From the IMG/VR virus record IMGVR_UViG_3300042691_020932, positions 1-64,000 of that record: a stretch of 64,000 bases of DNA; one strand, given 5' to 3'. The stretch comes from a virus. The notes under the pieces are model-generated. The model was given only the letters and a program-made list of their open reading frames with translations. It was not told where the DNA came from and did not search any database. Within the stretch, counting starts at the first letter, position 1. Each line of letters starts with the position of its first letter. The translations under genes were made by a program, and so were the position numbers. Positions 1 to 64,000 of this stretch are shown here, one piece after another.

Positions 1-967
1 CTTTATAACCAGATTGCAACTCCTTTGCTTTAGATTGAGCGTCGTTAATTCTATTTATTCTGAAGACCTCTTCGATAGACTGAGTGCAGGTGGGGCATAC
101 CGTATTTTCAGTAAAAAACTTATGTTCTTTAGTAATGGTAGATACTTTTTGAGAAATCTTACCTTTTAGATTTCCCAACTTACGAAGTTTTTCTGCATAC
201 CCAACCAGTTTATCTTGCTCTCTAATATACTCATAAAGAGGTTCTTCCAGAGAACAATTTTCATTCATATGTTGGTGAATTTCTTTATCTAAATCGGAAA
301 TTTTTCGATTATTAGTATCAATACTTTCTTTTCCGCGATTCTCAAGTTCCTCAATAAACTCTTGCTGCATCTTAACTTTATCAAGGAGAGATTCTTTTTT
401 CAATTCAAGAACTTTAACTTCTTCTTTTGACTGACGAATCTTTTCCTTGATTACCATATTCATTGAAGAAAAAATCTTAATATCAAGAAGATCCTCAATC
501 ACTTCTCTACGATTAGCAGCAGAAAGTTGCATAAAAGGAACAAAGGTACTTGAACCAAGAATTACAATCTGAGTAAAAGATTTATAATTCATCTTAAGAA
601 CGTTTTGCTCCAACCACTTCTGCTGATCTAAAGCAGCCGCAGATTGATCGAGAGCAGTATCATTTCTCCAAATTTCAAAGAGTGCTGGTTTAATTCCTCT
701 TACAACTTTCCACTCAGTATTTCCAATAGAAAACTCAACCTCTACTCTACAGTCTTTTTCATTAACTGAGTTGATAAGTTGTGGTTTATTAATCTTACGG
801 AAAGGTTTACCAAACAAAGAAAAAGTTAGTGCATCAAGAACTGTACTTTTACCGGCTCCATTTGTACCAACAATTAGATTGGTTTTATTTTTGGTGAAAT
901 CAACTTCAGTATACTGATTACCAGTAGAAAGAAAATTCTTCCATTTAATAGTTTTAAATAAAATCAT
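1..967 (-). CDS. gp46: Recombination endonuclease SbcC/Rad50-like subunit (gp46), runs off the left edge
   Basis: Manual translation from ATG at 967: MILFKTIKWKNFLSTGN...GTNGAGKSTVLDALTFSLFGKPFRKINK (Walker A), later the CPTC zinc hook. Lies downstream of gp47. Confidence 0.95.
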   Translation of the reverse strand, partial: MILFKTIKWKNFLSTGNQYTEVDFTKNKTNLIVGTNGAGKSTVLDALTFSLFGKPFRKINKPQLINSVNEKDCRVEVEFSIGNTEWKVVRGIKPALFEIWRNDTALDQSAAALDQQKWLEQNVLKMNYKSFTQIVILGSSTFVPFMQLSAANRREVIEDLLDIKIFSSMNMVIKEKIRQSKEEVKVLELKKESLLDKVKMQQEFIEELENRGKESIDTNNRKISDLDKEIHQHMNENCSLEEPLYEYIREQDKLVGYAEKLRKLGNLKGKISQKVSTITKEHKFFTENTVCPTCTQSIEEVFRINRINDAQSKAKELQSGYK

Positions 968-1232
968 GACTAGAATTACTTGGAGGTATTACAATATCAT
1001 CAGGTGTAATAAGAGTGTATTGATATCCGTGCATTTCGCATGTTTTTATCATCACCTCATCTTCAATTTCAATCACATGCATTTCAGGATATCCATCCTC
1101 TTCTAGCATCATAGCATATCTTACAGCATCATCCTCTTCTTCAAAAAGATACAGAATATGCTCCCCCTCGTCATCCAACACAGAGTAAGCACCTTCAGTT
1201 TCTCTACCATTGATTGTTAGAATAAACATCAA
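954..1232 (-). CDS. Small conserved hypothetical protein between gp47 and gp46
   Basis: 92-aa acidic ORF overlapping both neighbours; FEEEDDA.RYA..LE motif typical of cyanomyoviruses at this locus. Confidence 0.85.
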   Translation of the reverse strand: MMFILTINGRETEGAYSVLDDEGEHILYLFEEEDDAVRYAMMLEEDGYPEMHVIEIEDEVMIKTCEMHGYQYTLITPDDIVIPPSNSSHDFI

Positions 1233-2269
1233 ACCAGTTCACAAGCCTCTTGATAGATTTCTTGCATCATTTTTTGAATGATTGATTTATCAAGATTAAT
1301 TTCTGCCTCCTGAATATATCTATTCAAAATAGATATAGTATCCTCACTTTCAAATGCTTCAAATTCTACTGGATCTTGAATATCGAAGTTTTCAATAATC
1401 TTGAGTTCTGCGATATTAGAGGAATAAAGTTTATCAATGAACTTTTCAAACTTTTTAGTGTCTGATTTCTTACGAACAACGACCTTTACAATTTTATTCT
1501 CATACTCGCGAGTATCAAATGTTTGATGATTGGTATCCTCATAGTAAATGTTATAGAACATTTTATAAGGATTATCAACTGGAGTATGTTCTAATGTTTC
1601 AGTATCGAAGATAGTAAATCCACGAGTGTCATTTACATCAGTCCAGTAAATTTCATATGGATTACCTAAGTAAAAGACTGTTCCGTTAGTCGATCGAGTG
1701 TGATAGTGTCCCGAGAAGACACGTTCGAACTTGTCAAATAACTTGCCTTCCAAACCATGCTCCATGACGATTTGGCGATTAACTCTAAATCCTTGGAGTT
1801 CAAGGTGCCCCATCGCACACGGGCAAGTTGTCTTTTGAATAAGTTTGAGAGTGCTTTCCTCATTTTCTTGATTAATCCAGGGTATAAAAAGTGTTCTGAG
1901 TTTATCCAGCATCACTTCAGTTGGTTCTGAATATACAGTCACATTATCGTATTCGCGCAAAAGTAAATCAACTGCATTTACATTATTAGTGTTCTTATAG
2001 TAAGCAGTGTGATTTCCTACAATTGTGTGAACCTTTACTCCCATTTCTTGGAGGCGATCGTAGTAATTATTTTTAGCCCACGATAGAGCAGAGAAATCAA
2101 TTCCCTTACGACTATCAAAAGTATCTCCCATATCTACAACAGCAGTAATCCCGTACTGTTCCAGCGTCGGGAAAAATACATCATTATAGAACTTTAGAAA
2201 ATAATCATGAAAGAGTTTAGAATTCTTTCGTGCTCCAAAGTGTTGGTCTGTAATAATTGCTACTTTCAT
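1229..2269 (-). CDS. gp47: Recombination endonuclease SbcD/Mre11-like subunit
   Basis: Metallophosphoesterase motifs TDQHFG, GDTFD, GNH, GH, SGHYH. Confidence 0.97.
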   Translation of the reverse strand: MKVAIITDQHFGARKNSKLFHDYFLKFYNDVFFPTLEQYGITAVVDMGDTFDSRKGIDFSALSWAKNNYYDRLQEMGVKVHTIVGNHTAYYKNTNNVNAVDLLLREYDNVTVYSEPTEVMLDKLRTLFIPWINQENEESTLKLIQKTTCPCAMGHLELQGFRVNRQIVMEHGLEGKLFDKFERVFSGHYHTRSTNGTVFYLGNPYEIYWTDVNDTRGFTIFDTETLEHTPVDNPYKMFYNIYYEDTNHQTFDTREYENKIVKVVVRKKSDTKKFEKFIDKLYSSNIAELKIIENFDIQDPVEFEAFESEDTISILNRYIQEAEINLDKSIIQKMMQEIYQEACELV

Positions 2270-2764
2270 TCAATAGCGAAGTTTAGAGTGAACGTTATCC
2301 TTAATACTATTGTAATCGCTATAGTTGCTTCCGTCAAGGCTATTGTCATCAAACACTTCAGAGAATCCAGAACGCTCAAGGATTTTGTTTTTGATTTCTA
2401 ACTGACGCTTCTCTCTTTGGATACGACGAAGGAATGCGTAGTGAATGATTTGAGTAAAGTATGCAAAAGGATTTTGTGACTTCTCAGGATTAAAGTTATG
2501 AATATACTGAACGCAATTCTCGATACCGTCAGAAATCATGTCCTCTTTGAACATGTAGTTGACAAAATTTGGTTTAAATGATAGATGATTGGCAATCTTC
2601 AAGAAGCACTCCCCAATGTAGCGAGGAATGGGAGGCTTTGGTTTTCCTTGAATTAATGCAATCTCTTTATCTTCACGATACTTAATCAGTGCAGCAAGAA
2701 ACTCTTTATTGTTAACATAATGCTCTGACCTCTTTCTTTTGGTCATGACTGCTGTGGTTATCAT
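2270..2764 (-). CDS. gp55: Late-transcription sigma factor
   Basis: HYVNNKEFL, IGECFLKIA, NPFAYFTQI motifs; position next to gp47. Confidence 0.97.
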   Translation of the reverse strand: MITTAVMTKRKRSEHYVNNKEFLAALIKYREDKEIALIQGKPKPPIPRYIGECFLKIANHLSFKPNFVNYMFKEDMISDGIENCVQYIHNFNPEKSQNPFAYFTQIIHYAFLRRIQREKRQLEIKNKILERSGFSEVFDDNSLDGSNYSDYNSIKDNVHSKLRY

Positions 2765-2789
2765 AAGTTTTTATCATTATTATGTAGAG

Positions 2790-2818
2790 ATTATAACACT
2801 TTCGAATATAGTTGACAA
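2790..2818 (-). promoter_or_regulatory. sigma70-type promoter for gp55
   Basis: TTGTCA-17-TATAAT with extended -10 TG. Confidence 0.8.
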
Positions 2819-2840
2819 GGTATCTAAAAGTTGGTACAAT
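2812..2840 (+). promoter_or_regulatory. Antisense sigma70-type promoter sharing its -35 region with the gp55 promoter
   Basis: TTGACA-17-TACAAT with TG; no plus-strand gene downstream. Confidence 0.65.
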
Positions 2841-2869
2841 AACCCTTGTCCGGGTTGATAAGATAAGGC

Positions 2870-3265
2870 TTAGCTATTCTTATAAAGCTTCTCTAGAATC
2901 TCTTTAGCATCATTAACATTTGATATGTAACCCATTCTACGATTAATCTTTGATTGCTTCGAAGATTCTTTATTTGCCTGACGTATATAAGATTGATACA
3001 TCATAATCATTTCAATATCAGAAGATTCGGAAAGAGTAAGCACATCTTCTAGATTGATTATAAACATATCTTCTTTGGTTGTTTTTAACCAGGGTTCTAA
3101 TTTATATCCAACAACATTTGTCCTACTCTTTATTTCACAAATAGTAATTGGATTTGAAATAATTAGAATGGTTCTATCTTCTTCCTCAGAAGCTGCAACC
3201 TTGGCAAATATCTCTTCTCCACTTTTTAATTTTATAGTGGCATAAAAGTCTTCTTCAATTCCCAT
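2870..3265 (-). CDS. Conserved hypothetical protein downstream of uvsW (possible Sm-like fold)
   Basis: 131 aa; IKLKSGEEI and PW motifs; usual cyanophage position. Confidence 0.85.
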   Translation of the reverse strand: MGIEEDFYATIKLKSGEEIFAKVAASEEEDRTILIISNPITICEIKSRTNVVGYKLEPWLKTTKEDMFIINLEDVLTLSESSDIEMIMMYQSYIRQANKESSKQSKINRRMGYISNVNDAKEILEKLYKNS

Positions 3266-4727
3266 TTTTCTTAAGTTGTACGGTGATTATTTCATAGTTA
3301 AAATTTTCTTCATTATAGATTTTAATTCTTTCGATAAGATGATTTAGAGTATAATTTTTTTTAGAATTTGAAGTGCAGTCATCTGCAATATCATAAAGTG
3401 TTGCTTTTACTTTATTTTTTCCTTTTCTAAGAACTCGTCCAATGCTTTGGAGATTTCTGATTCTTGATTTGCTTGGTGAGGCGAAGATAACATTATGGAG
3501 ATTTTTAATATTGATACCTGTAGAAAAAGTTCCATAGGAAGCAACAATAATTGCATTGTTTTCTCTTTCTGTTATTTCCCTAACCAATTCTCTTTCTTCA
3601 GTATCAACTCCACCGTGAATAAAAAATACTTTTCTATCACTTCGCTTATTGCTATTTATCTTCTCATAAAGAATAGCACCATGAGTTTCCACTCTTGAAA
3701 ATAGAACAAGACTATTTCCTTTCATATCCAAAGAAAGATTTGTAATAAACTTATTTCTTTGTTCGTGAGAAATTAGATATTGAATTTCATCCTCATAAGT
3801 TTCGAATTTTTGAGGAGAATGTTTCAATACTATGCACTGAATATCTAATTGAGAAAGATGACCTTGTTTCATCAATTCATCAGTTCTTGTCACCTTATAA
3901 GAAGGGCCAAACAATCCCTCTAGAACCCATTTGTGAGTTTGAGTTCCGTCTAGAGTTCCTGTAAATCCAAATCTATATTTTGCATGATGAAGTTTAGTCA
4001 TAATTTCAATAAGTGACTTACTCTTGAAAAGATGAGCTTCATCTCCTATAATTACTTCATACTCCTCAAAAAATGAACGTTCAAGTTTATAAACTGATTG
4101 CCATGTAGTAATTGTTACTGGATGCTCGTTTGTTTTTTCTCTACCCGAATAGATACGGTGACAATATGAATCAGCATCCCAACCATAGTCTTGGAAATCC
4201 TTGTACATCTGCTCTACAAGGGATGTCGTTGGAACAACTAGAAGAATTTTTTTCCCTTTATCTACATAATACCTTACAAGGGAATAAATCATTAAGGATT
4301 TACCTGAGGCTGTGGGTGATATCAATAATTTTCTATTATGCCTTAGAGCACCGTATACTCCCTCTATTTGATACTCTCTCGGAGAATGAGAACAAATAGA
4401 TTTCATATAATCCTTTACTCCTTCGTATGAAATACCTTCATTGACTTCAAAAGGCATTCCATAGAATTTATTCTCTTTAAACTCATACGTATACTTATGG
4501 AGAGATAGTTTATCAACAATTTTATCCAACAGACCAGTATAGATCTCTCCAGTATGAGTGCTTAACAGACGAATCTTGCCGTCCCAATGTCTGCTTCTGT
4601 ACTGGGACATAAATTTTGCAGATTCAACCTCAAAAGTAAAGTATGGTTGAAGTTCATATAAAATGTGAGGTTCGCAATTTAGTTTGATGCAAACCTCATT
4701 TTTCTTTTCGATAATTACGTCACTCAT
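3255..4727 (-). CDS. uvsW: DNA helicase UvsW
   Basis: SF2 motifs PTASGKS, DEAH, TGT, QSIGRVLR. Confidence 0.97.
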   Translation of the reverse strand: MSDVIIEKKNEVCIKLNCEPHILYELQPYFTFEVESAKFMSQYRSRHWDGKIRLLSTHTGEIYTGLLDKIVDKLSLHKYTYEFKENKFYGMPFEVNEGISYEGVKDYMKSICSHSPREYQIEGVYGALRHNRKLLISPTASGKSLMIYSLVRYYVDKGKKILLVVPTTSLVEQMYKDFQDYGWDADSYCHRIYSGREKTNEHPVTITTWQSVYKLERSFFEEYEVIIGDEAHLFKSKSLIEIMTKLHHAKYRFGFTGTLDGTQTHKWVLEGLFGPSYKVTRTDELMKQGHLSQLDIQCIVLKHSPQKFETYEDEIQYLISHEQRNKFITNLSLDMKGNSLVLFSRVETHGAILYEKINSNKRSDRKVFFIHGGVDTEERELVREITERENNAIIVASYGTFSTGINIKNLHNVIFASPSKSRIRNLQSIGRVLRKGKNKVKATLYDIADDCTSNSKKNYTLNHLIERIKIYNEENFNYEIITVQLKKNGN

Positions 4728-4754
4728 AGCATCATAATTGCTATGAGTATTTAT

Positions 4755-5192
4755 TTACCCTAGTCCAGACTGAAAACGTATAAATTCTATTGCATTTTTA
4801 ATCTGATAAGTTCTATTCTGAATCATTTTCAAAATACTTTCAATGTATGTAAGCATAGTATCGTAGTAGTCTATCTTTAAGCATACGGTAGAAAGACTTT
4901 CATCTGCATCAAGATATTTTTGCATCGTATCTTTATCGCGAATCTTTTTGGGAAAGGGATTTTCTACATATACCTCTGGGTCAGATTTTCCTGAATAATA
5001 CTCATATCTTTCATGACGAATATTTCTTTTTTGTTGCTCTGCTTTTTTTCTTAAAAGAAATATTGTATTATAAAGTTCAAAGTATTTTGCATGAAGACCT
5101 GGGATGTTTGTTGATTCTGTATGAAGATTATCCATATCAATTTTGGAATCTTGCTCCCACATCTTTTGAATCATATCAAGATCAAAACTCAT
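4755..5192 (-). CDS. uvsY: Recombination mediator UvsY
   Basis: LHAKY...YYSGK...YLDAD...QIKNAIEF; next to uvsW. Confidence 0.92.
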   Translation of the reverse strand: MSFDLDMIQKMWEQDSKIDMDNLHTESTNIPGLHAKYFELYNTIFLLRKKAEQQKRNIRHERYEYYSGKSDPEVYVENPFPKKIRDKDTMQKYLDADESLSTVCLKIDYYDTMLTYIESILKMIQNRTYQIKNAIEFIRFQSGLG

Positions 5193-5737
5193 AATAGGTT
5201 TCCTTGCAAATCTCTTATATTGTAGATAGTATACTTGAAACTTACGTCAGCCGTAAAGTACTGAATATCGGTATTTGTTGCATCAAACATTATTGTCGAT
5301 AATGAATATGGAAATAAATCTTGGAAAGTTACTTCAAAATTTGGAATTTGGCTGCTTGTTAGTATTTGTAGAGTTCCATCAGAATAGATATTCTGCCTGT
5401 CCTTCACATAGTTTCCTTGAATCAATCCAGATTCCTGAAGTTCTGCAAACTGTTCTAATCTTTCTGGAAATCCAAGACCACGGATCCAATTTTGTATTTC
5501 CATATAATTTTTGAGGTCTTCATCAACCAAAAACCTTAAACTCAAGTCTCCAAATTCTATAATATCGCCTGGAGTTGGCAGTGCCTTTAAGTACGATGGT
5601 TGATTTACCACACCAAGATTTAATTCTGGTATATTTGCCTGATTGCAGAAAAAAGCAACTTGTGGGGTTCTAGTTAGAGTGAATTTAAATCCAGTAGGAG
5701 ATAAAAAATTCCTATTATCAATCTGAGCTCTAGTCAT
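5189..5737 (-). CDS. gp3: Tail tube terminator / tail completion protein
   Basis: NFLSPTGFKF, FLVDEDLKNY, FPYSLS motifs. Confidence 0.92.
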   Translation of the reverse strand: MTRAQIDNRNFLSPTGFKFTLTRTPQVAFFCNQANIPELNLGVVNQPSYLKALPTPGDIIEFGDLSLRFLVDEDLKNYMEIQNWIRGLGFPERLEQFAELQESGLIQGNYVKDRQNIYSDGTLQILTSSQIPNFEVTFQDLFPYSLSTIMFDATNTDIQYFTADVSFKYTIYNIRDLQGNLL

Positions 5738-5756
5738 CTTTTTTTAAATATTTAGA

Positions 5757-5784
5757 TAAAAAAAGAGGGTCCGAAGACCCTCTT
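5757..5784 (-). terminator. Intrinsic terminator after gp23
   Basis: AAGAGGGTC-TTCG-GACCCTCTT followed by a U-tract; UUCG tetraloop. Confidence 0.9.
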
Positions 5785-5803
5785 GGAATTTATGTGAAAT
5801 GGA

Positions 5804-7231
5804 TCACATAAGGTTCTTAACAGCAACTCTACGATAGTAGCGGTTGGTGTTAACATTGAGTCTACCCTCACCTCTGGTGAGACCCTCAGAGAATGGGTTA
5901 GCAACAAGACCATAACGGGTCTTAAAGCCAATCTTAGGCTGGAAGGTGTCTTCGCCAACGGCACGTACCATCTGGAGAGGTACATAGGGGCAATAGAACA
6001 GACCTGCATCATAAGGTGAAGAACCCTTATAACCAACAACGTAGTACTGGTTACCAGGAGTTGCATTACCTGCAGTCAGGTTAGCCGAATATGGGTCAAT
6101 GTATACGCGGAACTTGCCCATCAGAGTACCAGCAAAGGTGTTGCCAGTATCATCAACGTTCAGGTTAGCGTTCAGTGCAGGGGTGTAGTCGAGAACACCA
6201 GCCATGGTTAGTGCTGAAGCAACGTCAGCAGAACACATGATGATGTTGCCCTTTCCGCGACGAGTTCTTTGTGCGATTGCGTTAGCATCACGCTCGATTT
6301 GGAACAGAAGACCCTTGAACTTCTCAACAGACCAACGACCGTTTGAATCAACGTCGAGGTCGAATACGCCAGCGGTAGCAACGTTTTGTGCTGCACCCTT
6401 TTCAGCGGTCATGTAGATGGTACGAATAACTTCGCGGTTGATTTCAGCAAGAATCTCAGTTGAGAGAATGTTTGCTAATTCCGCTTCAGCATTCAGACCG
6501 TGGATTGCCTTAAGGTCTTGAGCGAGCTCGAGTGAGTACTCAGCCTTTAGAGCGCGTGACTTTGCAGTAACAGTGACTTTCTCAATCGAGAATGCCATCT
6601 GGTTGAACTGGTTGCCTGCAGCATCGCCAAGTGCTTCCGAATCGCCAGTTGGCATACCCTGACCGACGTTATAATCGGTAGCAGCAACTGAAGCAGCGTT
6701 CAGAAGAGCTGGGTTGCTACCAGACTGTGCGGTAGTACCAATACCAGAACCTACTTGCGAATGAGCGCCAGTAAGAGTGGTATCGAAACCTGAGTCTGTA
6801 CCAGAGAAAGCAGTATCTACTTCATTATAGAATGCTTCTGTACCAGTTTGATTGGTGTAACGTGAACGCATTGCGAAGATGAGTCCAGTAGGACCGCTCA
6901 TTGGTTGAACGCCAGCGAGGTCATATGCGACCAGGTTAGGCATTGAACGACGAATGAGTGAAATCAGAACTGGATCAAAACCAGCAACGCTTTGGCTACC
7001 ACCACTACCAAAAGCGCCGCTAGCGCCAGCGGCATTGCCACTGTTGGTTGGTGATTCCATGAGCATACTCATGGAGCCATTGTCGAAAGCAGATTGCTCT
7101 CTAACAAATCTTTCTTGGTTTTCGAGCAGGACAGCGGTTACAGCTCTACGATGAGAATCTTTGATTGGATCAAGACCCTGATAGTCTAAGAGAGGAGCCC
7201 ACTTTTCCTGCAGATGCTCGGAATGGAACAT
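5804..7231 (-). CDS. gp23: Major capsid protein
   Basis: FDPVLISLIRR, GVQPMSGPTGLIFAMR, KSRALKAEYS, GLFYCPYVPL. Confidence 0.99.
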   Translation of the reverse strand: MFHSEHLQEKWAPLLDYQGLDPIKDSHRRAVTAVLLENQERFVREQSAFDNGSMSMLMESPTNSGNAAGASGAFGSGGSQSVAGFDPVLISLIRRSMPNLVAYDLAGVQPMSGPTGLIFAMRSRYTNQTGTEAFYNEVDTAFSGTDSGFDTTLTGAHSQVGSGIGTTAQSGSNPALLNAASVAATDYNVGQGMPTGDSEALGDAAGNQFNQMAFSIEKVTVTAKSRALKAEYSLELAQDLKAIHGLNAEAELANILSTEILAEINREVIRTIYMTAEKGAAQNVATAGVFDLDVDSNGRWSVEKFKGLLFQIERDANAIAQRTRRGKGNIIMCSADVASALTMAGVLDYTPALNANLNVDDTGNTFAGTLMGKFRVYIDPYSANLTAGNATPGNQYYVVGYKGSSPYDAGLFYCPYVPLQMVRAVGEDTFQPKIGFKTRYGLVANPFSEGLTRGEGRLNVNTNRYYRRVAVKNLM

Positions 7232-7288
7232 TTGCTTTTACCTTTTACTAAGTGTTTGTTTTTTGGGTTTGAATTATATTAAATTCAA

Positions 7289-8428
7289 TTATTTGCTGAA
7301 TGCTGAAAGAGTCTTCAGATATGCAGCCATTGGACCCGAAATTGATTCAGGTGCATTGTCTACACCTTCTGACAGAGATTCAGTTCTTGCCTTTGGAGAA
7401 ACTGCTCTTGAGGGAAAATATGATTCTCTCAGAGTCTCCAGTTTTTCACGATATTCTTCTTCACTTTCAAACTCAACACTTTCGGCAAGTGAAGCGAGCT
7501 TGTCTTTCTGAGTGTCTGCAAGACCATCAGCGACCTGTTCAAAGATTCCATCAGCAACCGACTCTGCGAGACGCTTGTTAAGGGAAACATTCTTCTCAAT
7601 TTGCTCGTTGAGTTTTGTCTCCATTTCATCAAGTTTTTCTACCATGCTCTCAAGCACATCATATTTATCTTCAGGGATTGATACATAATGTTCTTCAAAA
7701 AGACCTCTCATTCCTTGGAGGAATGATTCAGTCATTTCGGTCTTAAGACCTTGTTCGATAACGAGTGCATTTTCTTCCATCCACTCGCCAGCAACATACT
7801 CAAGGTATGCATCTACACGCTCAGAAAGTGATTCTTTAATTTCTTCAACTTCCTCTGCAAGTGCAACTGCATACTGCTCTTCAAGTGCTTCTTGAATAGA
7901 AGCAACTTTTGAACGAAGAGCAGCTTCGAAGATGGTGCGTGCTTTCTCTTGGAATTCCTCAGAAAGCTCTTCACCCTCTAGAAGAGCATTGACATCTTCA
8001 TCGATATCAAACTCTTCTTTCATATCTTCTTCGTCATCTTCCTCTTCGTCATCTTCCTCTTCGTCCTCTTCTTCAGCAGCCTCTTCGATTACATCTTCAT
8101 CAGCCTCTTCTTCAATCATATCCTCATCATCAAGTTCTTCTTCCTCTTTATGAAGACCTTTCATGGAATCAGCAGCACCGGCGCCTTTATTTACAACATC
8201 TCTAACTTGCTTGAGTGTTGCACCAGGAGTTTTCAGTTTTGCTGAATCATCCGTTGAACGATAATTTGAAGGATCAGGTCCACCAAGATCTTCCCAACCT
8301 GCAGTTTGACCGTCAGGAATACCTGTAGTTAGTTTTGGCATCGGATCCGCCGCTTTAGCATTTGCATTAACAGCGGTTCTGGATGGTTTAGTGCCTACTT
8401 CCATTTCTTGTAAATCTCCACGAGACAT
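7289..8428 (-). CDS. gp22: Prohead core scaffolding protein
   Basis: Very acidic; FQEKARTIFEAA, VDAYLEYV..EW; upstream of gp23. Confidence 0.95.
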   Translation of the reverse strand: MSRGDLQEMEVGTKPSRTAVNANAKAADPMPKLTTGIPDGQTAGWEDLGGPDPSNYRSTDDSAKLKTPGATLKQVRDVVNKGAGAADSMKGLHKEEEELDDEDMIEEEADEDVIEEAAEEEDEEEDDEEEDDEEDMKEEFDIDEDVNALLEGEELSEEFQEKARTIFEAALRSKVASIQEALEEQYAVALAEEVEEIKESLSERVDAYLEYVAGEWMEENALVIEQGLKTEMTESFLQGMRGLFEEHYVSIPEDKYDVLESMVEKLDEMETKLNEQIEKNVSLNKRLAESVADGIFEQVADGLADTQKDKLASLAESVEFESEEEYREKLETLRESYFPSRAVSPKARTESLSEGVDNAPESISGPMAAYLKTLSAFSK

Positions 8429-8466
8429 TTGAACTCTCCGTTTAACCTTTAGTTATAAACTATATT

Positions 8467-8474
8467 TATTTATA
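8467..8474 (-). promoter_or_regulatory. T4-type late promoter (TATAAATA) upstream of gp22
   Basis: Exact consensus. Intergenic variants (NNTAAATA) also precede uvsW (4748), gp3 (5749), 9711, gp20 (13247), gp18 (16088), 19769, gp13 (23556), 28516, gp8 (34709), 36676 and gp25 (51107). Confidence 0.85.
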
Positions 8475-8484
8475 ATTTAATAAA

Positions 8485-9135
8485 TTACAATGAGTTTAAG
8501 AACTCATTGAATAATGATAACTTATAGTCTTCAAGAATACCTTGATCTACAAGGGTATTAATTTTATTCTTAGTATTTTCAGCCATTTTTTCTCTAAGGA
8601 TGCCACCATCCCAAATCCACTCCTTTCCTTCCATAATTCCTTGAACGAATGCGTCTGGAGCTGAGGGATCGGCAACAATATCAGCAGCAGTTGCGAGCAT
8701 GAAGTCTTCACCGACTTCTTTATAACCTTTATTGTTCTCTCTTAAAGAACCAATACCGCGAGAAGAAACGCCAAGACAAACTCCATCCTTTAAGAGAGAC
8801 TCTGCAATCTTTCCCATTGGTGTGGATAGAATTTGCGCTTTCCCAATAAAATTATTTCCACTACGATAGAGTTCTGTGATTTTATGAGAAACTCTATCTA
8901 AGTTAACTGTAGGTCCATCTGGATGGCCTAGTTCTCCAAGAGCACGTCCTTTTTGAACGTATTGTTCGTTATAACGATTTACTTCACGCTCCATAATCTG
9001 CATTGGATACATTCTTCCATTGCGATTAACGCACTCTGCTTGTAAGAATGGTCCTTTAATATAAAGTTTTTGTTGCTTACCGGTTCCTTCTGTAATAACT
9101 TCAACTTTTTCGATTTCTTCTCTAATTAGTTTCAT
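8485..9135 (-). CDS. gp21: Prohead protease
   Basis: NRNGRMYP, ALGELGHP, GVSSRGIGSL, DIVADPSAPDAF. Confidence 0.98.
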   Translation of the reverse strand: MKLIREEIEKVEVITEGTGKQQKLYIKGPFLQAECVNRNGRMYPMQIMEREVNRYNEQYVQKGRALGELGHPDGPTVNLDRVSHKITELYRSGNNFIGKAQILSTPMGKIAESLLKDGVCLGVSSRGIGSLRENNKGYKEVGEDFMLATAADIVADPSAPDAFVQGIMEGKEWIWDGGILREKMAENTKNKINTLVDQGILEDYKLSLFNEFLNSL

Positions 9136-9686
9136 TAGGCATCTCCTGAAATTTGTACTTGTTGGTAATACAGAGTTCCTGCACCTACACCATATGCAGA
9201 AACTTTATTTGAATTAATTACAGTAGCATCTGTTGAAGAGAATGCTGTGACAATTCCACTTGAATTATAATTAACAGTCATTCGTGTCTGATAGTAACCA
9301 CCTACCCCAGAAGAAATATCTACAGATAAAACTTGCTGGTGTGTGAAGTTGTAATATGATTGTCCTGTTGCAGTTAGTGTAACATAATCACCGACTCCAA
9401 ATGGTACTTGTGTTCCTTCTGGAACTGTAACAATTGTTGTTGTGCCGGTAGTTACGCCTACAACTTTATTTGAAGCTTTTGTTAAACCCAGAGTGGCAGA
9501 TTCTCCAGATGAAACATAGTAATCTGCAGAAGTTGCCGATGGATTTCCGCCTACAGAAATATGCGCTGCACCACCAACTGCAACCACTCTCAAAACACTA
9601 GATTGTACTGAAAAAGCAGATGAAGTTGATGCAGCACCTGCAGTAAATGTAAATGAGGAACCCGCCCCAACTGGTCTATGAGCCAT
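9135..9686 (-). CDS. Hypothetical, probable virion protein
   Basis: 183 aa, rich in S/T/G/V; inside the head module with a late promoter upstream. Confidence 0.75.
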   Translation of the reverse strand: MAHRPVGAGSSFTFTAGAASTSSAFSVQSSVLRVVAVGGAAHISVGGNPSATSADYYVSSGESATLGLTKASNKVVGVTTGTTTIVTVPEGTQVPFGVGDYVTLTATGQSYYNFTHQQVLSVDISSGVGGYYQTRMTVNYNSSGIVTAFSSTDATVINSNKVSAYGVGAGTLYYQQVQISGDA

Positions 9687-9721
9687 TATTTTTAATAATA
9701 CACTTTTAGTTATTTATTAAT

Positions 9722-10999
9722 TTATCTTTGTTCAATCCAGTTCAGAACTGCAAGTGCCTTTTTGTTAGTATTAGGACTTGCACAAACAAGAGTGTAAGTA
9801 TCACTGATTGTTCCAATACCACTTCTACCTAACTGAAGTGCTGCTCTAACATCAAGATCAACTAGAGTCCCACCACTACCACCAATCACAAAACCACTCA
9901 AAAGATCACTTCCACCAGATACTGCTGTTTGAGTAATATTATACTGCATAAAAGAGTTTGGATCGGGATGATCTACCCAAGTTCCTCCAGTCAATGTTGC
10001 ATTTTGTAAAAGTTGCCAATAAACATTCGTATTATCATTAGTTGCTGCCTGTAATGATCTCAAAAGCATCACACCAGTTAGGTTATTAGACTTTAGACGA
10101 ATGCTTATAATTGGATAGAATGTATCTGAAGATGGCATCGTTGTCCCTGTGATGGGATTTGATATACTCAAAAGAGTTCCAAGTTTCTCTGGTTCTCCTT
10201 CCTGAATCAGAGAATTAGAACCCTGATACATGTAATGAGTTCCTGCAACACCTGTTATATTTTCTATCTCAAGTCTAATCGGTAAGAATGGAGTAGAACA
10301 CCACACTCCTGGATTTGTATTTGAGTTCTCAAAAGTATGGGATGCAATAGTCTCATTCTTCATCAACCAAGCAAATTCTATAATGCCAGCACCATACCAT
10401 TCATAATTGATGGAAATCATTTGTTGTTTTGTTGGATCTGCAGTCACTCCAGTCCAACCATTTCCATCAAACTTTTCACCATTCCAATCATCCCTGTATA
10501 CTCTAGTTTCTGTAACAATTCCAGTTACACTACTGCGAATTACATAAGAATATGTTCCTCCATCATCCTCAAAATAAACACCGTTGTTTTCATCAAACAA
10601 TCCAAATCTTCTGCGAATACCTACCTGTGGAGTATCAAGACGAATTGCAAATGCAAGAGTTGCTCCTCTACCAGGAATGTATCTCATTACATTCTTGGTT
10701 TGACGAACAATTTTACTACCAGCAGTAGAACCAACTTGCATGATTACATTACTGGCATTTGCATTAAATGTTGCAGTTCCAACTCCAACTATTCTTTCAT
10801 CCCATACATCAGTCTCTTTACCATACTGGAAGGTGTTAAAAAATACTGTTTGATATGGAGATATTTTAAATCTGTTGTTGTTAGTGAATTGAGGTCTCCA
10901 GTCCGTCTGGTTTCCCCAGTGATCTGCGATGTTGAAAACCTCAAAGAGACTTCTTTCTTGATTTAGAAAGTCTTGTGTATTCTTATTCCACTGAGCCAT
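9722..10999 (-). CDS. Hypothetical, probable beta-rich virion protein
   Basis: 425-aa ORF in the head module; contains MRYIPG and EWYGAG. Confidence 0.75.
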   Translation of the reverse strand: MAQWNKNTQDFLNQERSLFEVFNIADHWGNQTDWRPQFTNNNRFKISPYQTVFFNTFQYGKETDVWDERIVGVGTATFNANASNVIMQVGSTAGSKIVRQTKNVMRYIPGRGATLAFAIRLDTPQVGIRRRFGLFDENNGVYFEDDGGTYSYVIRSSVTGIVTETRVYRDDWNGEKFDGNGWTGVTADPTKQQMISINYEWYGAGIIEFAWLMKNETIASHTFENSNTNPGVWCSTPFLPIRLEIENITGVAGTHYMYQGSNSLIQEGEPEKLGTLLSISNPITGTTMPSSDTFYPIISIRLKSNNLTGVMLLRSLQAATNDNTNVYWQLLQNATLTGGTWVDHPDPNSFMQYNITQTAVSGGSDLLSGFVIGGSGGTLVDLDVRAALQLGRSGIGTISDTYTLVCASPNTNKKALAVLNWIEQR

Positions 11000-11001
11000 T
11001 A

Positions 11002-11322
11002 TTAATCAATCCATTCCAACTTTGATGGGTGATATCTTTTTGCGTTTCTAATATTGAAATTCTTTTCAGTTACGGGATAAATCTGATGAACAACTGCTCC
11101 TGGATAATCTCCCTGAAGTTGTTCTCCTAAATCTCTTTTAGATGGAATTCCACTTTTAGTAACTAATTCCATTCTATATAAACTTCCTTGCCACAAAACA
11201 TCTGCAACATACTCTTCTCCAACCTGTTGTGGTGTTTCTGATTGGGAGTTAATGTAAAGATTTCCGTTAAAGTCTCCGGAAATATTTACAGATTCTGAGA
11301 TGAATTGTTTGAAGGATTTCAT
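11002..11322 (-). CDS. Putative internal head protein with capsid-targeting sequence
   Basis: N-terminus MKSFKQFISE resembles the T4 internal-protein targeting sequence MKTYQEFIAE. Confidence 0.7.
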   Translation of the reverse strand: MKSFKQFISESVNISGDFNGNLYINSQSETPQQVGEEYVADVLWQGSLYRMELVTKSGIPSKRDLGEQLQGDYPGAVVHQIYPVTEKNFNIRNAKRYHPSKLEWID

Positions 11323-11489
11323 TCTTCTTCTATTTCCTCTTCTGGTTCGCTATTAAACATTGAGTTCGCCACTTCGGGTCTAAATTCATCAACCTTTTCT
11401 GCAGCTTTAGCGAATAGAAGGTCTTTGATTTTGTCACTAATTTGTGAAGGTGCCTCATCTGAGACAATCATATCCATTAAATCATCCAT
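11319..11489 (-). CDS. Prohead core protein, gp67-like (not in ORF track)
   Basis: Manual translation MDDLMDMIVSDEAPSQISDKIKDLLFAKAAEKVDEFRPEVANSMFNSEPEEEIEEE; small acidic ORF directly downstream of the portal gene. Confidence 0.75.
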   Translation of the reverse strand: MDDLMDMIVSDEAPSQISDKIKDLLFAKAAEKVDEFRPEVANSMFNSEPEEEIEEE

Positions 11490-11520
11490 AGTTATAAATG
11501 TAATCAGTAATCGTTTTTAT

Positions 11521-13218
11521 TTATATCTCCCCACCCTTAGGCATTTCTGCAATTTTTCCACTTGCTTCAGTTGCTTTTCCTTGGGCGTCCAAGTTTGGTT
11601 CCATTACTGGTTGACCCAAATCCATTCCCGATGCTTGTTGTCCCGAATCCAGTGGCATACCTGTCATTGGATCTACGGGAGCATTTGGATCTGGAATAAC
11701 TCCATCCTTAATTTCTTTCTTGATGATTTTATCCTGCTCTAGAATTTCCTCATCGGTTTGGCGAAGAATTTTACGTCTTACATAATCTTGAGAGAAATAT
11801 TTTCCAACGTATGGCTCAGCAATTTGTACCATACCAAGTCTTTCATTCAGCAACTCTGCATCCTTAAGTTCCGCAAAATGATTATCATACAAGAAGTCAT
11901 ATTGGATATGTTCGTCCATTCTATTCCAATCTTCTGGGGTAATGATATTTTTTAGGATTAATTGAGTCCTCAACATATCACTAAACATATAAGAAAATCT
12001 TTTTCTTAAACGAGAAACAAATTTGCTGAACTTAACTTCATCTCTTAGAATTTCTGAAGAACGACCAAGATTAAATCCACCCTCTCCATCCATTCTTGAA
12101 GGAGGAACATTTAGAGAACGATAAAGTTTCTTTTTAAAATATTCAATATCAGTAATCTCTCCAAGATTCTGACCTCCAGGAAGTGTAGAAATTTCTGTAC
12201 CTCTACCCCCTTCCCTTCTTGGAAGCCAAAAATCTTCAAGCATTGCCATGAATTTCTTATCATCACGAATTTCTCCAGTGTTTGCATCATATACTTGTTT
12301 GTTACGATAACGCATCATTACATCACGGAGATATTGTTCTGCCTTAACTTTTGGAAGATTGCCTACATCAATATAGAAAATTCTACGTTCTGGAGCACGA
12401 GATAAACGATAAATTACCAAAGAGTCTTCAATCATTCTTAGTTGATTGAGTGACTTGATTGCCTTATGGAGATATGAAAGAGTTGATCCTTTATTTCTAT
12501 CAACAAGACCAGAAGTGCAATATGTTACGGAATCTTTTGTCATTTTGATTCCAGCATTTGAACCACCAAGAGTTCCAGGTGCTGGAGTTCCTGTTGGATA
12601 TGTCATCTTTGGTTGATAGACGAAATACTCATCAATTTCTGGAAAATCGAAATCCATTGGATTATCGATATTTCTATTTGAAATTCTTAATCTATCATCT
12701 TCCTTTTTCTTTGCCTGACGTACATAACGCATTTTCATTGCGTCAATGTATCTTAGTTCTTGAATTCCTTCGTGAGGATTTTTTAGATCTATTACTTTAT
12801 GGTAGTATAATCTACCATCAACATACCAATTCCTATAGATTTCGTGGGATTTCTTATCAAAATCTAAAAGTTCTAAAATATACTTAAATTCTTCTCTAAT
12901 TTTTTTCTTAATGCCATCGCTAGCATTGAGATTATCCAAGTCAATCTGAACTGGACTATCGTTAGTATCTGATACAATAGCCTCATTTACAATATCTTCA
13001 ATGGCACTATCGCACTCTGGATGAAGTGCCATTTCGCGATACCTTTTAATAAGGTCAAACTCTGTTCTATATACTCCCTCAATATCTACATATGAACCAA
13101 AAAATCCACTAGTTAAATAGTGGTCAACCCCGTCCTCCTTATTGGGAGGAACGGGGGATACTGAAGTTGGCGATAATGGTTCATTATCTTCAATAGAAAA
13201 ACCAAAAAGTTTTGCCAT
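11521..13218 (-). CDS. gp20: Portal protein
   Basis: YRLSRAPERRIFYIDVGNLP, EDFWLPRREGGRGTEI. Confidence 0.99.
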   Translation of the reverse strand: MAKLFGFSIEDNEPLSPTSVSPVPPNKEDGVDHYLTSGFFGSYVDIEGVYRTEFDLIKRYREMALHPECDSAIEDIVNEAIVSDTNDSPVQIDLDNLNASDGIKKKIREEFKYILELLDFDKKSHEIYRNWYVDGRLYYHKVIDLKNPHEGIQELRYIDAMKMRYVRQAKKKEDDRLRISNRNIDNPMDFDFPEIDEYFVYQPKMTYPTGTPAPGTLGGSNAGIKMTKDSVTYCTSGLVDRNKGSTLSYLHKAIKSLNQLRMIEDSLVIYRLSRAPERRIFYIDVGNLPKVKAEQYLRDVMMRYRNKQVYDANTGEIRDDKKFMAMLEDFWLPRREGGRGTEISTLPGGQNLGEITDIEYFKKKLYRSLNVPPSRMDGEGGFNLGRSSEILRDEVKFSKFVSRLRKRFSYMFSDMLRTQLILKNIITPEDWNRMDEHIQYDFLYDNHFAELKDAELLNERLGMVQIAEPYVGKYFSQDYVRRKILRQTDEEILEQDKIIKKEIKDGVIPDPNAPVDPMTGMPLDSGQQASGMDLGQPVMEPNLDAQGKATEASGKIAEMPKGGEI

Positions 13219-13252
13219 AATTTATTTGATACTTTTAACTTTAGACTATTTA

Positions 13253-13819
13253 TTATGCTTCTTCAGTACTAGGAGTCCAGTATTGAACTTGGAAGTCAAC
13301 GGTGAACTCTTCAATAGTATCGGAACTATCATAAGAAAGATCAATTGCAGAAACGCTAGTTGGGAAAATATCAAAGAATTTATAAGTTGCTGCAACTTGA
13401 AGACCACTTCCAAAAGGAGTATTCTTTCCAGTGGTGCTCTTAGATCTCTTAAATTGCTTTACGAATGCATCACACATGTAGTTTGCTGGGTTTGAAAAAC
13501 CACTGGCGTCACCATACTGTCCGATAGACTGCATCCACTTTTCCATAGCATCACGGATTTCAAATTTCTCATCATTAATAATGGTAACAGTCCAAACATC
13601 AAATGTTCTATCACCTGCAACCTTAAAGATTCTTCCTCTAAAAGGTACATCAATTGAACCAATATTGGATGCTGGAAGTGCAGCAGCTTTACATAGAATT
13701 GGGAAGTTGTTAGTTAAATTGATTCCAGAAGGCGGAGTTGGAATAGTTACCTCAAATAGATTGGGCCTAGCGCCTCCGCCAATGAGTGCTGATTTGAAGT
13801 CCTGAATGTTGTGTGCCAT
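13253..13819 (-). CDS. gp19: Tail tube protein
   Basis: GGARPNLF, FRGR..KVAGDRTF, IEEFTVDFQVQYW. Confidence 0.97.
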   Translation of the reverse strand: MAHNIQDFKSALIGGGARPNLFEVTIPTPPSGINLTNNFPILCKAAALPASNIGSIDVPFRGRIFKVAGDRTFDVWTVTIINDEKFEIRDAMEKWMQSIGQYGDASGFSNPANYMCDAFVKQFKRSKSTTGKNTPFGSGLQVAATYKFFDIFPTSVSAIDLSYDSSDTIEEFTVDFQVQYWTPSTEEA

Positions 13820-13853
13820 TTTTTAGTTCCTCCTAGGTTTTGTTCTATTTAAA

Positions 13854-16055
13854 TCAAACTGTACCAGCTACTTCTTCAAAACTTACTCCAGTTCTGGTTG
13901 CAACAAAAGTAAGAGTTACATAGTTAATTGATTTTGCAGGTTTCAGGAAAATATCTGCTCTAAATTCATTGTTATCAATAACGTCAGGAGTATTGTTAGA
14001 AGCATCACAGACAACTAGGAATCCATACAGACCTCTCTTTGCCTGAACATCGCGGAGATATGGTTCAACGATGTTTCTAAAGTTAGCTCTAGTGATCTCA
14101 TCGTTCAGTTCAAAGAGTTGAGCCTCTGCACTTCTTTGGAGTGCTTGCTCGATCGTTAGGAATAGACGGCGAACATTGATTCTATCAAATGCTGATGCAT
14201 ACCCCAAGGCAGTCTTATCACCAAAGAGAAGAATGCCTAATCCAGGTTGATTAATAACAGCATTAATTCTTTGTGGATATAGTTGATCTCTTTGAGCTTT
14301 ATTTGGATTGTATGCTAACTTAATCGCATTATTAAGAATACCACGTTGTTGTCCTGCGGGGGAGAACCAAGGATATGCAACAATACTAGTTCTAACCATC
14401 AATCCAGCAATATCTGGGTTACAGGGAATATAGCGGAACTTATTGTTGAATCTATCGTAAGTATACTTATATCCAGAATCAAACACTGCATAAGATGAAG
14501 AAGAAAGTGGGGAGAAGAACTCAAGAACGTTGTCTGTCTGAGTATCTGCATTTGTAATATCAACAACATCTGCACGATGTGGTGAAATTACGGCAACACA
14601 ATCTTTTCTAGAATTTGCGATTGAAATCAGATGATTTGCTTTTGCTTGAGATTCAAACTTGTTAGGCATTCCAGGACCCATGATCAAGTAATCAACTTGA
14701 ATCTCATCTCTGTTTGAGAACAGATTGTAAGCAGTAAACAGGTCTCCCAGAGTTGCTTGCATTCCAGTTCCATTATCACCATAGTCCTTACCACCGCTTA
14801 GATTGTAAGTAACATTTCCAAGAGCACTGAAAGTTATGTCTTGAGTTGGTTTGTTCCAAAGACCTTCAGAATTGGTGAATTCAGTGAATGCAGTAGAGAA
14901 TCCTGTTGCAACAACTGGTTCGTTTACATTTAACTCATCGGATGGATTGTCTCCAACATAAACATAGTTTGAGTATGTTGCAAGATACTCTTTCCACCAA
15001 ATTCTCTGTGGAGCACTGATTGCAGACACTGCATCAGATGCTTTAGAAAGTCCAACGTGCTTTTCTACTAGATTTCCTTGAATTCCAGTAACGGTTCCAG
15101 TGTCATCAACAATAACTACGTGAATTTCGTCACTCTTACCATTTCTGTTTGCTGCATACTGTGATGTACCTGGTTTTGGTGCAATTGAGCTCCAATAAAT
15201 TGCAGTGTTTGTTAGAGATAGTGTTTGCTCGTTGTACCAGTCCTTAATTGGTGCGGTTCCGGTATTAATAGTAGCAAAAGTTGTTCCAACACCCGCATTA
15301 GTAATTAAGTTTACAACTAAATTTCCACCACCAGTTGCTGGCTTAAATGATCTCAGGCGTGAGTTTGGAGCGTATGTGATGGTGGTTGTTGTATTATTTG
15401 TTGAAACTAAGGAAATGACTTTTACATCAACCGTATCTGTTCCAATACCAGTAATAATTCCCTTCAGATATCCATTAAAGACTGAAGTTGTACCAACACC
15501 TGCTGATGGAACATCAACAAGCGTTGTTGTGATACCCATACCTACAGTTGCCAAACTTGCAAAAGTTGGACCAACTTTTAGGATTTGGTCTGCTTTGTCG
15601 TCAATAACACAAACTTTTAAATTATTAGCCCAACGACCTGGGTTTTTTGCTGCAAAGATATAATTAGCAATATCGTCTGCATAATTCGCCTCATAATCAT
15701 CGAAGTTCTTGATTTTGAGGGTTGGTTCACCTGCAGTAGAAACTCCAGCAGCGTTACGGATTGCATTAGCATTTGCCAGATTTGCACCATCTACTCTTGC
15801 AACCTTTAGAACACCACCGTATGACAAGAAGGATGATGCACTCATCCAATACTCATATTGAGCGTCTGTTGAGATTGGCTTACCAAATGTCTTGATTAGT
15901 TCGTTCTCTGTTGTAATATCAATTGCATCCTCAACGGGACCAATTGCAAAAGGACCAGCAATCGCTCCAATATTATCTAATACATTATCAGCTCTTCCTA
16001 CAGTTAGATCAACCTCCCTTACAAGTACACCGGGAGATAATTGAGGAGTCGCCAT
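13854..16055 (-). CDS. gp18: Tail sheath protein
   Basis: SPGVLVREVDLT, PWFSPAG, FDRINVRRLF, KPAKSINY. Confidence 0.98.
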   Translation of the reverse strand: MATPQLSPGVLVREVDLTVGRADNVLDNIGAIAGPFAIGPVEDAIDITTENELIKTFGKPISTDAQYEYWMSASSFLSYGGVLKVARVDGANLANANAIRNAAGVSTAGEPTLKIKNFDDYEANYADDIANYIFAAKNPGRWANNLKVCVIDDKADQILKVGPTFASLATVGMGITTTLVDVPSAGVGTTSVFNGYLKGIITGIGTDTVDVKVISLVSTNNTTTTITYAPNSRLRSFKPATGGGNLVVNLITNAGVGTTFATINTGTAPIKDWYNEQTLSLTNTAIYWSSIAPKPGTSQYAANRNGKSDEIHVVIVDDTGTVTGIQGNLVEKHVGLSKASDAVSAISAPQRIWWKEYLATYSNYVYVGDNPSDELNVNEPVVATGFSTAFTEFTNSEGLWNKPTQDITFSALGNVTYNLSGGKDYGDNGTGMQATLGDLFTAYNLFSNRDEIQVDYLIMGPGMPNKFESQAKANHLISIANSRKDCVAVISPHRADVVDITNADTQTDNVLEFFSPLSSSSYAVFDSGYKYTYDRFNNKFRYIPCNPDIAGLMVRTSIVAYPWFSPAGQQRGILNNAIKLAYNPNKAQRDQLYPQRINAVINQPGLGILLFGDKTALGYASAFDRINVRRLFLTIEQALQRSAEAQLFELNDEITRANFRNIVEPYLRDVQAKRGLYGFLVVCDASNNTPDVIDNNEFRADIFLKPAKSINYVTLTFVATRTGVSFEEVAGTV

Positions 16056-16138
16056 GTTTTTCTCCGTAATCTCAGTTAACTAAAAATTATTTATTAAAAA
16101 CTTACTTTACGTGGGAGGAAACATGACGTGAATGCAAT

Positions 16139-16369
16139 TTACCAGTCAGGATAATCAAACTCAGAGAAATTCTTTACTGTCTTTCTTCCTTCAGTGATTC
16201 TTTTTATCGTACATTCCTTACACTCATATGAATATGAAGATGCTACAGGACCTCTATCTTTGCGGGTTCTATAAAACTCTCCAATTAAGTTTTTAATCTC
16301 CCCACATACTCTGCATTTTCTATCAGCAAGTAAAAGATGACCTAACCTTATTTGTTTATCTAGTTCCAT
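16139..16369 (-). CDS. Small zinc-ribbon protein (CxxC...CxxC)
   Basis: CRVC...YECKEC. Probable start is MELDKQI at 16369, coupled to the gp17 stop. Confidence 0.75.
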   Translation of the reverse strand: MELDKQIRLGHLLLADRKCRVCGEIKNLIGEFYRTRKDRGPVASSYSYECKECTIKRITEGRKTVKNFSEFDYPDW

Positions 16370-18018
16370 TAGGATAAGTATTCCCACATATAAGCACGAT
16401 CTCCATATTCATCCACATACCATCTATCCCCATCACTATCAGTAAAACTTGTCTCATCTATACCATCATTAATAAAACCAAATGGAGACATATCCTGTTC
16501 TATTTGGTTTTTTTGTTCTTCGTATAATCTTTTTCTTACATCCTGATCGGTAAGTTCTTTAAAATAATCTTGCGCCACCAACCATGCATATATTACTAAA
16601 CACATTGCAAGGTCGTCATTACATCCTTCTTCAGCCTCAAAGGAGTTATGTTTTTGAATGAATGTTGTAAGTTCTGAAATGATTTCATAATCATTGAGAA
16701 AGAGTTTACTTTCTTCAATCATTGTCTTGAGATTTAAGCATCCAACTTTTTTCACAGTCTTAGACATCTTAACGCCAAGTTGGGTTTTCTTTCCTGAAAA
16801 TCCCTGACCGACAATCTGACCTGCTCTACCTCTCATAGAACACATGAGAAGATTATTATATTCCAAGTCATATTGAAGAATACTTGCTACTTGATCTCCA
16901 ACATCATTTACCTCACATAAAATATAAGCATTATTGTATGCTGTTGCTGCCTCATGAATTATGCTTGGAAAAAGCATAGGTTTAATTTCATTGTTTCTAT
17001 ACTTCGCAACTACTCTATGTGGGAATTGTGTTATATCAATAATAGTAAATGCGGAGTAATCATTCCCAACACCTCTAGCAACGTCTACAGTGATGAGGTA
17101 ATCATGATTCTCCTCAGGATCCACATAAACGTCCAAACCCGCGCTACGGGTCTTGGGGGCATCGTATACGAGGGTTCTGAGTTTAGATGGTGCAATAAGA
17201 GTATCAACAGAACCTAAGAATTCACATTCAAACTCAACCTTGAATTGTTGATCGGAAGTGTTTGCAATTGTTTGCTTTTTCCACTCCTCATCTCTTCCTG
17301 GTACTTCACTCCAATGAACGTCCGTGAAGACGTATTCATTTTTACCTTTTTCTGCATCGTGCCACATTCGGTAGAAATGATTCATACCGTGTGGAGTAGA
17401 AACAATTATAACTTTGGTTTGTTTACCTGAAGTAATTGTTGGATAAACTGATGCAAAGAATGAGTCTGCAATGTGATTGGGAACGAACGCAAATTCGTCC
17501 AAAAATAGAATATTGAATGACATACCACGAACTGCAGAAGCAGAAGTAGAAGCAGCCAAGATTTTACTTCCATTCTCCAATTCCAAGGAACCTTTGTTCC
17601 AGGATATGATTCCTTGTTGCATCCACTTCGGTAGATTTTCATAAGCAGTTTGCAGTCTGTCTAAGAGCTCTCTTGCTGTTGCTGCTTTGTTTGCAAGAAT
17701 ACCAATATTCACATTATCATTAAAAACTGCATAATGTAATAGAAAAGATACGACAGTTGTTGATTTGCCAGTCTGTCGTGGCATCTTGCAGATATTAAAT
17801 CTATGATTGTGGAAATTATTAATTAACTTCTCTTGAAAATGATATGGTTTGAATGTTTGAAGACCATGATCCAAGGTTACAATTTTTACATAATTATTTG
17901 CAAAGTAAACTGGGTCGTCTTTACATCTTACAAATTCAAGAATCTGTTCTTGAGTAAATTCGATAGGTGTATTCGCTTTTTTTAAAAGCGGATTACCAAG
18001 ATAAACATCATTTGACAT
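16369..18018 (-). CDS. gp17: Terminase large subunit
   Basis: PRQTGKST, LDEFAF, STPHG, DDLAM; normal length. Confidence 0.98.
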   Translation of the reverse strand: MSNDVYLGNPLLKKANTPIEFTQEQILEFVRCKDDPVYFANNYVKIVTLDHGLQTFKPYHFQEKLINNFHNHRFNICKMPRQTGKSTTVVSFLLHYAVFNDNVNIGILANKAATARELLDRLQTAYENLPKWMQQGIISWNKGSLELENGSKILAASTSASAVRGMSFNILFLDEFAFVPNHIADSFFASVYPTITSGKQTKVIIVSTPHGMNHFYRMWHDAEKGKNEYVFTDVHWSEVPGRDEEWKKQTIANTSDQQFKVEFECEFLGSVDTLIAPSKLRTLVYDAPKTRSAGLDVYVDPEENHDYLITVDVARGVGNDYSAFTIIDITQFPHRVVAKYRNNEIKPMLFPSIIHEAATAYNNAYILCEVNDVGDQVASILQYDLEYNNLLMCSMRGRAGQIVGQGFSGKKTQLGVKMSKTVKKVGCLNLKTMIEESKLFLNDYEIISELTTFIQKHNSFEAEEGCNDDLAMCLVIYAWLVAQDYFKELTDQDVRKRLYEEQKNQIEQDMSPFGFINDGIDETSFTDSDGDRWYVDEYGDRAYMWEYLS

Positions 18019-18033
18019 AATAAAACCTACTTA

Positions 18034-19746
18034 TTAATTACAGTTCCAACGACGAAGTGCTTTATTAATTCTTGAATCAGGATCTCTTGCAGTTTCTGCG
18101 GATGTGAGTCTTTTTTTCATTCCAGACATACGACTACAAAAAGACTTGCGGCGGTTTGCTCTTTTACCCTCTGGATTTTTTTCTGTTACTGCAGTTTGAA
18201 GTTTTGAACCTGGATTTTCCCTACGATATGCTTTAACTGCCGCTGGACTTAATCCATCAGTTTTATCTTTGCGATTTACTTTCTGCCAATCTTCATCAAT
18301 TTCAACTTCTTCGCCCATTGGTCTTACATAATTTCTATTTGGTCCTAGTTTGGCGACACTGCCCCCCTGAGGTCCAAAAGTCTGAATAAGTGGTTGTCCT
18401 GGTTGAATTTCTGAAACAGCATGATGTACAACTATCGAACCTGGATAAACTTTTTGAATTTCATCATTGATTTCTTTTCTGGATGGGGTCTTCACTTGGG
18501 GGAAAAACATTTTAAGTGAATAATATTTTCCTCTCCAGGAAAGAGTTGCTGCAATGACATTCCCAGTTTGAGATTGGAGTCTTGTTGCCTCATTCATTTG
18601 AGATTTAAATCCTTTGATTGGATCTGGTTTAATTACATCCATAACTTCAATGAAAGTTTTCCCATTTAAGTCTTCTATTGTTTGTTCTGGTACACAATTT
18701 GGAACTGCTTTTTTACCCTTCTTTTTCATTCCAACTTGCTTATACCCAGACCAACAATCCTCATCAACTTCATGCTCTCCACTATCAAGGTAATCTGCTG
18801 CAGTGTCAATATAATCTGCTGCCTTTGTAATCTTTGATTGGACCCATGCCTCAATATTTCCCTCACCCTTTCCAACTTTTGCTTGCAATCTTTTCACAGC
18901 ATTCGTAATAGTTTGGAGTTCTCCACGAGCCATAGAGTATTCTTCATCCTTAACAGAAACCTTGTCCCATGCCTTCTCTCCATATGAACACTGAGATCTT
19001 GACTCTCTTTTATCGCACAGTGGGCAATATCTTTCTTCTTCTTTCACGATTTCCTCCGATTTGGTTCCCCAGTTTGCAGCACCAACTTTGCGACATTTCA
19101 CAAGTGCCCCAGATGCATATGCACTAGGCCAGACGGAGTATCTTGACTTTACTTTATTGTAGCAAGCATCCTTTTCGCCACTACCTTTACCTGGTTTGTC
19201 CTTTACTTCTTGTAAGTCCATTTCTTCAGTTCTAACATTTGTTGGTTTTGCCCCACTAGATTTCTGTGGTTGATTTGGGTCTTGAATATTCTTTCTACGT
19301 CTTGCTGCTTCTTCCTCACCTGCCGAAAGTGACCTTTTCATTTTAGAACTTCCGCACTTTGGAGTGGAAGTTTGTCCGGGTTGGCGAGCGCATGGTTTAC
19401 CTGCCCATTTTCCGCCAAGTTGAACCCACCCCTTTTTATTGTCAGATGACTTTGACTTGCCAAACCAATCATGCAAACCTTCATCACCGGATTTAGTTTC
19501 TTCCTTTACATCTTTAAATTTTTTATGATGCTTTTTAGCATCTGCCTCCATTTTTTTCAGACGAGTGTAATAGTCTGGTATTTCATCTAGATGTTGAAGA
19601 GCAATATCCATTGCAAGTTCATGATCTCTTGTATGTTCATGCTCAATAGGTTCTCCCATATCAAGTTGCTTCTGTATGAAAGAAACATCAAGACGATGCT
19701 TCTTTGCAATTTGTTCAACCGTTTTATAGGACTTCAATTTTGGCAT
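18034..19746 (-). CDS. Modular basic protein, probable processed internal head polyprotein
   Basis: Concatenated small modules (IEHEHT...DEIPDYYTRL; WPSAYASG; CWSGY...VPNCVP; RRKSFCSRM...ALRRWNC) separated by xxE/EE sites. Confidence 0.75.
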   Translation of the reverse strand: MPKLKSYKTVEQIAKKHRLDVSFIQKQLDMGEPIEHEHTRDHELAMDIALQHLDEIPDYYTRLKKMEADAKKHHKKFKDVKEETKSGDEGLHDWFGKSKSSDNKKGWVQLGGKWAGKPCARQPGQTSTPKCGSSKMKRSLSAGEEEAARRRKNIQDPNQPQKSSGAKPTNVRTEEMDLQEVKDKPGKGSGEKDACYNKVKSRYSVWPSAYASGALVKCRKVGAANWGTKSEEIVKEEERYCPLCDKRESRSQCSYGEKAWDKVSVKDEEYSMARGELQTITNAVKRLQAKVGKGEGNIEAWVQSKITKAADYIDTAADYLDSGEHEVDEDCWSGYKQVGMKKKGKKAVPNCVPEQTIEDLNGKTFIEVMDVIKPDPIKGFKSQMNEATRLQSQTGNVIAATLSWRGKYYSLKMFFPQVKTPSRKEINDEIQKVYPGSIVVHHAVSEIQPGQPLIQTFGPQGGSVAKLGPNRNYVRPMGEEVEIDEDWQKVNRKDKTDGLSPAAVKAYRRENPGSKLQTAVTEKNPEGKRANRRKSFCSRMSGMKKRLTSAETARDPDSRINKALRRWNCN

Positions 19747-19777
19747 TTAACTGCAGAACATCTTTTTATATTTATTA

Positions 19778-20209
19778 TTATAAATCTCCCTGAGTCTGCT
19801 GCTTCAATAGTTTCGCTAGTTCTGCAGTTGAACCTACAAAAAGAGCATTATTTACTGTAGTTGGACCTTTACCAATCTTTTCCTCTTCAATATCTTTAAG
19901 TTTCTTTTGAAGATCCATTAACTTATCGGTAGCATCTGCAACATTCTTAATCAACTGACCCGCAACTTCATATGCCCTTGGCATTTCACTTTCTTGTGCT
20001 AATTCTAAAATTCCGTTGATTGCCTCTTGACCTTTTTCTATGATTGAATATAAGTTTCCTCTCGTATATTCATAATCCTTTTTAACATCATCCATTGCTG
20101 AAGATATTTTTTCAAACTTCTCTACTTCGGATTTATTGTCAATAGGTACTATTTCACTATCAACATTGAAAGCATCGTTCAACTTGTCGAATTTTTTTGT
20201 CATTTTCAT
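19778..20209 (-). CDS. gp16: Terminase small subunit
   Basis: DYEYTR.NLY, PRAYEVAGQLIK, FVGSTAEL. Confidence 0.95.
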   Translation of the reverse strand: MKMTKKFDKLNDAFNVDSEIVPIDNKSEVEKFEKISSAMDDVKKDYEYTRGNLYSIIEKGQEAINGILELAQESEMPRAYEVAGQLIKNVADATDKLMDLQKKLKDIEEEKIGKGPTTVNNALFVGSTAELAKLLKQQTQGDL

Positions 20210-21207
20210 GCTACACTACCACTGAATCCAAAATCATCTCCTTCTTCTACTAGAGCATTATCTGCATCAGTAATTGATTTAATAGGAGCTCCTGCTAGAT
20301 GTGAAGTTATAGTTGTATTATCTTTTCCTCTTTCCACCGTTATTGTATTGCCAGATTTTGCTTTGACATACAACTCTTCTCCTTCCAAGTCAATATAAGT
20401 ATCGACCGAGATTGAAGATGCATTATTTACTTCAATTACAAAATCTCCAGTTCCAATATCATTAGTTAAGTTTGTTAAAATAGTTCCAGTATAATTTCTA
20501 ATAGCTCTAGGTTCCGCAGAATATACAATATCTCTAGATGGAGTTGTTGTATAATCTCCAGCAATATATCCAACAGAAGACTTTTTGATAATATCCTTGG
20601 TTGCGGAGGAAAGTGGTCCAAATAGATATGTTTTTGCAGTAAATCTTAGTGTATAAATCAAAACCCTTCTTGTATTAAAATCACCCTCATAATCATCCTG
20701 CATCGTAATATTCTCAAGAATTACAGGAATATCTCTTTTTTCATTAATCGTATCAACCAGATTAACTGTCATAGTGTATGCTGGTTGAAAGTATGGTAAA
20801 ATTTGCTCTACAATTTGAAGTGCATCGTCATTGAGTTTTGACATAATACTTAATTCAAATTGCATATTATATGGGACGGGTAAATATGCCTTTTTAATTT
20901 CAGTCCCATCTTGTGCTGATTTTTCAGTAAAATATTGAGTAGTTGTGGATTTTCTAGTCGAATCATATGTTAATCCAGTAAATTCAAATGACATTCTTGG
21001 TAATGTAATTTGAACTGGTTTATTGAGATTTGGTGATTGGTTTAATCTTGCAAGGAATTTTTGAGTTGGCCCATATGCCAAAGGAACTTTAATTACACTA
21101 ACTACCTGGTCTGAATTATTTGTATGTCTAATTTCTATATTATTAAATAAAGAACCAAAAGAAATTACAGTCCTTCTTAATATTTCGTTGTAAAAATATT
21201 CAAACAT
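20206..21207 (-). CDS. gp15: Tail sheath stabiliser / tail terminator
   Basis: FGSLFN, VPLAYGP.QKFL, LPRMSFE, EQILPYFQP. Confidence 0.95.
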   Translation of the reverse strand: MFEYFYNEILRRTVISFGSLFNNIEIRHTNNSDQVVSVIKVPLAYGPTQKFLARLNQSPNLNKPVQITLPRMSFEFTGLTYDSTRKSTTTQYFTEKSAQDGTEIKKAYLPVPYNMQFELSIMSKLNDDALQIVEQILPYFQPAYTMTVNLVDTINEKRDIPVILENITMQDDYEGDFNTRRVLIYTLRFTAKTYLFGPLSSATKDIIKKSSVGYIAGDYTTTPSRDIVYSAEPRAIRNYTGTILTNLTNDIGTGDFVIEVNNASSISVDTYIDLEGEELYVKAKSGNTITVERGKDNTTITSHLAGAPIKSITDADNALVEEGDDFGFSGSVA

Positions 21208-21261
21208 GATACTGAGTTGTGGTATTACTATTTAACAATCTGTTGAAGACTATTTATCTCT

Positions 21262-22680
21262 TTATGGCATTCCAAATGGATTAACTTCACTGAAGTCTAT
21301 AATTTGATCTGCCTCGTCCTCAATCTCATTATTTGCAGCATACCCATCATCTGCAATTCTAACATAATCATCAACTGTCTTTAAATAGTACGATGCACTA
21401 GATGCAGATCCTACTATGTTCTCTCCGACAGTGAACTTACCGGTAATTTGAGATACTTGAAGAACTCTGGTCGTAGAGTTCCAAGATTTTACTCTTGCAG
21501 TTGTACTACTTGATGAACCAACAACAACTTCATTTAAAACAAAGTTTCCTGTAGACGTTAGGATTGGATTTCCTATCGTGATTGTAGGAGCAATTGTATA
21601 TCCTGCACCTGCGTTAGTGATGCGAATGGAAGTAATTGAGCCTCCTGTAGAAACAACTGCTGTCGCTGCCGCAGATACTGTAGAAACTCCAGTGAACGTA
21701 ATCGTTGGTGGAGTTATATAACCAGAACCACCATTAGTTACTGTAATTATTCCAACAACACCACTTCCTATGGAAGCGATACCAGTAGCTCCTTTTCCAC
21801 CACCACCTATAAATCTTACTCCAGGGGCAACTGTATATCCAAATCCGGGGTTTGTAATCTCTACACTTTGTACCGAAGATGCATTTGGTGAAACATTTTG
21901 GTTACATACAACAATATCATCAATCATTAATGCAACTGCAACTGCAGTTTTTCCTCCTGGCGGTGAGGATGATATTCCAACAGTTGGGGTAATAGTGTAT
22001 CCCCCACCTCTATTAGTAACTTGAATATATCTAACTCCACCATTAACTACTGATGCCAATGCGGTTGCAGTGACTCCCGCACCAACCATTGTTAAATTAA
22101 ACACATTTCCAATAGGATTTTTATCTCCATCAACTGAATCAGTACCACTAACAAGACCATCTATTTCATCAATATCAGTGTCAATAAGTTCATCCTCATA
22201 TCTAAACAGTTCGCACTTAAGTTGATATGTATAAAGACCTTGAAGTTGATAAAATGGTTTTTCGTGCTCTACAAATTTAATTTCAAATAATCTATTACCC
22301 AATGGAAAATAAATTAAATCACCTTCTTTTGGTCTTGATGATAATTTGATATTTGTTTGGTTTTGAATAAGTGGTGAAATATAGTTTTTAAATCTTTCTC
22401 TTGAAATTATCAAATTGACTTCATTTAAAGCCTGAATTCCAAACTTTGAAAGGATTGTTGTGTTGTCACCATATCCTTCATAGTTGTCTATGTAAGCTTC
22501 TATTGGATATGCATTATTAAATTCAGATTCAATAACTTCTCTAATAACTGTTTTTTCTGTAATAAAACTTCTTGGAATATAATGCACGTCAATGCCATAC
22601 ATCCTAAGTTGTTCGTTAATCAAGTCCTGGATAAGCCCTTGTTCTGATTTTGAACCTTGCTGAAAAAATGGATTTAACAT
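21262..22680 (-). CDS. gp14: Neck protein with internal GxGY beta-repeat insertion
   Basis: RPKEGDLIYFP, FVEHEKPFYQL, C-terminal DFSEVNPFG. Confidence 0.93.
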   Translation of the reverse strand: MLNPFFQQGSKSEQGLIQDLINEQLRMYGIDVHYIPRSFITEKTVIREVIESEFNNAYPIEAYIDNYEGYGDNTTILSKFGIQALNEVNLIISRERFKNYISPLIQNQTNIKLSSRPKEGDLIYFPLGNRLFEIKFVEHEKPFYQLQGLYTYQLKCELFRYEDELIDTDIDEIDGLVSGTDSVDGDKNPIGNVFNLTMVGAGVTATALASVVNGGVRYIQVTNRGGGYTITPTVGISSSPPGGKTAVAVALMIDDIVVCNQNVSPNASSVQSVEITNPGFGYTVAPGVRFIGGGGKGATGIASIGSGVVGIITVTNGGSGYITPPTITFTGVSTVSAAATAVVSTGGSITSIRITNAGAGYTIAPTITIGNPILTSTGNFVLNEVVVGSSSSTTARVKSWNSTTRVLQVSQITGKFTVGENIVGSASSASYYLKTVDDYVRIADDGYAANNEIEDEADQIIDFSEVNPFGMP

Positions 22681-22683
22681 ATC

Positions 22684-23538
22684 TTACCCAATCATGTCGA
22701 ATGGTGGAAGTTCGTATGTATTCGACATCTTTTCCATCAAAATATCAATTTCTTTCTGGGCGTCTTCATACATTTGTCTTCCATTTAATTCAACTCCACC
22801 TGGAAGTTTAACACCAGTAAATTTCATCATATTTTGCCCCCACTGTCTCTTAATTAGTGAGGTTAGATATGGTTTTAAGAAAGAATCGTTCCAGACCCTT
22901 GAATAATCATTTGGGTCTAAAGTTGAGTAACAATCAATGATGATAAACTCACCTTCTCTAACCGAAGACCAATCAATATCCAAATATAGTCTATCTTGTC
23001 TTTTGTTGAATCTGATTTGCTTCTGAGTGTTTAGTAAAAAATCCAAGTCTTCCAAGTAAGTTTTAACCATTGCATAACTTAATAACTCAACTGCACCCCA
23101 ATAGTAAACATCATTCAAAAATAGTTGATATTTTACACTAAACATATTATGTGTTATAGTGTTTGCTCCATCAAAAGTAAAAATTTTATTAATTCCAATT
23201 ATATTAGGTGGAACTTGAAGATAGTTACTATTCTCATAGTAATTGAAAGTCGTTGAAGTTCCTGAAATATTTGTTGTTACGCTAGTGCTTGCTATACCAA
23301 CACCATTTTCTATTCCACCAGAGTGCCCTGCTCTTCCTCTATCAATATCACTCTGAGTTAGTTTGTACTTATAGAATGTTGGATATACCCCATCAAAATG
23401 CCTTTCTTGAAAAAACTGAATAGCATCATCTACCAAATCTTCAATTTGCTCGTCAGCAACGTTTATTTCTAAAACTGGCGCTCCCAGTTTTCTTTTACAA
23501 TAATCTATTAATTCTTGTCTAGTAGATGGTTGCGCCAT
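22684..23538 (-). CDS. gp13: Neck protein
   Basis: LGAPVLEINV, KRQWGQN, LPGGVELNG. Confidence 0.96.
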   Translation of the reverse strand: MAQPSTRQELIDYCKRKLGAPVLEINVADEQIEDLVDDAIQFFQERHFDGVYPTFYKYKLTQSDIDRGRAGHSGGIENGVGIASTSVTTNISGTSTTFNYYENSNYLQVPPNIIGINKIFTFDGANTITHNMFSVKYQLFLNDVYYWGAVELLSYAMVKTYLEDLDFLLNTQKQIRFNKRQDRLYLDIDWSSVREGEFIIIDCYSTLDPNDYSRVWNDSFLKPYLTSLIKRQWGQNMMKFTGVKLPGGVELNGRQMYEDAQKEIDILMEKMSNTYELPPFDMIG

Positions 23539-23569
23539 TATTCAGTCTTTTTAAATATTTATGAATATG

Positions 23570-23737
23570 CTAAACCCATTTTGAAACAACTTCTTGTTGC
23601 TTCAAATATAACTTTATGTACGATTTTGAATATTCTTTAAGAGTTTCTAAATCATTAATACTATCAATATCTCTAGCAAGTTTTTCATATTCAAACATTT
23701 TATTGATGTCCTCTAAGACTATTTTATTTGGATCCAT
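23570..23737 (-). CDS. Small helical protein, NblA-like candidate (not in ORF track)
   Basis: Manual translation MDPNKIVLEDINKMFEYEKLARDIDSINDLETLKEYSKSYIKLYLKQQEVVSKWV (55 aa). The ORF is solid; the NblA assignment is tentative. Confidence 0.55.
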   Translation of the reverse strand: MDPNKIVLEDINKMFEYEKLARDIDSINDLETLKEYSKSYIKLYLKQQEVVSKWV

Positions 23738-23951
23738 CAATTAAACTCCTTAGTAAATTTTTAATGTCAGTTAAATCATCTTTCATATCACTCACATCAG
23801 ATTCTAACTTTTTTACGCGATTTGCCTCATTTTCTTTTATCTGTTTCAATTTCATATAATTATTGTATTCTTTCATATCAATGTTTAAAATTGCTTGTGT
23901 ATTTTGATCTCTAACCAAATTATTATAATCTTTTACTTTAAGGTAGTCCAT
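23724..23951 (-). CDS. Conserved small coiled-coil hypothetical protein
   Basis: LVRD.NT.AILN motif followed by a heptad pattern. Confidence 0.8.
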   Translation of the reverse strand: MDYLKVKDYNNLVRDQNTQAILNIDMKEYNNYMKLKQIKENEANRVKKLESDVSDMKDDLTDIKNLLRSLIDGSK

Positions 23952-23952
23952 A

Positions 23953-26457
23953 TCATGCTAAACAAATAACTCTCAAATCTTTTACTCTTGGGGGGAAAGC
24001 TTGATTTGTGCCAGCACCTATTAATTTAATGCTAACATATTTAAAAGAAGGTAATTTTGAAATACTGAATTCATGATCTTTAAAAACAAGTTCATGACTT
24101 TCATATCCAAGAACATCTGTTTTTTGAACTTTTTCATCTGAAGTTCCATCACTGGATGCTCTAAAAAGATCGATATCAGAGGCAAATCTGTTAGAATAAC
24201 CTGGGAAAGGATAATAAATCAATTCTTCATTAGGATTATTTTTGATAGCATATAAACATCTTAAATCACTGTACTCATTAATATATGCAGAAACTAGAAC
24301 TTTTATAGAAGTTGCTGGAATTTCTAGTTGAATAGGATTTGTAGCATATACAAATGATGATGGGTCATCATTTAGATTTGAAACTCTATCATCAGCTGCG
24401 TAGTTTTGGATAGGGTTATTAATTCTATTAGTCACAAAAATCATTGAAGTTCTATCTAAGTCAATAACAGGAGAAATAAATCTATTTGTTGTTTCTAAAA
24501 ATAAATTAACTGTTAATGATTTATTTCCGAAAAAGTCGCTACTCGTTTCTAGGAACTGAGTTTCATTTTCTTTAGAACAAATTAATCTTGGTGAATCGAA
24601 ATAATTATTTTTATTCAAGTCAATTTCTTCAAATCCCTGGTCTAAGAATGAAGATTCTAAACCATCCACACTTGTTCCGGATACTGTTCTAACTCTAGCA
24701 GAAACATCAGTTCCATTTAAAGTAAGTGCCTGAATTAGTGGTCTTGCAACTTCAAATTGAATATTTTGAGTTGCTGTTATTTTATTTCCACCAGTTAGTT
24801 TTGTATCATTAATGAATAATTTTGGAAATGAAACTCCTACGCTTCTATCGACTTGTCCTTGTGGTAACGCTGCCGTTTTTCCTGATGAAGATGTGTCAAT
24901 CTTTATTGTATAATAATCAAAATCTATAGAATCTGTAATCGTAGAATCCTGAAGTGTATGTGTTTTATTGATTCTTCGCAGAGAGATTCCATTTAATTCA
25001 TATTTAAATACTTGAGTTCCTGCAGTATAACTAAAAGCATTAGTTTGATCTATTTCTCTTGTTATTCCTGTTAATCTATTTCCAACTATTCCTTGATATG
25101 CAAGAATTTCCCTACCGATCATCAAATATCCAGGATTTGTGCTACTAATACCAACATTCTCAAATATTCCAAAGTTAGTGGTTGAATCTACAATAAGATC
25201 TGCTGTAGAAGTTTTATCATAATTTCCTTGCAACTTGACTGGTTTAATGTCTGGCAAAACGTCCCTTATTACTACGTTATTTTCTTCAGCGTGCATTCCA
25301 TGATTTCTGTGATTTACTTTTATATGTAAACCATCAGATTCGATTTCAATTCCATCAGTTTGAATAAAGACTCCTCCACTATTTAAGAAGGTCGTTATTC
25401 CTGAACTATTAATATACTGGACCGTATTTCCCACACCAGTTACAAAGTCGCCTTGAACGTTATCTAGGATTAATTCGTTTATTCCCGATAACGTTTGAAC
25501 TGACAAGAGCATATTTACACCAATATCATTTTGTCCGAGTTGTGATATTGTAAGTACATCTCCGTCACTATATCCAGTTCCTCCGTTAGATATTGTCGCA
25601 GCAACTGCTACTCCATCAGTTATTGTTATATCTACAGTTGCATTTTTTCCTTGTCCGGTGATGCTTGTCAAAGCAATGCCAGTATAAACTAAACTACCTG
25701 CAGATGGAGTGTATCCAATTCCTGGATTAATGATCGTTAAGTTTCCAGAAGCAATACCGGCAGAATCTACATAATTGCCTGACGCATTACTCCCCAACTG
25801 AATAATAGTATTTCCTAATTTTAAATTATTATCTTGAACTGTGCTTCCCAAACCAACTCTAATTCTTTTTGAGTTGAATTCGAGTGGATTTGGAATCAAA
25901 GTTGCAATTTGACCGTTTGCTCTACTTAAATCTGGATTATAAAAATTAAAATCTCCGAAAGCAGTTGTAAAATTAGCTCTATAAAGAGTAAATTTTAAAT
26001 CCTCATATCCACTTTCTGTCCAAGTAGATCCATTTTGAGATTTAAACAATCCGCCGGATAATGGTTGTTTAGTAACTAAAACTTGCTTGGATTCTAGACC
26101 ATTTAAACTAGTAACATCAACTTCATTTAATCTAGAAACCCAAAGACTATAAGTTGGTAGATTCGCTAAAACAACTAGTGCATGAAATTTTTTTCCAGGC
26201 AAATATACTGGAGATGGAAAAGTGACTCTAGTTGGTATAGATGCATCGGCGGAAACTTGAATATTTTTGGGGTTAAGTACAACCTCACTAAAAGGAAAAA
26301 CTTTTTGTGTTGGTAGACCAAGTTCCATTGGTCTAAGTTGAACTGTAACTGGAAGTTTTTTATCTTTCTCTGCAAAATACAAGTCTACTGAAGTAACAAA
26401 AACTCCGGCATCGTTATCAACATAAAATGATTGAGCTAATGGATCTACAACTTTCAT
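23953..26457 (-). CDS. VrlC/DUF4815-like structural protein, C-terminal fragment
   Basis: Starts at DPLAQSF; contains LFKSQNGSTW, EDLKFTLYRANF, SPVIDL; ends PRVKDLRVICLA. Confidence 0.85.
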   Translation of the reverse strand: MKVVDPLAQSFYVDNDAGVFVTSVDLYFAEKDKKLPVTVQLRPMELGLPTQKVFPFSEVVLNPKNIQVSADASIPTRVTFPSPVYLPGKKFHALVVLANLPTYSLWVSRLNEVDVTSLNGLESKQVLVTKQPLSGGLFKSQNGSTWTESGYEDLKFTLYRANFTTAFGDFNFYNPDLSRANGQIATLIPNPLEFNSKRIRVGLGSTVQDNNLKLGNTIIQLGSNASGNYVDSAGIASGNLTIINPGIGYTPSAGSLVYTGIALTSITGQGKNATVDITITDGVAVAATISNGGTGYSDGDVLTISQLGQNDIGVNMLLSVQTLSGINELILDNVQGDFVTGVGNTVQYINSSGITTFLNSGGVFIQTDGIEIESDGLHIKVNHRNHGMHAEENNVVIRDVLPDIKPVKLQGNYDKTSTADLIVDSTTNFGIFENVGISSTNPGYLMIGREILAYQGIVGNRLTGITREIDQTNAFSYTAGTQVFKYELNGISLRRINKTHTLQDSTITDSIDFDYYTIKIDTSSSGKTAALPQGQVDRSVGVSFPKLFINDTKLTGGNKITATQNIQFEVARPLIQALTLNGTDVSARVRTVSGTSVDGLESSFLDQGFEEIDLNKNNYFDSPRLICSKENETQFLETSSDFFGNKSLTVNLFLETTNRFISPVIDLDRTSMIFVTNRINNPIQNYAADDRVSNLNDDPSSFVYATNPIQLEIPATSIKVLVSAYINEYSDLRCLYAIKNNPNEELIYYPFPGYSNRFASDIDLFRASSDGTSDEKVQKTDVLGYESHELVFKDHEFSISKLPSFKYVSIKLIGAGTNQAFPPRVKDLRVICLA

Positions 26458-26477
26458 TTTCTTGTGATTTTTTTTTA

Positions 26478-26732
26478 TTATTTATTTTGCTTAAGCAAAT
26501 CTATTTCCATTTTCAATTCTTTAACCGCCTCTATCAAAACAGGAATCAATTGTTTATAGTCAACTGACAAATATCCACTCTCTTCTACATTTACCATCTC
26601 AGGAAATTCTTTTTGAAGTTCCTGAGCTATGACACCATATTCAAAACCAGTTTTTCCTGTCAAATCTTTCATTTTGTCGTTCCATTCATAATATTTGCCA
26701 TTGATATTGGATAATTTATTTAAATACTTCAT
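26478..26732 (-). CDS. Peptidase S74 intramolecular chaperone, C-terminal portion
   Basis: GVIAQELQKEFPEMV, VDY..LIPVLIEAVKEL; lacks the SDxRLK start. Confidence 0.85.
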   Translation of the reverse strand: MKYLNKLSNINGKYYEWNDKMKDLTGKTGFEYGVIAQELQKEFPEMVNVEESGYLSVDYKQLIPVLIEAVKELKMEIDLLKQNK

Positions 26733-26733
26733 T

Positions 26734-28461
26734 TTAAAAAATAAGATTCATCAACTTACTTAATGCACTATTTATAGAAACAATATTCTGCTTAAGACGA
26801 ACATCACTCATACCACCCATTCCACCACCACCACCGCCGCCACCGCCCATTCCACCACCGCCACCGCCACCGCCGCCGCCACCGCCGCCACCACCGCCGC
26901 CACCGCCCATTCCACCACCGCCACCACCACCGCCGCCGCCACCACCGCCACCGCCGCCGCCACCGCCGCCACCACCGCCGCCACCGCCCATTCCACCACC
27001 GCCACCACCGCCGCCGCCGCCACCACCGCCGCCGCCACCGCCCATTCCACCACCGCCACCACCGCCGCCGCCACCGCCCATTCCACCACCGCCACCACCT
27101 CCAGATGGTGCTGGACCACCCATCGCACCACCGCCGCCGCCACCGCCCATTCCACCACCGCCAGACGGTGCTCCTCCCATTTGACCAGCAGTGCCAGTAC
27201 TGACTCTGCTATCACTATCCCGCACTGCCACTTTATTATCCTTACCTATTACTGTTTTTTCACCATGTTTGATATTGCCGGTACTGACTTGAATATTTGC
27301 ATTCTTTGCATACTCACTTTTGTTAATTTGATTAACAACTTTCTGTTGTTGTTTTGCAGTCATATCTGCATCAATTATTTTTCTCAGGTCTTTGGAAAGA
27401 CCAGCATCTTTTGCAATTTCTTTTAGTCTGTTTGCACCACCATCATATAGTTGCTTAGTATTATAATTATAATAAACTGTAGTAGGTGGTGGTGGTGGTG
27501 ATGGTTGGTTTGGAGAACTTACTGGTGGAGCTGGTGGTTGAGGAATAAACGATCCACCGCCACCACCGCCACCGCCACCACCGCCACCGCCACCACCGCC
27601 GCCATCATCAGATGGTGGAAACCCTGGGTTAAATGGATAATCTGGTTCGTTACCAGGTCCACCTATAACATTAATTACCTGAGTAATATTAGTTTCAACT
27701 CTTACTGGTCTTGTAACAATAACATTCTCCTGAACCATATTAACTTTACCTTCGGCATAATAATTCTCTTCTGCCGCCGTTGTATATGTACCAACAACTA
27801 GAGAATTATTTCTGCTACTTGTTAATCTAAAAGGTCTAGTTCCTGCTTGGAAAACGGGATTAACATCAACGTTTGGGTTTGGAATAAAAAATGAACCAAT
27901 AACAACACCTTCATCATTAGTTACCAACTTAACATCAGTAACAACAGCCTCTGCTTTACTGGTAGAACCTCTTAATTTCATACCATTGGCAATGTATCCA
28001 AGAAAATCTGATGTTCTGTCGGATAAACTAAAAGTATCTACATTTAAAATAGTTGAGGTTGATGAATAATTTTCGGGAATTATTAAATTGGAATTATATG
28101 GATTTACATCAAAAATATCTTGGGGATTTGTATAATCCCCATACTTATGATTTTGTTTTGCCACTCTAAATCTAATAGTTGGCAAACTTGGGGAATCAAA
28201 AGAACCAATAACAGTTTCTGAAACTTGAAAGACTCCACTCGTCATTCTAATTTCAATTAGTTTTGGGACAACAAATGAATTAACATCAACTCCATTAAAA
28301 AATGCAAAAACCCTTGTCAAAGGTTTCATTCTTTTTGAAATAAATTCAATATTCCTGGACCTCATATAAGGTAGGATTTTAGTATCTAAAACCCTATCTC
28401 CAAAAGATACTGTTTTAGATACTGGTTCTTTATTAGGTGTTGGTGGTTTTACTATCGACAT
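26734..28461 (-). CDS. VrlC/DUF4815-like structural protein, middle fragment, with polyglycine tail and S74 cleavage motif
   Basis: SFGDRV...YMRSRNIEF...KPLTRVFAFF; poly-G and poly-P tracts; ends MSDVRLKQNIVSINSALSKL. Confidence 0.85.
   Translation of the reverse strand: MSIVKPPTPNKEPVSKTVSFGDRVLDTKILPYMRSRNIEFISKRMKPLTRVFAFFNGVDVNSFVVPKLIEIRMTSGVFQVSETVIGSFDSPSLPTIRFRVAKQNHKYGDYTNPQDIFDVNPYNSNLIIPENYSSTSTILNVDTFSLSDRTSDFLGYIANGMKLRGSTSKAEAVVTDVKLVTNDEGVVIGSFFIPNPNVDVNPVFQAGTRPFRLTSSRNNSLVVGTYTTAAEENYYAEGKVNMVQENVIVTRPVRVETNITQVINVIGGPGNEPDYPFNPGFPPSDDGGGGGGGGGGGGGGGGGSFIPQPPAPPVSSPNQPSPPPPPTTVYYNYNTKQLYDGGANRLKEIAKDAGLSKDLRKIIDADMTAKQQQKVVNQINKSEYAKNANIQVSTGNIKHGEKTVIGKDNKVAVRDSDSRVSTGTAGQMGGAPSGGGGMGGGGGGGAMGGPAPSGGGGGGGMGGGGGGGGGGGMGGGGGGGGGGGGGGGGGMGGGGGGGGGGGGGGGGGGGGGGGGGGMGGGGGGGGGGGGGGGGGGGMGGGGGGGGGMGGMSDVRLKQNIVSINSALSKLMNLIF
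26810..27175 (-). repeat. GC-rich (GGT/GGC)n tandem repeat encoding M(G)n units
   Basis: Repeated ccaccaccgccgccaccgcccattcca-type units on the plus strand; a second short poly-Gly run at about 27555-27604. Confidence 0.95.
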
Positions 28462-28536
28462 ATTTTTTATTACCTACAATTTTACTATTAAGTAAATCGT
28501 TTATCTAAGATATTTTATTTATGATGGATGAACCTC

Positions 28537-31500
28537 TCAACGAATAGTACCCATTCTTGGACCCTTTATACCAAGTCCCATACCAGCACCCATGACTGAA
28601 CCAGTATTGTTTGTTGGTTTACTGAGAATATTTGGATCCTTAATTTGTGGTTTTCCTCTTTCATCCCGTTTATTTCTGCCAGTTAATGGATCTTTTGTTC
28701 TATCAACCAAACCTTTTTTACCTTTTTCTATTTGTGTCCCAACTGTATTTCTAACTTTAATACCTTTTGCATATTCATATTCAAGAACTTGTCTATCTTC
28801 CTCAGTAAATACCGCTGGTCTCATTACTCCTGGTTTATACTTGCCCTTTAATTCTGCATATTTTGCGTCAGATATTATCGCACTACCCATGCTGCCACCG
28901 CCACCGAAGCCACCGCCCATTCCACCACCCATATTTCCACCAGTCTTGTCCTTAGATGGCAATATTACTGGGCCAGCTGGTAGAATTCTTTCTTTGGGAA
29001 ATGGTTTTGCTGCAAGAGGTGGTGCTGCGGGTTGCTTAACTGGTCTTGGATTCACTGGTGAAGATATCGAATTTGCAGGGGATTGTGTCGCAGGTGTTGT
29101 TTTTGGTGGAGCCCAAGTCTCATGAGAATTCCAAGTAACTGGAGCAAGACCTGTTTGTTGGTCTGACTGTGTACTTTGTGTCTGCAGACTAGTTTCTGTA
29201 TATGCGTCACCAATCTCCACAGTGTTTGCTTTCACCCTAACTTGATCTACCCATACGTCAGAAGATGGATATAAATCAATTGTTCCCGTATAAAAATCTT
29301 CGGCAAAGGGATTTACGCTAACTGCCCTAGTTGCATATGGTTGATTTAATAGTCTAACTTCTGTATAATCCAGAGTTACAAGTTGTCCTGTTTTTCTTAC
29401 ACCGGAGCCTATGATATTATTATCAACTCTAGCGTCAGCATTTGGTCTTAATGCTGGACTATTTCTATTTAATTTTATTCTAGATGTTGTTCCTAATTGC
29501 AAATCAAGTGAAGTCGTATAGTGAGTTGGTCTTAATTCCAAATTCTTAGTGTCTATGGAATTTTTAACAATTGTTGATTTATTTTGAGCGATTGTAGTTG
29601 AAAAATTATCAACAAAAAATCCAGATTTAAATCTATTTAAACCATTCTCATCAGTCACTGTAAAATTAGAAGCCTCAATTTCCAAAGCAGAAAGAGAAGT
29701 ATAATACTCTAAATTTTCTATCCTACTTTCAAGTCTTCCAATATCTGCCATAGTATATCTTCTATGTTCTTTCAACTCAACTTCTGCAGTTTCGGCATTG
29801 CAAAGATAAGGTGGAAGATATACCGTCGCTAATTCTAGGGCATCGTCATTTGAAGTTGGAACCTGTGGAATTTCTGCAGGAATTCCATATTTTACATAAA
29901 ATAAACCATTTTTATCCAAAAGTATCTTATCAATTCTTGGTAGGTAAAACGAATAAGTTAATAATATTGATTCGTCTGAAGCCAAAACATCTGATGCGGA
30001 ACTACCTAAAGCGGTAATGTCTCTTCCCAAAAACTCAAATGGCGATCTTGTACCTTCTGTTGCTACTATTGATGACACTCTAGGTCTTATGTCAATAGTA
30101 TCTGTACTTCTTATTTCACCATCTACTAGTTCAACCTCACAAAAATCAAACTGATCGTAAGAATTTGCTGTTGTTATATCTCCAGTATCTGAGAAAGAAA
30201 AACTTGCAGACTCAAAGACTACTTTTAATTTTCTTGTCAGTGTTTTTGTTGTATTTTCCCTGACCAATTTGGAATAATCATAAATCGTTGGTTTTTGATT
30301 ACTATCAAGACGGAACAGAGTAGTTACATTTCTATCACCAACATCAACTGAAGAAACAGTCGCAGTAATTCCACTTTCTCTGAAAGTTATAGTTTCTCCC
30401 TCAATAAAAGTGTTTGAGTTTATATAAACAAACCCTAATTTCAAATCATTTATTTTTTCTACATAAATTCCAATTGCTTTGCTTGTACTACCTATAAACT
30501 CTTCCCCTACTAGTAGATCTCCAACTTTATTTGTTGGGCCATTTAGAGCAGTTAGTACTACGGAAGGTAAATCCGGAGTGTTTGTGTCATTTGACTCAAA
30601 AATTCCATATACTTTTGTAACATCTGGTTCAAGTAAACAAATTTCATTATCTTGCACTCTAGTTCCATATGGATAATTTCCATACACTAGTCCATCATTT
30701 AAGGTGGTTGATCCAATTCCAGAAGCAGATGAACTTGATTTGTCTATTACTAGAACTTTAGCTCTATTTTTATTTTTAATTTTAGACTTTACATTAATTT
30801 TTCTAAGGGTTGCAATTAGTTTAGCATTTCCATTTTCAGTAAGTCCTGTTACAACTAAAGACTTTGACCCATTTGAATAAACAAAATTTTCCTGTCTTAA
30901 TGATTGTGTAGTACCATTCTCTGTTATTAAAACATATCTTTCCTCATCAAATGGTAAAAATGTTTCGTCCGTGTCTGCAGTTAAAGTCTGTGTTGACCCC
31001 TGGGTTATAAGAACATTAAATTGTTTTCTTATAGTTAAGTTTGTTTCGCTTAAATCGACACTTTCTACATTTTTTTTAGGAAGAACAGTGTATAAAGTAT
31101 TATCAATAGAATTTTGAACGTTTGATGATAATACTTTAAAGTCTGATGGATTTATAGCAGTTGTTGGGAGAGCACCATCACATATTCCAATAACTGTTGT
31201 TACACCAACAATGGTTAGTGTTTTTCCAGAAACCGATTGAACTACAGCTAAAGTAGTTGTAGTTAATCCTGGGTTTGAAAATGCAACTAGATTTCCGGTA
31301 GTGACTATTCCAGTAAAAAAGTTTTCTGTGGAAGTTACTATTGAAGTTCCTCCGGATCTTGCTGATATGTTTACCTGATCTAGCTGCAGTGATACGACGG
31401 GAAGAGTGTCGCCTGAGAAAGTATATGCACTTCCTACAGTTCCATATACTGACTGAACCTCATTTATGTTATAACTTCTTGTTTTTTTAATTATTCTGTT

Positions 31501-33132
31501 GTTGTTTTCTCCATTAAAAATTAATTTTTCTCCAATAGAAAAAGTTCCTTTCGTATCATAAACCGTTAAACCCACACCAGCGGCAACAGAATATCGCAAA
31601 AATCCTGATGCACCACTTTGTCTACCTTTTACATGAACCGGTGCAGTTAGTGTTATGGGCTCATTCAAAGTTAACTCAGTATACATCTGAGTATCGTATA
31701 AAGATATATCCCACCTATTTTCTTGTGGTCTTGATGTAGAATATGAACCAGATTCTAGTGCGAAATCATAGACCCTAGATATGCCAATTTCTTTTCCTGC
31801 AGCGGTTGTTGGTGATACCCCCACCCTAGAATCTCTAAGTGTTATATAATAACTTGTACCAAGACCTATAGAAGGAGATCCATGCACCCTATTTAAGGTA
31901 AATGTTGCTCCAGTGGTATAATTTATACTCTGATCAGCTAATGTTTTTGTAGTTCTTGGTTTTTCTATATCAAAAAACCCAGGACTTATTGATTCAATTT
32001 CAAATCCTTTAACATAGGCTTTTGTTGGAGAAATTACATATGTCGCAAGACTTTCGCTTGGTTGATTATTTTCATAAGTTAGTTGATTTTCATTGAAAAT
32101 ACCATCATTACCCTTTAAATTATTTAAACTTTCTTGTAACGTAATTACTGGCGTATTAATATAATAATCGCCAGATTCATCATAAGTTCTTCTTGCAATT
32201 TCTTGTGCTAAGATATTATATTCTGGTTTACGGTTTAATTTGAGAAGTTTTCCATCTTCAATTTCCATTAAAACAATAAAATTACTTAAATCGGTACTGT
32301 CTGATGGAATTTGCTCTAATTTTACAAAAATTGATAATCTGTCAGCGCCTGGGGCGGCAAAATTGGAAAATCCTTGAGAGTTATCATTTAAAGTCTCATC
32401 ATCATACGAATCTAGTATTCTTTCGTATATTCTAAGTCCAACTTTGCAAGTTGGTGTCGTCGTGTAAGGAGATACATATAATATACTCGTAGGAACTGAT
32501 ACAAAAAATCCTCTAATAAAGTAAATACCTTCTTCTAGGTATACAGCAGATCCCTTAAAAGTGCTTCCACCGGATAATGTTGTTGCAAATCCTTGTCCTC
32601 TTAATAGATTTAATTCTTCAATATCTTCTTCGTCATCATTTTCTATTGTTTCTGGATTTATTACAATAGTATCATCATCATCTACTAATAAATTTTCTCC
32701 GTCTAGAAATCTAGCTTGACCTACGGTAGATCCTGAAGCAAGGTATTTTACAAATAGTGTAGTATTAACTACGCCGTTTCCTTTTGCAATAAATTCCTGA
32801 ATTACTGCAGTTACTCCACTCGTTTGTCCCTTTATCTGAGTTCCTACAAGGGTATCGAGGTAATAAGTGGAAGGTTTTCCCTGAAAATCATCTTCTAAAA
32901 TTACGGCATTTAAATCATTTTTATATGTTATATTTCCCGGAATAACTACAGAACCTTCTTTGAAAAAATGATTTCCAAATTGTTCGATTTGATTTTGTAG
33001 AATAGACTGTAGAGTAGTTAATTCTCTTGCTTGTACTGGATATCCTGGTTTAAATAATACTCTAAAGAAGTTTTTTTGACTATCATAGTCATCATAATAT
33101 GGTGATATGTTTAAATTAAGCTCTTGTGCCAT
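28537..33132 (-). CDS. VrlC/DUF4815-like structural protein, N-terminal fragment
   Basis: NLNISPYYDD, PVQARELTTLQSILQNQIE, APGADRL, RRTYDESGDY, RFKSGFFVDNF; ends in a basic low-complexity tail. Confidence 0.88.
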   Translation of the reverse strand: MAQELNLNISPYYDDYDSQKNFFRVLFKPGYPVQARELTTLQSILQNQIEQFGNHFFKEGSVVIPGNITYKNDLNAVILEDDFQGKPSTYYLDTLVGTQIKGQTSGVTAVIQEFIAKGNGVVNTTLFVKYLASGSTVGQARFLDGENLLVDDDDTIVINPETIENDDEEDIEELNLLRGQGFATTLSGGSTFKGSAVYLEEGIYFIRGFFVSVPTSILYVSPYTTTPTCKVGLRIYERILDSYDDETLNDNSQGFSNFAAPGADRLSIFVKLEQIPSDSTDLSNFIVLMEIEDGKLLKLNRKPEYNILAQEIARRTYDESGDYYINTPVITLQESLNNLKGNDGIFNENQLTYENNQPSESLATYVISPTKAYVKGFEIESISPGFFDIEKPRTTKTLADQSINYTTGATFTLNRVHGSPSIGLGTSYYITLRDSRVGVSPTTAAGKEIGISRVYDFALESGSYSTSRPQENRWDISLYDTQMYTELTLNEPITLTAPVHVKGRQSGASGFLRYSVAAGVGLTVYDTKGTFSIGEKLIFNGENNNRIIKKTRSYNINEVQSVYGTVGSAYTFSGDTLPVVSLQLDQVNISARSGGTSIVTSTENFFTGIVTTGNLVAFSNPGLTTTTLAVVQSVSGKTLTIVGVTTVIGICDGALPTTAINPSDFKVLSSNVQNSIDNTLYTVLPKKNVESVDLSETNLTIRKQFNVLITQGSTQTLTADTDETFLPFDEERYVLITENGTTQSLRQENFVYSNGSKSLVVTGLTENGNAKLIATLRKINVKSKIKNKNRAKVLVIDKSSSSASGIGSTTLNDGLVYGNYPYGTRVQDNEICLLEPDVTKVYGIFESNDTNTPDLPSVVLTALNGPTNKVGDLLVGEEFIGSTSKAIGIYVEKINDLKLGFVYINSNTFIEGETITFRESGITATVSSVDVGDRNVTTLFRLDSNQKPTIYDYSKLVRENTTKTLTRKLKVVFESASFSFSDTGDITTANSYDQFDFCEVELVDGEIRSTDTIDIRPRVSSIVATEGTRSPFEFLGRDITALGSSASDVLASDESILLTYSFYLPRIDKILLDKNGLFYVKYGIPAEIPQVPTSNDDALELATVYLPPYLCNAETAEVELKEHRRYTMADIGRLESRIENLEYYTSLSALEIEASNFTVTDENGLNRFKSGFFVDNFSTTIAQNKSTIVKNSIDTKNLELRPTHYTTSLDLQLGTTSRIKLNRNSPALRPNADARVDNNIIGSGVRKTGQLVTLDYTEVRLLNQPYATRAVSVNPFAEDFYTGTIDLYPSSDVWVDQVRVKANTVEIGDAYTETSLQTQSTQSDQQTGLAPVTWNSHETWAPPKTTPATQSPANSISSPVNPRPVKQPAAPPLAAKPFPKERILPAGPVILPSKDKTGGNMGGGMGGGFGGGGSMGSAIISDAKYAELKGKYKPGVMRPAVFTEEDRQVLEYEYAKGIKVRNTVGTQIEKGKKGLVDRTKDPLTGRNKRDERGKPQIKDPNILSKPTNNTGSVMGAGMGLGIKGPRMGTIR

Positions 33133-33138
33133 AATTTT

Positions 33139-34692
33139 TTAAAACTGCAAAACAACTTTAATGTCTTCTCTTTGATTAATCGACCTAGTTATTGATGGTC
33201 TATTATCAATATAAATTATATCTCCAGAGTATTTCTTTACGTCTGGTTTTGATACACCATTAGTAAATACTTGACCAAGATAATATGTCCTACTATTTAT
33301 GACTGTAGATATACCACTAAAACTTGTATCTATTCCCAAAGTAACGGATCCACCATCTATAATTAGTGATCCACCAGATGCGGGTGAAGAAGTAAATTTA
33401 TTTAACTTAAACCCATATGTTGAGGAGGAAGTTCGTGAACCATCTGTATTAAATCCAACCAAAGACTTATCTTGCCAATATTTTAATACTCCAGTGATCT
33501 TATCATATGAGACCACTCTTCCAACTGCAGTTGATCCAATACCAATTGTTTGTCTAACTTGAGTATCTGGAAGAAAAACTGCTGTACTATATCCTATTCC
33601 AGTTAATCTTAATGCATAAATACCACTTGCTTTATCTGCAGTAAGATTAGAATCCGAATCTATATTTTTTGGATTTCTAACCAAACCAATCCTAGCGATT
33701 TGATTTCCTGTGGTAAAAACCGTGTTCTGGTCGCTATTCTCTATTCTAGAATGTAACAATACCTGATATGCACCCAATTCTCTATATATATCTGCTCCAT
33801 GACCGCCATCTGGAGGAATGATTACATCAAAAGATGGAGTAATAGTTGCAGTTGGAACACCCCCCGCTACTAAATCTACAGTGCCATAAGTATATCCAGA
33901 ACCACCATCTGAAACTGTTACAGAAGAAACTTTGGAATCACCATCAACAACAATAGTTACCTTCGCATCTGAACCATCTCCGTTAATTGGAATATTTGTA
34001 TAAACCGCATTAGCAGTTCCAACACCAACACCACGGTTTTTAATCGTTACGATTTTTATTTGCCCACTTGTTGCGGCATTATTTCTTATGGATGCATTTT
34101 CCGTATTTGTTAACCAGTTTCTTGGTACTGGTATAAAATTTGCAGAATCAAATTTTAATATCTCATTTGGTTTTATTGTAAAAAGATATTTCCATATGTA
34201 CCCATCTCCACTATCGCCCGCTATTCTTGGTTCTAAGTCGGTAAATGTTGGTTGATCCAAAGAAGGCCTACCAAGAAGATTTTCTGGATCTGTCCCATTA
34301 TGTAAACATATATAAACTTTATAATCTTCGTTGACAACATAATAATTTGCGCCGTATAGATGAGTTGCTTCAGATGGTTTTGATGTGTTAGTTCTACTTA
34401 TATCATGTCTATACATATCATAAGTTGTTCCAGACGACCAGACATTCTTTTTTACCACCTGTCTAGCGTCTTCACTAAATATTCTCTTCAATGCAATTAT
34501 AGTATCCCAACAATCATCCTCCTGCTCGAAACTATCTTTTGGCGCAGGGGGACTAAAATCCCAGTTTTCGTTATAATTTGTTGGATTTGGTAGTCCAACA
34601 AATGAATAATAACTATTTTCTCCAGAGTCTAAATCTGAGATAAAATTGTTTGCATTTAAAACTCTAAACTGATTTGTTATAATCGCAGCCAT
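33139..34692 (-). CDS. gp8: Baseplate wedge subunit
   Basis: YKVYICL.N, GDGYIWKYLF, GHGADIYRELG, SGDIIYIDNR. Confidence 0.95.
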   Translation of the reverse strand: MAAIITNQFRVLNANNFISDLDSGENSYYSFVGLPNPTNYNENWDFSPPAPKDSFEQEDDCWDTIIALKRIFSEDARQVVKKNVWSSGTTYDMYRHDISRTNTSKPSEATHLYGANYYVVNEDYKVYICLHNGTDPENLLGRPSLDQPTFTDLEPRIAGDSGDGYIWKYLFTIKPNEILKFDSANFIPVPRNWLTNTENASIRNNAATSGQIKIVTIKNRGVGVGTANAVYTNIPINGDGSDAKVTIVVDGDSKVSSVTVSDGGSGYTYGTVDLVAGGVPTATITPSFDVIIPPDGGHGADIYRELGAYQVLLHSRIENSDQNTVFTTGNQIARIGLVRNPKNIDSDSNLTADKASGIYALRLTGIGYSTAVFLPDTQVRQTIGIGSTAVGRVVSYDKITGVLKYWQDKSLVGFNTDGSRTSSSTYGFKLNKFTSSPASGGSLIIDGGSVTLGIDTSFSGISTVINSRTYYLGQVFTNGVSKPDVKKYSGDIIYIDNRPSITRSINQREDIKVVLQF

Positions 34693-34718
34693 TTTTAAGT
34701 TTTTTATTTATTTATGAG

Positions 34719-36653
34719 TTATACTGCAACCGTACTTAAGGTGCCAGCATCATCTACAATTAAACGGTATTGCGTACCATTGGGCGATGTAAGAATAATA
34801 CCCTGAGATGTATTAATACCAACCTTTACATCACCTATAACATCAAGTGTTTTGCTTGGCGATGTTGAATTAATTCCAACTAAACCATTTGATGTTGTAG
34901 TAATTACAGTTCCACCAGTTCCAACATTAAAAGTAGAAGTTGATGTAACTATACCAGAAACATTTAGATTCTGATAAATTTCTACACCTGCACTATTAAA
35001 TGTGGAATAATTAATCAATCCAGTTTCATCAGTTATTCTTACTTGCTTAGCACCCACTATGACTGGAAAATTACCAGAAATATCTCTTACATGACTGCTT
35101 CTACCACCAACCCATTCATTAGAAGCGTGATAAACTTTAAATGAATTTGAATTACCTAAATTTAATTCTTTGTCATCTATGAAAAATGCGTGATCGGAAA
35201 AATTGACATCATTGTTGAGATATAATGGTTGACTAAAAGTAGAAACCCCAGATACGCTAAGTTGGTTTGCAAAAAATGTAGATCCACTTATCGTATTAAC
35301 AGTAGATAAAGTTGAAACTCCAGAAACATTGAGTTGATCTGAAGATAAATTTGTTACGGTGCAAGCAACTCCAGTGAAATTCGTAATAATACCACTGATA
35401 ATAGACGCATTTGTAATATTTGAATTGGTTAAAGTACTGATGCCACTTGAGTTTATATTGGAAATTGTTAATTGGTTTGAGGTTAATACTTCAGTATCAC
35501 CTATCTTATACGATTTATTCGATGGAATATTTATATTTTCGCTAGATTTTAATGATTCACTGCTGTAGTTCCAAAGGAATGTTTTTCTAATGTTAGTTGA
35601 ACCAATACCAATACCTGAACCATCTAAAAGTAGATCTGTTTCTACAATTGTAGCAATTCCAACTGTAAAATCTCCAATAGTAATCTCTCCAGTAGAAACA
35701 CTAAATTGAGATCCATCAACATAAAGATCTCCCTTTATTCTTAGAGATCCTGTATTATTACCAACTCCAGATGGATCAATAATAATTTCAGAAGGTCCGC
35801 TAATTGTGTTTTGGTTTATATTAATTGCAGAACCTTCGGAACCAACTGAAAATTGGGTTGATGTTATAATACCAGAAGAGATAATATTTGTATTTGAAAT
35901 TGTTACTAGTGTAGATATGCCACTATAATTTAGATTTGATCCATCTAGATTGGATATAGATGCGTTTGTACTAGTTAAACTAGTTACTACTCCACTTCCA
36001 ACATTTAGTGTGGTTAAAGTAGCCGCTATTCCTATTATATTAGCGATATTTCCATTTGTTATCGTAGCAGCAGACCCTGTTACTGTTAAATTTCCAAGAG
36101 TGCAATTTATAATATTTGCATCGGTACTATTAAGGGTTGTTATTGTCGCTGCAGTTCCTGTTAAATTCGTTACTGTTCCACTAGAACTATTAAGCCTTGT
36201 TATAGTACCGGCAGCACTTACTAAATTAGTTACATTATTATTTGTACTGGTTGAATTTGTGACAGTTAAATCCGTTCCAAAATAAGTTGTAATAGTAGCT
36301 GCAGTTCCGGTTAAATTGGTAATGGTGCTATTTGTATTAATAATATTTGCAATTGTACCAAAACCAGAGTTAACTTGACCGTTAAAAGTTACTGATGTCA
36401 CAACACCAGTAAAACTTCCATCACCAGATACAGTCAAAGAACTGCTTGCATTTGTAGTTCCAATACCAACACTTAGTGTGGTGTTAATTCCGGTGGAATT
36501 TTTATTCCAAATACCAACGTTTAAAGTTGCACCATTTCCAAGAAAACTATACAACTCATTAAAATTACTATTAATTTTAATAGCACCAACTAATAGTGTA
36601 TCACCATCACCAACATTGGGAGCAGAACCAGTATTTATCCCTAATTTTGCCAT
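34719..36653 (-). CDS. Tail fibre-like / baseplate-attached structural protein
   Basis: gp9/gp10-type N-terminus (INTGSAPN.GDGDTL...KINSNFNELY), T/N/S/I-rich repeats, C-terminal ILTSPNGTQYRL.VDD.G.LST. Confidence 0.75.
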   Translation of the reverse strand: MAKLGINTGSAPNVGDGDTLLVGAIKINSNFNELYSFLGNGATLNVGIWNKNSTGINTTLSVGIGTTNASSSLTVSGDGSFTGVVTSVTFNGQVNSGFGTIANIINTNSTITNLTGTAATITTYFGTDLTVTNSTSTNNNVTNLVSAAGTITRLNSSSGTVTNLTGTAATITTLNSTDANIINCTLGNLTVTGSAATITNGNIANIIGIAATLTTLNVGSGVVTSLTSTNASISNLDGSNLNYSGISTLVTISNTNIISSGIITSTQFSVGSEGSAININQNTISGPSEIIIDPSGVGNNTGSLRIKGDLYVDGSQFSVSTGEITIGDFTVGIATIVETDLLLDGSGIGIGSTNIRKTFLWNYSSESLKSSENINIPSNKSYKIGDTEVLTSNQLTISNINSSGISTLTNSNITNASIISGIITNFTGVACTVTNLSSDQLNVSGVSTLSTVNTISGSTFFANQLSVSGVSTFSQPLYLNNDVNFSDHAFFIDDKELNLGNSNSFKVYHASNEWVGGRSSHVRDISGNFPVIVGAKQVRITDETGLINYSTFNSAGVEIYQNLNVSGIVTSTSTFNVGTGGTVITTTSNGLVGINSTSPSKTLDVIGDVKVGINTSQGIILTSPNGTQYRLIVDDAGTLSTVAV

Positions 36654-36685
36654 TGATAGATATACCTTTTTTAGATATTTATGAG

Positions 36686-39600
36686 TTAATTGTAGTCATT
36701 ATATTTCAATGGATTAAATCTAATAACAGATGCGGAAGTGCTAATTCCACCAATTCCATAAGAGTTAAATTCATTTGGCGATGTTCGATTAAGATTGGAA
36801 ATTTTTCCCCATGTAAAATTACCACCATAGTAAACAGTATTGTATGGAATTAGTGAAGATGTGTCGAAATAATCAAAAGTATAACTAGTAGAGTCAAAAG
36901 TGATTGCAGGAGATCCGAATCCAATAGTGCTAAGTCCGACAGATGAATCGTCATCAGATTTTGTAACTACTCTTTTAACAGAAGTTGTTCCAATTCCAAC
37001 TATTTCAGAAGTAATAGTTTGTATATTACTTACTTGATATATTCCATCAATGTATTGTGTAGAAACTCCAATTACTGAGTCATCATTTCTATAATTTGTA
37101 TAAGTTTCTGTTGTTAGACTTACATTTGAATTTTGTATGACAAAATAATCTCCAATTTCTATCTGACTAATTGTGACGGCAGTTCCAACAATATCCTCAT
37201 CTCTTAGTATAGAATTATTTGGAATATGGAAATCGAATATTTTATATTTACTAATACCAATCATAGTTTTTCCATATCCAACCACAGCTCCAAAATCACC
37301 AGAATAACTAATATTATCAATTACTTCAGACTTGGGTGTTGGTGGTTCAACTAAAACAACAGGAGAACTCAACGTTGTATATCCAGACCCTACAAAATCT
37401 ATATTAATTGATGAGACTGTACCTGCAACAGAAACATTTGTTGTCGCTCTTGCTGCATACTCGCTTCCAAATCCTATTGGATTTTGAATGGTAATTGAAG
37501 GTGGGTTTATTGGATCATATCCAATACCACCATCAGTAATTAATATCGAAGAAACAATGCCCGCAGAAGAAATAATTGCTGTTACTGATGCCGAAACAAT
37601 CACATCTTGAGATGCGACCAATATCTTATTTTGGGGTTCTTGTGCTACAAGATATTCTTTTTTGCTGTCAAAAAATGTCTTTACACTTTCAACGTATATT
37701 TCAGTAGAACCAACACTAACACTTTGAATTATATTTGTTGTTGGTTGAATAATTGGTTCATTTATAATTCTATCTTTTGTGAATAATTTATTGTCAATAA
37801 ACAAATCATCTGTCTGTCGATATAAATTAATAGTTCTTAACAGCGATTGATTCTGTGATATTCCTGGACCTGGATAATTATTGGTATTAACTGAGTCAAC
37901 AGAGTTTATTCTAGTTATTATTCTATCATTTTGACTTAAAGCGGGAGATTCATTCGTTATTCTTACAAAATCTCCAATCTTAATTTTTTGTTGTGGAGTT
38001 ACATTTGCAATATCAACACTCGATGTTCCTTGATAGAAAATAATTCTGCAAGTATCTCCATACTTTGGAGCCTCAGTGAATAGTATTGTACTTCCTCCAT
38101 CAAATATGTAACTTCTATTTGGAACTTGTAAGATGTCATTTAAAAATACTAACAATGTTGCCTGAACTTCAATCAACGATCCGAGTCTTGATTTTATGGA
38201 AACAGCAGATTCGTTATACGTTAATGGGAATAAAGTTCTAATTCCATCAAACAAATCATCTAGAGGATCGAAAATTTGTAAGTCACCAAAGAACAATCCT
38301 GAGAATGTGTCGGATGTTGTTCTATCAATTTCTAAAGAAAACTCTGAGAAAGTTAAACTATTATCTGTTGGTATACCGACAATTCCACCAATATCAACTG
38401 TCAATACTTCCCCTTGTCCGTATCCATATCCAAAGTTTTTAATATCAAAGTTAATTACACTTGATCCGTTGCCGACAACAATATCAACTTTTGCACCAGT
38501 TCCAAATCCAGTTGAAGATGATTGGCTATAAACTAATGGAATATTTGAATATGGTAGAGGATTATCAAAGACAACTTTTGGTGGATTTGATCTTGTATAT
38601 CCAATACCAGGATTAGTGACAGCAACACTTACAATTCTTCCATTACTTACTGCAGCTGTTCCAATGAATTGAATATTCGGAGTACCAGTTGATGAAGTAT
38701 AAACTCCAACATTGACAAAAGTTTGAATTCCTGCTCTATATCCAGAACCGCTATTTCCAATACTAATCGAAGATATTGTACCTGCAGCAGAAACTATCGC
38801 AGTTCCACCTGCAGCAACCAGAGGTTGATATCCAAATCCACCTGTTGAAGCAACCGATACAATTATTCCACCTTTAGGAACATTTGTTGAATTGATGTCA
38901 TAAGATGAAGTTGGAGTAGATCCTGTAAATGTTATTGTTGTAATTCCCGCACTTTCTTCAAGTAAATAATCTCCAATAATTGTTTTAGGTATAGTTAATC
39001 TCTGTGGACTTTGTGCTACCTGATTGATTAATAAAATTCCATTGCTAGTAACAATTCCTGATAGATTATTTTTATTTGATTTTAAGATAAAATCTGTTTT
39101 AATACCATTGAAAGAATCTGAAATATCATCGAGAATGTAATTTGTAGAATATGCTTCACTTGCAGTATTTTTAAATCCGGATCTTAAAAAGATTCTTCCA
39201 CTAAAAGTAGAATGAGTTGTTATTCCAGTCCAATCAGTTTCATTATTTGCTGATGTCGGAACTGGTGTTGGTCCATATGGTGGATTAATAAAGTTGATCT
39301 TGTTATTTGTTATGTTATAAGATCCAAAAAGTTTTGTAACCAAAGAGTTCTGGGAGTGTGTTGATATACCAGTACCCATCCAGGATCTATCAACCAAAAT
39401 TGAGTTTGTTTGGCCGTATCCAACACTCCTAACCTTCATTATTTCGTCATCAATCTTCAGAAGATCACCACCAAAAATAGAAGTTATTCCGGATAGACGA
39501 ACAACGTCGTCAGATATTAATAACGGTGCTGCAAGAGTTGAAGTGACCGCTGTAGAAACAATAGGAGATTGGATAACATTGTCAATTGTTATCAATGATT

Positions 39601-42600
39601 TTGAATTTTGATTTGTAGATGTTAATTTGTGTATAGAACCTATTCCAACTGATGTAATATTTAAAACTTGAGGGACTTCTTTTAGAGCATTCTGAGCCGT
39701 AGAAGCAAGTTTAATTGTCGAATCGTTTATTTTAACAACGTATAAATTAGAATGTAACTTATCAGTAACTCCAATTCCAGCAAAAGAAGTTTCTGCAATT
39801 CCTATTGGACGGGCAAGTTCCCCTTCATAACTATAGGTTACTCTTTCTCCAGTGACAAAGAAATGATTTGGTAGTCTGATGGTGCTATCTGTTATATTAA
39901 CAATACTTGGATTGTTTCCATCAAATGTTCTTTGGAATATCGGAAGTTGTTTATATAGTAGATCAAATTCTCTCCTAACTTCGGATGAAGTAGAATTATA
40001 AATTGCATTCCCAGTTTCAACTGAACCACTAAGTAAATCTATTCTAGAAGCGCCTGGATCTGTTATTCCAACTCCTAAAATATTTTCAAATACTCTAACT
40101 TCCAATTCAGTATTTTGAATTGGAATAAAGCAAAGTTGAACATTATCTCCAGTAATTTTTGCACTAACTTCACCGAGATTTAAATCTGTATAAATTTTTC
40201 CAAACTCCAGTATGTTTGCATCCACATTTGTGCTTGCAACAACAACTTCAGACATTTGATGTCTATTGTTTACTTTATCGGAAATAGAAATAATATAATA
40301 TGAAGAATTAAAGTCTCTCTTATCGTATTCGCAAATTACATTTTCTCCAGGAATTGCAGTTGCTCCTACTGATACATAATTAGACTTTAATCTATTTGTA
40401 GATACATTCAAATAACCGGAATTAATAGAGGTAGAGTCATTTGCTAATGAATATACGACAGAATTGACGGTGCATGAAGTGTTAAACCCTACATTTGGGG
40501 TAAAACTTATATTTAAGGTAGATCCAGAAAGATAAGCTCCATAAGTTCCAAAACCTGATGAAGATGATGTTATATTGTTATTAAAAGATCCATATTCTAA
40601 AAACACAACATCTGTTCCATCATGAATGACACTTATTTCATTATATTCATAGAATGTATTATTATCTGAAGAAATTTGTACTAAAATTTTTGATGCTCGA
40701 TAAGATGATGCAATAGAAACTATATTAGTCGCATTTGTATCATTTTCTGAAATTGTATAATTTGAGGTTTTAATCTCAACAATATTACCTAAGAAAATAG
40801 TTGATATTCCAGATGCATCATTCTCTAAATCATATGAAATATAATTTATGTTGAAATTATTTGTTTTATATTGGTTTGGATAAAATAGGAGATTAGCTTC
40901 GTTTCCAATGAAAGATACATCAAATGACCCCAAATCTCCAACAGTTTCTACCCTAGCATATTGGTTTATATGAGCGTAATTGCCATCATGTAATATAGTT
41001 ACCAAAGAGATTTGTTTCTCGCTAGAAAATCTTCTATCAAAAACATCAATAATATATTTTTTACTTCTATTAGTATTTCTCTTGAAACTATTAACTGCCA
41101 CAGATCTTGAAGATCTCTCTTCACTATTAAATTGATTGCTTATATCATCAACAATTAATACTCTATTGTTTAAAACTTGTGTATAATTGGATACTTCAGT
41201 ATTTTGGAATATAATTTCGTTAGATAAAATTTCGGAATCTATAGTTATTGTTTTTTCTTTTACAAAATCAAAATCATTAACACAATTGAATCCAACAACT
41301 TGGGGAGAAAATGACTCTACATCAATTTCGCCAAAGTCTTGTGTGGTAGATATTCCAGTGAAACTATCAATTCCGGACTCAACAACTAAATCGCCAAATT
41401 TTTTAAATCCTAAAGTATGATTTTGTGAAGTAACTACTTCATCCCATTTATTATACTCTACTTTCGATTTAATAGAGTACGAGAAGAACTGATAATAATC
41501 ACTATCATGAATTTTTTGATAATCATTATTTAAAAATCCACTTTGAGTTTGAAATCCCTTTTTAACTATTGAATTTGATGATACTGAATAGTCTGCCTCA
41601 TATTTTTCTACAGACAATATAATTGCATGAGTATTTGATGAAGAACCTCTTATTGTTTCTCCAACAATGAAAGTTTCATCGCTAAAAATTTTTAATGATT
41701 TTGAAATAGAATCCCACTCATCAACAATTCCTATAGAATTTTTAGATTTTACTTCTTCTTTGTTGAAAAAGTTATTATATAGTAGATCCGCTTCAAATAT
41801 TGGGAAAAACTTTTTGGGAACTATTTTTGCCGATAAATTTTGATTTACAAAAACTCCTGGATTTTCATTGCCATTTAAATATTCTGATAAATTATAAGTT
41901 ACGTATGGATATCCTCCAATATTAACATTTGCAGAGGTTAGGGAGAATAAACTATATCCGTAAGATGATGAATTGTATCCTCTAAGAGTAGTTCCAATCC
42001 CAACACTTGTTCCTTCAATTAAAACCTCATCTCCGACAGAAAATGGAAAATCTTCAGAATTTGAGTATGTACTAGCTAATGAAACGATTACATCTTTAGT
42101 TGCTGGATTAAAAGTGATTGAATTAATTCCTATTCCATTAGAATTATTAATTGGGAGAATTATTGGTTGTTGGTCGCTTAGTTTTGCAGTGTCTCTTATG
42201 ACAGTAACTACCCTATCACCCAAATCGAAAGTTAAATCAACATCATCAATAACTTCATTTCTAGTGGAGTCTATTAGTATTAAGTCTGGTGCTATGTTAT
42301 AATTCTTTCCTACAGATGTTATTCCAATTCTGTTGATAGAAAGTAAAGGATCTACTCTTACAATATACGGTAGTTTGATAGTTGGTCTTATAGTATTATC
42401 TGCAGAATACTCAAAACCAATGTCTTCAATCTCCGTTGCAACAATTTTACCAACACTTGATGATTTCGGAACTACTAAAGCAAATTTACCTTCGGATGAT
42501 GCAATTGATGTGATCTTAGGTAAAAACTTATATTGATTTCCGCCCGAAATAAATTTAAAGTTATCAATCTCACCATCAGCGAAGAATGAATCTGTTGTGT

Positions 42601-45600
42601 ATGATAATTTAGCTTCAGATGACAAATATGAAACTCTTTCTGGTTTATCCTTTGTATTATATGAGAAAGTTGTTGATGTAATTCCAGAAATTAAATGACT
42701 TCCAGAATAAACACTATCTTTGATCTCTATTTTATTATTTTCTATAATATCTTCAAAGTCTCTGATTATTTCATTATTTTCTGCATAGTTTGTATTTGTA
42801 TTAATTGGTTCTAATCCATAATACAGAACTTTTGGTAAAGTATTGGAGACAGATAAAGTAACTTTAGCATCTGTAGTTATACCAACAGTTCCTGATTTTA
42901 CAATCTCAAATGAATTTTGAACTCCAGATGATTCGATAGTGTTTTTTAATTTTTGATCTGTATATAATTTAAAATCAAAAGATGGATATGGAATGGAATT
43001 TATAAGATGACTCAAAGAACTATCTGATAAATCAAAAATAACACTTTGATTTCTGAATACTTCAATTTTTGGATTTATTAATGATAGAGTACCGTTTCCA
43101 GTACTAGTTAAATTTATGTAATTTGGTTCTGATAGTGTAGTTTCATGGTATGTCGTTGTTAGTTTAATTTTATTTTCATCGATAACTAAAATGAAATATA
43201 TTTGGTTGTTTTCTAGCCCACCAACTGGAGAATTTGATGTGTAAATTGCCTTTTGCCCCGTTTTATATCCATGAGAAACTATGGTAATAGTATCCTTAAT
43301 TGTGTCAACATCTGATGTAAGAAAATCTTTTGGATTGACTACCATCCTACGATGGTAACCATTATATTTGATAGCGTAATTTACACTCAATTGGGAAAGG
43401 GTCAGCATTGTAACTCTATCATTCACCTGAAGACCATGAGAAGATGCTGTAGATACAGTAACTAAGTTTTTGTCAACTTTTCCTACAATTATATCTTTAT
43501 AATCGGTTTTAAAACTATGTACGACTCCGGTGCCAATACCAGTAAAGAATAAAGTATTTGTAAATATTTCGGTGTTTATTCCTACAAAATTTCCAGCAGA
43601 ACCAATTCCAATAGGATTCGTTGCAATTCCGATTAAATTATTTTTTGTTACGGCTGCATAAACTATTTGGTTATTTAATAATTCAAAAGATGATTGTCCG
43701 TCAGTTGATACTGAAATTGATGTTCCACCATTATTTGAATAGATTAAAGAATCTCCTGTGAGTAAATTATGATCTGGTAAGAAAATTGATTTAGTTGGAA
43801 TAAACAAAGTTGTTCTTCCGAATCCAGGATTGGAAAAAACTAAAGTGTGTCCTATACCAATTCCATTTATAGTTCCGAGACCAACAGAATCTGATGGATT
43901 AAAGTAAATTTCTTGATTTAAAGATCTACTGTATATTGATGTGATTACTCCTGAAGTAATTTCAAATTTTCTAGATCTTTGCGATAGCAGTGAAGATATT
44001 GAATGGGATGACCCAACAGTATTTTCATAACCTCTAACAACTCTTATTCTTTTTAGTTCTGGTTCAATATTTAAAACTTTTACTTTTTCCGTTTCAATTT
44101 CTAAAATATCATTTTCCCTTATATAAGGATATCCTAAAAATCCAGCAACTTCAAAATAAGTAACAATACCAGTTGATGTTATTGAATCTGCTGCAGAAAC
44201 TAAAACTAAAGTATCAGTTCTTACACCAACTCTGTATGATCCATTTAAACCACTTCCAAATGTACTTATCCCACTGACATTTATTATGTCAAAATCTGAA
44301 AGATTGTGTGGAGAATAAGAAAAACCTATGAATGTATTGCCTCCAAAGTTACTTGGATAAAATTCTACATTTAAAATGGAGGTTGTGCTCGAAGAAACTT
44401 GATTTACGACTTTGCCCTTTAATTGAGAAACTTCAAATGATGCTTCTTGTCCTCCAGTTCCTTGATTATTGAAGATAATACGATCTCCAATTTTATAATT
44501 TTTTCCAGAAGAAGTTATTCCAACAGAGTCAATAAAACCAACACTAGTTTTTTTAACTATTGAATTTTGCGATTTTATTTTTTCTGGTTGAGTTAAGAAG
44601 TAATAACCACTTCTATTATTTTGTAATTTGTAAGGTTTTGTATTTCTAAAAAATTCCGTTTTATTTAAATCTACCTCATCTTGATTTGAGGTAAGTTTAA
44701 AATTATAATCTATAGGGATAGATTTAAATTTATTACCTATTAAATATGGAAATACTGGTTTTCTATAATTTCTAAATGATCCAGATTGTTCGTTATTATT
44801 TGTATCTATTGTTGCAAAGTATGCATAAGTTCCTTTTGGATATTCTGGAGTAACTCCAAATCTACCATTAAACTCATCAAGATCTCCAGAATTTGTATAT
44901 TCGTAATCTTCAACAAAAAATCCTGCTGAATACGTAGATGTACTTGGTCTCTCAGATTTTAAAGATAATGTATATCCAGACTTTAAGAGTTTTATTGGTC
45001 CTCCACTAGAGGTTGAGTGTCCATATGGACCATAAATTGGATTACCATCATAAGCCCACCCAATTATTGGAGAATGTGTGTTTGAAAGTAATTCTACACC
45101 AGCATCTAATCTAAGATCTGGAGTGAAAATTTCGGTATCGTTAAGATTTGATATTCTACCCAGTATCCTTCTTAGATATCTTGGAGCATATGCATGAGTA
45201 TATGCTAATCCATACTTAGAACCAATCTCTGGGTGAATAATACCATCATCATCGGAAATTATATTATCTGTAAGATTTTTTTGTACTAAATTAATTTTCC
45301 AAGTCTTTGGAACAGATTGGAATGCTGCCCCAGACCCAGATGGAATAACATTAATCGCAGTGGTTGCAGTTGTAAATCCTTGTCCCCCATTAATTACTTT
45401 AATTTCTGAGATAGAACCATTAGAAATAACAGGAGATAATATCGCACCAAAACCTTTACCAACAATTTCTAAAGATGGTGGAGAATTGTACTCAGAACCA
45501 CCCTTAATGATTATTACTTGGGATATTTTATCTCCAGAAACAATTGGCAATAGTTGTGCATTTTTTCCAGTTTTTAATGTAAATGTTGCTTGTCTGTTGA

Positions 45601-48600
45601 AATTTAATATATCTTCAGAACCATACCCAAATCCTCCAGTTTCTATGAATACTGATTTAATTTCTCCACGCACAATTGGTTGAACAATTGCGTTAAAATT
45701 TTGATTTGTTCTTGAAGATACCCCTATTATTCCATCTAATTTTACTGTAATTGGTTCATAATTGAAATTGTGAATTCCAGATCCTTTTGTTTTGAAATTT
45801 ACAAATTGTTTTGTTTTATAATAAAAATCTTGCGTAGTAGTTACACCGACAACAGCAGAACCAATACCAACTGTTAATGCAGTACCGACCCTAGATAATT
45901 TAAAATAATTTTCATCGATTGATGTTACGTAATAAGATTTTCCTGAAGATAAACCAACTATTTCTTGTCCCGTTGTTGAATATACTACAATTTCGCCTGT
46001 CTTATAATTATGATTTGGTGCAAAAACTGAATTAGAACTAGTGCTAATTCCTGATGGAAATACAGAAATTTTTCTATTTCGGTATCCTTTTCCAGGATTT
46101 GTAATTTTAATTGAACTTACTTTCTTTTTTATTATTTGTGAAGAAAAGTTGTGTATTCCCACACCATAAGAAGTTAAGTCCACGGTGTTAATACCAACAA
46201 GAGCATCTTCATATGTCTTATGAAGTGTTATTGTATTTGAATCAATTACATAAGTATAATAAGTAGAATCTGTTGATAATCCACCAATAGATTGCTGACC
46301 CTTTGTTTTATAAATAATGCCTTCAGCATCTCTAAATTTATGATACGTTGTGAACCCTATAGTATTATTTGCTAGATTTACAAGTCCAATCGATTCAGTA
46401 GAGTTAAAAGAAACTGTATGTTCGACTGGGAATAAATCTACTTCTGCTATTGCACCACTTCCACTTCCGCCTGTTATAGAAACAGTTGGAGGTTTTAAAT
46501 AATCAAAACCGCCATCTATGACAACAATATTTTCAAATAAACCTTCAACTTCACAATATGCACTAGCGCCAGTGCCTACAGAATCTGATATTGAAAGAAC
46601 TGGTGGTGTGATTACATCATAATCCTCCCCAGAAGCTAAAACATTTATCTTTTCTAATGGACCATAAAAAACAGTGTCATCTGATTTATAATTTAAAATT
46701 TCTACACCGTTTGCAAGTATGCCAATAGTTCCCGTTTTAGTTTCATTTACTTCAGATACTTCTTGTGGTTTTTTTAATTTTTTTACTAATTTTTGAGACT
46801 GCAAGTACTTATTTGCCTGATCTGACATAACAATCTCATTATCCGTTACAGTCCCTGTAAGAGATATGTAAATATTTTTATATAAATTTTCTCTACTTCT
46901 AGATAATTTTATAGTAGATGAGTCAACTTTTTTTACAAAATAAATTCCTTCTGATATATTCAGTGAATTTTCTGTGGATTTTGGTTTATAAAAGATGGAA
47001 TCTCCCGTTAAAAAGTTGTGCTGCCCTACATTGATATTTTCAGAATAGTCAAAAGTTCCACTAAAAGTTACTGATCTTTTTTTAGTTTCTAGTTGAGAAT
47101 TGAAATAATTAGGTATCGATGAAGATGTTACGAGATAATTTCCTAAATTATCAACGTAAACATTCTGAACATTTGCAGTATAAACACTTGCTTCGGGAAA
47201 ATTTTGAAATTTTCCTTTTGATAAAACCCTATGAACCCAATCTTTCTTAGTCGTATCTATTTCGCCCTGACCACTTATATTAAATGATTTTGGATTCGAA
47301 ATTGATATTATGGTAGACTCAATTTTTGTACCATCTGTCAAAAATACTGAGATCCTATCTCCAATATGAAAATCGTTAGCATCAAAGGTCTTTACTTGAT
47401 ACGTGAAATTCTGAGTATCAATCAAAACTAAAGAATCTATCTGATATCTTGTTGCAACGTTAAACATCCAATTGTTTGCAACAATATCTTCACTATATTT
47501 TCCTAGCGTCTTAATTTTTATATTATTTCCTTCAGAAAAAAGTTTTGTATCAGAACCTAGATTAATATCAGATAAAACACCAGTAACTCTAACTTTTACG
47601 ATATTATTTGTTCCTATTCCAGAATATGCATAAGCATAAGAGTCAATTCTAATGTCTTGAGTCTGTGGAATAACTTGTGAAATTCCAGAGCATTCATAAA
47701 ATTGAGTATATGATTTTGATTTATAACTTATGGAAATGGAAGTTCCGTTATTCAAATCTGCAATTAAAGTTCCTGAATTTGGAAATCCTAGTGTGGAATC
47801 AACATCTATAACACTAGAACCAATTGAAACTGGGGTAATAGTTTTTGTGATTGGATGTATAGAAAATTCTCCGGAATTACTATTACTTTCATTTGGATTA
47901 TAATCTAGACTAAGAACATAATATTCTTTTTCTCCTCTAATAATTCTTTCAACATTGTTTATAGAACCAAATGCTTTTTGAAAAAAGTCAGTTTTGTCTT
48001 GGAATAAAGTTCTATTTACAATTTTTTCAGGATCTCCCTCAATAGCTTCAACGACTAAATCTTTTACAATCCGATATTGAGCATTTGATGGGATTAGTAA
48101 ATAATCGCGAGGTTTAATTACCTCAATCTCATCTCCATATAATGCTTTGAATAAAATTTTAAAAGATTGATCTGTACCTTTAGATGAATAAAAATCCTTT
48201 GACTGCTTAATAAATATATCCTGATTTAAATCAGAATAGAGTTTTCTATCCTCAAAACCAGGAGCAAACTGTTTTTTTATTTTTATAAAAAATTCTTTTA
48301 AAAATAAAATGCTAAGGTTAGTAACTGTTGAGCCTTCAAGATGTTCGTTAATTTGCGATGTAGAAAATACTAAATGATCTTTGCGACTTGGATTTTCATA
48401 CGAGGTTACTCCACTAAAGCCTCTTACACAACCATTAAAAGATGTATTTGTCTTTGATGTATATGTGATAATTTCATTATCAATCTGGATAAGTCCATAA
48501 GAATTGGGAAATCCTCCGGTAGATACTACATTAATAGTATCATCTGTTAAAGAAATACTAGATGTAGTTTTTGTCGAACTAGTTAATTTAGTTAAGTTAT

Positions 48601-48772
48601 CTATTTTTACATACTCATCAATATTATTGAGAATATCTAAAGCACCACTTTGATATTCCAGTGATGAATAATATGTAGATAAAAATTCTTCAACTAATGG
48701 AAATTCTTCCTTTACAAAATCTGGAAGTTGATTTTCAATAACTGAACTAATTTTAACTCGTGTGTTTCCCAT
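36686..48772 (-). CDS. gp7: Giant baseplate wedge initiator (4028 aa)
   Basis: ENQLPDFV, FYSSKGT..SFKILFKALY, HSPIIGWAYDGNPIYGPYG, DSDYYQ.FSY; lies between gp6 and gp8. Confidence 0.88.
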   Translation of the reverse strand: MGNTRVKISSVIENQLPDFVKEEFPLVEEFLSTYYSSLEYQSGALDILNNIDEYVKIDNLTKLTSSTKTTSSISLTDDTINVVSTGGFPNSYGLIQIDNEIITYTSKTNTSFNGCVRGFSGVTSYENPSRKDHLVFSTSQINEHLEGSTVTNLSILFLKEFFIKIKKQFAPGFEDRKLYSDLNQDIFIKQSKDFYSSKGTDQSFKILFKALYGDEIEVIKPRDYLLIPSNAQYRIVKDLVVEAIEGDPEKIVNRTLFQDKTDFFQKAFGSINNVERIIRGEKEYYVLSLDYNPNESNSNSGEFSIHPITKTITPVSIGSSVIDVDSTLGFPNSGTLIADLNNGTSISISYKSKSYTQFYECSGISQVIPQTQDIRIDSYAYAYSGIGTNNIVKVRVTGVLSDINLGSDTKLFSEGNNIKIKTLGKYSEDIVANNWMFNVATRYQIDSLVLIDTQNFTYQVKTFDANDFHIGDRISVFLTDGTKIESTIISISNPKSFNISGQGEIDTTKKDWVHRVLSKGKFQNFPEASVYTANVQNVYVDNLGNYLVTSSSIPNYFNSQLETKKRSVTFSGTFDYSENINVGQHNFLTGDSIFYKPKSTENSLNISEGIYFVKKVDSSTIKLSRSRENLYKNIYISLTGTVTDNEIVMSDQANKYLQSQKLVKKLKKPQEVSEVNETKTGTIGILANGVEILNYKSDDTVFYGPLEKINVLASGEDYDVITPPVLSISDSVGTGASAYCEVEGLFENIVVIDGGFDYLKPPTVSITGGSGSGAIAEVDLFPVEHTVSFNSTESIGLVNLANNTIGFTTYHKFRDAEGIIYKTKGQQSIGGLSTDSTYYTYVIDSNTITLHKTYEDALVGINTVDLTSYGVGIHNFSSQIIKKKVSSIKITNPGKGYRNRKISVFPSGISTSSNSVFAPNHNYKTGEIVVYSTTGQEIVGLSSGKSYYVTSIDENYFKLSRVGTALTVGIGSAVVGVTTTQDFYYKTKQFVNFKTKGSGIHNFNYEPITVKLDGIIGVSSRTNQNFNAIVQPIVRGEIKSVFIETGGFGYGSEDILNFNRQATFTLKTGKNAQLLPIVSGDKISQVIIIKGGSEYNSPPSLEIVGKGFGAILSPVISNGSISEIKVINGGQGFTTATTAINVIPSGSGAAFQSVPKTWKINLVQKNLTDNIISDDDGIIHPEIGSKYGLAYTHAYAPRYLRRILGRISNLNDTEIFTPDLRLDAGVELLSNTHSPIIGWAYDGNPIYGPYGHSTSSGGPIKLLKSGYTLSLKSERPSTSTYSAGFFVEDYEYTNSGDLDEFNGRFGVTPEYPKGTYAYFATIDTNNNEQSGSFRNYRKPVFPYLIGNKFKSIPIDYNFKLTSNQDEVDLNKTEFFRNTKPYKLQNNRSGYYFLTQPEKIKSQNSIVKKTSVGFIDSVGITSSGKNYKIGDRIIFNNQGTGGQEASFEVSQLKGKVVNQVSSSTTSILNVEFYPSNFGGNTFIGFSYSPHNLSDFDIINVSGISTFGSGLNGSYRVGVRTDTLVLVSAADSITSTGIVTYFEVAGFLGYPYIRENDILEIETEKVKVLNIEPELKRIRVVRGYENTVGSSHSISSLLSQRSRKFEITSGVITSIYSRSLNQEIYFNPSDSVGLGTINGIGIGHTLVFSNPGFGRTTLFIPTKSIFLPDHNLLTGDSLIYSNNGGTSISVSTDGQSSFELLNNQIVYAAVTKNNLIGIATNPIGIGSAGNFVGINTEIFTNTLFFTGIGTGVVHSFKTDYKDIIVGKVDKNLVTVSTASSHGLQVNDRVTMLTLSQLSVNYAIKYNGYHRRMVVNPKDFLTSDVDTIKDTITIVSHGYKTGQKAIYTSNSPVGGLENNQIYFILVIDENKIKLTTTYHETTLSEPNYINLTSTGNGTLSLINPKIEVFRNQSVIFDLSDSSLSHLINSIPYPSFDFKLYTDQKLKNTIESSGVQNSFEIVKSGTVGITTDAKVTLSVSNTLPKVLYYGLEPINTNTNYAENNEIIRDFEDIIENNKIEIKDSVYSGSHLISGITSTTFSYNTKDKPERVSYLSSEAKLSYTTDSFFADGEIDNFKFISGGNQYKFLPKITSIASSEGKFALVVPKSSSVGKIVATEIEDIGFEYSADNTIRPTIKLPYIVRVDPLLSINRIGITSVGKNYNIAPDLILIDSTRNEVIDDVDLTFDLGDRVVTVIRDTAKLSDQQPIILPINNSNGIGINSITFNPATKDVIVSLASTYSNSEDFPFSVGDEVLIEGTSVGIGTTLRGYNSSSYGYSLFSLTSANVNIGGYPYVTYNLSEYLNGNENPGVFVNQNLSAKIVPKKFFPIFEADLLYNNFFNKEEVKSKNSIGIVDEWDSISKSLKIFSDETFIVGETIRGSSSNTHAIILSVEKYEADYSVSSNSIVKKGFQTQSGFLNNDYQKIHDSDYYQFFSYSIKSKVEYNKWDEVVTSQNHTLGFKKFGDLVVESGIDSFTGISTTQDFGEIDVESFSPQVVGFNCVNDFDFVKEKTITIDSEILSNEIIFQNTEVSNYTQVLNNRVLIVDDISNQFNSEERSSRSVAVNSFKRNTNRSKKYIIDVFDRRFSSEKQISLVTILHDGNYAHINQYARVETVGDLGSFDVSFIGNEANLLFYPNQYKTNNFNINYISYDLENDASGISTIFLGNIVEIKTSNYTISENDTNATNIVSIASSYRASKILVQISSDNNTFYEYNEISVIHDGTDVVFLEYGSFNNNITSSSSGFGTYGAYLSGSTLNISFTPNVGFNTSCTVNSVVYSLANDSTSINSGYLNVSTNRLKSNYVSVGATAIPGENVICEYDKRDFNSSYYIISISDKVNNRHQMSEVVVASTNVDANILEFGKIYTDLNLGEVSAKITGDNVQLCFIPIQNTELEVRVFENILGVGITDPGASRIDLLSGSVETGNAIYNSTSSEVRREFDLLYKQLPIFQRTFDGNNPSIVNITDSTIRLPNHFFVTGERVTYSYEGELARPIGIAETSFAGIGVTDKLHSNLYVVKINDSTIKLASTAQNALKEVPQVLNITSVGIGSIHKLTSTNQNSKSLITIDNVIQSPIVSTAVTSTLAAPLLISDDVVRLSGITSIFGGDLLKIDDEIMKVRSVGYGQTNSILVDRSWMGTGISTHSQNSLVTKLFGSYNITNNKINFINPPYGPTPVPTSANNETDWTGITTHSTFSGRIFLRSGFKNTASEAYSTNYILDDISDSFNGIKTDFILKSNKNNLSGIVTSNGILLINQVAQSPQRLTIPKTIIGDYLLEESAGITTITFTGSTPTSSYDINSTNVPKGGIIVSVASTGGFGYQPLVAAGGTAIVSAAGTISSISIGNSGSGYRAGIQTFVNVGVYTSSTGTPNIQFIGTAAVSNGRIVSVAVTNPGIGYTRSNPPKVVFDNPLPYSNIPLVYSQSSSTGFGTGAKVDIVVGNGSSVINFDIKNFGYGYGQGEVLTVDIGGIVGIPTDNSLTFSEFSLEIDRTTSDTFSGLFFGDLQIFDPLDDLFDGIRTLFPLTYNESAVSIKSRLGSLIEVQATLLVFLNDILQVPNRSYIFDGGSTILFTEAPKYGDTCRIIFYQGTSSVDIANVTPQQKIKIGDFVRITNESPALSQNDRIITRINSVDSVNTNNYPGPGISQNQSLLRTINLYRQTDDLFIDNKLFTKDRIINEPIIQPTTNIIQSVSVGSTEIYVESVKTFFDSKKEYLVAQEPQNKILVASQDVIVSASVTAIISSAGIVSSILITDGGIGYDPINPPSITIQNPIGFGSEYAARATTNVSVAGTVSSINIDFVGSGYTTLSSPVVLVEPPTPKSEVIDNISYSGDFGAVVGYGKTMIGISKYKIFDFHIPNNSILRDEDIVGTAVTISQIEIGDYFVIQNSNVSLTTETYTNYRNDDSVIGVSTQYIDGIYQVSNIQTITSEIVGIGTTSVKRVVTKSDDDSSVGLSTIGFGSPAITFDSTSYTFDYFDTSSLIPYNTVYYGGNFTWGKISNLNRTSPNEFNSYGIGGISTSASVIRFNPLKYNDYN

Positions 48773-48775
48773 TTT

Positions 48776-50683
48776 TTACTTTCTTATAAGACTTCCGTTT
48801 GTGTAACTTGTAGTTGCCGTATAGAATGAAGCAGAACTGTCATAACCAGTTTCAATTTCATCCAACTTCATTTTTAAATCACTGCTATTAATATCTAGTT
48901 GCAAATAAAGATCCTGTTTTCCAATGACATCATTCGAAAGTGGTATTGCAGAAATTTCAATTATTGAATTTCCATTAGATTTTTTAACTGTTGAAGCTAT
49001 ATTGATAGGAGACAAATTAATTTCTCCCTTAACATAATCAATGACACCTACAGACTGTTTAACAATTATGGCATCACTGCCTGTTCTTGTTGCAAAAATA
49101 AAAAGAGTTCCTGTTTGCTTATCGGCGTTTGGTATATCTCCAAGATAAACGGTGTCTTGTATGCCGACAATATTAAATCCGGAAGATTTAATATTGTATC
49201 CACTGGCACTTTTTACATAAAAACTATTTCCATAGCAAATTTCGTATTCTGCTAACTGGTTTACCAAAACATTCAAATCCCTTCTTATATTGACTAATGT
49301 AATATTTGAAGTTATTGATTGATGACTATCATCAATAATTTTCTGAAATTTGCTATACTTAAATTTAGCTCCGTACTTATTAATCTCAGTGGAGTTTGCA
49401 TAAGTATTAATATTATTGTAGATGATAGATCTTATAGAATCTGCATCTGGAGCTAAGTTTCCATTATAGTTTGCAGTAACATCAACTTCAACGTATATGT
49501 ACTTCAGATCTATAAAGTCTACAACTATCCCAGCAACGCTATAATCTCTCAGTTTAACTTTTAGGTTTTCTTTTATAGTTTGTGGAATAAAAGTACCATT
49601 ATATGGTTTTACGCTAACGAAGATTCTCCCAAATTCGGGTGGATCTAGAGTTTCTCCTCCATAAACAGAAACTGATTGAGCTTCTGGATAAATTCTGGGT
49701 ATAATAACCTCATAGTCTGAGGCAGTAACTGCTCTGTTTTGGGTCGAATAAAATCTTGGAGCGTACTTTTTAATTGAATTGATTGATTCAATTTCTTGCC
49801 CGCCACTTGATGTAATATTAGTTGTCAGTAAAGAAATGCCAGAAGTTATTGATAACCCAGAATTATCTAATATTCTTCCATTAAAAACAAATGAATTAAC
49901 GCCATTTGCTGATTCTCCATTTGTCACCAAATAAGATGCCTCAATATAATTCAGAGAATCTAATTTTTCTCCAAATACACCATCTCCAAAAATAAGTTCA
50001 TATCTTTCATCTTCAACTTCTTGGAGGAAAAAAATCTTTGAAGATGATGTTATAGAAAATAAATTATTTGACTGTACGAACTTTCTTGATACTGAACTTG
50101 ATTGATTATCTCTTACCGTAACAGTAATAAGTGAACTATCAATATTTGGGTTTGATAGAATAAATCTTTGATTTGCAATTTCTGAAGAAACTGTAAAATT
50201 GTCGGTTACATAGTTTCCTTCATAAATGGCAATATCTTCAAACAATGCAATTCCATTTACAACAGGAACTGTCACATCACTTAAAATAGCAAAAGAATAT
50301 CCTTGATCTCCTATTGTTGGTGTCGTAGCCACTACACCTTTCTTTAATGTTAAAGTGAGGGGATTTGTTGCGAGATCTGTTGTGTCTACAAAGAATGAGA
50401 TATTTGCTCTAGATGCGGTTCTAGACTTAGGAATATAACCAATATTTCTTGCAAGAGAAACCACATTTTCTCTTAGGGTTGCACTATCAATAAAAACCTC
50501 ATTGCTAAGCATGTTAGCATTATATGAGGAAATATATGTGTTATACGCTAAGGTATCAATTAAAACTGATAGATTTGATCCTTCGAAGTCATAATCAGTA
50601 AAATTTGAATTCGATCTAAGGTACTCCTTAATCGAACTTTTTATTTGGTCGAAATCTAGATTTGTAAAATTAACTAATGGCAT
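48776..50683 (-). CDS. gp6: Baseplate wedge subunit
   Basis: LDFDQIK, FTDYDFEGS, FGDGVFG, QNRAVTASDY. Confidence 0.97.
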   Translation of the reverse strand: MPLVNFTNLDFDQIKSSIKEYLRSNSNFTDYDFEGSNLSVLIDTLAYNTYISSYNANMLSNEVFIDSATLRENVVSLARNIGYIPKSRTASRANISFFVDTTDLATNPLTLTLKKGVVATTPTIGDQGYSFAILSDVTVPVVNGIALFEDIAIYEGNYVTDNFTVSSEIANQRFILSNPNIDSSLITVTVRDNQSSSVSRKFVQSNNLFSITSSSKIFFLQEVEDERYELIFGDGVFGEKLDSLNYIEASYLVTNGESANGVNSFVFNGRILDNSGLSITSGISLLTTNITSSGGQEIESINSIKKYAPRFYSTQNRAVTASDYEVIIPRIYPEAQSVSVYGGETLDPPEFGRIFVSVKPYNGTFIPQTIKENLKVKLRDYSVAGIVVDFIDLKYIYVEVDVTANYNGNLAPDADSIRSIIYNNINTYANSTEINKYGAKFKYSKFQKIIDDSHQSITSNITLVNIRRDLNVLVNQLAEYEICYGNSFYVKSASGYNIKSSGFNIVGIQDTVYLGDIPNADKQTGTLFIFATRTGSDAIIVKQSVGVIDYVKGEINLSPINIASTVKKSNGNSIIEISAIPLSNDVIGKQDLYLQLDINSSDLKMKLDEIETGYDSSASFYTATTSYTNGSLIRK

Positions 50684-51084
50684 TATCGTGTTGGTTCTAA
50701 TGCGAACGAGAGTTGTTGTGCGGGAACATCGATCCCAACAATGTTATAAATGACAGTAACGTTAAACTCATTACTGTCATAATTTGGTACTACATTTACT
50801 TCAATTAAATCAACTCTTGGTTCATAGTTTACAATTGTAAATTCAATCTCATCTTTAATAGCAATTGCAGTATTATCATCTAAGTTTTCAAATAAAAATC
50901 TAGAAATCCTTGATCCAATATTTTCATTAAAAAATCTTTCTCCAGGAGAAGTAAATACAAGATTTCTAATTGAACGAGATATAGCCGTTTCATTTTTAAG
51001 TGCGATTAAGTCATAATTTAAAGGGCTGACCAAAAAGGACATACTTAAGTCTTTAAATCCTATGCTTGTCCTTTCTAAAGGCAT
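50683..51084 (-). CDS. gp25: Baseplate wedge subunit
   Basis: AISRSIRNLV.T.PGERFF, YEPRV. Confidence 0.95.
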   Translation of the reverse strand: MPLERTSIGFKDLSMSFLVSPLNYDLIALKNETAISRSIRNLVFTSPGERFFNENIGSRISRFLFENLDDNTAIAIKDEIEFTIVNYEPRVDLIEVNVVPNYDSNEFNVTVIYNIVGIDVPAQQLSFALEPTR

Positions 51085-51112
51085 GAAATCGCACTTAAAT
51101 CTATCTTATTTA

Positions 51113-51364
51113 TTAGGGTTTTACCTCATATAGGGGTTCCGTACCATAACCCCAGTCATCATAATCCTCATCATTTCTGATTTTAGAGTGAATTTCATTT
51201 TGATGAAAAAAATCGTGTTTTTTGGGAGTTATTTCATCATTTGCAATCTCACGAAGCATCTTTTGCTTCTGAATTTGTTGCTCCCAACCATATTCTGAAG
51301 ACAAATATTGGGTCCCCCACTGGTTTTTCATAAAATTTTGGTCTTTATCAACTTGTTTTGTCAT
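51113..51364 (-). CDS. Conserved hypothetical protein
   Basis: 83-aa ORF with MLREIAND..TPKK and DDW.YGTEP. Confidence 0.75.
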   Translation of the reverse strand: MTKQVDKDQNFMKNQWGTQYLSSEYGWEQQIQKQKMLREIANDEITPKKHDFFHQNEIHSKIRNDEDYDDWGYGTEPLYEVKP

Positions 51365-52052
51365 TTTTTGCTCCTGATTCGTTAAAATCAGAACTTTTTA
51401 CGGGGTTGCTATCCCGAATTTTTGTAATTTCGTACATAAAATCGTCAGATGTTTCAATTTTTCTACGATTTTCGACAGAATATTCGGTTAAATCAATTTC
51501 ATACCCTGGATTTTTGGTAATTCTGTTCTTAGTCCATGCATCATCGTACCATAAAATCTTATTATTTGGGTATGCATAGAAATTTCCATTATCCATCTTA
51601 AAAAAGTGAGCACATTTATGCTCAGGAGTTTCACTAAAGTTAGTATTCAGTGTAGATTTTGATTCCCACGACCAATCAAGAGTAAAAAGATAAGTTCCTT
51701 CATTCTTTTCTCCGCGATAATTGATTAATTCGGCCCGTAAGTTAGCAAGTCTCGAACGAATTTGAATGTCAATATAGGGAGAAAAACAATCCCACCACAT
51801 ACACTCTTCTAATTCGGGTGCTGGTGCATTTGGTTTCCAACAAAATGCATGAATTGGTCTACGAGTCCAGTTGACTCCATTCTCTAGAAACGCCTCAAAG
51901 AGGGGTACATGCTTCTCTAAGGACGCTACGGAGTGTACGTCACATAAAGTTACCTCACCATGACCTTTTTTGTGATTGTAGAGGAACTCATTACGAATAT
52001 AACAGGTAATCGTTGGAAGATTATGATTTAGATATGCCATATTATGATACAA
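51348..52052 (-). CDS. Conserved hypothetical phage protein (start may be MAYLNHNLP)
   Basis: IRNEFLYNH..GHGE, WWDCFS, EHKCAH, GNFYAYPNN. Confidence 0.85.
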   Translation of the reverse strand: MYHNMAYLNHNLPTITCYIRNEFLYNHKKGHGEVTLCDVHSVASLEKHVPLFEAFLENGVNWTRRPIHAFCWKPNAPAPELEECMWWDCFSPYIDIQIRSRLANLRAELINYRGEKNEGTYLFTLDWSWESKSTLNTNFSETPEHKCAHFFKMDNGNFYAYPNNKILWYDDAWTKNRITKNPGYEIDLTEYSVENRRKIETSDDFMYEITKIRDSNPVKSSDFNESGAKNDKTS

Positions 52053-52076
52053 AAAAAGCAGGAGTAAATCCTGCTC
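52051..52076 (-). terminator. Intrinsic terminator
   Basis: AGCAGGA-TTTAC-TCCTGCT followed by a U-tract. Confidence 0.8.
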
Positions 52077-52087
52077 TATCTATAATA

Positions 52088-52231
52088 TTAACCTCTACCT
52101 TGACCGCGATACCTTTTCTTACGCCCATTACGAGAGGTTGCACTGAGTAGTGTGCGAGCAGAACGTCCTTGACGAGTCTTCTTCGGTGCTCCGGGTTCGA
52201 ACACAGTCTTATTACTTCCACCTTTAGCCAT
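52088..52231 (-). CDS. Small very basic protein (not in ORF track)
   Basis: MAKGGSNKTVFEPGAPKKTRQGRSARTLLSATSRNGRKKRYRGQGRG; GGAGG ribosome-binding site upstream. Confidence 0.8.
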   Translation of the reverse strand: MAKGGSNKTVFEPGAPKKTRQGRSARTLLSATSRNGRKKRYRGQGRG

Positions 52232-52379
52232 CGTTAATTTCCTCCAGTTCAATTAAATTAGGATCAACATCTTCATCCGAGTAAAAACGCTCAGCGAAGT
52301 CTTGAAGAACCTCACTACATTCTTCGGCAGTGAGGTTCATATAAATTTTACGTCCTTTATAAAGTACGTTATAACTCAT
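52224..52379 (-). CDS. Small acidic hypothetical protein (not in ORF track)
   Basis: MSYNVLYKGRKIYMNLTAEECSEVLQDFAERFYSDEDVDPNLIELEEINDG; coupled to both neighbours. Confidence 0.75.
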   Translation of the reverse strand: MSYNVLYKGRKIYMNLTAEECSEVLQDFAERFYSDEDVDPNLIELEEINDG

Positions 52380-53146
52380 TAGATTACGCGAGTTTTTTCA
52401 TGTCCGACTCTAATACGAGGATCGCACCAGATTTCGAAGCCCTCTTCCTTTGCATCAAGACAGAATGAAACATCTTCTCCACACATATCTTGAACTGCTC
52501 CAGACTCAAAGACTTGCATCTTAGGCGCAAACCAAGGATATTCAAGTCTCTCAAAAACTCCATTCTTAATCATAACCCATCCAAAACCTGTATAATCTAC
52601 AGTGAATGGCTTACGACGCTTTGAAATTGATTCCACAGTTTCATGATTCATCACTCCACCATTCTTACGGAAATCATCCTCTTCTAACCAGTGTGCGACA
52701 GAAGTTGTGTGACCGTCCTCAGTTGCATACCAACCTGCAACGATCTCTTTTTCCTCACCCTCTTCATTGAGAGCAACATCACAGAGTTGCCAGAACTTTT
52801 CACTTGTAAAAACAATATCACTATCAATCCATAGTTGATAATCATATTGTAGTTTTCCATCCCAAGGAACCTGCTTTGGTCCCCTTAGAACATTTGCTCC
52901 GAGTACTTTACAACGTGCAAAGTTAACCATTGATGAGTAATCTTGCGAAATCTGAATACTCATTCCATTCTGTACTAGATCAAAACAAAGTTGTACGAAT
53001 GCTTTGAGAAAAATAAAAGAACATCCTCTACCAGGAAGACAGAAGACAATTGATTTACCTTTCATTCGTTCTTTAATTGCATCATAATCCCATTCTTGTT
53101 CTTTGGGTTTAGGTGCAGTAGCTTTAACAGTGAATCCTTTTGCCAT
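52379..53146 (-). CDS. GT-A fold glycosyltransferase-like protein
   Basis: DYQLWIDSDI (DxD), VDYTGFGW, GEDVSFC, RVGHEK. Confidence 0.8.
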   Translation of the reverse strand: MAKGFTVKATAPKPKEQEWDYDAIKERMKGKSIVFCLPGRGCSFIFLKAFVQLCFDLVQNGMSIQISQDYSSMVNFARCKVLGANVLRGPKQVPWDGKLQYDYQLWIDSDIVFTSEKFWQLCDVALNEEGEEKEIVAGWYATEDGHTTSVAHWLEEDDFRKNGGVMNHETVESISKRRKPFTVDYTGFGWVMIKNGVFERLEYPWFAPKMQVFESGAVQDMCGEDVSFCLDAKEEGFEIWCDPRIRVGHEKTRVI

Positions 53147-53170
53147 AAGTTAAAATAACCTTCAACATCA

Positions 53171-53199
53171 ATTTTAACAGTCTATATATGCGTTGTCAA
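53171..53199 (-). promoter_or_regulatory. sigma70-type promoter for the glycosyltransferase-like gene
   Basis: TTGACA-17-TAAAAT with extended TG. Confidence 0.8.
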
Positions 53200-53204
53200 T
53201 TTTT

Positions 53205-53405
53205 CTAGTGTGATGAATTTAGAACCACTTCCTTATTCATAACTAACTCCTCATACTGCAAATCCTCCTTCTGAATATTCATATCAAGAAACTCAATCAT
53301 TCTGTGTAACATCTCCCATGTTTCAGAAAATTTATCCTCTGAAAGGCTGTGATATATGCACCTGTCCTTTGCGTATATGTGATATATCTTCTCTTCTTTT
53401 CTCAT
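53205..53405 (-). CDS. Hypothetical protein
   Basis: 66 aa; YHIYAKD.C.YHSL...YEEL. Confidence 0.7.
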   Translation of the reverse strand: MRKEEKIYHIYAKDRCIYHSLSEDKFSETWEMLHRMIEFLDMNIQKEDLQYEELVMNKEVVLNSSH

Positions 53406-53427
53406 AAAAAATTTTTTCGGAATTTTT

Positions 53428-53592
53428 TTATCTAGTCATTGCATTATATATCATGACTATCAGTATTCCAAGGGGCACTCCAATAATTCGGAATACCTTC
53501 CCTGGATACCGTATTAACCATCCTGCAAAGACAACCTTCCAGAATCCCCAGTGGGGACCCCTATTCCAATATGGGGTTTTTGCTCTTCTCAT
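53428..53592 (-). CDS. Small membrane protein (not in ORF track)
   Basis: MRRAKTPYWNRGPHWGFWKVVFAGWLIRYPGKVFRIIGVPLGILIVMIYNAMTR. Confidence 0.7.
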   Translation of the reverse strand: MRRAKTPYWNRGPHWGFWKVVFAGWLIRYPGKVFRIIGVPLGILIVMIYNAMTR

Positions 53593-53740
53593 ACCTTCCG
53601 GAAAATTTTTAAGAGATTGATATAACTTGGTCGATTTGTCACCTCTGTAGGTTAGGGTAGTTTGGGTTTTTTATAACCGCAACGCCGCCGCGACGATATA
53701 AACAATCGGCGCAAAACGCTGCCGATCACTGTTATCACCA

Positions 53741-53780
53741 AGCATAACATAAGTGCCCCTCAGTGTCAACCAAGGGGCAC
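53741..53780 (-). promoter_or_regulatory. sigma70 promoter whose -35 lies in the loop of an 8-bp GC hairpin
   Basis: TTGACA-17-TATGCT; arms GTGCCCCT (53753-60) and AGGGGCAC (53773-80). Confidence 0.75.
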
Positions 53781-53791
53781 ACAGTAGACTA

Positions 53792-53932
53792 TCAGAACTC
53801 GATCGTATTCAGTGTCCCCAGACTATCAGTATCCTCAGCAACATTGTCACTGGTGAGATAGTCAAGAATCGACAGAATCTCAGTGCCGTTATCACATTCA
53901 GCCAGCATCGAGATCATCACAGACTTAGACAT
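53792..53932 (-). CDS. Small acidic protein, paralog 1
   Basis: MSKSVMISMLAECDNGTEILSILD...; similar to 54026-54163. Confidence 0.75.
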   Translation of the reverse strand: MSKSVMISMLAECDNGTEILSILDYLTSDNVAEDTDSLGTLNTIEF

Positions 53933-54025
53933 GTTGAGTGTTTGAGTGTTAGTTAGTGTGTGGTGAGTTGGGTATATTTTATGACCCCCCAATTCATAGG
54001 GTCACTGATGCTAACTGTACTGTAC

Positions 54026-54163
54026 TCAGTTAACTGCGAAGACTTCAGCGCAACTATCAATGCCCTCTTGCTCAATGTCAGAGACGATAACATCGAGGAT
54101 GGAGAGAATCTCATCACCAGTGTTACCTTGTGCCAGCATCGAAAGGATAACGGTCTTGGACAT
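54026..54163 (-). CDS. Small acidic protein, paralog 2 (not in ORF track)
   Basis: MSKTVILSMLAQGNTGDEILSILDVIVSDIEQEGIDSCAEVFAVN. Confidence 0.75.
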   Translation of the reverse strand: MSKTVILSMLAQGNTGDEILSILDVIVSDIEQEGIDSCAEVFAVN

Positions 54164-54232
54164 AATAACGAAGAAAAGTGTAGTGAACTGTGAGTGCCTA
54201 GTTTATACTCATGCGACAGGAGTTGGTGTTAC

Positions 54233-54478
54233 TTAGAAGTCGAACACGTCGCTATTCAGTTGGATCACATTCACCCTAGGGTCAGAGAACTTAACACCGT
54301 CAGGAGTAGAGTATCCAACACCGATCTCTTTTACGAAGGTTTGGTAATCACCACACTCACGAGCGAGGTTATACAAACCCTCATCATTGTTGATCCAGAG
54401 AGCAACATTCCAGGTCTCATAATTCTCCCAACCGTTATAGGAAATGTCGAGAGCATTGCGTTGGAAAGTGTTAGTCAT
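54233..54478 (-). CDS. Conserved early phage hypothetical protein
   Basis: YNGWENYETWNVALWINND motif. Confidence 0.85.
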   Translation of the reverse strand: MTNTFQRNALDISYNGWENYETWNVALWINNDEGLYNLARECGDYQTFVKEIGVGYSTPDGVKFSDPRVNVIQLNSDVFDF

Positions 54479-54522
54479 TTGGTAAGTCTTGAGTGTTAGC
54501 GGGGCGGTGAACTTGTGCCCCT

Positions 54523-54551
54523 CATACTATTAGGACACTTTACGGGGCCCA
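54523..54551 (-). repeat. 29-bp cassette/promoter element, copy 1
   Basis: TGGGCCCCGTAAAGTGTCCTAATAGTATG. Confidence 0.95.
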
Positions 54552-54554
54552 GTA

Positions 54555-54734
54555 TTAGTCACTCACCCTACTTTGAATATCACTGAGAATCTCAGCTATC
54601 ACCTCTACGCTATCCCTATCGTTCTGCTCTAGTTGTTGCATAACGTCTTGCAGTTGTGGTAGGATACTGATGACTAGTTGCGGCACCCTGATAATACTCA
54701 TTTCACCCAAATTCTTATACTTTAGTGGTCTCAT
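54555..54734 (-). CDS. Small putative DNA-binding (ribbon-helix-helix-like) protein (not in ORF track)
   Basis: MRPLKYKNLGEMSIIRVPQLVISILPQLQDVMQQLEQNDRDSVEVIAEILSDIQSRVSD; basic N-terminus, IRVP strand, then helices. Confidence 0.6.
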   Translation of the reverse strand: MRPLKYKNLGEMSIIRVPQLVISILPQLQDVMQQLEQNDRDSVEVIAEILSDIQSRVSD

Positions 54735-54786
54735 AGTTTTGTTAACATAACTGGGGGTATTTAGGGGGGGTTATGTTAACAAAACT
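54735..54786 (-). promoter_or_regulatory. Perfect 17-bp inverted repeat with a late promoter (CTAAATA) in the loop
   Basis: Arms AGTTTTGTTAACATAAC (54735-51) and GTTATGTTAACAAAACT (54770-86); tatttag at 54758-64. Confidence 0.85.
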
Positions 54787-54798
54787 CACATCACTAAA

Positions 54799-54972
54799 TC
54801 ACCACTTATCAGGACGGCTGAGGTCTTCCACGTATGCCGAAACCTTCTCAGCTGGTTCCAATTTGAATACCTTCTCCCACTCTAATTGATGAGGGTCGAA
54901 GTCCTCAAAGACTTCAAGTTCCAGAGTGACCCTATAACGCTGCTTCTGGGCTTGACGATATGCAACCGACAT
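54799..54972 (-). CDS. Hypothetical protein (not in ORF track)
   Basis: MSVAYRQAQKQRYRVTLELEVFEDFDPHQLEWEKVFKLEPAEKVSAYVEDLSRPDKW; has its own promoter and a GGAG ribosome-binding site. Confidence 0.8.
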   Translation of the reverse strand: MSVAYRQAQKQRYRVTLELEVFEDFDPHQLEWEKVFKLEPAEKVSAYVEDLSRPDKW

Positions 54973-55001
54973 AAGTGTGCTCCGTGAGTGTTACTGAGGA
55001 C

Positions 55002-55030
55002 AGTATAAGATGCTGAGGGCATTGTGTCAA
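55002..55030 (-). promoter_or_regulatory. sigma70-type promoter
   Basis: TTGACA-17-TATACT. Confidence 0.85.
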
Positions 55031-55101
55031 GGTCTGGGGGTATTTATGAGGGGGTTTATATGTGGCGGAGGATGTGTGGGGATTTGATGACGCGGGGGTG
55101 C

Positions 55102-55130
55102 TTGACATTTCTGGGAGTTTGTGATAGCTT
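55102..55130 (+). promoter_or_regulatory. Plus-strand sigma70-type promoter pointing into non-coding DNA
   Basis: TTGACA-17-TAGCTT with extended TG. Confidence 0.6.
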
Positions 55131-55320
55131 GCGCGCAAAGATAACAAGACTCTGAGGCATTTAAAGGGCATTAAAAGGGTCTCTAATTGATACGAATTCT
55201 TATCATTATCACCTCTTAATAACAATAATTATCGCACAAATAAATCACTCAGCTATAATTAAAAAAGGCTTTTTCAAACGTTTTAATACATTTTTGACAC
55301 TAAATCACGTTTTTAGGCAT

Positions 55321-55347
55321 AAAAAAAGACCTCACGAATGAGGTCTC
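55321..55347 (-). terminator. Intrinsic terminator ending the early small-gene array
   Basis: AGACCTCA-TTCG-TGAGGTCT followed by a U-tract. Confidence 0.9.
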
Positions 55348-55356
55348 TATGTATAT

Positions 55357-55593
55357 TCAATCAAGTGCTAATCGGTAACGAGCATAATCCTCTGCATCGC
55401 TACGTTTGCGGAATCGTGCTTCTTCTCCTTCAAATCGTAGAGGCAAATACCTATACTTCTTACCTTCCTTAGTCATAACAATTCGGGAGAATAGGTGCAG
55501 TGAGTAACTACCATCCTCACTTCTTTCCTTCTCTTTCTTGACAATGAAAGGGAGAACTTGTTGATCGTTGAATGACTGTTTAGAGAGTAACAT
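55357..55593 (-). CDS. Hypothetical protein
   Basis: 78-aa ORF directly upstream of the terminator. Confidence 0.7.
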   Translation of the reverse strand: MLLSKQSFNDQQVLPFIVKKEKERSEDGSYSLHLFSRIVMTKEGKKYRYLPLRFEGEEARFRKRSDAEDYARYRLALD

Positions 55594-55607
55594 GACGGAA
55601 TTGATTA

Positions 55608-55793
55608 TCAGAAACGAATGATAAGTTGATCTAGACCAAAGACATCAGAATCATATGGAGCAGACACTAACTCTACACCTGACTGATAATACATTGGCAA
55701 ATCATCAAATCCAGAATCACAAATGACGACATCTTGATTGAGTTGATCTTCGGTGAGAGATTGCAGTTGTGAGAGAAGTTCTTTGTAAGTCAT
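55608..55793 (-). CDS. Hypothetical protein
   Basis: MTYKELLSQLQSLTEDQLNQDV, a common phage N-terminus. Confidence 0.75.
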   Translation of the reverse strand: MTYKELLSQLQSLTEDQLNQDVVICDSGFDDLPMYYQSGVELVSAPYDSDVFGLDQLIIRF

Positions 55794-55972
55794 TTGGTAT
55801 AATCAATAATGAGTTGTTCGAGTGTATGAAGCGTCTTTACATTCCAGTTCTTAATATCACCATGAGGAGCATACAGTTTGCTATACCATCGACCATAAAG
55901 TTCAGGATTTAGATGTTGAACTTTCTCTAGAGTGTCAGCAATGAGAAAGTCAATTTGTTCTTGGTAATTCAC
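55790..55972 (-). CDS. Hypothetical protein
   Basis: 60 aa; 4-bp overlaps with neighbours. Confidence 0.65.
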   Translation of the reverse strand: MNYQEQIDFLIADTLEKVQHLNPELYGRWYSKLYAPHGDIKNWNVKTLHTLEQLIIDYTK

Positions 55973-56100
55973 TGTACTAATTCAGCAGGACTTCCACAGG
56001 AGAGATAGAATTGAACCATCCTTTGTGCTTCATCAAGTGTAGGAAAGCTTTGCGTTCTCCATTGTTGTTGATAAGGCGTAAAGTATCGGATTGTGAACAT
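55969..56100 (-). CDS. Hypothetical protein (not in ORF track)
   Basis: MFTIRYFTPYQQQWRTQSFPTLDEAQRMVQFYLSCGSPAELVQ. Confidence 0.7.
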   Translation of the reverse strand: MFTIRYFTPYQQQWRTQSFPTLDEAQRMVQFYLSCGSPAELVQ

Positions 56101-56101
56101 T

Positions 56102-56278
56102 TTAGTTTTGATTGTTGGAATAAAGAATGTCTAGCATTTGTTGGTAGTAGTTATCTGCTTCTACCTCACATTGATGAGACTGAGTTGCATCTTCAATCTC
56201 ATATTGTTTCATATTAAGAGAGTGAATCACGTTGTCTAGAAGATTAGTCAGTGCTTCAATCTTTTGTTCGTTAGTCAT
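56102..56278 (-). CDS. Hypothetical protein
   Basis: MTNEQKIEAL...; start coupled to the upstream stop (TAATG). Confidence 0.65.
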   Translation of the reverse strand: MTNEQKIEALTNLLDNVIHSLNMKQYEIEDATQSHQCEVEADNYYQQMLDILYSNNQN

Positions 56279-56433
56279 TACAAACACCAATCAGCTCCTT
56301 CGGGATCGAATAACGTCCAGTTGCTAATATCTTGTGGGATGATATTATCTCGGGCAAAATCTCTTGCTTCTTGTTCAGTCTCAAACTCGTGAAAGTCGAG
56401 AATGTCATCATCGTTTTGGAGAAGATAAGACAT
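56278..56433 (-). CDS. Hypothetical protein (not in ORF track)
   Basis: MSYLLQNDDDILDFHEFETEQEARDFARDNIIPQDISNWTLFDPEGADWCL. Confidence 0.65.
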   Translation of the reverse strand: MSYLLQNDDDILDFHEFETEQEARDFARDNIIPQDISNWTLFDPEGADWCL

Positions 56434-56750
56434 CACTTAAGCACCATACCTTCAGTGAAAGGAATTGTGTTGTCATTATCTACAACAAACCATTCAAAGT
56501 CACGTTGAAAGATACGGGCATCATTTCCGTGAACTTTCAGAATAGCATTGAGACGTGATTTGGTGGTAGGAGTCTTATACCCACAGGTGTAAAGTTCAAG
56601 GAAGGTATCACCAATCGTTGCAATATGATTGCCATGAAGCATAACATATGAAGCATCACGTTCGGGCGAATAAGTTACCTCCGTGTTGTCATTTTTCCAG
56701 TCAGTGCAATCACAGATTGCTTTGTTCATTTGGGATTCGATCTTTCTCAT
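56433..56750 (-). CDS. Conserved phage hypothetical protein
   Basis: MRKIESQMNKAI...LHGNHIA...TTKSRLNAIL...FQRDFEWF. Confidence 0.85.
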   Translation of the reverse strand: MRKIESQMNKAICDCTDWKNDNTEVTYSPERDASYVMLHGNHIATIGDTFLELYTCGYKTPTTKSRLNAILKVHGNDARIFQRDFEWFVVDNDNTIPFTEGMVLK

Positions 56751-56768
56751 GGTAGGAAGTGTTGTGGT

Positions 56769-56797
56769 TATACTACTAGGACACTTTGGGTGGCCCA
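56769..56797 (-). repeat. 29-bp element, copy 2 (flank A)
   Basis: AACAAATAG-TGGGCCACCCAAAGTGTCCTAGTAGTATA. Confidence 0.97.
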
Positions 56798-56808
56798 CTA
56801 TTTGTTAC

Positions 56809-57063
56809 TCAGAACTTTTCGATCCATTGTTGAATCTTTTGCAGTGCAGTTTGTTGATCGTTACACTTACACTTGCGGAACTTGGTAGTGTTTAATCCCT
56901 TGGAAATTAGTTCCAGTTTGCCATCAGCAAGACAGAAGATTCCATAGCGTGAGTTATGAAAAATGTTGTTAATCCATGACTCTTGACTATCAGCACTGAC
57001 CTTAATAAAAGTGGAATTGCGCCCACTTAAAGTGCTATTGTCGATGTGAAGATAAGGGAACAT
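56809..57063 (-). CDS. Hypothetical protein
   Basis: 84 aa; WINNIFHNSRY..F and KFRK motifs. Confidence 0.75.
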   Translation of the reverse strand: MFPYLHIDNSTLSGRNSTFIKVSADSQESWINNIFHNSRYGIFCLADGKLELISKGLNTTKFRKCKCNDQQTALQKIQQWIEKF

Positions 57064-57067
57064 AATT

Positions 57068-57274
57068 TCAGAGAGAGAATACTTTATATGTCACAAGTTG
57101 GGAATCTCGATCATACTTTTCATAGGACCAAGTACCTTCGGTTTGTTCAACATAAGAGTGAACATTGTCATTGGAATCTTCTTTCCAAAAGGCACCAGTT
57201 TCAGGTTGGAAGAAATAACCAGAAGCGATAAGTGCGTCAGTGAATGTCATTGTGATTTCAGTGTTAAGTAACAA
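57068..57274 (-). CDS. Hypothetical protein, paralog of 59202-59426
   Basis: MTFTDALIASGY...H.Y.E...W.Y.K. Confidence 0.75.
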   Translation of the reverse strand: MLLNTEITMTFTDALIASGYFFQPETGAFWKEDSNDNVHSYVEQTEGTWSYEKYDRDSQLVTYKVFSL

Positions 57275-57277
57275 TAA

Positions 57278-57484
57278 TCAGGCAGCGATTGCAGACTCTA
57301 GACATACCTCACGGGTTTCCATGATAGCATAATCAAAACCCTCAACTTCTTCTAGGTGCTTTTGATAAGCAACAGCAGCAGAGAAACAATCAAACAAGCG
57401 GAGAGATTTGAAGTTTTCACCTTCATAATCATAACCACCGATTACAGCGTAGACTTTCATTTCGGACATTTGGGAAGCGTTCAT
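57278..57484 (-). CDS. Hypothetical protein
   Basis: MKVYAVIGGYDYEGE; in frame with the ATG of element copy 3. Confidence 0.8.
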   Translation of the reverse strand: MNASQMSEMKVYAVIGGYDYEGENFKSLRLFDCFSAAVAYQKHLEEVEGFDYAIMETREVCLESAIAA

Positions 57485-57510
57485 ACTACTAGGACACTTT
57501 GGGTGGCCCA
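57482..57510 (-). repeat. 29-bp element, copy 3 (flank B)
   Basis: TGATAAACAC-TGGGCCACCCAAAGTGTCCTAGTAGTATG. Confidence 0.97.
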
Positions 57511-57529
57511 GTGTTTATCATCATCAATA

Positions 57530-57685
57530 TCAAGACTTTTTATAATCTCGATTCATTGCAGCAACTTGATAGGATGAACGTGCCACAATTTCATTCCTAG
57601 AAGTGTGTTGAGATTGTGCGCGATGATTATATCCTACCCACACAAAACCTTGTGTTTTAAGGTCACATGCAACATTGTAAATCAT
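57530..57685 (-). CDS. Hypothetical protein
   Basis: MIYNVACDLKT...; fills the gap between neighbours. Confidence 0.55.
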   Translation of the reverse strand: MIYNVACDLKTQGFVWVGYNHRAQSQHTSRNEIVARSSYQVAAMNRDYKKS

Positions 57686-57689
57686 GAGA

Positions 57690-57923
57690 TCAAGAATAGT
57701 AAAGATTTGCAATTTCATTGCGAAGACGATTCAGAGTCTCCCAGTTTGAAATATATCCAACCTCGGAAGAGATGCTATCATCGAAGGTCGCATATCCAAG
57801 GACATCGACAATATCGTTCACATACAATCCTTGGTGAGCATTGAGTTCTTCATCATCAAACTGGTTGAAGTAACGAACCAGAAAGTTGAGTGCTTCAGTG
57901 TAAAGTTCTTGAGTCATTTGCAT
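57690..57923 (-). CDS. Hypothetical protein
   Basis: 77-aa acidic ORF. Confidence 0.65.
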   Translation of the reverse strand: MQMTQELYTEALNFLVRYFNQFDDEELNAHQGLYVNDIVDVLGYATFDDSISSEVGYISNWETLNRLRNEIANLYYS

Positions 57924-57941
57924 TTGATAGTATTTGGCAAT

Positions 57942-58109
57942 TCAGCGAAGTGTCAGAGAGCGAGTATCAATCCAAACACCTTTATCAGTACCCATTCGGA
58001 AACTATGATCCCACACAAAGTGTGTCGCTTCCTGATTGGTAAGAATAAACTGTTTGCAGAGAATCTCTACTGCTTCAAAGATATTTGAGAATCGGAGAGT
58101 TGTAGACAT
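57942..58109 (-). CDS. Hypothetical protein
   Basis: MSTTLRFSNIFEAV...; first gene after copy 4. Confidence 0.65.
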   Translation of the reverse strand: MSTTLRFSNIFEAVEILCKQFILTNQEATHFVWDHSFRMGTDKGVWIDTRSLTLR

Positions 58110-58130
58110 TTTGGGAAGTCTGTAAGGGGT

Positions 58131-58159
58131 TATACTACTAGGACACTTTGGGTGGCCCA
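58131..58159 (-). repeat. 29-bp element, copy 4 (flank C)
   Basis: AGTTTCAAATGATTAG-TGGGCCACCCAAAGTGTCCTAGTAGTATA. Confidence 0.97.
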
Positions 58160-58306
58160 CTAATCATTTGAAACTAAAATCGTCGGACCTTCAACTTGAC
58201 AAAACTCCAACAGATAGTAATCAATAGTGATTCCAAGTTGTGATGCTTCAGTATAAAACTGTTGATATTGTTGACCGTCAAGAATAAAGAAATCAGTTTC
58301 AATCAT
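58160..58306 (-). CDS. Hypothetical protein
   Basis: MIETDFFILD...ASQLGITIDYYLLEF. Confidence 0.7.
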   Translation of the reverse strand: MIETDFFILDGQQYQQFYTEASQLGITIDYYLLEFCQVEGPTILVSND

Positions 58307-58451
58307 GGGGTGCGATAATGTCAGCGACAGTGTGTAATGTGGTTGAAGTTGTGTTACGAACTGCAGGAGAAAGTATAAACGCAACAGCAAAGATCAGGAG
58401 AATTGTCTTCACTTTGTCGGGTGACTTGAATGTTAGACTTTTGCGTGACAT
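58299..58451 (-). CDS. Small membrane-anchored protein (not in ORF track)
   Basis: MSRKSLTFKSPDKVKTILLIFAVAFILSPAVRNTTSTTLHTVADIIAPHD. Confidence 0.6.
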   Translation of the reverse strand: MSRKSLTFKSPDKVKTILLIFAVAFILSPAVRNTTSTTLHTVADIIAPHD

Positions 58452-58456
58452 TCAAA

Positions 58457-58672
58457 CTAAGATCCACCGTACACATATTCGATTACACCTGCCTCATCAA
58501 GTCCTACAGATTCGATGACAGTGAATCGTGCATAGTTATCAAACTCATCTGCATAGTAATCTCCAACCTCTTTGATAAACAACTCGCGGCATTGTTCTTT
58601 GTTCTCAGCAGCAATAACTACCATTCCAGAGGTATAATCAGAGAGGACATTGTTAATGATAAACAGTTTCAT
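58457..58672 (-). CDS. Hypothetical protein
   Basis: LSDYTSGMVVIAA...YVYGGS. Confidence 0.75.
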   Translation of the reverse strand: MKLFIINNVLSDYTSGMVVIAAENKEQCRELFIKEVGDYYADEFDNYARFTVIESVGLDEAGVIEYVYGGS

Positions 58673-58687
58673 GGTTTTAGTTAAGTT

Positions 58688-58918
58688 TCAGTCGAAGCGA
58701 GAGGATACATCAGGACCAGGATTCTCAAGGTGTGCAACACTATCAGCAACACCTTCAGCAGTTAGTGCAAATTGTACTTTTTTGCCTTCGTGATAGATGT
58801 CAAAGACAGATTGGACGTAAGGTGTTAGGTTGCCTTGCGAATCCCAGGCATTTCGTGTATGCGAAGTCTCAACGATTTCGTAGACTTTAGAGGTGAGAGG
58901 TGAAGTGTAGGTCATCAT
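58688..58918 (-). CDS. Hypothetical protein starting at the ATG of copy 5
   Basis: MMTYTSPLTSKVYEIV...; no internal Met alternative. Confidence 0.7.
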   Translation of the reverse strand: MMTYTSPLTSKVYEIVETSHTRNAWDSQGNLTPYVQSVFDIYHEGKKVQFALTAEGVADSVAHLENPGPDVSSRFD

Positions 58919-58944
58919 ACTACTAGGACACTTTGGGGGGCCCA
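58916..58944 (-). repeat. 29-bp element, copy 5 (flank A)
   Basis: AACAAATAG-TGGGCCCCCCAAAGTGTCCTAGTAGTATG. Confidence 0.97.
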
Positions 58945-59205
58945 CTATTTGTTTCGGGTGGATTCAGTTGTTACACTCTCCACCAATTCTTGCAGTTCAT
59001 CGTCATCATAATAGTGCGACAGTTCTTCCATCAATTCACTCTCTTTATAGTCAATCATACTATCACAAATTGTGTCAATCGCAAATGCACACAAATCGCG
59101 CACATCCATATTGTCAACAACTCGCTCAGCATAGAGTTGAACGATCTTGGAAAGTTGGTCTTGAGAAAGTGTCATTTTGTTTGTAGGATTAGGAAGGGAA
59201 ATCAT
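58945..59205 (-). CDS. Hypothetical protein
   Basis: Y.ERVVDNMD..DL motif, acidic. Confidence 0.75.
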   Translation of the reverse strand: MISLPNPTNKMTLSQDQLSKIVQLYAERVVDNMDVRDLCAFAIDTICDSMIDYKESELMEELSHYYDDDELQELVESVTTESTRNK

Positions 59206-59426
59206 TGAATAACAGTGCTAGTATCAGGATTGAAAGTAACTTCGGAGATCACATCAAAATCATCACTCATCTTGACATAATTCCAGAGAGTGTCAGTCTC
59301 ATCATCCACATTTTCCTGATAAAGGTGAATGAAACCGTCATCACCTTGTTTTACATAACAACCATCATAATTCTCATCATCAAATACATAACCAGATGCA
59401 ATCAGTGCTTCAGTAAATGTCATCAT
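59202..59426 (-). CDS. Hypothetical protein, paralog of 57068-57274
   Basis: MTFTEALIASGY...H.YQE...W.Y.K. Confidence 0.75.
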   Translation of the reverse strand: MMTFTEALIASGYVFDDENYDGCYVKQGDDGFIHLYQENVDDETDTLWNYVKMSDDFDVISEVTFNPDTSTVIQ

Positions 59427-59557
59427 TTGCAGTAGTTAGGGTTAATTTGGCAGAACTGATCTGCTTGGCGTTCTTGATACTCACTGGTCGTTGCGTGTGC
59501 TATCAAACCAAAGCGAAGACCGAGTGCTAGAGTAGCAATCAAAAAAGCAATTCGCAT
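59423..59557 (-). CDS. Small secreted or membrane protein (not in ORF track)
   Basis: MRIAFLIATLALGLRFGLIAHATTSEYQERQADQFCQINPNYCK. Confidence 0.65.
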   Translation of the reverse strand: MRIAFLIATLALGLRFGLIAHATTSEYQERQADQFCQINPNYCK

Positions 59558-59703
59558 CAGACTTCATCCCTCATTTCGGTGAGTTTGTCATACAGAGCAG
59601 GAATATCTGTCTCTGTAAGTTCAGTCAAATAGCACCAATCGCTAGACTCAAGAACTGCAAGAAGAGTATCAATCTCTTCAAAAGTGAGAGTGGTTTGTGT
59701 CAT
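59557..59703 (-). CDS. Hypothetical protein (not in ORF track)
   Basis: MTQTTLTFEEIDTLLAVLESSDWCYLTELTETDIPALYDKLTEMRDEV. Confidence 0.65.
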   Translation of the reverse strand: MTQTTLTFEEIDTLLAVLESSDWCYLTELTETDIPALYDKLTEMRDEV

Positions 59704-59705
59704 AT

Positions 59706-59891
59706 TCAATCAACGACAGAGTAACAAGCAACCCAGGAAGGAATCCCAGAGAGTGATAACGAACCATTGCGGGCATCGCAATAGTCTTGTGCGTCATCTT
59801 CAGTGTAGAAAGGTCCAATATACTCGGGAGAATTGAGTGCATTGGAATCGAAGCGAACTGTGAATGTTTCAGTCATTGTGGTTTGTCTCAT
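59706..59891 (-). CDS. Hypothetical protein
   Basis: YIGPFYTEDDAQDYCD; in frame with the ATG of copy 6. Confidence 0.75.
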   Translation of the reverse strand: MRQTTMTETFTVRFDSNALNSPEYIGPFYTEDDAQDYCDARNGSLSLSGIPSWVACYSVVD

Positions 59892-59917
59892 ACTACTAGG
59901 ACACTTTGCAGGGCCCA
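59889..59917 (-). repeat. 29-bp element, copy 6 (flank B)
   Basis: TGATAAACAC-TGGGCCCTGCAAAGTGTCCTAGTAGTATG. Confidence 0.97.
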
Positions 59918-59924
59918 GTGTTTA

Positions 59925-60251
59925 TCAGTTACGCATCAGGGAAAGATAACCATCCTCGGAGAGAGTATCCTCAGACAGGTTGACATTGCGAGCACAAGAG
60001 ATTGCATCAGCAAAGTTATCGAAAGTACCAAAGTTTTTCTGATTACCACACCAGCAACCTTTGTACTCATAAATCATTGCTTCCACAGTAAATACATCGT
60101 TTTTGAAGTTACGATCTACACTGTGCTTGATATAAACTTTCCCGTCATTTCGGGTGTACTTATCGAAGATGGAAGACTTGAAAGTAAGAGTGAAATCAGT
60201 GATGAAATCACCAGTGAGATTGATGCTTTTTTGGAAGAGAGTTTCAGTCAT
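59925..60251 (-). CDS. Hypothetical protein (single-gene cassette)
   Basis: 108-aa ORF filling the interval between copies 7 and 6. Confidence 0.75.
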   Translation of the reverse strand: MTETLFQKSINLTGDFITDFTLTFKSSIFDKYTRNDGKVYIKHSVDRNFKNDVFTVEAMIYEYKGCWCGNQKNFGTFDNFADAISCARNVNLSEDTLSEDGYLSLMRN

Positions 60252-60275
60252 TTAGTGGTTTTTCGTTTGAGTCCT

Positions 60276-60304
60276 TATACTACTAGGACACTTTAGGTGG
60301 CCCA
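60276..60304 (-). repeat. 29-bp element, copy 7 (flank C)
   Basis: AGTTTCAAATGATTAG-TGGGCCACCTAAAGTGTCCTAGTAGTATA. Confidence 0.97.
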
Positions 60305-60308
60305 CTAA

Positions 60309-60452
60309 TCATTTGAAACTCACATTCACTCCAACAATTCTAGCAGTAGGATTGCGTACTTTTGCTGTCTCGCGTGCATCTTTTGGAGAGTTAGCATATA
60401 CTTCCTCCTTAAAGACTTTGCCACCAACGTAGAGATCAACGATGTACTTCAT
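60309..60452 (-). CDS. Conserved cyanophage-type small protein (not in ORF track)
   Basis: MKYIVDLYVGGKVFKEEVYANSPKDARETAKVRNPTARIVGVNVSFK. Confidence 0.8.
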   Translation of the reverse strand: MKYIVDLYVGGKVFKEEVYANSPKDARETAKVRNPTARIVGVNVSFK

Positions 60453-60589
60453 GTGCTTGTTTGTATTTTAGAAAAAATTGATGATTTCACTGCAGTGGAT
60501 GACCTTTGACCCGTGTGCAGTGAAATTGCAGAAAAATCAGGTTTTTGGTTGAGTGGTGGACTGGGTTCTCGGTGAGACTCAAGTGAGAA

Positions 60590-60784
60590 TCACAGGGTCT
60601 GCCAGTCTTGTGCCTCTTTCAAGTTAGAGTTAAAGAACTTTTGCAAGATAGACTCAATTACAGGTTGCCACTGTTTGTCTTTAATTGAGTCACGATTCTG
60701 TGCTTCGACAAGAAACTTAAGGATGCAAGTCTCTTCGTTTGGAGTGAAGTCAACGCGAGTGAAAGTGTAACCGTCAGTCATCAT
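60590..60784 (-). CDS. Hypothetical protein
   Basis: 64 aa; coupled to the upstream ORF. Confidence 0.7.
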   Translation of the reverse strand: MMTDGYTFTRVDFTPNEETCILKFLVEAQNRDSIKDKQWQPVIESILQKFFNSNLKEAQDWQTL

Positions 60785-61014
60785 TTAATCCAGCAACTTT
60801 TGTTTGATTTGTTTTGTGCTCTTGCAAAAGAACCAGCATCGTGGCATAATTTAGAGAGTTTAATTAGAACCTCACGATCTTTCACTGGACGCTCAAATGC
60901 AAGATCATTGTTCATACTTAGAGAGACCAAATCTCTCAACAATCTTTCACATCGAAGTGCCTCATTGATTGTAAAGTTTTCGTTGATAATTGGGCGAAAG
61001 TTCTTCATAATCAA
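60781..61014 (-). CDS. Hypothetical protein
   Basis: 77 aa; 4-bp overlaps. Confidence 0.6.
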   Translation of the reverse strand: MIMKNFRPIINENFTINEALRCERLLRDLVSLSMNNDLAFERPVKDREVLIKLSKLCHDAGSFARAQNKSNKSCWIK

Positions 61015-61178
61015 ACAGGAAAAACTTCTACAGAACGAATAAGATTTGTGCGATCTTGTGCTAGGTAATCATCAGCGATTTTACCACACGATGAACGAGA
61101 TTGAATAATCTTTTCCTCATAAAGATTCTCATCTTCATCAGGAACCCAATACTCAATCAGCATACGATAGGTTTTCAT
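61011..61178 (-). CDS. Hypothetical protein (not in ORF track)
   Basis: MKTYRMLIEYWVPDEDENLYEEKIIQSRSSCGKIADDYLAQDRTNLIRSVEVFPV. Confidence 0.65.
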   Translation of the reverse strand: MKTYRMLIEYWVPDEDENLYEEKIIQSRSSCGKIADDYLAQDRTNLIRSVEVFPV

Positions 61179-61426
61179 CAGTAGTGTGCCTCAGAGTAGT
61201 CAAGAACTTCGCTGTACTTAGCGATACCATCATAGCAACGCTTTGCCATTTCAGAATCACCTTCAGCGATGTAACCTTTCAGAAACTCAAAGCAGTATTT
61301 GATACGCTGCTCTGGAGTAACTTTAGCGAGTTGTTGTTGCTTACGCTCATAGGCAGCGTTGTAGGCAAACATCTCACGATCTTCGAGGGAGATGTTGTGA
61401 AACTTGCGGTCGGTAGTGTTATTCAT
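61178..61426 (-). CDS. Hypothetical protein starting at the ATG of copy 8
   Basis: MNNTTDRKFHNISLEDREMFAYN... Confidence 0.7.
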   Translation of the reverse strand: MNNTTDRKFHNISLEDREMFAYNAAYERKQQQLAKVTPEQRIKYCFEFLKGYIAEGDSEMAKRCYDGIAKYSEVLDYSEAHY

Positions 61427-61452
61427 ACTACTAGGACACTTTGCAGGGCCCA
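61424..61452 (-). repeat. 29-bp element, copy 8 (flank A)
   Basis: AACAAATAG-TGGGCCCTGCAAAGTGTCCTAGTAGTATG. Confidence 0.97.
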
Positions 61453-61459
61453 CTATTTG

Positions 61460-61714
61460 TTACCAGCGGCCTTGTTGTATGAGAATCTTTTTGATTTCAG
61501 TATAAATGAACTGACGAAGTTTAGTGTCGGCAGTGTTATCAAAAGCATAATAAAGACGATTCAAATACTCATTCTGTGTCAGTCCAATGTTACCATCACC
61601 ACCGATTTCATTGAGTGATGAACCTGCCTGCACACGATTCTTTCCAAAGTTGCCAGACACACGCCCAGTTGTTCTCAGTTTGGGCTTTATCTTTGAGAGA
61701 TTAGAGTATGTCAT
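61460..61714 (-). CDS. Conserved basic hypothetical protein
   Basis: SNLSKIKPKLRT.G.VSGNFG...YLNRLY. Confidence 0.8.
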   Translation of the reverse strand: MTYSNLSKIKPKLRTTGRVSGNFGKNRVQAGSSLNEIGGDGNIGLTQNEYLNRLYYAFDNTADTKLRQFIYTEIKKILIQQGRW

Positions 61715-61896
61715 TTGAATTGTTCTAGAACATCAATAAAGTGTTGGATACAATCTTTGGGGATGTGGATGGTTTGGTATCCAGGACCATTACCATCTTC
61801 CACACTCACAGTGCCATACTCATCAGCAGTAAAATCAAAACTCCAACCATCTTCTTCGTGTTCGATTTTGATGTGTTTGGTGATAGTGTAAGTCAT
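61711..61896 (-). CDS. Hypothetical protein
   Basis: 61 aa; IHIPKDCIQHFID. Confidence 0.7.
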   Translation of the reverse strand: MTYTITKHIKIEHEEDGWSFDFTADEYGTVSVEDGNGPGYQTIHIPKDCIQHFIDVLEQFK

Positions 61897-62066
61897 TCAT
61901 CCTCCTCATAAGGAAACATTTCGTCGTATTCTTCGTCAGTTAGAGTGAGATACTGAACATCAGCATTTTTGTGCTCTTCAGCATACACTAATTGATAGTG
62001 TGCGAAAGAAGATGGGTCACTGCTAGCATACTCTACCAGACCATCAACAATACAAAGGTAGTTCAT
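61893..62066 (-). CDS. Hypothetical protein (not in ORF track)
   Basis: MNYLCIVDGLVEYASSDPSSFAHYQLVYAEEHKNADVQYLTLTDEEYDEMFPYEEDE. Confidence 0.65.
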   Translation of the reverse strand: MNYLCIVDGLVEYASSDPSSFAHYQLVYAEEHKNADVQYLTLTDEEYDEMFPYEEDE

Positions 62067-62293
62067 CGTGCCAAAGATAAGTTGTATTTGATAATCAAAA
62101 GGTCTCGCACTTGTTCTCGGTCGATACTATCACCACAGAACGGCACTTCTTTAATCTTTGCAATCCTGATAATGTCGTTGGTTGCTTTACGAACTAGAGT
62201 ACGATTTGCACCCATCGGATATAATCCATCAGGACCATAGAACGACATCACATAATCAATGAAATCGTTAATAAACTCTTTAGACATAATCAC
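62063..62293 (-). CDS. Conserved phage hypothetical protein
   Basis: FIDYVMSFYGPDGLYPM...FCGDSIDREQVRD. Confidence 0.8.
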   Translation of the reverse strand: MIMSKEFINDFIDYVMSFYGPDGLYPMGANRTLVRKATNDIIRIAKIKEVPFCGDSIDREQVRDLLIIKYNLSLAR

Positions 62294-62724
62294 TTAGCGT
62301 AGAGATAACCACCAGACCAATCGGCATTCTCCAGCAGATATTCACGATCTTTGATCAATCGCAGATCATAACGAACACCTTTGGCAGGAGATTTCCAAGT
62401 CGCAGACTTATATACTTCGCCAGTGTTCTTGTCAATGAAGCAATGAACGGAGCGGGAACCGCCACCACTCACAAAGATGACTTTGTGATACTTTTTACCA
62501 GTCTCAACAGTATAATCAATGTCACACTTGCCAGACTTGAGTTCATCAACCTTGCGAATGTGATACTCTACATTCTCACCACGCTCAGCAGAAGTCTGAT
62601 GACCGCGAATAGAATACTGACGATAGTTGTCTTTCAGTGCTTCAATCAGCAGGAGAGTGTGCTTATACACATTCTCTGCGATGGTTTGTTTTGCTTGTGC
62701 TTGCATTTCAGTGGTTGTACTCAT
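62290..62724 (-). CDS. Conserved phage hypothetical protein
   Basis: GKKYHKV...SVHCFIDKNTGEVYKSATWKSPAKGVRY...ADWSGGYLY. Confidence 0.85.
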   Translation of the reverse strand: MSTTTEMQAQAKQTIAENVYKHTLLLIEALKDNYRQYSIRGHQTSAERGENVEYHIRKVDELKSGKCDIDYTVETGKKYHKVIFVSGGGSRSVHCFIDKNTGEVYKSATWKSPAKGVRYDLRLIKDREYLLENADWSGGYLYAK

Positions 62725-62750
62725 ACTACTAGGACACTTTGCAGGGCCCA
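62722..62750 (-). repeat. 29-bp element, copy 9
   Basis: TGGGCCCTGCAAAGTGTCCTAGTAGTATG. Confidence 0.97.
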
Positions 62751-62751
62751 A

Positions 62752-63666
62752 TTACCAACTCTTTGCCATTGTGAAGTTTGCGTGAGAGAATGTCTCGCGA
62801 TCCACTACTTTGAAGATGCCGTAATCGTTTTTGATTACATAACCCTCGTGGAAACTTGCCACATCCCACAGGAAACATTCGATGTCGTCTTCTTCGTGAA
62901 TGAAGAGGAACAAATCATCCTTGATTGTCTTCACCAACTTCCAAAGCCGGATGAGGTTCTTGTCACAATCACATTTTTCTGCAATTTCATCCTCACAGAT
63001 GATACGTTGCTCCCTGATGCAAGCATTGATCTCTTTTTTGATTTGTGATGCCTTGCGATCACTCACAAACTCACACAGAGTTGACATTTGCTTGGCAAAC
63101 TTACACACATCTGCCAAATCCTCACGATAAGGATTCAGGGACACTGCAGGTTGCACGAATAAGCATTTCTTAGTGCTTGCAAACTTGCTGGTGATAGGGT
63201 GTGCTACCATTTCAGGCAGACGCTCACCAGTGTAGTAAGTATGGGGAGCAACGATAATCTCTTGACGAACAACCTCAGGAAACTTATAGGTAATGGTGTT
63301 GGGTTTGAATGTATCAAGACCCTTACCGAAACCAATCCAATCTCCCTGATACACATTGTTAGTGCGAGGCAGGAAATCCAAGCAATAGATGAGGATTTGC
63401 GTTACGCGAGGTTGACCGCCAAAATGGGTAAAGATGTCGTCCTCGTTATAGCACAGGCGAATCTTTTGCTTATTAAATGCTGCTTTGGTGCAGACAAAAA
63501 ACTTACCATTCTCAGGATTAGTGCCCCAAACAATAGCAGGAGCGCCATCCATCTTGACACTGATAGTAGAATCAGCACTGAACCAATCGAGCACCGAAAG
63601 ATCACCATTTAGGATAGAATCTTCGGGATGTTCGATATGTTTGTTTTGCATTGGTTGCTTACTCAT
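62752..63666 (-). CDS. DUF6267-like protein with ligase-type nucleotidyltransferase motifs
   Basis: HIEHPED, KMDGAP (motif I KxDG), YQGD, HEGYV (motif IV), FKVVDR (motif V). Confidence 0.7.
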   Translation of the reverse strand: MSKQPMQNKHIEHPEDSILNGDLSVLDWFSADSTISVKMDGAPAIVWGTNPENGKFFVCTKAAFNKQKIRLCYNEDDIFTHFGGQPRVTQILIYCLDFLPRTNNVYQGDWIGFGKGLDTFKPNTITYKFPEVVRQEIIVAPHTYYTGERLPEMVAHPITSKFASTKKCLFVQPAVSLNPYREDLADVCKFAKQMSTLCEFVSDRKASQIKKEINACIREQRIICEDEIAEKCDCDKNLIRLWKLVKTIKDDLFLFIHEEDDIECFLWDVASFHEGYVIKNDYGIFKVVDRETFSHANFTMAKSW

Positions 63667-63692
63667 ACTACTAGGACACTTTGCAGGGCCCA
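63664..63692 (-). repeat. 29-bp element, copy 10
   Basis: TGGGCCCTGCAAAGTGTCCTAGTAGTATG. Confidence 0.97.
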
Positions 63693-63695
63693 GAA

Positions 63696-63899
63696 TCAAA
63701 CCTCTGCCAGTTTCTGTAGACGATTGCGAATATCAAAGAGTTCCATATCATCCATATCTACAGCATCCAAATCTACAGGAGCAAACTCCTCCAGATTTAC
63801 ACTACCATCAGAATAAATGGGGGCATAGTACAACTCATCGCCATCTTCTTGCGATAGAGTATAAACGCAACCGTGATTAGTGGAAGTAACGAAAATCAT
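63696..63899 (-). CDS. Hypothetical acidic protein
   Basis: MIFVTSTNHGCVYTLSQEDGDELYYAPI... Confidence 0.7.
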   Translation of the reverse strand: MIFVTSTNHGCVYTLSQEDGDELYYAPIYSDGSVNLEEFAPVDLDAVDMDDMELFDIRNRLQKLAEV

Positions 63900-63925
63900 T
63901 GGAGTTTCAAGAACAAAGGTACAAT

Positions 63926-63957
63926 AAAGGAGCACCTGCTAAATTACAAGTGCTCCT
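63926..63957 (-). terminator. Hairpin, possible weak terminator or RNA-stability element
   Basis: AGGAGCAC...GTGCTCCT arms; short U-tract. Confidence 0.45.
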
Positions 63958-64000
63958 GTGCTAATTATCAAACTGCTACACGACGTGCAGACAGTTGTTG

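Follow-up and report, generated by a model that had tools for sequence, protein, structure and literature searches.

Early-gene signals of T4-like phages

The marine T4-like cyanophages reportedly possess an early-gene regulatory element, which Doron and co-workers are said to have described. Its pattern was re-derived here from the genome records of Syn9 and S-PM2 as GTGNCA-N9-GTGTC followed, after 28–31 nt, by TAnnnT, with leaders of 25–60 nt; nine matches were found in Syn9, eleven in S-PM2 and none in the controls. In phage T4, a MotA box near −30 replaces the −35 box of the MotA-dependent middle promoters and is accompanied by a TAnnnT −10 box. Integron cassettes carry attC, an imperfect inverted repeat folding into a single-strand hairpin, at their 3′ end and contain no promoter. 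Promoter-early stem-loops (PeSLs) have been reported from the T4-type phages RB49/phi1, T4/PST and KVP40/nt-1 (PMC2839356; PMC4122927). Neighbouring copies that form mini-circles by exchange, and indel or replacement endpoints that fall at the repeats in comparisons of relatives, count among the marks of PeSLs. Cyanophages are stated to be without motA and asiA in a further article (PMC5780444, citing Doron 2016). In the absence of MotA and AsiA, the activation of the earliest genes of T4-like cyanophages is understood only in part.

Location and organisation of the repeat

The window analysed here, meaning the whole stretch of 64,000 nt, comprises bases 1–64000 of an 82,590-bp IMG/VR contig, which was assembled from lake metagenomes and belongs to an uncultured freshwater cyanomyovirus of the T4 type. 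The exact pattern TGGGCCnnnnAAAGTGTCCTARTAGTATR was matched ten times in the window with no mismatches, always on the minus strand, and not once in 100 shuffles of the sequence (chance expectation, 0). The matches, numbered copies 1 to 10, lie at 54523–54551, 56769–56797, 57482–57510, 58131–58159, 58916–58944, 59889–59917, 60276–60304, 61424–61452, 62722–62750 and 63664–63692, in full agreement with the ten minus-strand positions given in the initial annotation, and a motif scan confirmed that the first 54 kb are free of copies. A stray GTGTCCTA occurs on the plus strand at 43847, where the rest of the motif is absent. Beyond the window, five further good copies (64226, 68047, 68534, 69591 and 73153) and one degenerate copy (65951) were detected, all on the minus strand, giving a total of 16 for the contig. 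All of these occupy intergenic positions, point in the direction of the genes and are restricted to 54.5–73.2 kb. As 129 of the 135 called ORFs are themselves on the minus strand, the strand bias of the copies follows from the direction of the genes.

The T4-type structural genes occupy 1–52 kb, with the element located amid some 60 small ORFs at 54–73 kb. The late-type motif ATAAATA was found 23 times in the structural module as against twice in 54.5–73.2 kb. The stop codon of the upstream ORF ends 0–19 nt before each copy, in line with the distance of 0–20 nt first described, and the copies do head blocks of small ORFs as had been proposed, the units in the window measuring 387–2246 bp with one to six small ORFs each. 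A usable ATG is present either within the copy or 13–45 nt past it.

Copy 1 (TGGGCCCCGTAAAGTGTCCTAATAGTATG) heads a DUF7249 gene (54233–54478), its own ATG opening a frame of just nine codons that is followed by a GGGGC/GCCCC leader. Copy 2 ends in TATA, with no ATG, and heads a Kyano_Gp96-family gene (56433–56750) whose ATG lies 19 nt past TAGTAT and whose orthologues have the element upstream in 17 of 17 relatives. Copies 4 and 7 also end in TATA and head the genes at 57942–58109 and 59925–60251, respectively. For the gene behind copy 3 (57278–57484), a second ATG located 13 nt past TAGTAT is favoured by PHROG alignment, while copy 6 heads the gene at 59706–59891. The ATG of copy 5 is in frame with the gene at 58688–58918, and that of copy 8 is the only plausible start of the gene at 61178–61426 (82 aa). 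Copy 9 heads a DUF7717 gene (62290–62724) and copy 10 a DUF6267 gene (62752–63666), the conserved N-terminus of which begins at the element's own ATG in several relatives.

Association with downstream genes

Across 53 related contigs, gene families that have the element here also have it in relatives (17/17, 11/11, 6/6, 17/21 and 13/15), and none of those without it here was found to have it (0/27, 0/17 and 0/16). The linkage is thus with the gene on the downstream side of the element, not with the upstream one. The 20 nt past the element also track the gene, with 8.6 mismatches between orthologues against 12.7 between paralogues. Three of the genes have orthologues in Syn9, namely the helicase (gp75), the Kyano_Gp96-family gene (the Syn9 gene at 53112) and the DUF7717 gene (gp69), and these Syn9 genes are placed behind the Syn9-type element or within units headed by it.

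Position, orientation, linkage to downstream families and orthology with Syn9 together support the earlier suggestion of an expression signal heading small-gene units. It is considered probable that the 29-bp element is a lineage-specific, promoter-type start signal for early-class genes of this freshwater T4-like cyanomyovirus, and the ten repeats are most likely start signals for blocks of small genes rather than recombination sites of the integron kind. We infer the promoter role, the "early" class and the form of polymerase that would read the element. Each copy, placed after the stop codon that closes one unit and ahead of the first gene in the following one, would start expression of a single unit in which one to several genes are tightly packed, the early-class genes concerned being small and mostly of unknown function. 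Transcription would begin either about 7 nt past TAGTAT, as at a sigma70-type promoter, or no later than the element's own ATG, yielding a leaderless message.

Comparison with described elements

The element is probably equivalent in function to the early-gene regulatory element that marine T4-like cyanophages possess. Both occur in the same virus group as many co-oriented copies before small non-structural genes, the orthologous helicase, Kyano_Gp96 and DUF7717 genes lie behind the respective element or in units headed by it, and canonical sigma70 promoters are separate in both. An AAGTGTC(C/A) box and a left box of G(T/G)G(C/A)C(A/C) are also common to the two. However, the spacing between the two boxes is 3 nt shorter in the freshwater form, and its right box is 1 nt from TAGTAT, so that the freshwater TAnnnT is directly against the box whereas the marine one lies approximately 29 bp past it, and half of the freshwater copies contain a start codon. 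The marine pattern had no match in the contig, and the freshwater element was not found in Syn9, S-PM2, S-CRM01 or S-SZBM1. The freshwater clade, which is abundant in lake metagenomes of many studies, would use a compressed early-gene signal distinct from that of the cultured marine phages.

Like the element, the T4 middle promoters lack a consensus −35 box and have a good TAnnnT, with a conserved phage-specific box ahead of the −10 region, but the sequence and spacing of the phage-specific box differ. The element probably belongs to the early class and not to the middle class of the T4 MotA promoters.

As with the PeSLs, short regulatory cassettes recur in the hyperplastic small-gene region of a genome of the T4 type, modules headed by the element are swapped and the copies evolve in concert. 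A PeSL, however, combines a near-consensus sigma70 promoter (TTGACA-N17-TATAAT type) with a terminator stem-loop, whereas the freshwater element has no consensus −35 box, no stem-loop is found with it in the contig and genes turn over as often elsewhere as they do at the copies.

Promoter features and the embedded start codon

In 115 unique copies from IMG/VR relatives, positions T10, A11 and T15 of TAGTAT were kept in 86–93%, giving TAnnnT, and CA steps were conserved at distances of 5 and 8 nt downstream. At the −35 position the element has nTGGGC, which agrees with the sigma70 consensus at three of six positions, and a consensus promoter scan did not flag the element, though it picked out four canonical promoters in the vicinity. 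At the site of the element's ATG, a T is followed by a purine in over 90% of copies.

Among 189 unique copies, 97 end in ATG, and in 91 of the 189 the hexamer overlaps with the start codon or with an ATG in its frame. For 91 of the 97, the element ATG shares its frame with an ORF of 35 aa or longer, and for 44 of them the first 12 codons contain no further in-frame ATG; the end of the element is therefore expected to be transcribed and translated. By comparison, copies without an ATG showed a random frame relative to the real start (36/89, p = 0.18). Further, TAGTAT and the ATG are 13–23 nt apart, as against 24–37 nt at canonical promoters of the same region. The embedded ATGs seem at odds with a role of TAGTAT as a sigma70 −10 box, and a leaderless, non-canonical promoter is conceivable.

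It is conceivable, though held to be doubtful, that the element is a compact non-sigma70 promoter at which transcription starts at or just before its own ATG. ATG-ending copies would then give leaderless mRNAs and the others leaders of 15–24 nt, with TGGGCC and AAAGTGTCC recognised by some factor in place of the usual −35/−10 contacts. In addition to the in-frame and sole ATGs and the random frame seen where the ATG is missing, the conserved T and purine suit such a start, and the 15–24-nt leaders counted from that base are near the estimate of roughly 17–30 nt for canonical promoters of the region. In the relatives L014 and L019, the DUF6267 genes begin at the ATG of copies that lie 11–13 nt behind a strong intrinsic terminator. 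A start 7 nt past TAGTAT cannot serve these genes, barring read-through. Against this reading, the conservation of TAnnnT and the downstream CA steps suit an ordinary −10 box and start point, the latter usually 6–8 nt downstream. Moreover, read-through from upstream units is likely, since most junctions are without terminators, and could account for the in-frame ATGs; we also know of no cyanobacterial or T4-type polymerase form that reads such a site. The fuller proposal of a self-contained module of promoter plus start codon, read via TGGGCC and AAAGTGTCC instead of sigma70 −35/−10 geometry, giving leaderless mRNAs and kept uniform by gene conversion, is put forward just as tentatively. If true, it implies an additional factor, of the host or delivered by the virion, and the AAAGTGTCC box would be a half-site in common with the marine early element, shifted by some 28 bp so as to lie in the core promoter. 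The embedded start codon leads to a clear prediction on where transcripts start.

The absence of clear terminators at the junctions, as first reported, holds in the window, where none of the ten copies has a convincing terminator stem-loop, and on the contig the terminator scan flagged only two weak hairpins before copies. It does not extend to the relatives, where strong intrinsic terminators were found 0–13 nt upstream of a few copies (approximately 8 of 189 in the family).

The same features bear on the improbable alternative that the element acts at the RNA level in long polycistronic transcripts, as a ribosome-loading, translation-control or processing site with no promoter activity. Its place between stop and start codons, often including the latter, would suit this, as would the coupling of genes inside units through ATGA overlaps and the contigs of the one RNA run that span copies (Logan assemblies, in which transcript starts are not resolved). 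A fixed operator or ribosome site is however at odds with a distance to the start codon that jumps between 0 and 15–24 nt, and neither a Shine-Dalgarno-like sequence nor structure was seen in the element. Copies directly behind terminators would also need a promoter, and the Syn9 orthologues have promoter elements at the DNA level.

Search for a recombination system

The initial annotation had read the array as integron-like, likening its arms and spacer to a tyrosine-recombinase core site. On that reading, a phage or host tyrosine recombinase would use the copies to capture and reorder cassettes. The copies are indeed repeated and co-oriented with cassette-like spacing, an imperfect dyad is present in the letters of the contig copies, and element-headed units are at times gained or lost whole. 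The dyad was, however, supported neither by covariation nor by folding. In the family consensus, four of its seven pairs are Watson-Crick and one is G-T; a single compensatory change was counted against 235 one-sided arm changes, and DNA fold z-scores of −0.6 to +1.7 gave no single-strand hairpin. The arms vary independently, and in one lineage (L056) the left arm has been swapped wholesale for GCTCACCTCC in six of seven copies.

Profile searches for tyrosine recombinases (integrase, PF00589) and serine recombinases (resolvase, PF00239) found neither on the 82.6-kb contig, which is among sequences that are 30–42% complete, so that the earlier remark that no recombinase is visible in the window extends to the full contig. 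PF00589 was likewise absent from five relatives of 62–89 kb, each 30–42% complete. Integrons resemble the array in the outward picture of co-oriented repeats between small genes, but no IntI was found on the contig, and the array has no attC-type folded site, its repeat being promoter-like and placed at the 5′ end of genes.

Breakpoints in relatives were largely unrelated to the element, an outcome that the initial annotation had set against its own reading. Adjacency was conserved in a fraction of 0.24 where junctions have the element and 0.29 where they do not (p = 0.49), so element-free junctions break equally often. On the contig and the relatives compared, the integron-like reading was largely refuted and is regarded as having almost no likelihood. 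Cassette-like repeat arrays in the small-gene regions of phages need not be recombination systems.

Gene turnover and exchange between copies

Turnover in this region is gene-by-gene, and the repeats mainly mark the starts of expression units. Nevertheless, when element junctions are broken, the upstream gene is still found before an element in 35 of 55 cases and the downstream gene keeps one in 40 of 53, compared with 14/89 and 4/81 at broken element-free junctions (Fisher p = 6e-9; baseline 0.37). Copies of one contig differ by 3.98 mismatches per 28, nearly the same as orthologous copies across contigs (4.20) and fewer than the background (5.43); the copies evolve in concert within a genome, exchanging sequence with one another. 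Since broken element junctions usually retain an element on either side and the copies evolve in concert, homologous exchange of the PeSL type between copies is plausible. The suggestion that the element is also an exchange site stands to this extent, and falls as regards a dedicated site-specific one. Given that they exchange sequence within a genome, the start-signal copies could also offer short stretches of homology for module swaps of the PeSL kind, which would be a side effect of their presence.

A stronger version, in which the copies are promoters and at the same time the main homology patches for the swap, loss and gain of promoter-plus-gene modules through homologous recombination between copies, as in RB49/phi1, is less likely, although several observations besides the retained elements and the likeness of copies fit it. 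Whole element-headed units were added in 14 of 60 indels (for example, the nuclease/methylase-like pair at 64257–65935), the new left half is homogenised in the L056 copies and a terminator hairpin precedes some copies in relatives. Yet junctions lacking the element break just as often, 45 of the 60 indels left the number of elements without net change, single element-free genes are likewise mosaic units, most copies have no stem-loop, and selection for expression alone would equally keep an element at a swapped junction. The stronger version may also draw on modules of high identity (93%), which, such as that at 61177–61462 around copy 8 and its counterpart in L030 do, stop 5–14 nt upstream of the element, the relatives all being at most 95% identical. 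In addition, a metagenomic variant joins 60253 to 62705, omitting the two intervening units, with the joint beside two copies. It should also be noted that Logan contigs break at the repeat, which is an effect of assembly.

Genomic context of the repeated element

The window represents the first 64 kb of an IMG/VR contig of 82,590 bp, for which completeness is estimated at 38%. Genes for T4-type virion proteins (major head, scaffold, portal, sheath, terminase and baseplate wedge subunit) were identified at 1–52 kb, nucleotide matches to cultured phages were only short ones to Synechococcus myoviruses, and near-identical DNA was found in freshwater and lake metagenomes from 16 studies. The contig therefore belongs to an uncultured freshwater T4-like cyanomyovirus.

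The initial annotation had described ten copies of the 29-bp element TGGGCCnnnnAAAGTGTCCTARTAGTATR heading small-gene units. Exactly ten are present in the window, all on the minus strand (54523, 56769, 57482, 58131, 58916, 59889, 60276, 61424, 62722 and 63664), with a chance expectation of none. Beyond the window the contig adds five good copies and one degenerate copy, so that all 16 lie within 54.5–73.2 kb and share the minus strand. This strand bias follows gene orientation, as 129 of the 135 called ORFs lie on the minus strand. Each copy almost wholly fills the gap between two genes; the position just after a stop codon was confirmed, with the stop of the upstream gene ending 0–19 nt ahead of the copy, and a usable ATG is found either in the copy itself or 13–45 nt behind it.

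The core of the element, GGGCCnnnnAAAGTGTCCTA, was detected in 60 IMG/VR contig stretches, most often as several copies on one strand. The family consensus derived from 115 unique copies is A-(C/G)-TGGGCCC-T-n-T-AAAGTGTCC-TA-G-TAGTAT-(G/A)-A-G-C-A, with CA steps 5 and 8 nt beyond TAGTAT. The T, A and last T of this hexamer are kept in 86–93% of these copies, giving a TAnnnT signature. It should also be noted that the copy at 54523 (window 54480–54551) opens a mini-ORF of nine codons (ATGAGGGGCACAAGTTCACCGCCCCGCTAA), the GGGGC and GCCCC of which can pair, and that this leader is conserved ahead of a DUF7249 gene in three related loci (L010, L041 and L039).

Beyond the copy with the highest coordinate, contig positions 73200–82590 hold 33 tightly packed small genes, several of them orthologous to genes p002–p043 in the opening part of the S-PM2 genome record. 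This region (73–82.6 kb) lacks the element, and no repeated motif of another kind was found in it. At 73663–74190, approximately 480 bp upstream of the first copy in transcription order, lies a gene for a 175-aa protein whose C-terminal domain is of the DNA-binding AbrB/MazE type (PF04014, E = 9e-6) and which is a candidate DNA-binding regulator of the phage.

Linkage to gene families and the marine early element

Genes were called in the contig and 60 related loci, and the proteins were clustered into families. Families with an upstream element here also carry it in their relatives (17/17, 11/11, 6/6, 17/21, 13/15 and 17/22), and families without it here never do (0/27, 0/17 and 0/16, among others). 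The 20 nt that follow the element track the gene as well, with 8.6 differences between orthologues versus 12.7 between paralogues, the latter figure being equal to background.

Three of the element-headed genes are orthologous to genes of phage Syn9, namely the helicase (gp75), a gene of the Kyano_Gp96 family and a DUF7717 gene (gp69). The Syn9 genes are located behind, or in units headed by, GTG(A/C)CA-N9-GTGTC followed after 28–31 nt by a TAnnnT hexamer. This marine element, which we take to be the early-gene element of Doron et al. (2016), was re-derived from the Syn9 and S-PM2 sequences; the pattern gave nine matches in Syn9 (NC_008296; 43114, 47205, 49079 and 52997 among them), 11 in S-PM2 (NC_006820; including 5078, 8575, 9855 and 11349) and none in controls. 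As GTGNCA-N9-GTGTC it is an imperfect palindrome, found in both orientations with respect to the gene and always 28–31 nt from TAnnnT. Like the marine form, the freshwater element has the AAGTGTC box, and its left box is similar. The spacing between its two boxes is 3 nt shorter, and the right box is 1 nt away from the hexamer. The contig has no match to the marine pattern, pattern scans for the freshwater element gave only background in Syn9, S-PM2, S-CRM01 and S-SZBM1, and a 40-nt element query had no blastn match among 50,697 phage records.

The family linkage and the Syn9 orthologues behind a marine-type element uphold that half of the initial annotation which treated the repeat as an expression signal. 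On these comparisons, the element is best read as a putative lineage-specific early-class promoter signal of a freshwater clade of T4-like cyanophages. It would be a novel form of a known type of signal, set apart from comparable promoter arrays of other cyanophages by its compressed geometry and embedded start codon.

Signal classes

TGGGCC occupies the position expected for a −35 box, with a spacer of 16–17 bp and only a 3/6 match to TTGACA. A consensus scan passed over the element but detected four near-canonical sigma70 promoters, at 55030, 53769, 53471 and 53199. ATAAATA late-type motifs numbered 23 in the structural module and two in the element region. Thus there appear to be three separate signal classes in the genome. 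Three signal classes have been reported for marine T4-like cyanophages.

A number of other assignments were considered. No sigma54-like or SigF-like match was detected in the element, resemblance to the T4 late box TATAAATA was only 5/8 with the wrong geometry, and the A/T-rich stretch upstream of the copies, a possible UP element, consists of the stop codons of the upstream genes. An exact-match search of 185,579 prokaryote species genomes returned nothing for a 19-base pattern and seven matches, none cyanobacterial, for an 18-mer; the element is therefore not an exact copy of a host promoter. A reading as the PlmA-associated CGRE1, a 21–22-nt palindrome with GTTG flanks starting at −55 to −57 (PMC6191309), was unsupported, as the element has no GTTG flanks; no literature linking CGRE1 to cyanophages was found.

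The sigma70 promoter at 55030–55002 (TTGACA-17-TATACT, near-perfect) is predicted to drive a 57-aa ORF at 54799–54972. It closes a minus-strand stretch (54990–55348) which begins with an intrinsic terminator (55348–55325) and continues for approximately 300 nt that contain no convincing ORF and are A/T-rich in the first half; this stretch is 72–80% conserved in several relatives.

The start codon within the element

Among 189 unique copies, 97 end in ATG, and 91 of these 97 ATGs share the reading frame of an ORF of 35 aa or more; 44 of the ATG-ending copies have no second in-frame ATG within 12 codons. In copies lacking the ATG the real start mostly falls about 15–24 nt beyond where it would be (median distance from TAGTAT, 19 nt), in a random frame (36/89, p = 0.18). 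The conserved N-terminus of the DUF6267 protein (MQNKHIEHP here) begins, in this contig, at a second ATG and at the element's own ATG in several relatives, two of which (L014 and L019) have a strong intrinsic terminator ending 11–13 nt before the element. These in-frame ATGs and DUF6267 starts imply that the final bases of the element are both transcribed and translated.

A transcribed ATG is at odds with a −10 role for TAGTAT and a start 7 nt downstream, unless read-through serves these genes. An alternative is that transcription starts at the T-purine step of the element ATG, which would yield leaderless mRNAs at these copies and leaders of 15–24 nt at the others; such leaders are close to those estimated for the nearby canonical promoters (about 17–30 nt).

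Gene turnover and exchange between copies

The repeat had also been interpreted as an integron-like recombination site, a mechanism for which no support was obtained. The reported lack of a visible recombinase in the window extends to the whole contig, with neither a tyrosine nor a serine recombinase found, and no tyrosine recombinase was found on five relatives of 62–89 kb, all of which are, like the contig, incomplete. The element does not fold (z-scores −0.6 to +1.7). The proposed imperfect dyad gained no support from a comparison of 190 copies: pairing is almost never seen for two of the seven arm pairs, one compensatory change was counted against 235 one-sided changes, and the left arm is intact in 176 copies versus only 95 for the right. 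In locus L056 (IMGVR_UViG_3300042516_002999; copies at 619–4122), TGGGCCnnnn has become GCTCACCTCC, read as ATTAAAATA-GCTCACCTCC, in six of seven copies with the right half retained. The replaced left half includes the sequence CACCTCC, which is identical rather than complementary to the 16S rRNA 3′ end.

Breakpoints are likewise not concentrated at the element. Conservation of gene adjacency was 0.24 at element junctions (n = 15) versus 0.29 at others (n = 43; p = 0.49). Of 60 non-redundant indels relative to related loci, 45 involved no net change in element number and 25 had an element at an edge, against a chance estimate of about 44% (roughly 26). Turnover in the region therefore proceeds gene by gene and is not tied to the element. 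Logan contigs ending at copies were rejected as evidence of recombination, since de Bruijn assembly of a 29–30-nt repeat produces such ends; a joint in these contigs that goes back from 61411 to 59251 is not at a copy.

Where element junctions are broken in relatives, the element still follows the upstream gene in 35/55 cases and precedes the downstream gene in 40/53, compared with 14/89 and 4/81 for the same measures at element-free junctions (Fisher p = 6e-9). Whole element-headed units were added by 14 indels, including a nuclease-like/methylase-like pair at 64257–65935. This pair (unit at 64257–65979), scored as an insertion versus L013, L014 and L031 and present in only three related loci, comprises a nuclease-like ORF (weak RmuC/NOV_C matches) ATGA-coupled to a DNA-methyltransferase-like ORF under the most degenerate copy.

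Copies within a contig differ at 3.98 of 28 positions, compared with 4.20 for orthologous copies across contigs and a background of 5.43, and the nnnn spacer is more often identical between copies of one contig (0.31 versus 0.22 and 0.11). This likeness and the homogenisation in L056 show concerted evolution, with sequence passing between copies. Relatives that are otherwise diverged share segments of 93% identity that consist of exactly the element and one gene and end 5–14 nt upstream of the element; single genes without an element are equally mosaic. In one metagenomic variant 60253 is joined to 62705, so that two units are missing.

Homologous exchange of the kind known for the promoter-early stem-loops (PeSLs) of T4-type phages (PMC2839356, PMC4122927) could plausibly occur between copies as a side effect, with a modest role in module exchange. 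The retention of the element at broken junctions, the concerted copies, the 93% modules and the variant lacking two units all fit this explanation; however, the 29-bp element has neither the stem-loop nor the consensus promoter that define PeSLs. A better fit to that definition is a composite at 53741–53780 on the minus strand, where the 3′ half of a 12-bp hairpin (GTGCCCCTTGG...), comprising loop and descending arm, includes a TTGACA −35 box, with TG-TATGCT following.

Follow-up and report, generated by a model that had tools for sequence, protein, structure and literature searches.

The repeat that heads the small-gene groups in the hyperplastic region of this cyanophage is a three-part intergenic signal of ~48 nt, made up of a stop codon plus linker, a lineage-specific box and a shared box. 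The upstream "flanks" that an earlier note had described as recurring in a strict cycle belong inside this element, as a semi-conserved module consisting of a stop codon and a 7-nt A/T-rich linker. Within an explanation that we consider probable as a whole, the cycle itself is a historical accident of the present genome, which records no duplicated unit and orders no cassettes.

The window analyzed here consists of 64 kb at the start of an 82.6-kb contig from an uncultured freshwater (lake) T4-like cyanomyovirus, a metagenome assembly that is 38% complete. In the window, TGGGCC-N4-AAAGTGTCCTA occurs 10 times on the minus strand, where chance predicts 0.06, and the full contig has 16 occurrences, every one on that same strand. 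These 16 element copies span 54.5-73.2 kb, each between small ORFs without known function, a hyperplastic-region placement among small ORFans that is also a feature of PeSL cassettes (see below).

Among 147 dereplicated copies of the element family, positions -10 to -1 follow the pattern T-R-A-t-w-R-w-w-A-[C/G/T], with A at -2 in 140 copies and a TAA or TGA stop at -10 to -8 in 83. The middle module is a 10-nt lineage-specific box, TGGGCC-N4 in the present genome, and the last module is the shared box AAAGTGTCCTAGTAGTAT. TGGGCC had been called invariant, which holds for the present genome and ~45 related contigs and fails in the wider family: in sister lineages with AAAGTGTCCTAGTAGTAT, the TGGGCC box is replaced by ACTCACCTCC, GCTCACCTCC, TGGATCCTCT, AGGATCGTCC and others. 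The linker hardly varies within a sister lineage (all 13 copies of L117, for example, have TAAAGTT). In G001, a contig syntenic with the array, 10 of 14 copies have a GCTCACCTYC box, eight of these being preceded by ATTAAAATA; three copies carry AATTAAAGTT+ACTCACCTCC, and a single TAACAAATAG+TGGGCCACCC copy precedes g158.

Read on the minus strand, flank A is AACAAATAG (where TGGGCC starts at 56797, 58944 and 61452), flank B is TGATAAACAC (57510 and 59917) and flank C is AGTTTCAAATGATTAG (58159 and 60304). The order over copies 2-8 is thus A-B-C-A-B-C-A in plus-strand coordinates, as originally reported, and A-C-B-A-C-B-A along transcription. We also confirmed that the 4-nt core varies independently of the flank, A occurring with ACCC, CCCC and CTGC, B with ACCC and CTGC, and C with ACCC and ACCT. 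The proposal that conservation acts at the DNA level is supported as well. Flank C is read differently by two ORFs, one (58160-58306) ending ...LVSND and the other (60309-60452) ending ...VNVSFK, while flank A is coding at one copy, the gap between upstream ORF and element being 0 nt at 58944, 7 nt at 61452 and 11 nt at 56797. Flank types are not tied to one upstream gene family.

All seven of these copies lie at sites syntenic with relatives, and are compared with them site by site below (all copies are on the minus strand). Copy 2 (56770..56807) has flank A with linker TAACAAATAG, followed by TGGGCC+ACCC and AAAGTGTCCTAGTAGTAT, and heads g7 (56433-56750); its orthologue in L064 reads TAACAAATAC+ACCC. 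At copy 4 (58132..58175, core ACCC), the 16-nt flank C (AGTTTCAAATGATTAG) supplies the terminal codons V-S-N-D-stop of g29 (58160-58306). The orthologues of g29 end in GTTGGTAATGATTAG (L064) and ...TAATGAATAG (L041), so that 13 of the 16 flank bases are also present in L064. Copy 5 (58917..58954, core CCCC) heads g45 and carries the coding flank A with linker AAACAAATAG, whose TAG is the stop of g16 (58945-59205); at the orthologous g16-g45 junction, L041, L037 and L049 have ATAACAATAG. Copy 7 (60277..60320, core ACCT) heads g119 (59925-60251), and its 16-nt flank C encodes S-F-K-stop of g12 (60309-60452), followed by TTAG; L064 has the same 16 nt, unchanged, behind its g12 orthologue. Copy 8 (61425..61462, core CTGC) heads g55, with flank A and linker TAACAAATAG, whose TAA is the stop of g6 (61460-61714); behind g6, L032 has TAACAGATAG. 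According to the cassette maps and junction tables, the linkers of relatives resemble A behind g6 and in front of g7, with C behind both g12 and g29 and ATAACAATAG at g16-g45. Five of the seven linkers (A, C, A, C, A) thus have identical or near-identical matches at the same sites in relatives, and look inherited.

Flank B, by comparison, is found at its two sites in the present genome only. Copy 3 (57483..57520, linker TGATAAACAC, core ACCC) heads g158 (57278-57484), and its flank is genome-specific because the orthologous site carries TAACAAATAC in L064 and TAACAAATAG in G001 (L066 contig). Copy 6 (59890..59927, linker TGATAAACAC, core CTGC) heads g39, and the TGA of its flank is the stop codon of g119; relatives at this site have g33 upstream, with TATTGATTAG, TGATAGTTAT or TGATAATTAT. 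Both B flanks follow genome-specific cargo, one behind a relocated g119, a cassette that occupies different slots in G000, L041 and G001, and the other behind a unique 180-nt segment. Outside the cycle, copy 1 (54524..54561, linker TGACTAATAC, core CCGT) is the last copy of the array and heads g14, and copies 9 (62723..62760, linker ...TGGTAAT) and 10 (63665..63702, linker ...TTTGATTC) both have core CTGC.

Flank sharing is elevated in the present genome, with 5 of 120 copy pairs sharing at least 9 bases, compared to 0.8% among the 147 dereplicated family members. Shuffling of flank labels, a post hoc test, gave p = 0.0017 for the 16 copies at any lag from 1 to 6 and p = 0.047 for the seven copies alone at lags 1-3; by our own count, also post hoc, 2 of 210 possible orderings are strictly lag-3 periodic. 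When we looked for periodicity in relatives, we saw none in any of 15 other arrays with at least six copies.

The copies within a genome are homogenised, in a pattern that suggests recombination or gene conversion. The 20-nt upstream halves of the element are uniform inside one genome and different between genomes, and the same core is found in 29% of within-contig pairs versus 12% of pairs between contigs. Pairs with upstream homology only share a flank in 22% of cases, those with downstream homology only in 12% and those with neither in 1.7%. Element zones make up 3.8% of positions and contain 17-21% of homology ends with relatives (~5-fold enrichment); by our own count, ends per boundary are ~1.8 times as frequent at elements as at other gene boundaries. 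As in PeSL arrays, gene gain, loss and replacement between related phages often end at the repeats. Genome-specific homogenisation and mosaic breakpoints both support the crossover or gene conversion among copies that had been put forward. We propose that ectopic homologous recombination or gene conversion would keep the copies of a genome alike, with conversion tracts that at times extend into the gene upstream, covering the last few nucleotides (up to ~16) of its 3' end. Because of such tracts, a few linker alleles would recur behind unrelated genes and in different frames, coupled just loosely to the 4-nt core, and the two B linkers would have come along with two genome-specific cargo replacements. 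The pattern is consistent with viral regulatory DNA that evolves in concert through recombination. Linkers would also recur if selection favoured the few that are workable.

One could do without exchange altogether if few linkers are workable, such that a stop and an A/T-rich stretch before the box arise by convergence and the order is due to chance. This is unlikely, in our estimation, although positions -10 to -1 are indeed semi-conserved, a stop is preferred at -10 to -8, and the shuffle on seven copies reaches just p = 0.047. The three flank types are also among the commonest in the family: the two most frequent 9-mer flanks are AACAAATAG (A) and AATGATTAG (C), and GATAAACAC (B) ranks seventh. 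However, a site-independent model that uses the positional frequencies of the family predicts a frequency of ~4e-4 for TGATAAACAC (own arithmetic), versus three occurrences in 147 dereplicated copies. The C-C identity is 16 nt long and extends into two unrelated coding ends, and independent convergence on genome-uniform 20-nt upstream halves at a dozen sites is implausible.

We also considered whether the cycle is the remnant of a tandem duplication, in which unequal crossing-over doubled a three-promoter unit of ~2.2-2.5 kb and the cargo was later replaced or diverged, leaving the linkers and one gene, g40, as the surviving trace. The g40 paralogues (57068..57250, 60 aa, and 59202..59426, 74 aa, both on the minus strand) are each the second-last gene of a B-to-A cassette, and thus take equal relative positions in the two halves. 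The best half-to-half matches are colinear (A-A, 39 nt; C-C, 46 nt; B-B, 40 nt; then g40-g40) at offsets of 2145-2508 nt, as a broken duplication diagonal would give, and the permutation value for 16 copies (p = 0.0017) points the same way. Array paralogues are common in relatives, with g13, g16, g20, g21, g51 and g59 present twice in some arrays and two tblastn matches to g29 in L032. The g40 pair, however, is 37% identical (z = 17.9), and each member is nearer to orthologues in other phages, the first at 62% to the L041 copy and the second at 82% and 77% to the L025 and L051 copies. Any duplication would therefore be older than these lineages, too old for identical flanks of 10-16 nt to persist as neutral relics. 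Despite this required age, relatives, which share the anchor genes and the promoter sites, have other linkers and no cycle; this matches neither a recent event, after which the unit would be absent or single in them, nor an old one, after which it would be conserved. Pairwise homologous colinear cargo is likewise lacking between the units, g40 being the sole shared family: Smith-Waterman comparison found no other related family pair, and hhalign, g40 aside, gave a maximum probability of 5.7%. The cargo before both B sites is, moreover, peculiar to the present genome. The old three-cassette duplication suggested at first thus finds its sites in synteny with non-periodic arrays and its cargo unrelated except for g40, and we regard it as unlikely. 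We hold the same low expectation for its broader form, in which the cycle is a fossil of array growth: unequal crossing-over would duplicate multi-cassette units and cargo would be swapped one by one, while conversion or selection keeps the linkers.

That three functional subtypes (for example, strength or timing classes) are forced to alternate, and so fix cassette order, was the other original suggestion; it draws on the strict cycle of the present genome and nothing else, and is highly improbable given that orthologous promoters differ in linker type among phages, each sister lineage has a single linker throughout, 0 of 15 other arrays are periodic, and core and downstream bases are independent of the linker in the present genome. 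We give just as little credence to an assembly artefact in which cassettes of co-occurring strains were joined at shared repeats: public-run contigs do break at element copies and many strain variants occur together in the same lakes, but twelve runs from ten studies contain 92-96% of the 31-mers sampled from the stretch, the independent contig X16 (59889-60478) spans a B flank, g119 and a C flank, X20 (59945-60364) spans the C junction with zero differences, and synteny with L064, L041 and G001 extends to the order of the genes.

Most likely, the element would serve as a transcription start signal peculiar to this lineage, in which TAGTAT would be the -10-like hexamer and ~15-25 nt rich in A and C the leader. 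TAGTAT conforms to TAnnnT, whose T, A and T hardly vary, and TGGGCC lies 16 nt upstream, matching the -35 hexamer TTGACA at 3 of 6 bases; a sigma70 scan called none of the element copies. Of 277 copies ending in ATG, 264 have this ATG in frame with the gene, which sits poorly with transcription starting downstream of TAGTAT. Among the public sequencing runs searched by 31-mers, no RNA run contained this DNA. The presence of a lineage-specific box suggests a co-evolving recognition partner, which is hypothetical. Terminator-like hairpins were found on the minus strand at 63928..63957, upstream of the window's part of the array, and at 55325..55348, close to its downstream end, with no convincing terminator between elements from 63692 to 55357. 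None of the terminator-like matches was a hairpin with a T-run on the transcribed strand beside an element, the sole element-overlapping match (57499-57511) being on the opposite strand with a 5-bp stem. Folds of seven copies gave z values of -3.3 to +1.0, with a small dyad in AC-type cores only, and the element had no match in Rfam.

The closest known systems are the PeSL cassettes of the T4-type phages RB49/phi1, T4/PST and KVP40/nt-1 (Arbiol et al. 2010, PMC2839356; Comeau et al. 2014, PMC4122927); no such dense PeSLs were reported from cyanophage S-PM2 (Puxty et al. 2015, PMC4503421). In both types, short and highly conserved regulatory repeats, all on one strand, are densely spaced among the small non-essential ORFs that fill hyperplastic regions of T4-like myoviruses. 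The sequence version is particular to each phage group, and the repeats often delimit insertions, deletions, replacements and relocated cassettes between related phages. The present element differs in having no attached stem-loop or terminator, its upstream module being a stop codon and linker where PeSL has a hairpin, and its -35 position is a non-sigma70 box that changes between lineages. PeSL includes a strong sigma70-like early promoter (-35, N17, -10), whereas the promoter role of the present element is predicted from sequence. Recombination between neighbouring PeSL copies yields mini-circles; the joints seen in the public-run contigs have sides too short to count as such products. In T4-like cyanophages, a regulatory element that resembles neither those of T4 nor those of the host reportedly lies upstream of mapped early transcription start sites, drives the early genes of both Syn9 and P-TIM40, and is said to be widespread (Doron et al. 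2016, ISME J 10:1437). Its setting is the same, in small-ORF blocks upstream of baseplate genes. The small-ORF region of Syn9 has a different repeat, GTGTATTCTATAAGAGTCAAAGG, with GTGTCCAC or GGTGGCAC ~30 nt upstream, and we found no convincing copy of the present element in Syn9, the one loose match lying inside the gp186 coding sequence.

Like an integron, the region is a one-direction array of short ORF cassettes with a repeated site between them that overlaps the ends of unrelated genes. Unlike an integron, it belongs to a lytic T4-like phage, and its repeat lies on the 5' side of gene groups, is promoter-like by sequence and has no conserved inverted-repeat fold of the attC type; a search of the 82.6-kb contig, which is 38% complete, found no tyrosine recombinase of the IntI kind (PF00589), while all controls scored. 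Concerted evolution of dispersed repeats by gene conversion is familiar from, for example, bacterial REP/BIME elements and rRNA operons, and here, too, a copy resembles the others in its genome more closely than it does its orthologues in other genomes. The differences are that these are 45-50-nt regulatory signals of a virus, and that homogenisation extends to a box which changes from one sister lineage to the next.

Should the array-growth reading be true, it would represent a way in which T4-like hyperplastic regions expand; the flank cycle alone holds little biology. As a practical rule, whenever a phage repeat has short identical "flanks", the first thing to test is whether they belong to the repeat itself. 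The early-region repeat signal of the present cyanophage clade consists of three modules, the upstream 20 nt of which are homogenised per genome and swapped between lineages, and this homogenisation can overwrite the final codons of adjacent genes.

The stretch covers the opening 64 kb of a virus contig from IMG/VR (82.6 kb; estimated completeness 38%), which carries T4-type large genes (major head protein, portal, sheath and terminase). Its head protein shares 82% identity with the head proteins of Synechococcus phages S-B05 and S-B43. Lake and freshwater metagenomes of 16 studies contain near-identical DNA, and twelve of the runs contain 92-96% of the stretch. At ~52 kb, G+C content rises from about 0.31-0.33 to 0.40-0.43, and a run of small minus-strand ORFs begins. 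The intergenic element of this run, TGGGCC-N4-AAAGTGTCCTA, occurs 10 times in the window, where chance predicts 0.06, and the contig holds 16 copies, all of them minus-strand and located at 54.5-73.2 kb. The earlier note had described a strict A-B-C-A-B-C-A cycle of upstream flanks at copies 2-8 (56769-61461), with 4-nt cores and reading frames that did not follow the flanks, and on rechecking the flanks, cores and frames of these copies were as described. Shuffling of the flank labels gave p = 0.0017 for all 16 copies and p = 0.047 for the seven alone.

We asked what the flank is by aligning 147 dereplicated copies from 59 related IMG/VR stretches. The ten bases before TGGGCC follow the pattern T-R-A-t-w-R-w-w-A-[C/G/T], with A at -2 in 140 of the 147 copies and TAA or TGA at -10 to -8 in 83; downstream of TGGGCC-N4 stand GTAGTAT[G/A]A and then an A/C-rich tract. 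As 9-mers, AACAAATAG and AATGATTAG are the two most common flanks of the family and GATAAACAC the seventh. The clearest evidence that the flank is part of the element came from G001, a relative contig (seen through loci L066 and L086) that is syntenic with the array. There, AAAGTGTCCTAGTAGTAT is retained, while GCTCACCTYC replaces TGGGCC-N4 in 10 of 14 copies, eight of them preceded by ATTAAAATA, and AATTAAAGTT accompanies ACTCACCTCC in another 3 of 14. A lone TAACAAATAG+TGGGCCACCC copy among 13 GCTCAC- or ACTCAC-type copies heads small-ORF family g158 (L086 position 20896, in G001 record coordinates) and has the look of a cassette acquired from a phage of the TGGGCC type. Scanning for the shared half alone recovered >113 stretches, in which one box is nearly uniform per genome (TGGGCC, ACTCAC, GCTCAC, TGGATC, AGGATC, TGAAGC, GGGGAC and others). 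By lineage (L086 (G001:C1:8500-24500), L117, L143, L124, L153, L158 and others), the variants before AAAGTGTCCTAGTAGTAT are TGGGCC, ACTCACCTCC, GCTCACCTCC, TGGATCCTCT, AGGATCGTCC, TGAAGCCTCT, GGGGACGC.., GGGGGCCCCT and TGTAGCTTGT. For most box types the linker is almost invariant, as with TAAAGTT in 13/13 copies of L117. The element therefore has three modules (a linker, a lineage-specific box and a shared box), and TGGGCC is a single allele of the middle one. Stops close all three frames within 21 nt at 15% of elements versus 7% of other gene ends, a weak effect. Among the box sequences, CACCTCC is identical to the anti-Shine-Dalgarno end of 16S rRNA.

To place the flank cycle in context, we clustered the ORFs of all loci into families and compared the resulting cassette maps junction by junction. 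Each of the seven copies occupies a site that relatives also have. Flank A follows g6 here and TAACAGATAG does in L032; flank A also occupies the g16/g45 junction (ATAACAATAG in L041, L037 and L049) and precedes g7 (TAACAAATAC in L064). After g12, the same 16 nt of flank C are found here and in L064. After g29, flank C corresponds to GTTGGTAATGATTAG in L064, which has 13/16 flank C bases, with three more changed in this genome, and to ...TAATGAATAG in L041. Flank B stands before g39, where relatives have TATTGATTAG, TGATAGTTAT or TGATAATTAT, and before g158, where they have TAACAAATAC or TAACAAATAG; the cargo preceding both B sites is genome-specific (a relocated g119 and a unique 180-nt segment).

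The best reading of the cycle is an accidental one: it depends on which linker alleles happen to occupy these seven syntenic junctions. For an old duplication of a three-cassette unit, one of the earlier note's proposals, a fine dot-plot of the two halves yielded colinear A-A, C-C, B-B and g40-g40 matches; beyond these there were only chance matches of short length and weaker ones joining element copies that do not correspond. The g40 paralogues share 37% identity, less than the 62% and 82% of their closest orthologues elsewhere, which dates the g40 split to before these phages. Neither Smith-Waterman nor hhalign found any other family homology across the halves, and none of 15 other arrays with at least six copies is periodic. 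With only an ancient g40 pair in common and other arrays aperiodic, duplication is unsupported. The note's other proposal, three element subtypes that set cassette order, likewise found no support.

Its suggestion of crossover or gene conversion between copies is supported. Identical 4-nt cores are found in 29% of within-contig pairs versus 12% of pairs between contigs, and the dominant cores of this genome, CTGC (5 copies) and ACCC (3), are spatially clustered. Ends of homology with relatives support exchange as well: 17-21% fall at element zones, which cover 3.8% of positions, and 37-38% at other gene boundaries (10.9% of positions), indicating that gene boundaries in general are mosaic, and elements moderately more so. 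Across contigs, flanks are shared by 70% of pairs with homology on both sides, 22% with the upstream gene alone homologous, 12% with the downstream gene alone and 1.7% with neither; the flank thus moves with either neighbour and does not belong to a single gene family. The slot of the g119 cassette differs between this genome, L041 and G001. Family-wide, unrelated copies with the same flank have the same core in 21% versus 12%, so the independence of flank and core in this genome is not a general rule. Public contigs from four DNA runs, placed on 53-64 kb (likeness 88), break at repeats and contain many gene-sized skips (e.g., 56099>56809 and 55593>55790), mostly at gene boundaries, as well as a single low-depth joint, 60253>62705, beside two elements. 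We discounted all of these features as evidence of recombination, given the short sides and the likeness setting of 88.

Several families (g13, g16, g20, g21, g51 and g59) have two copies within single arrays of relatives (L032, L049, L066, L037 and L028 maps), and g29 is doubled in L032 only as two tblastn matches; local gene duplication is thus common in these regions. None of the fetched loci contains a homologue of a 62-aa ORF (57530-57718, minus strand), which shares a 29-nt overlap with g159 and has TGATGATGATAA after it; this ORF might be non-coding filler that took the place of g51 in the relative G001. Between g58 and g12, a 137-nt gap (60453-60592, minus strand) holds neither element nor ORF. 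It contains a hairpin with an 11-bp stem (TTTCACTGCAG...) and a T-run behind it (fold z = -1.97), which may be a terminator or small RNA; L024, L075, L074 and L065 have similar DNA at other positions. Between the array's last two element copies, a near-consensus sigma70 promoter (TTGACA-17-TATACT, 11/12; 55002-55030, minus strand) lies just downstream of a terminator-like hairpin (55325-55348, minus strand); judged by its sequence, the region would switch to a host-like promoter here. A perfect 17-bp inverted repeat with an 18-nt loop (AGTTTTGTTAACATAAC / GTTATGTTAACAAAACT; 54735-54786) adjoins a small ORF (54555-54734).

Among known systems, an integron was set aside, as no integrase was found in the contig. 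The closest described counterpart is the PeSL (promoter-early stem-loop) cassettes of T4-type coliphages and vibriophages, which share the setting, density and association with shuffling, but whose stem-loop terminator and sigma70 -35 were not found in the element here (PMC2839356, PMC4122927). No element copy was present at up to 3 mismatches in S-SZBM1, S-PM2, S-B05, S-CREM1 or DSL-LC02; the sole loose match in Syn9 lies within the gp186 coding sequence, and a 36-nt BLAST returned no hit among 50,697 phage records. Nor do S-SZBM1, S-CREM1 and S-PM2 show a comparable dense repeat in their analogous regions. Syn9 (L081, 46.3-51.3 kb) and DSL-LC02 (L079) instead carry a different common repeat, GTGTATTCTATAAGAGTCAAAGG, before small early-region genes, with GTGTCCAC or GGTGGCAC ~30 nt upstream in Syn9. 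The element here contains GTGTCC too, but spaced differently relative to the -10-like hexamer than in that repeat. A cyanophage early element was reportedly described by Doron et al. in 2016.

We consider the element probably a promoter. It is always intergenic and oriented with the genes, the T, A and T important for a -10 hexamer are preserved in TAGTAT, an A/C-rich tract follows, and there are no terminators inside the array; where a copy does not end in ATG, the median distance downstream to the first long-ORF ATG is 21 nt. However, a simple sigma70 promoter fits poorly with a lineage-varying box at the -35 position and with the finding that 264 of the 277 distinct ATG-ending copies place this ATG in the gene's reading frame; a consensus scan for sigma70 promoters did not call the element. 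The shared box ends in ATG in 277/399 distinct copies (e.g., 57483-57486, 58917-58920 and 61425-61428 of the window, minus strand; loci L020-L175). Transcripts starting downstream of TAGTAT would lack this first ATG, and g55 (61178-61426), for example, has no second ATG before codon 19. An RNA-level intercistronic signal seems a rather unlikely alternative. An Rfam search of the element returned no match at E up to 1; a hairpin or dyad is present only with AC-type cores, with mostly insignificant z-scores, and was rejected as a feature of the element. In a second tally, 267/384 copies ended in ATG; 138 of these carry another in-frame ATG, most often at codon 6, and the tract between the two has a leader-like composition (41% A, 32% C), making it possible that there are two start codons, one for each transcript type. 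A protein that co-varies with the box, if one exists, would be a candidate for its reader.
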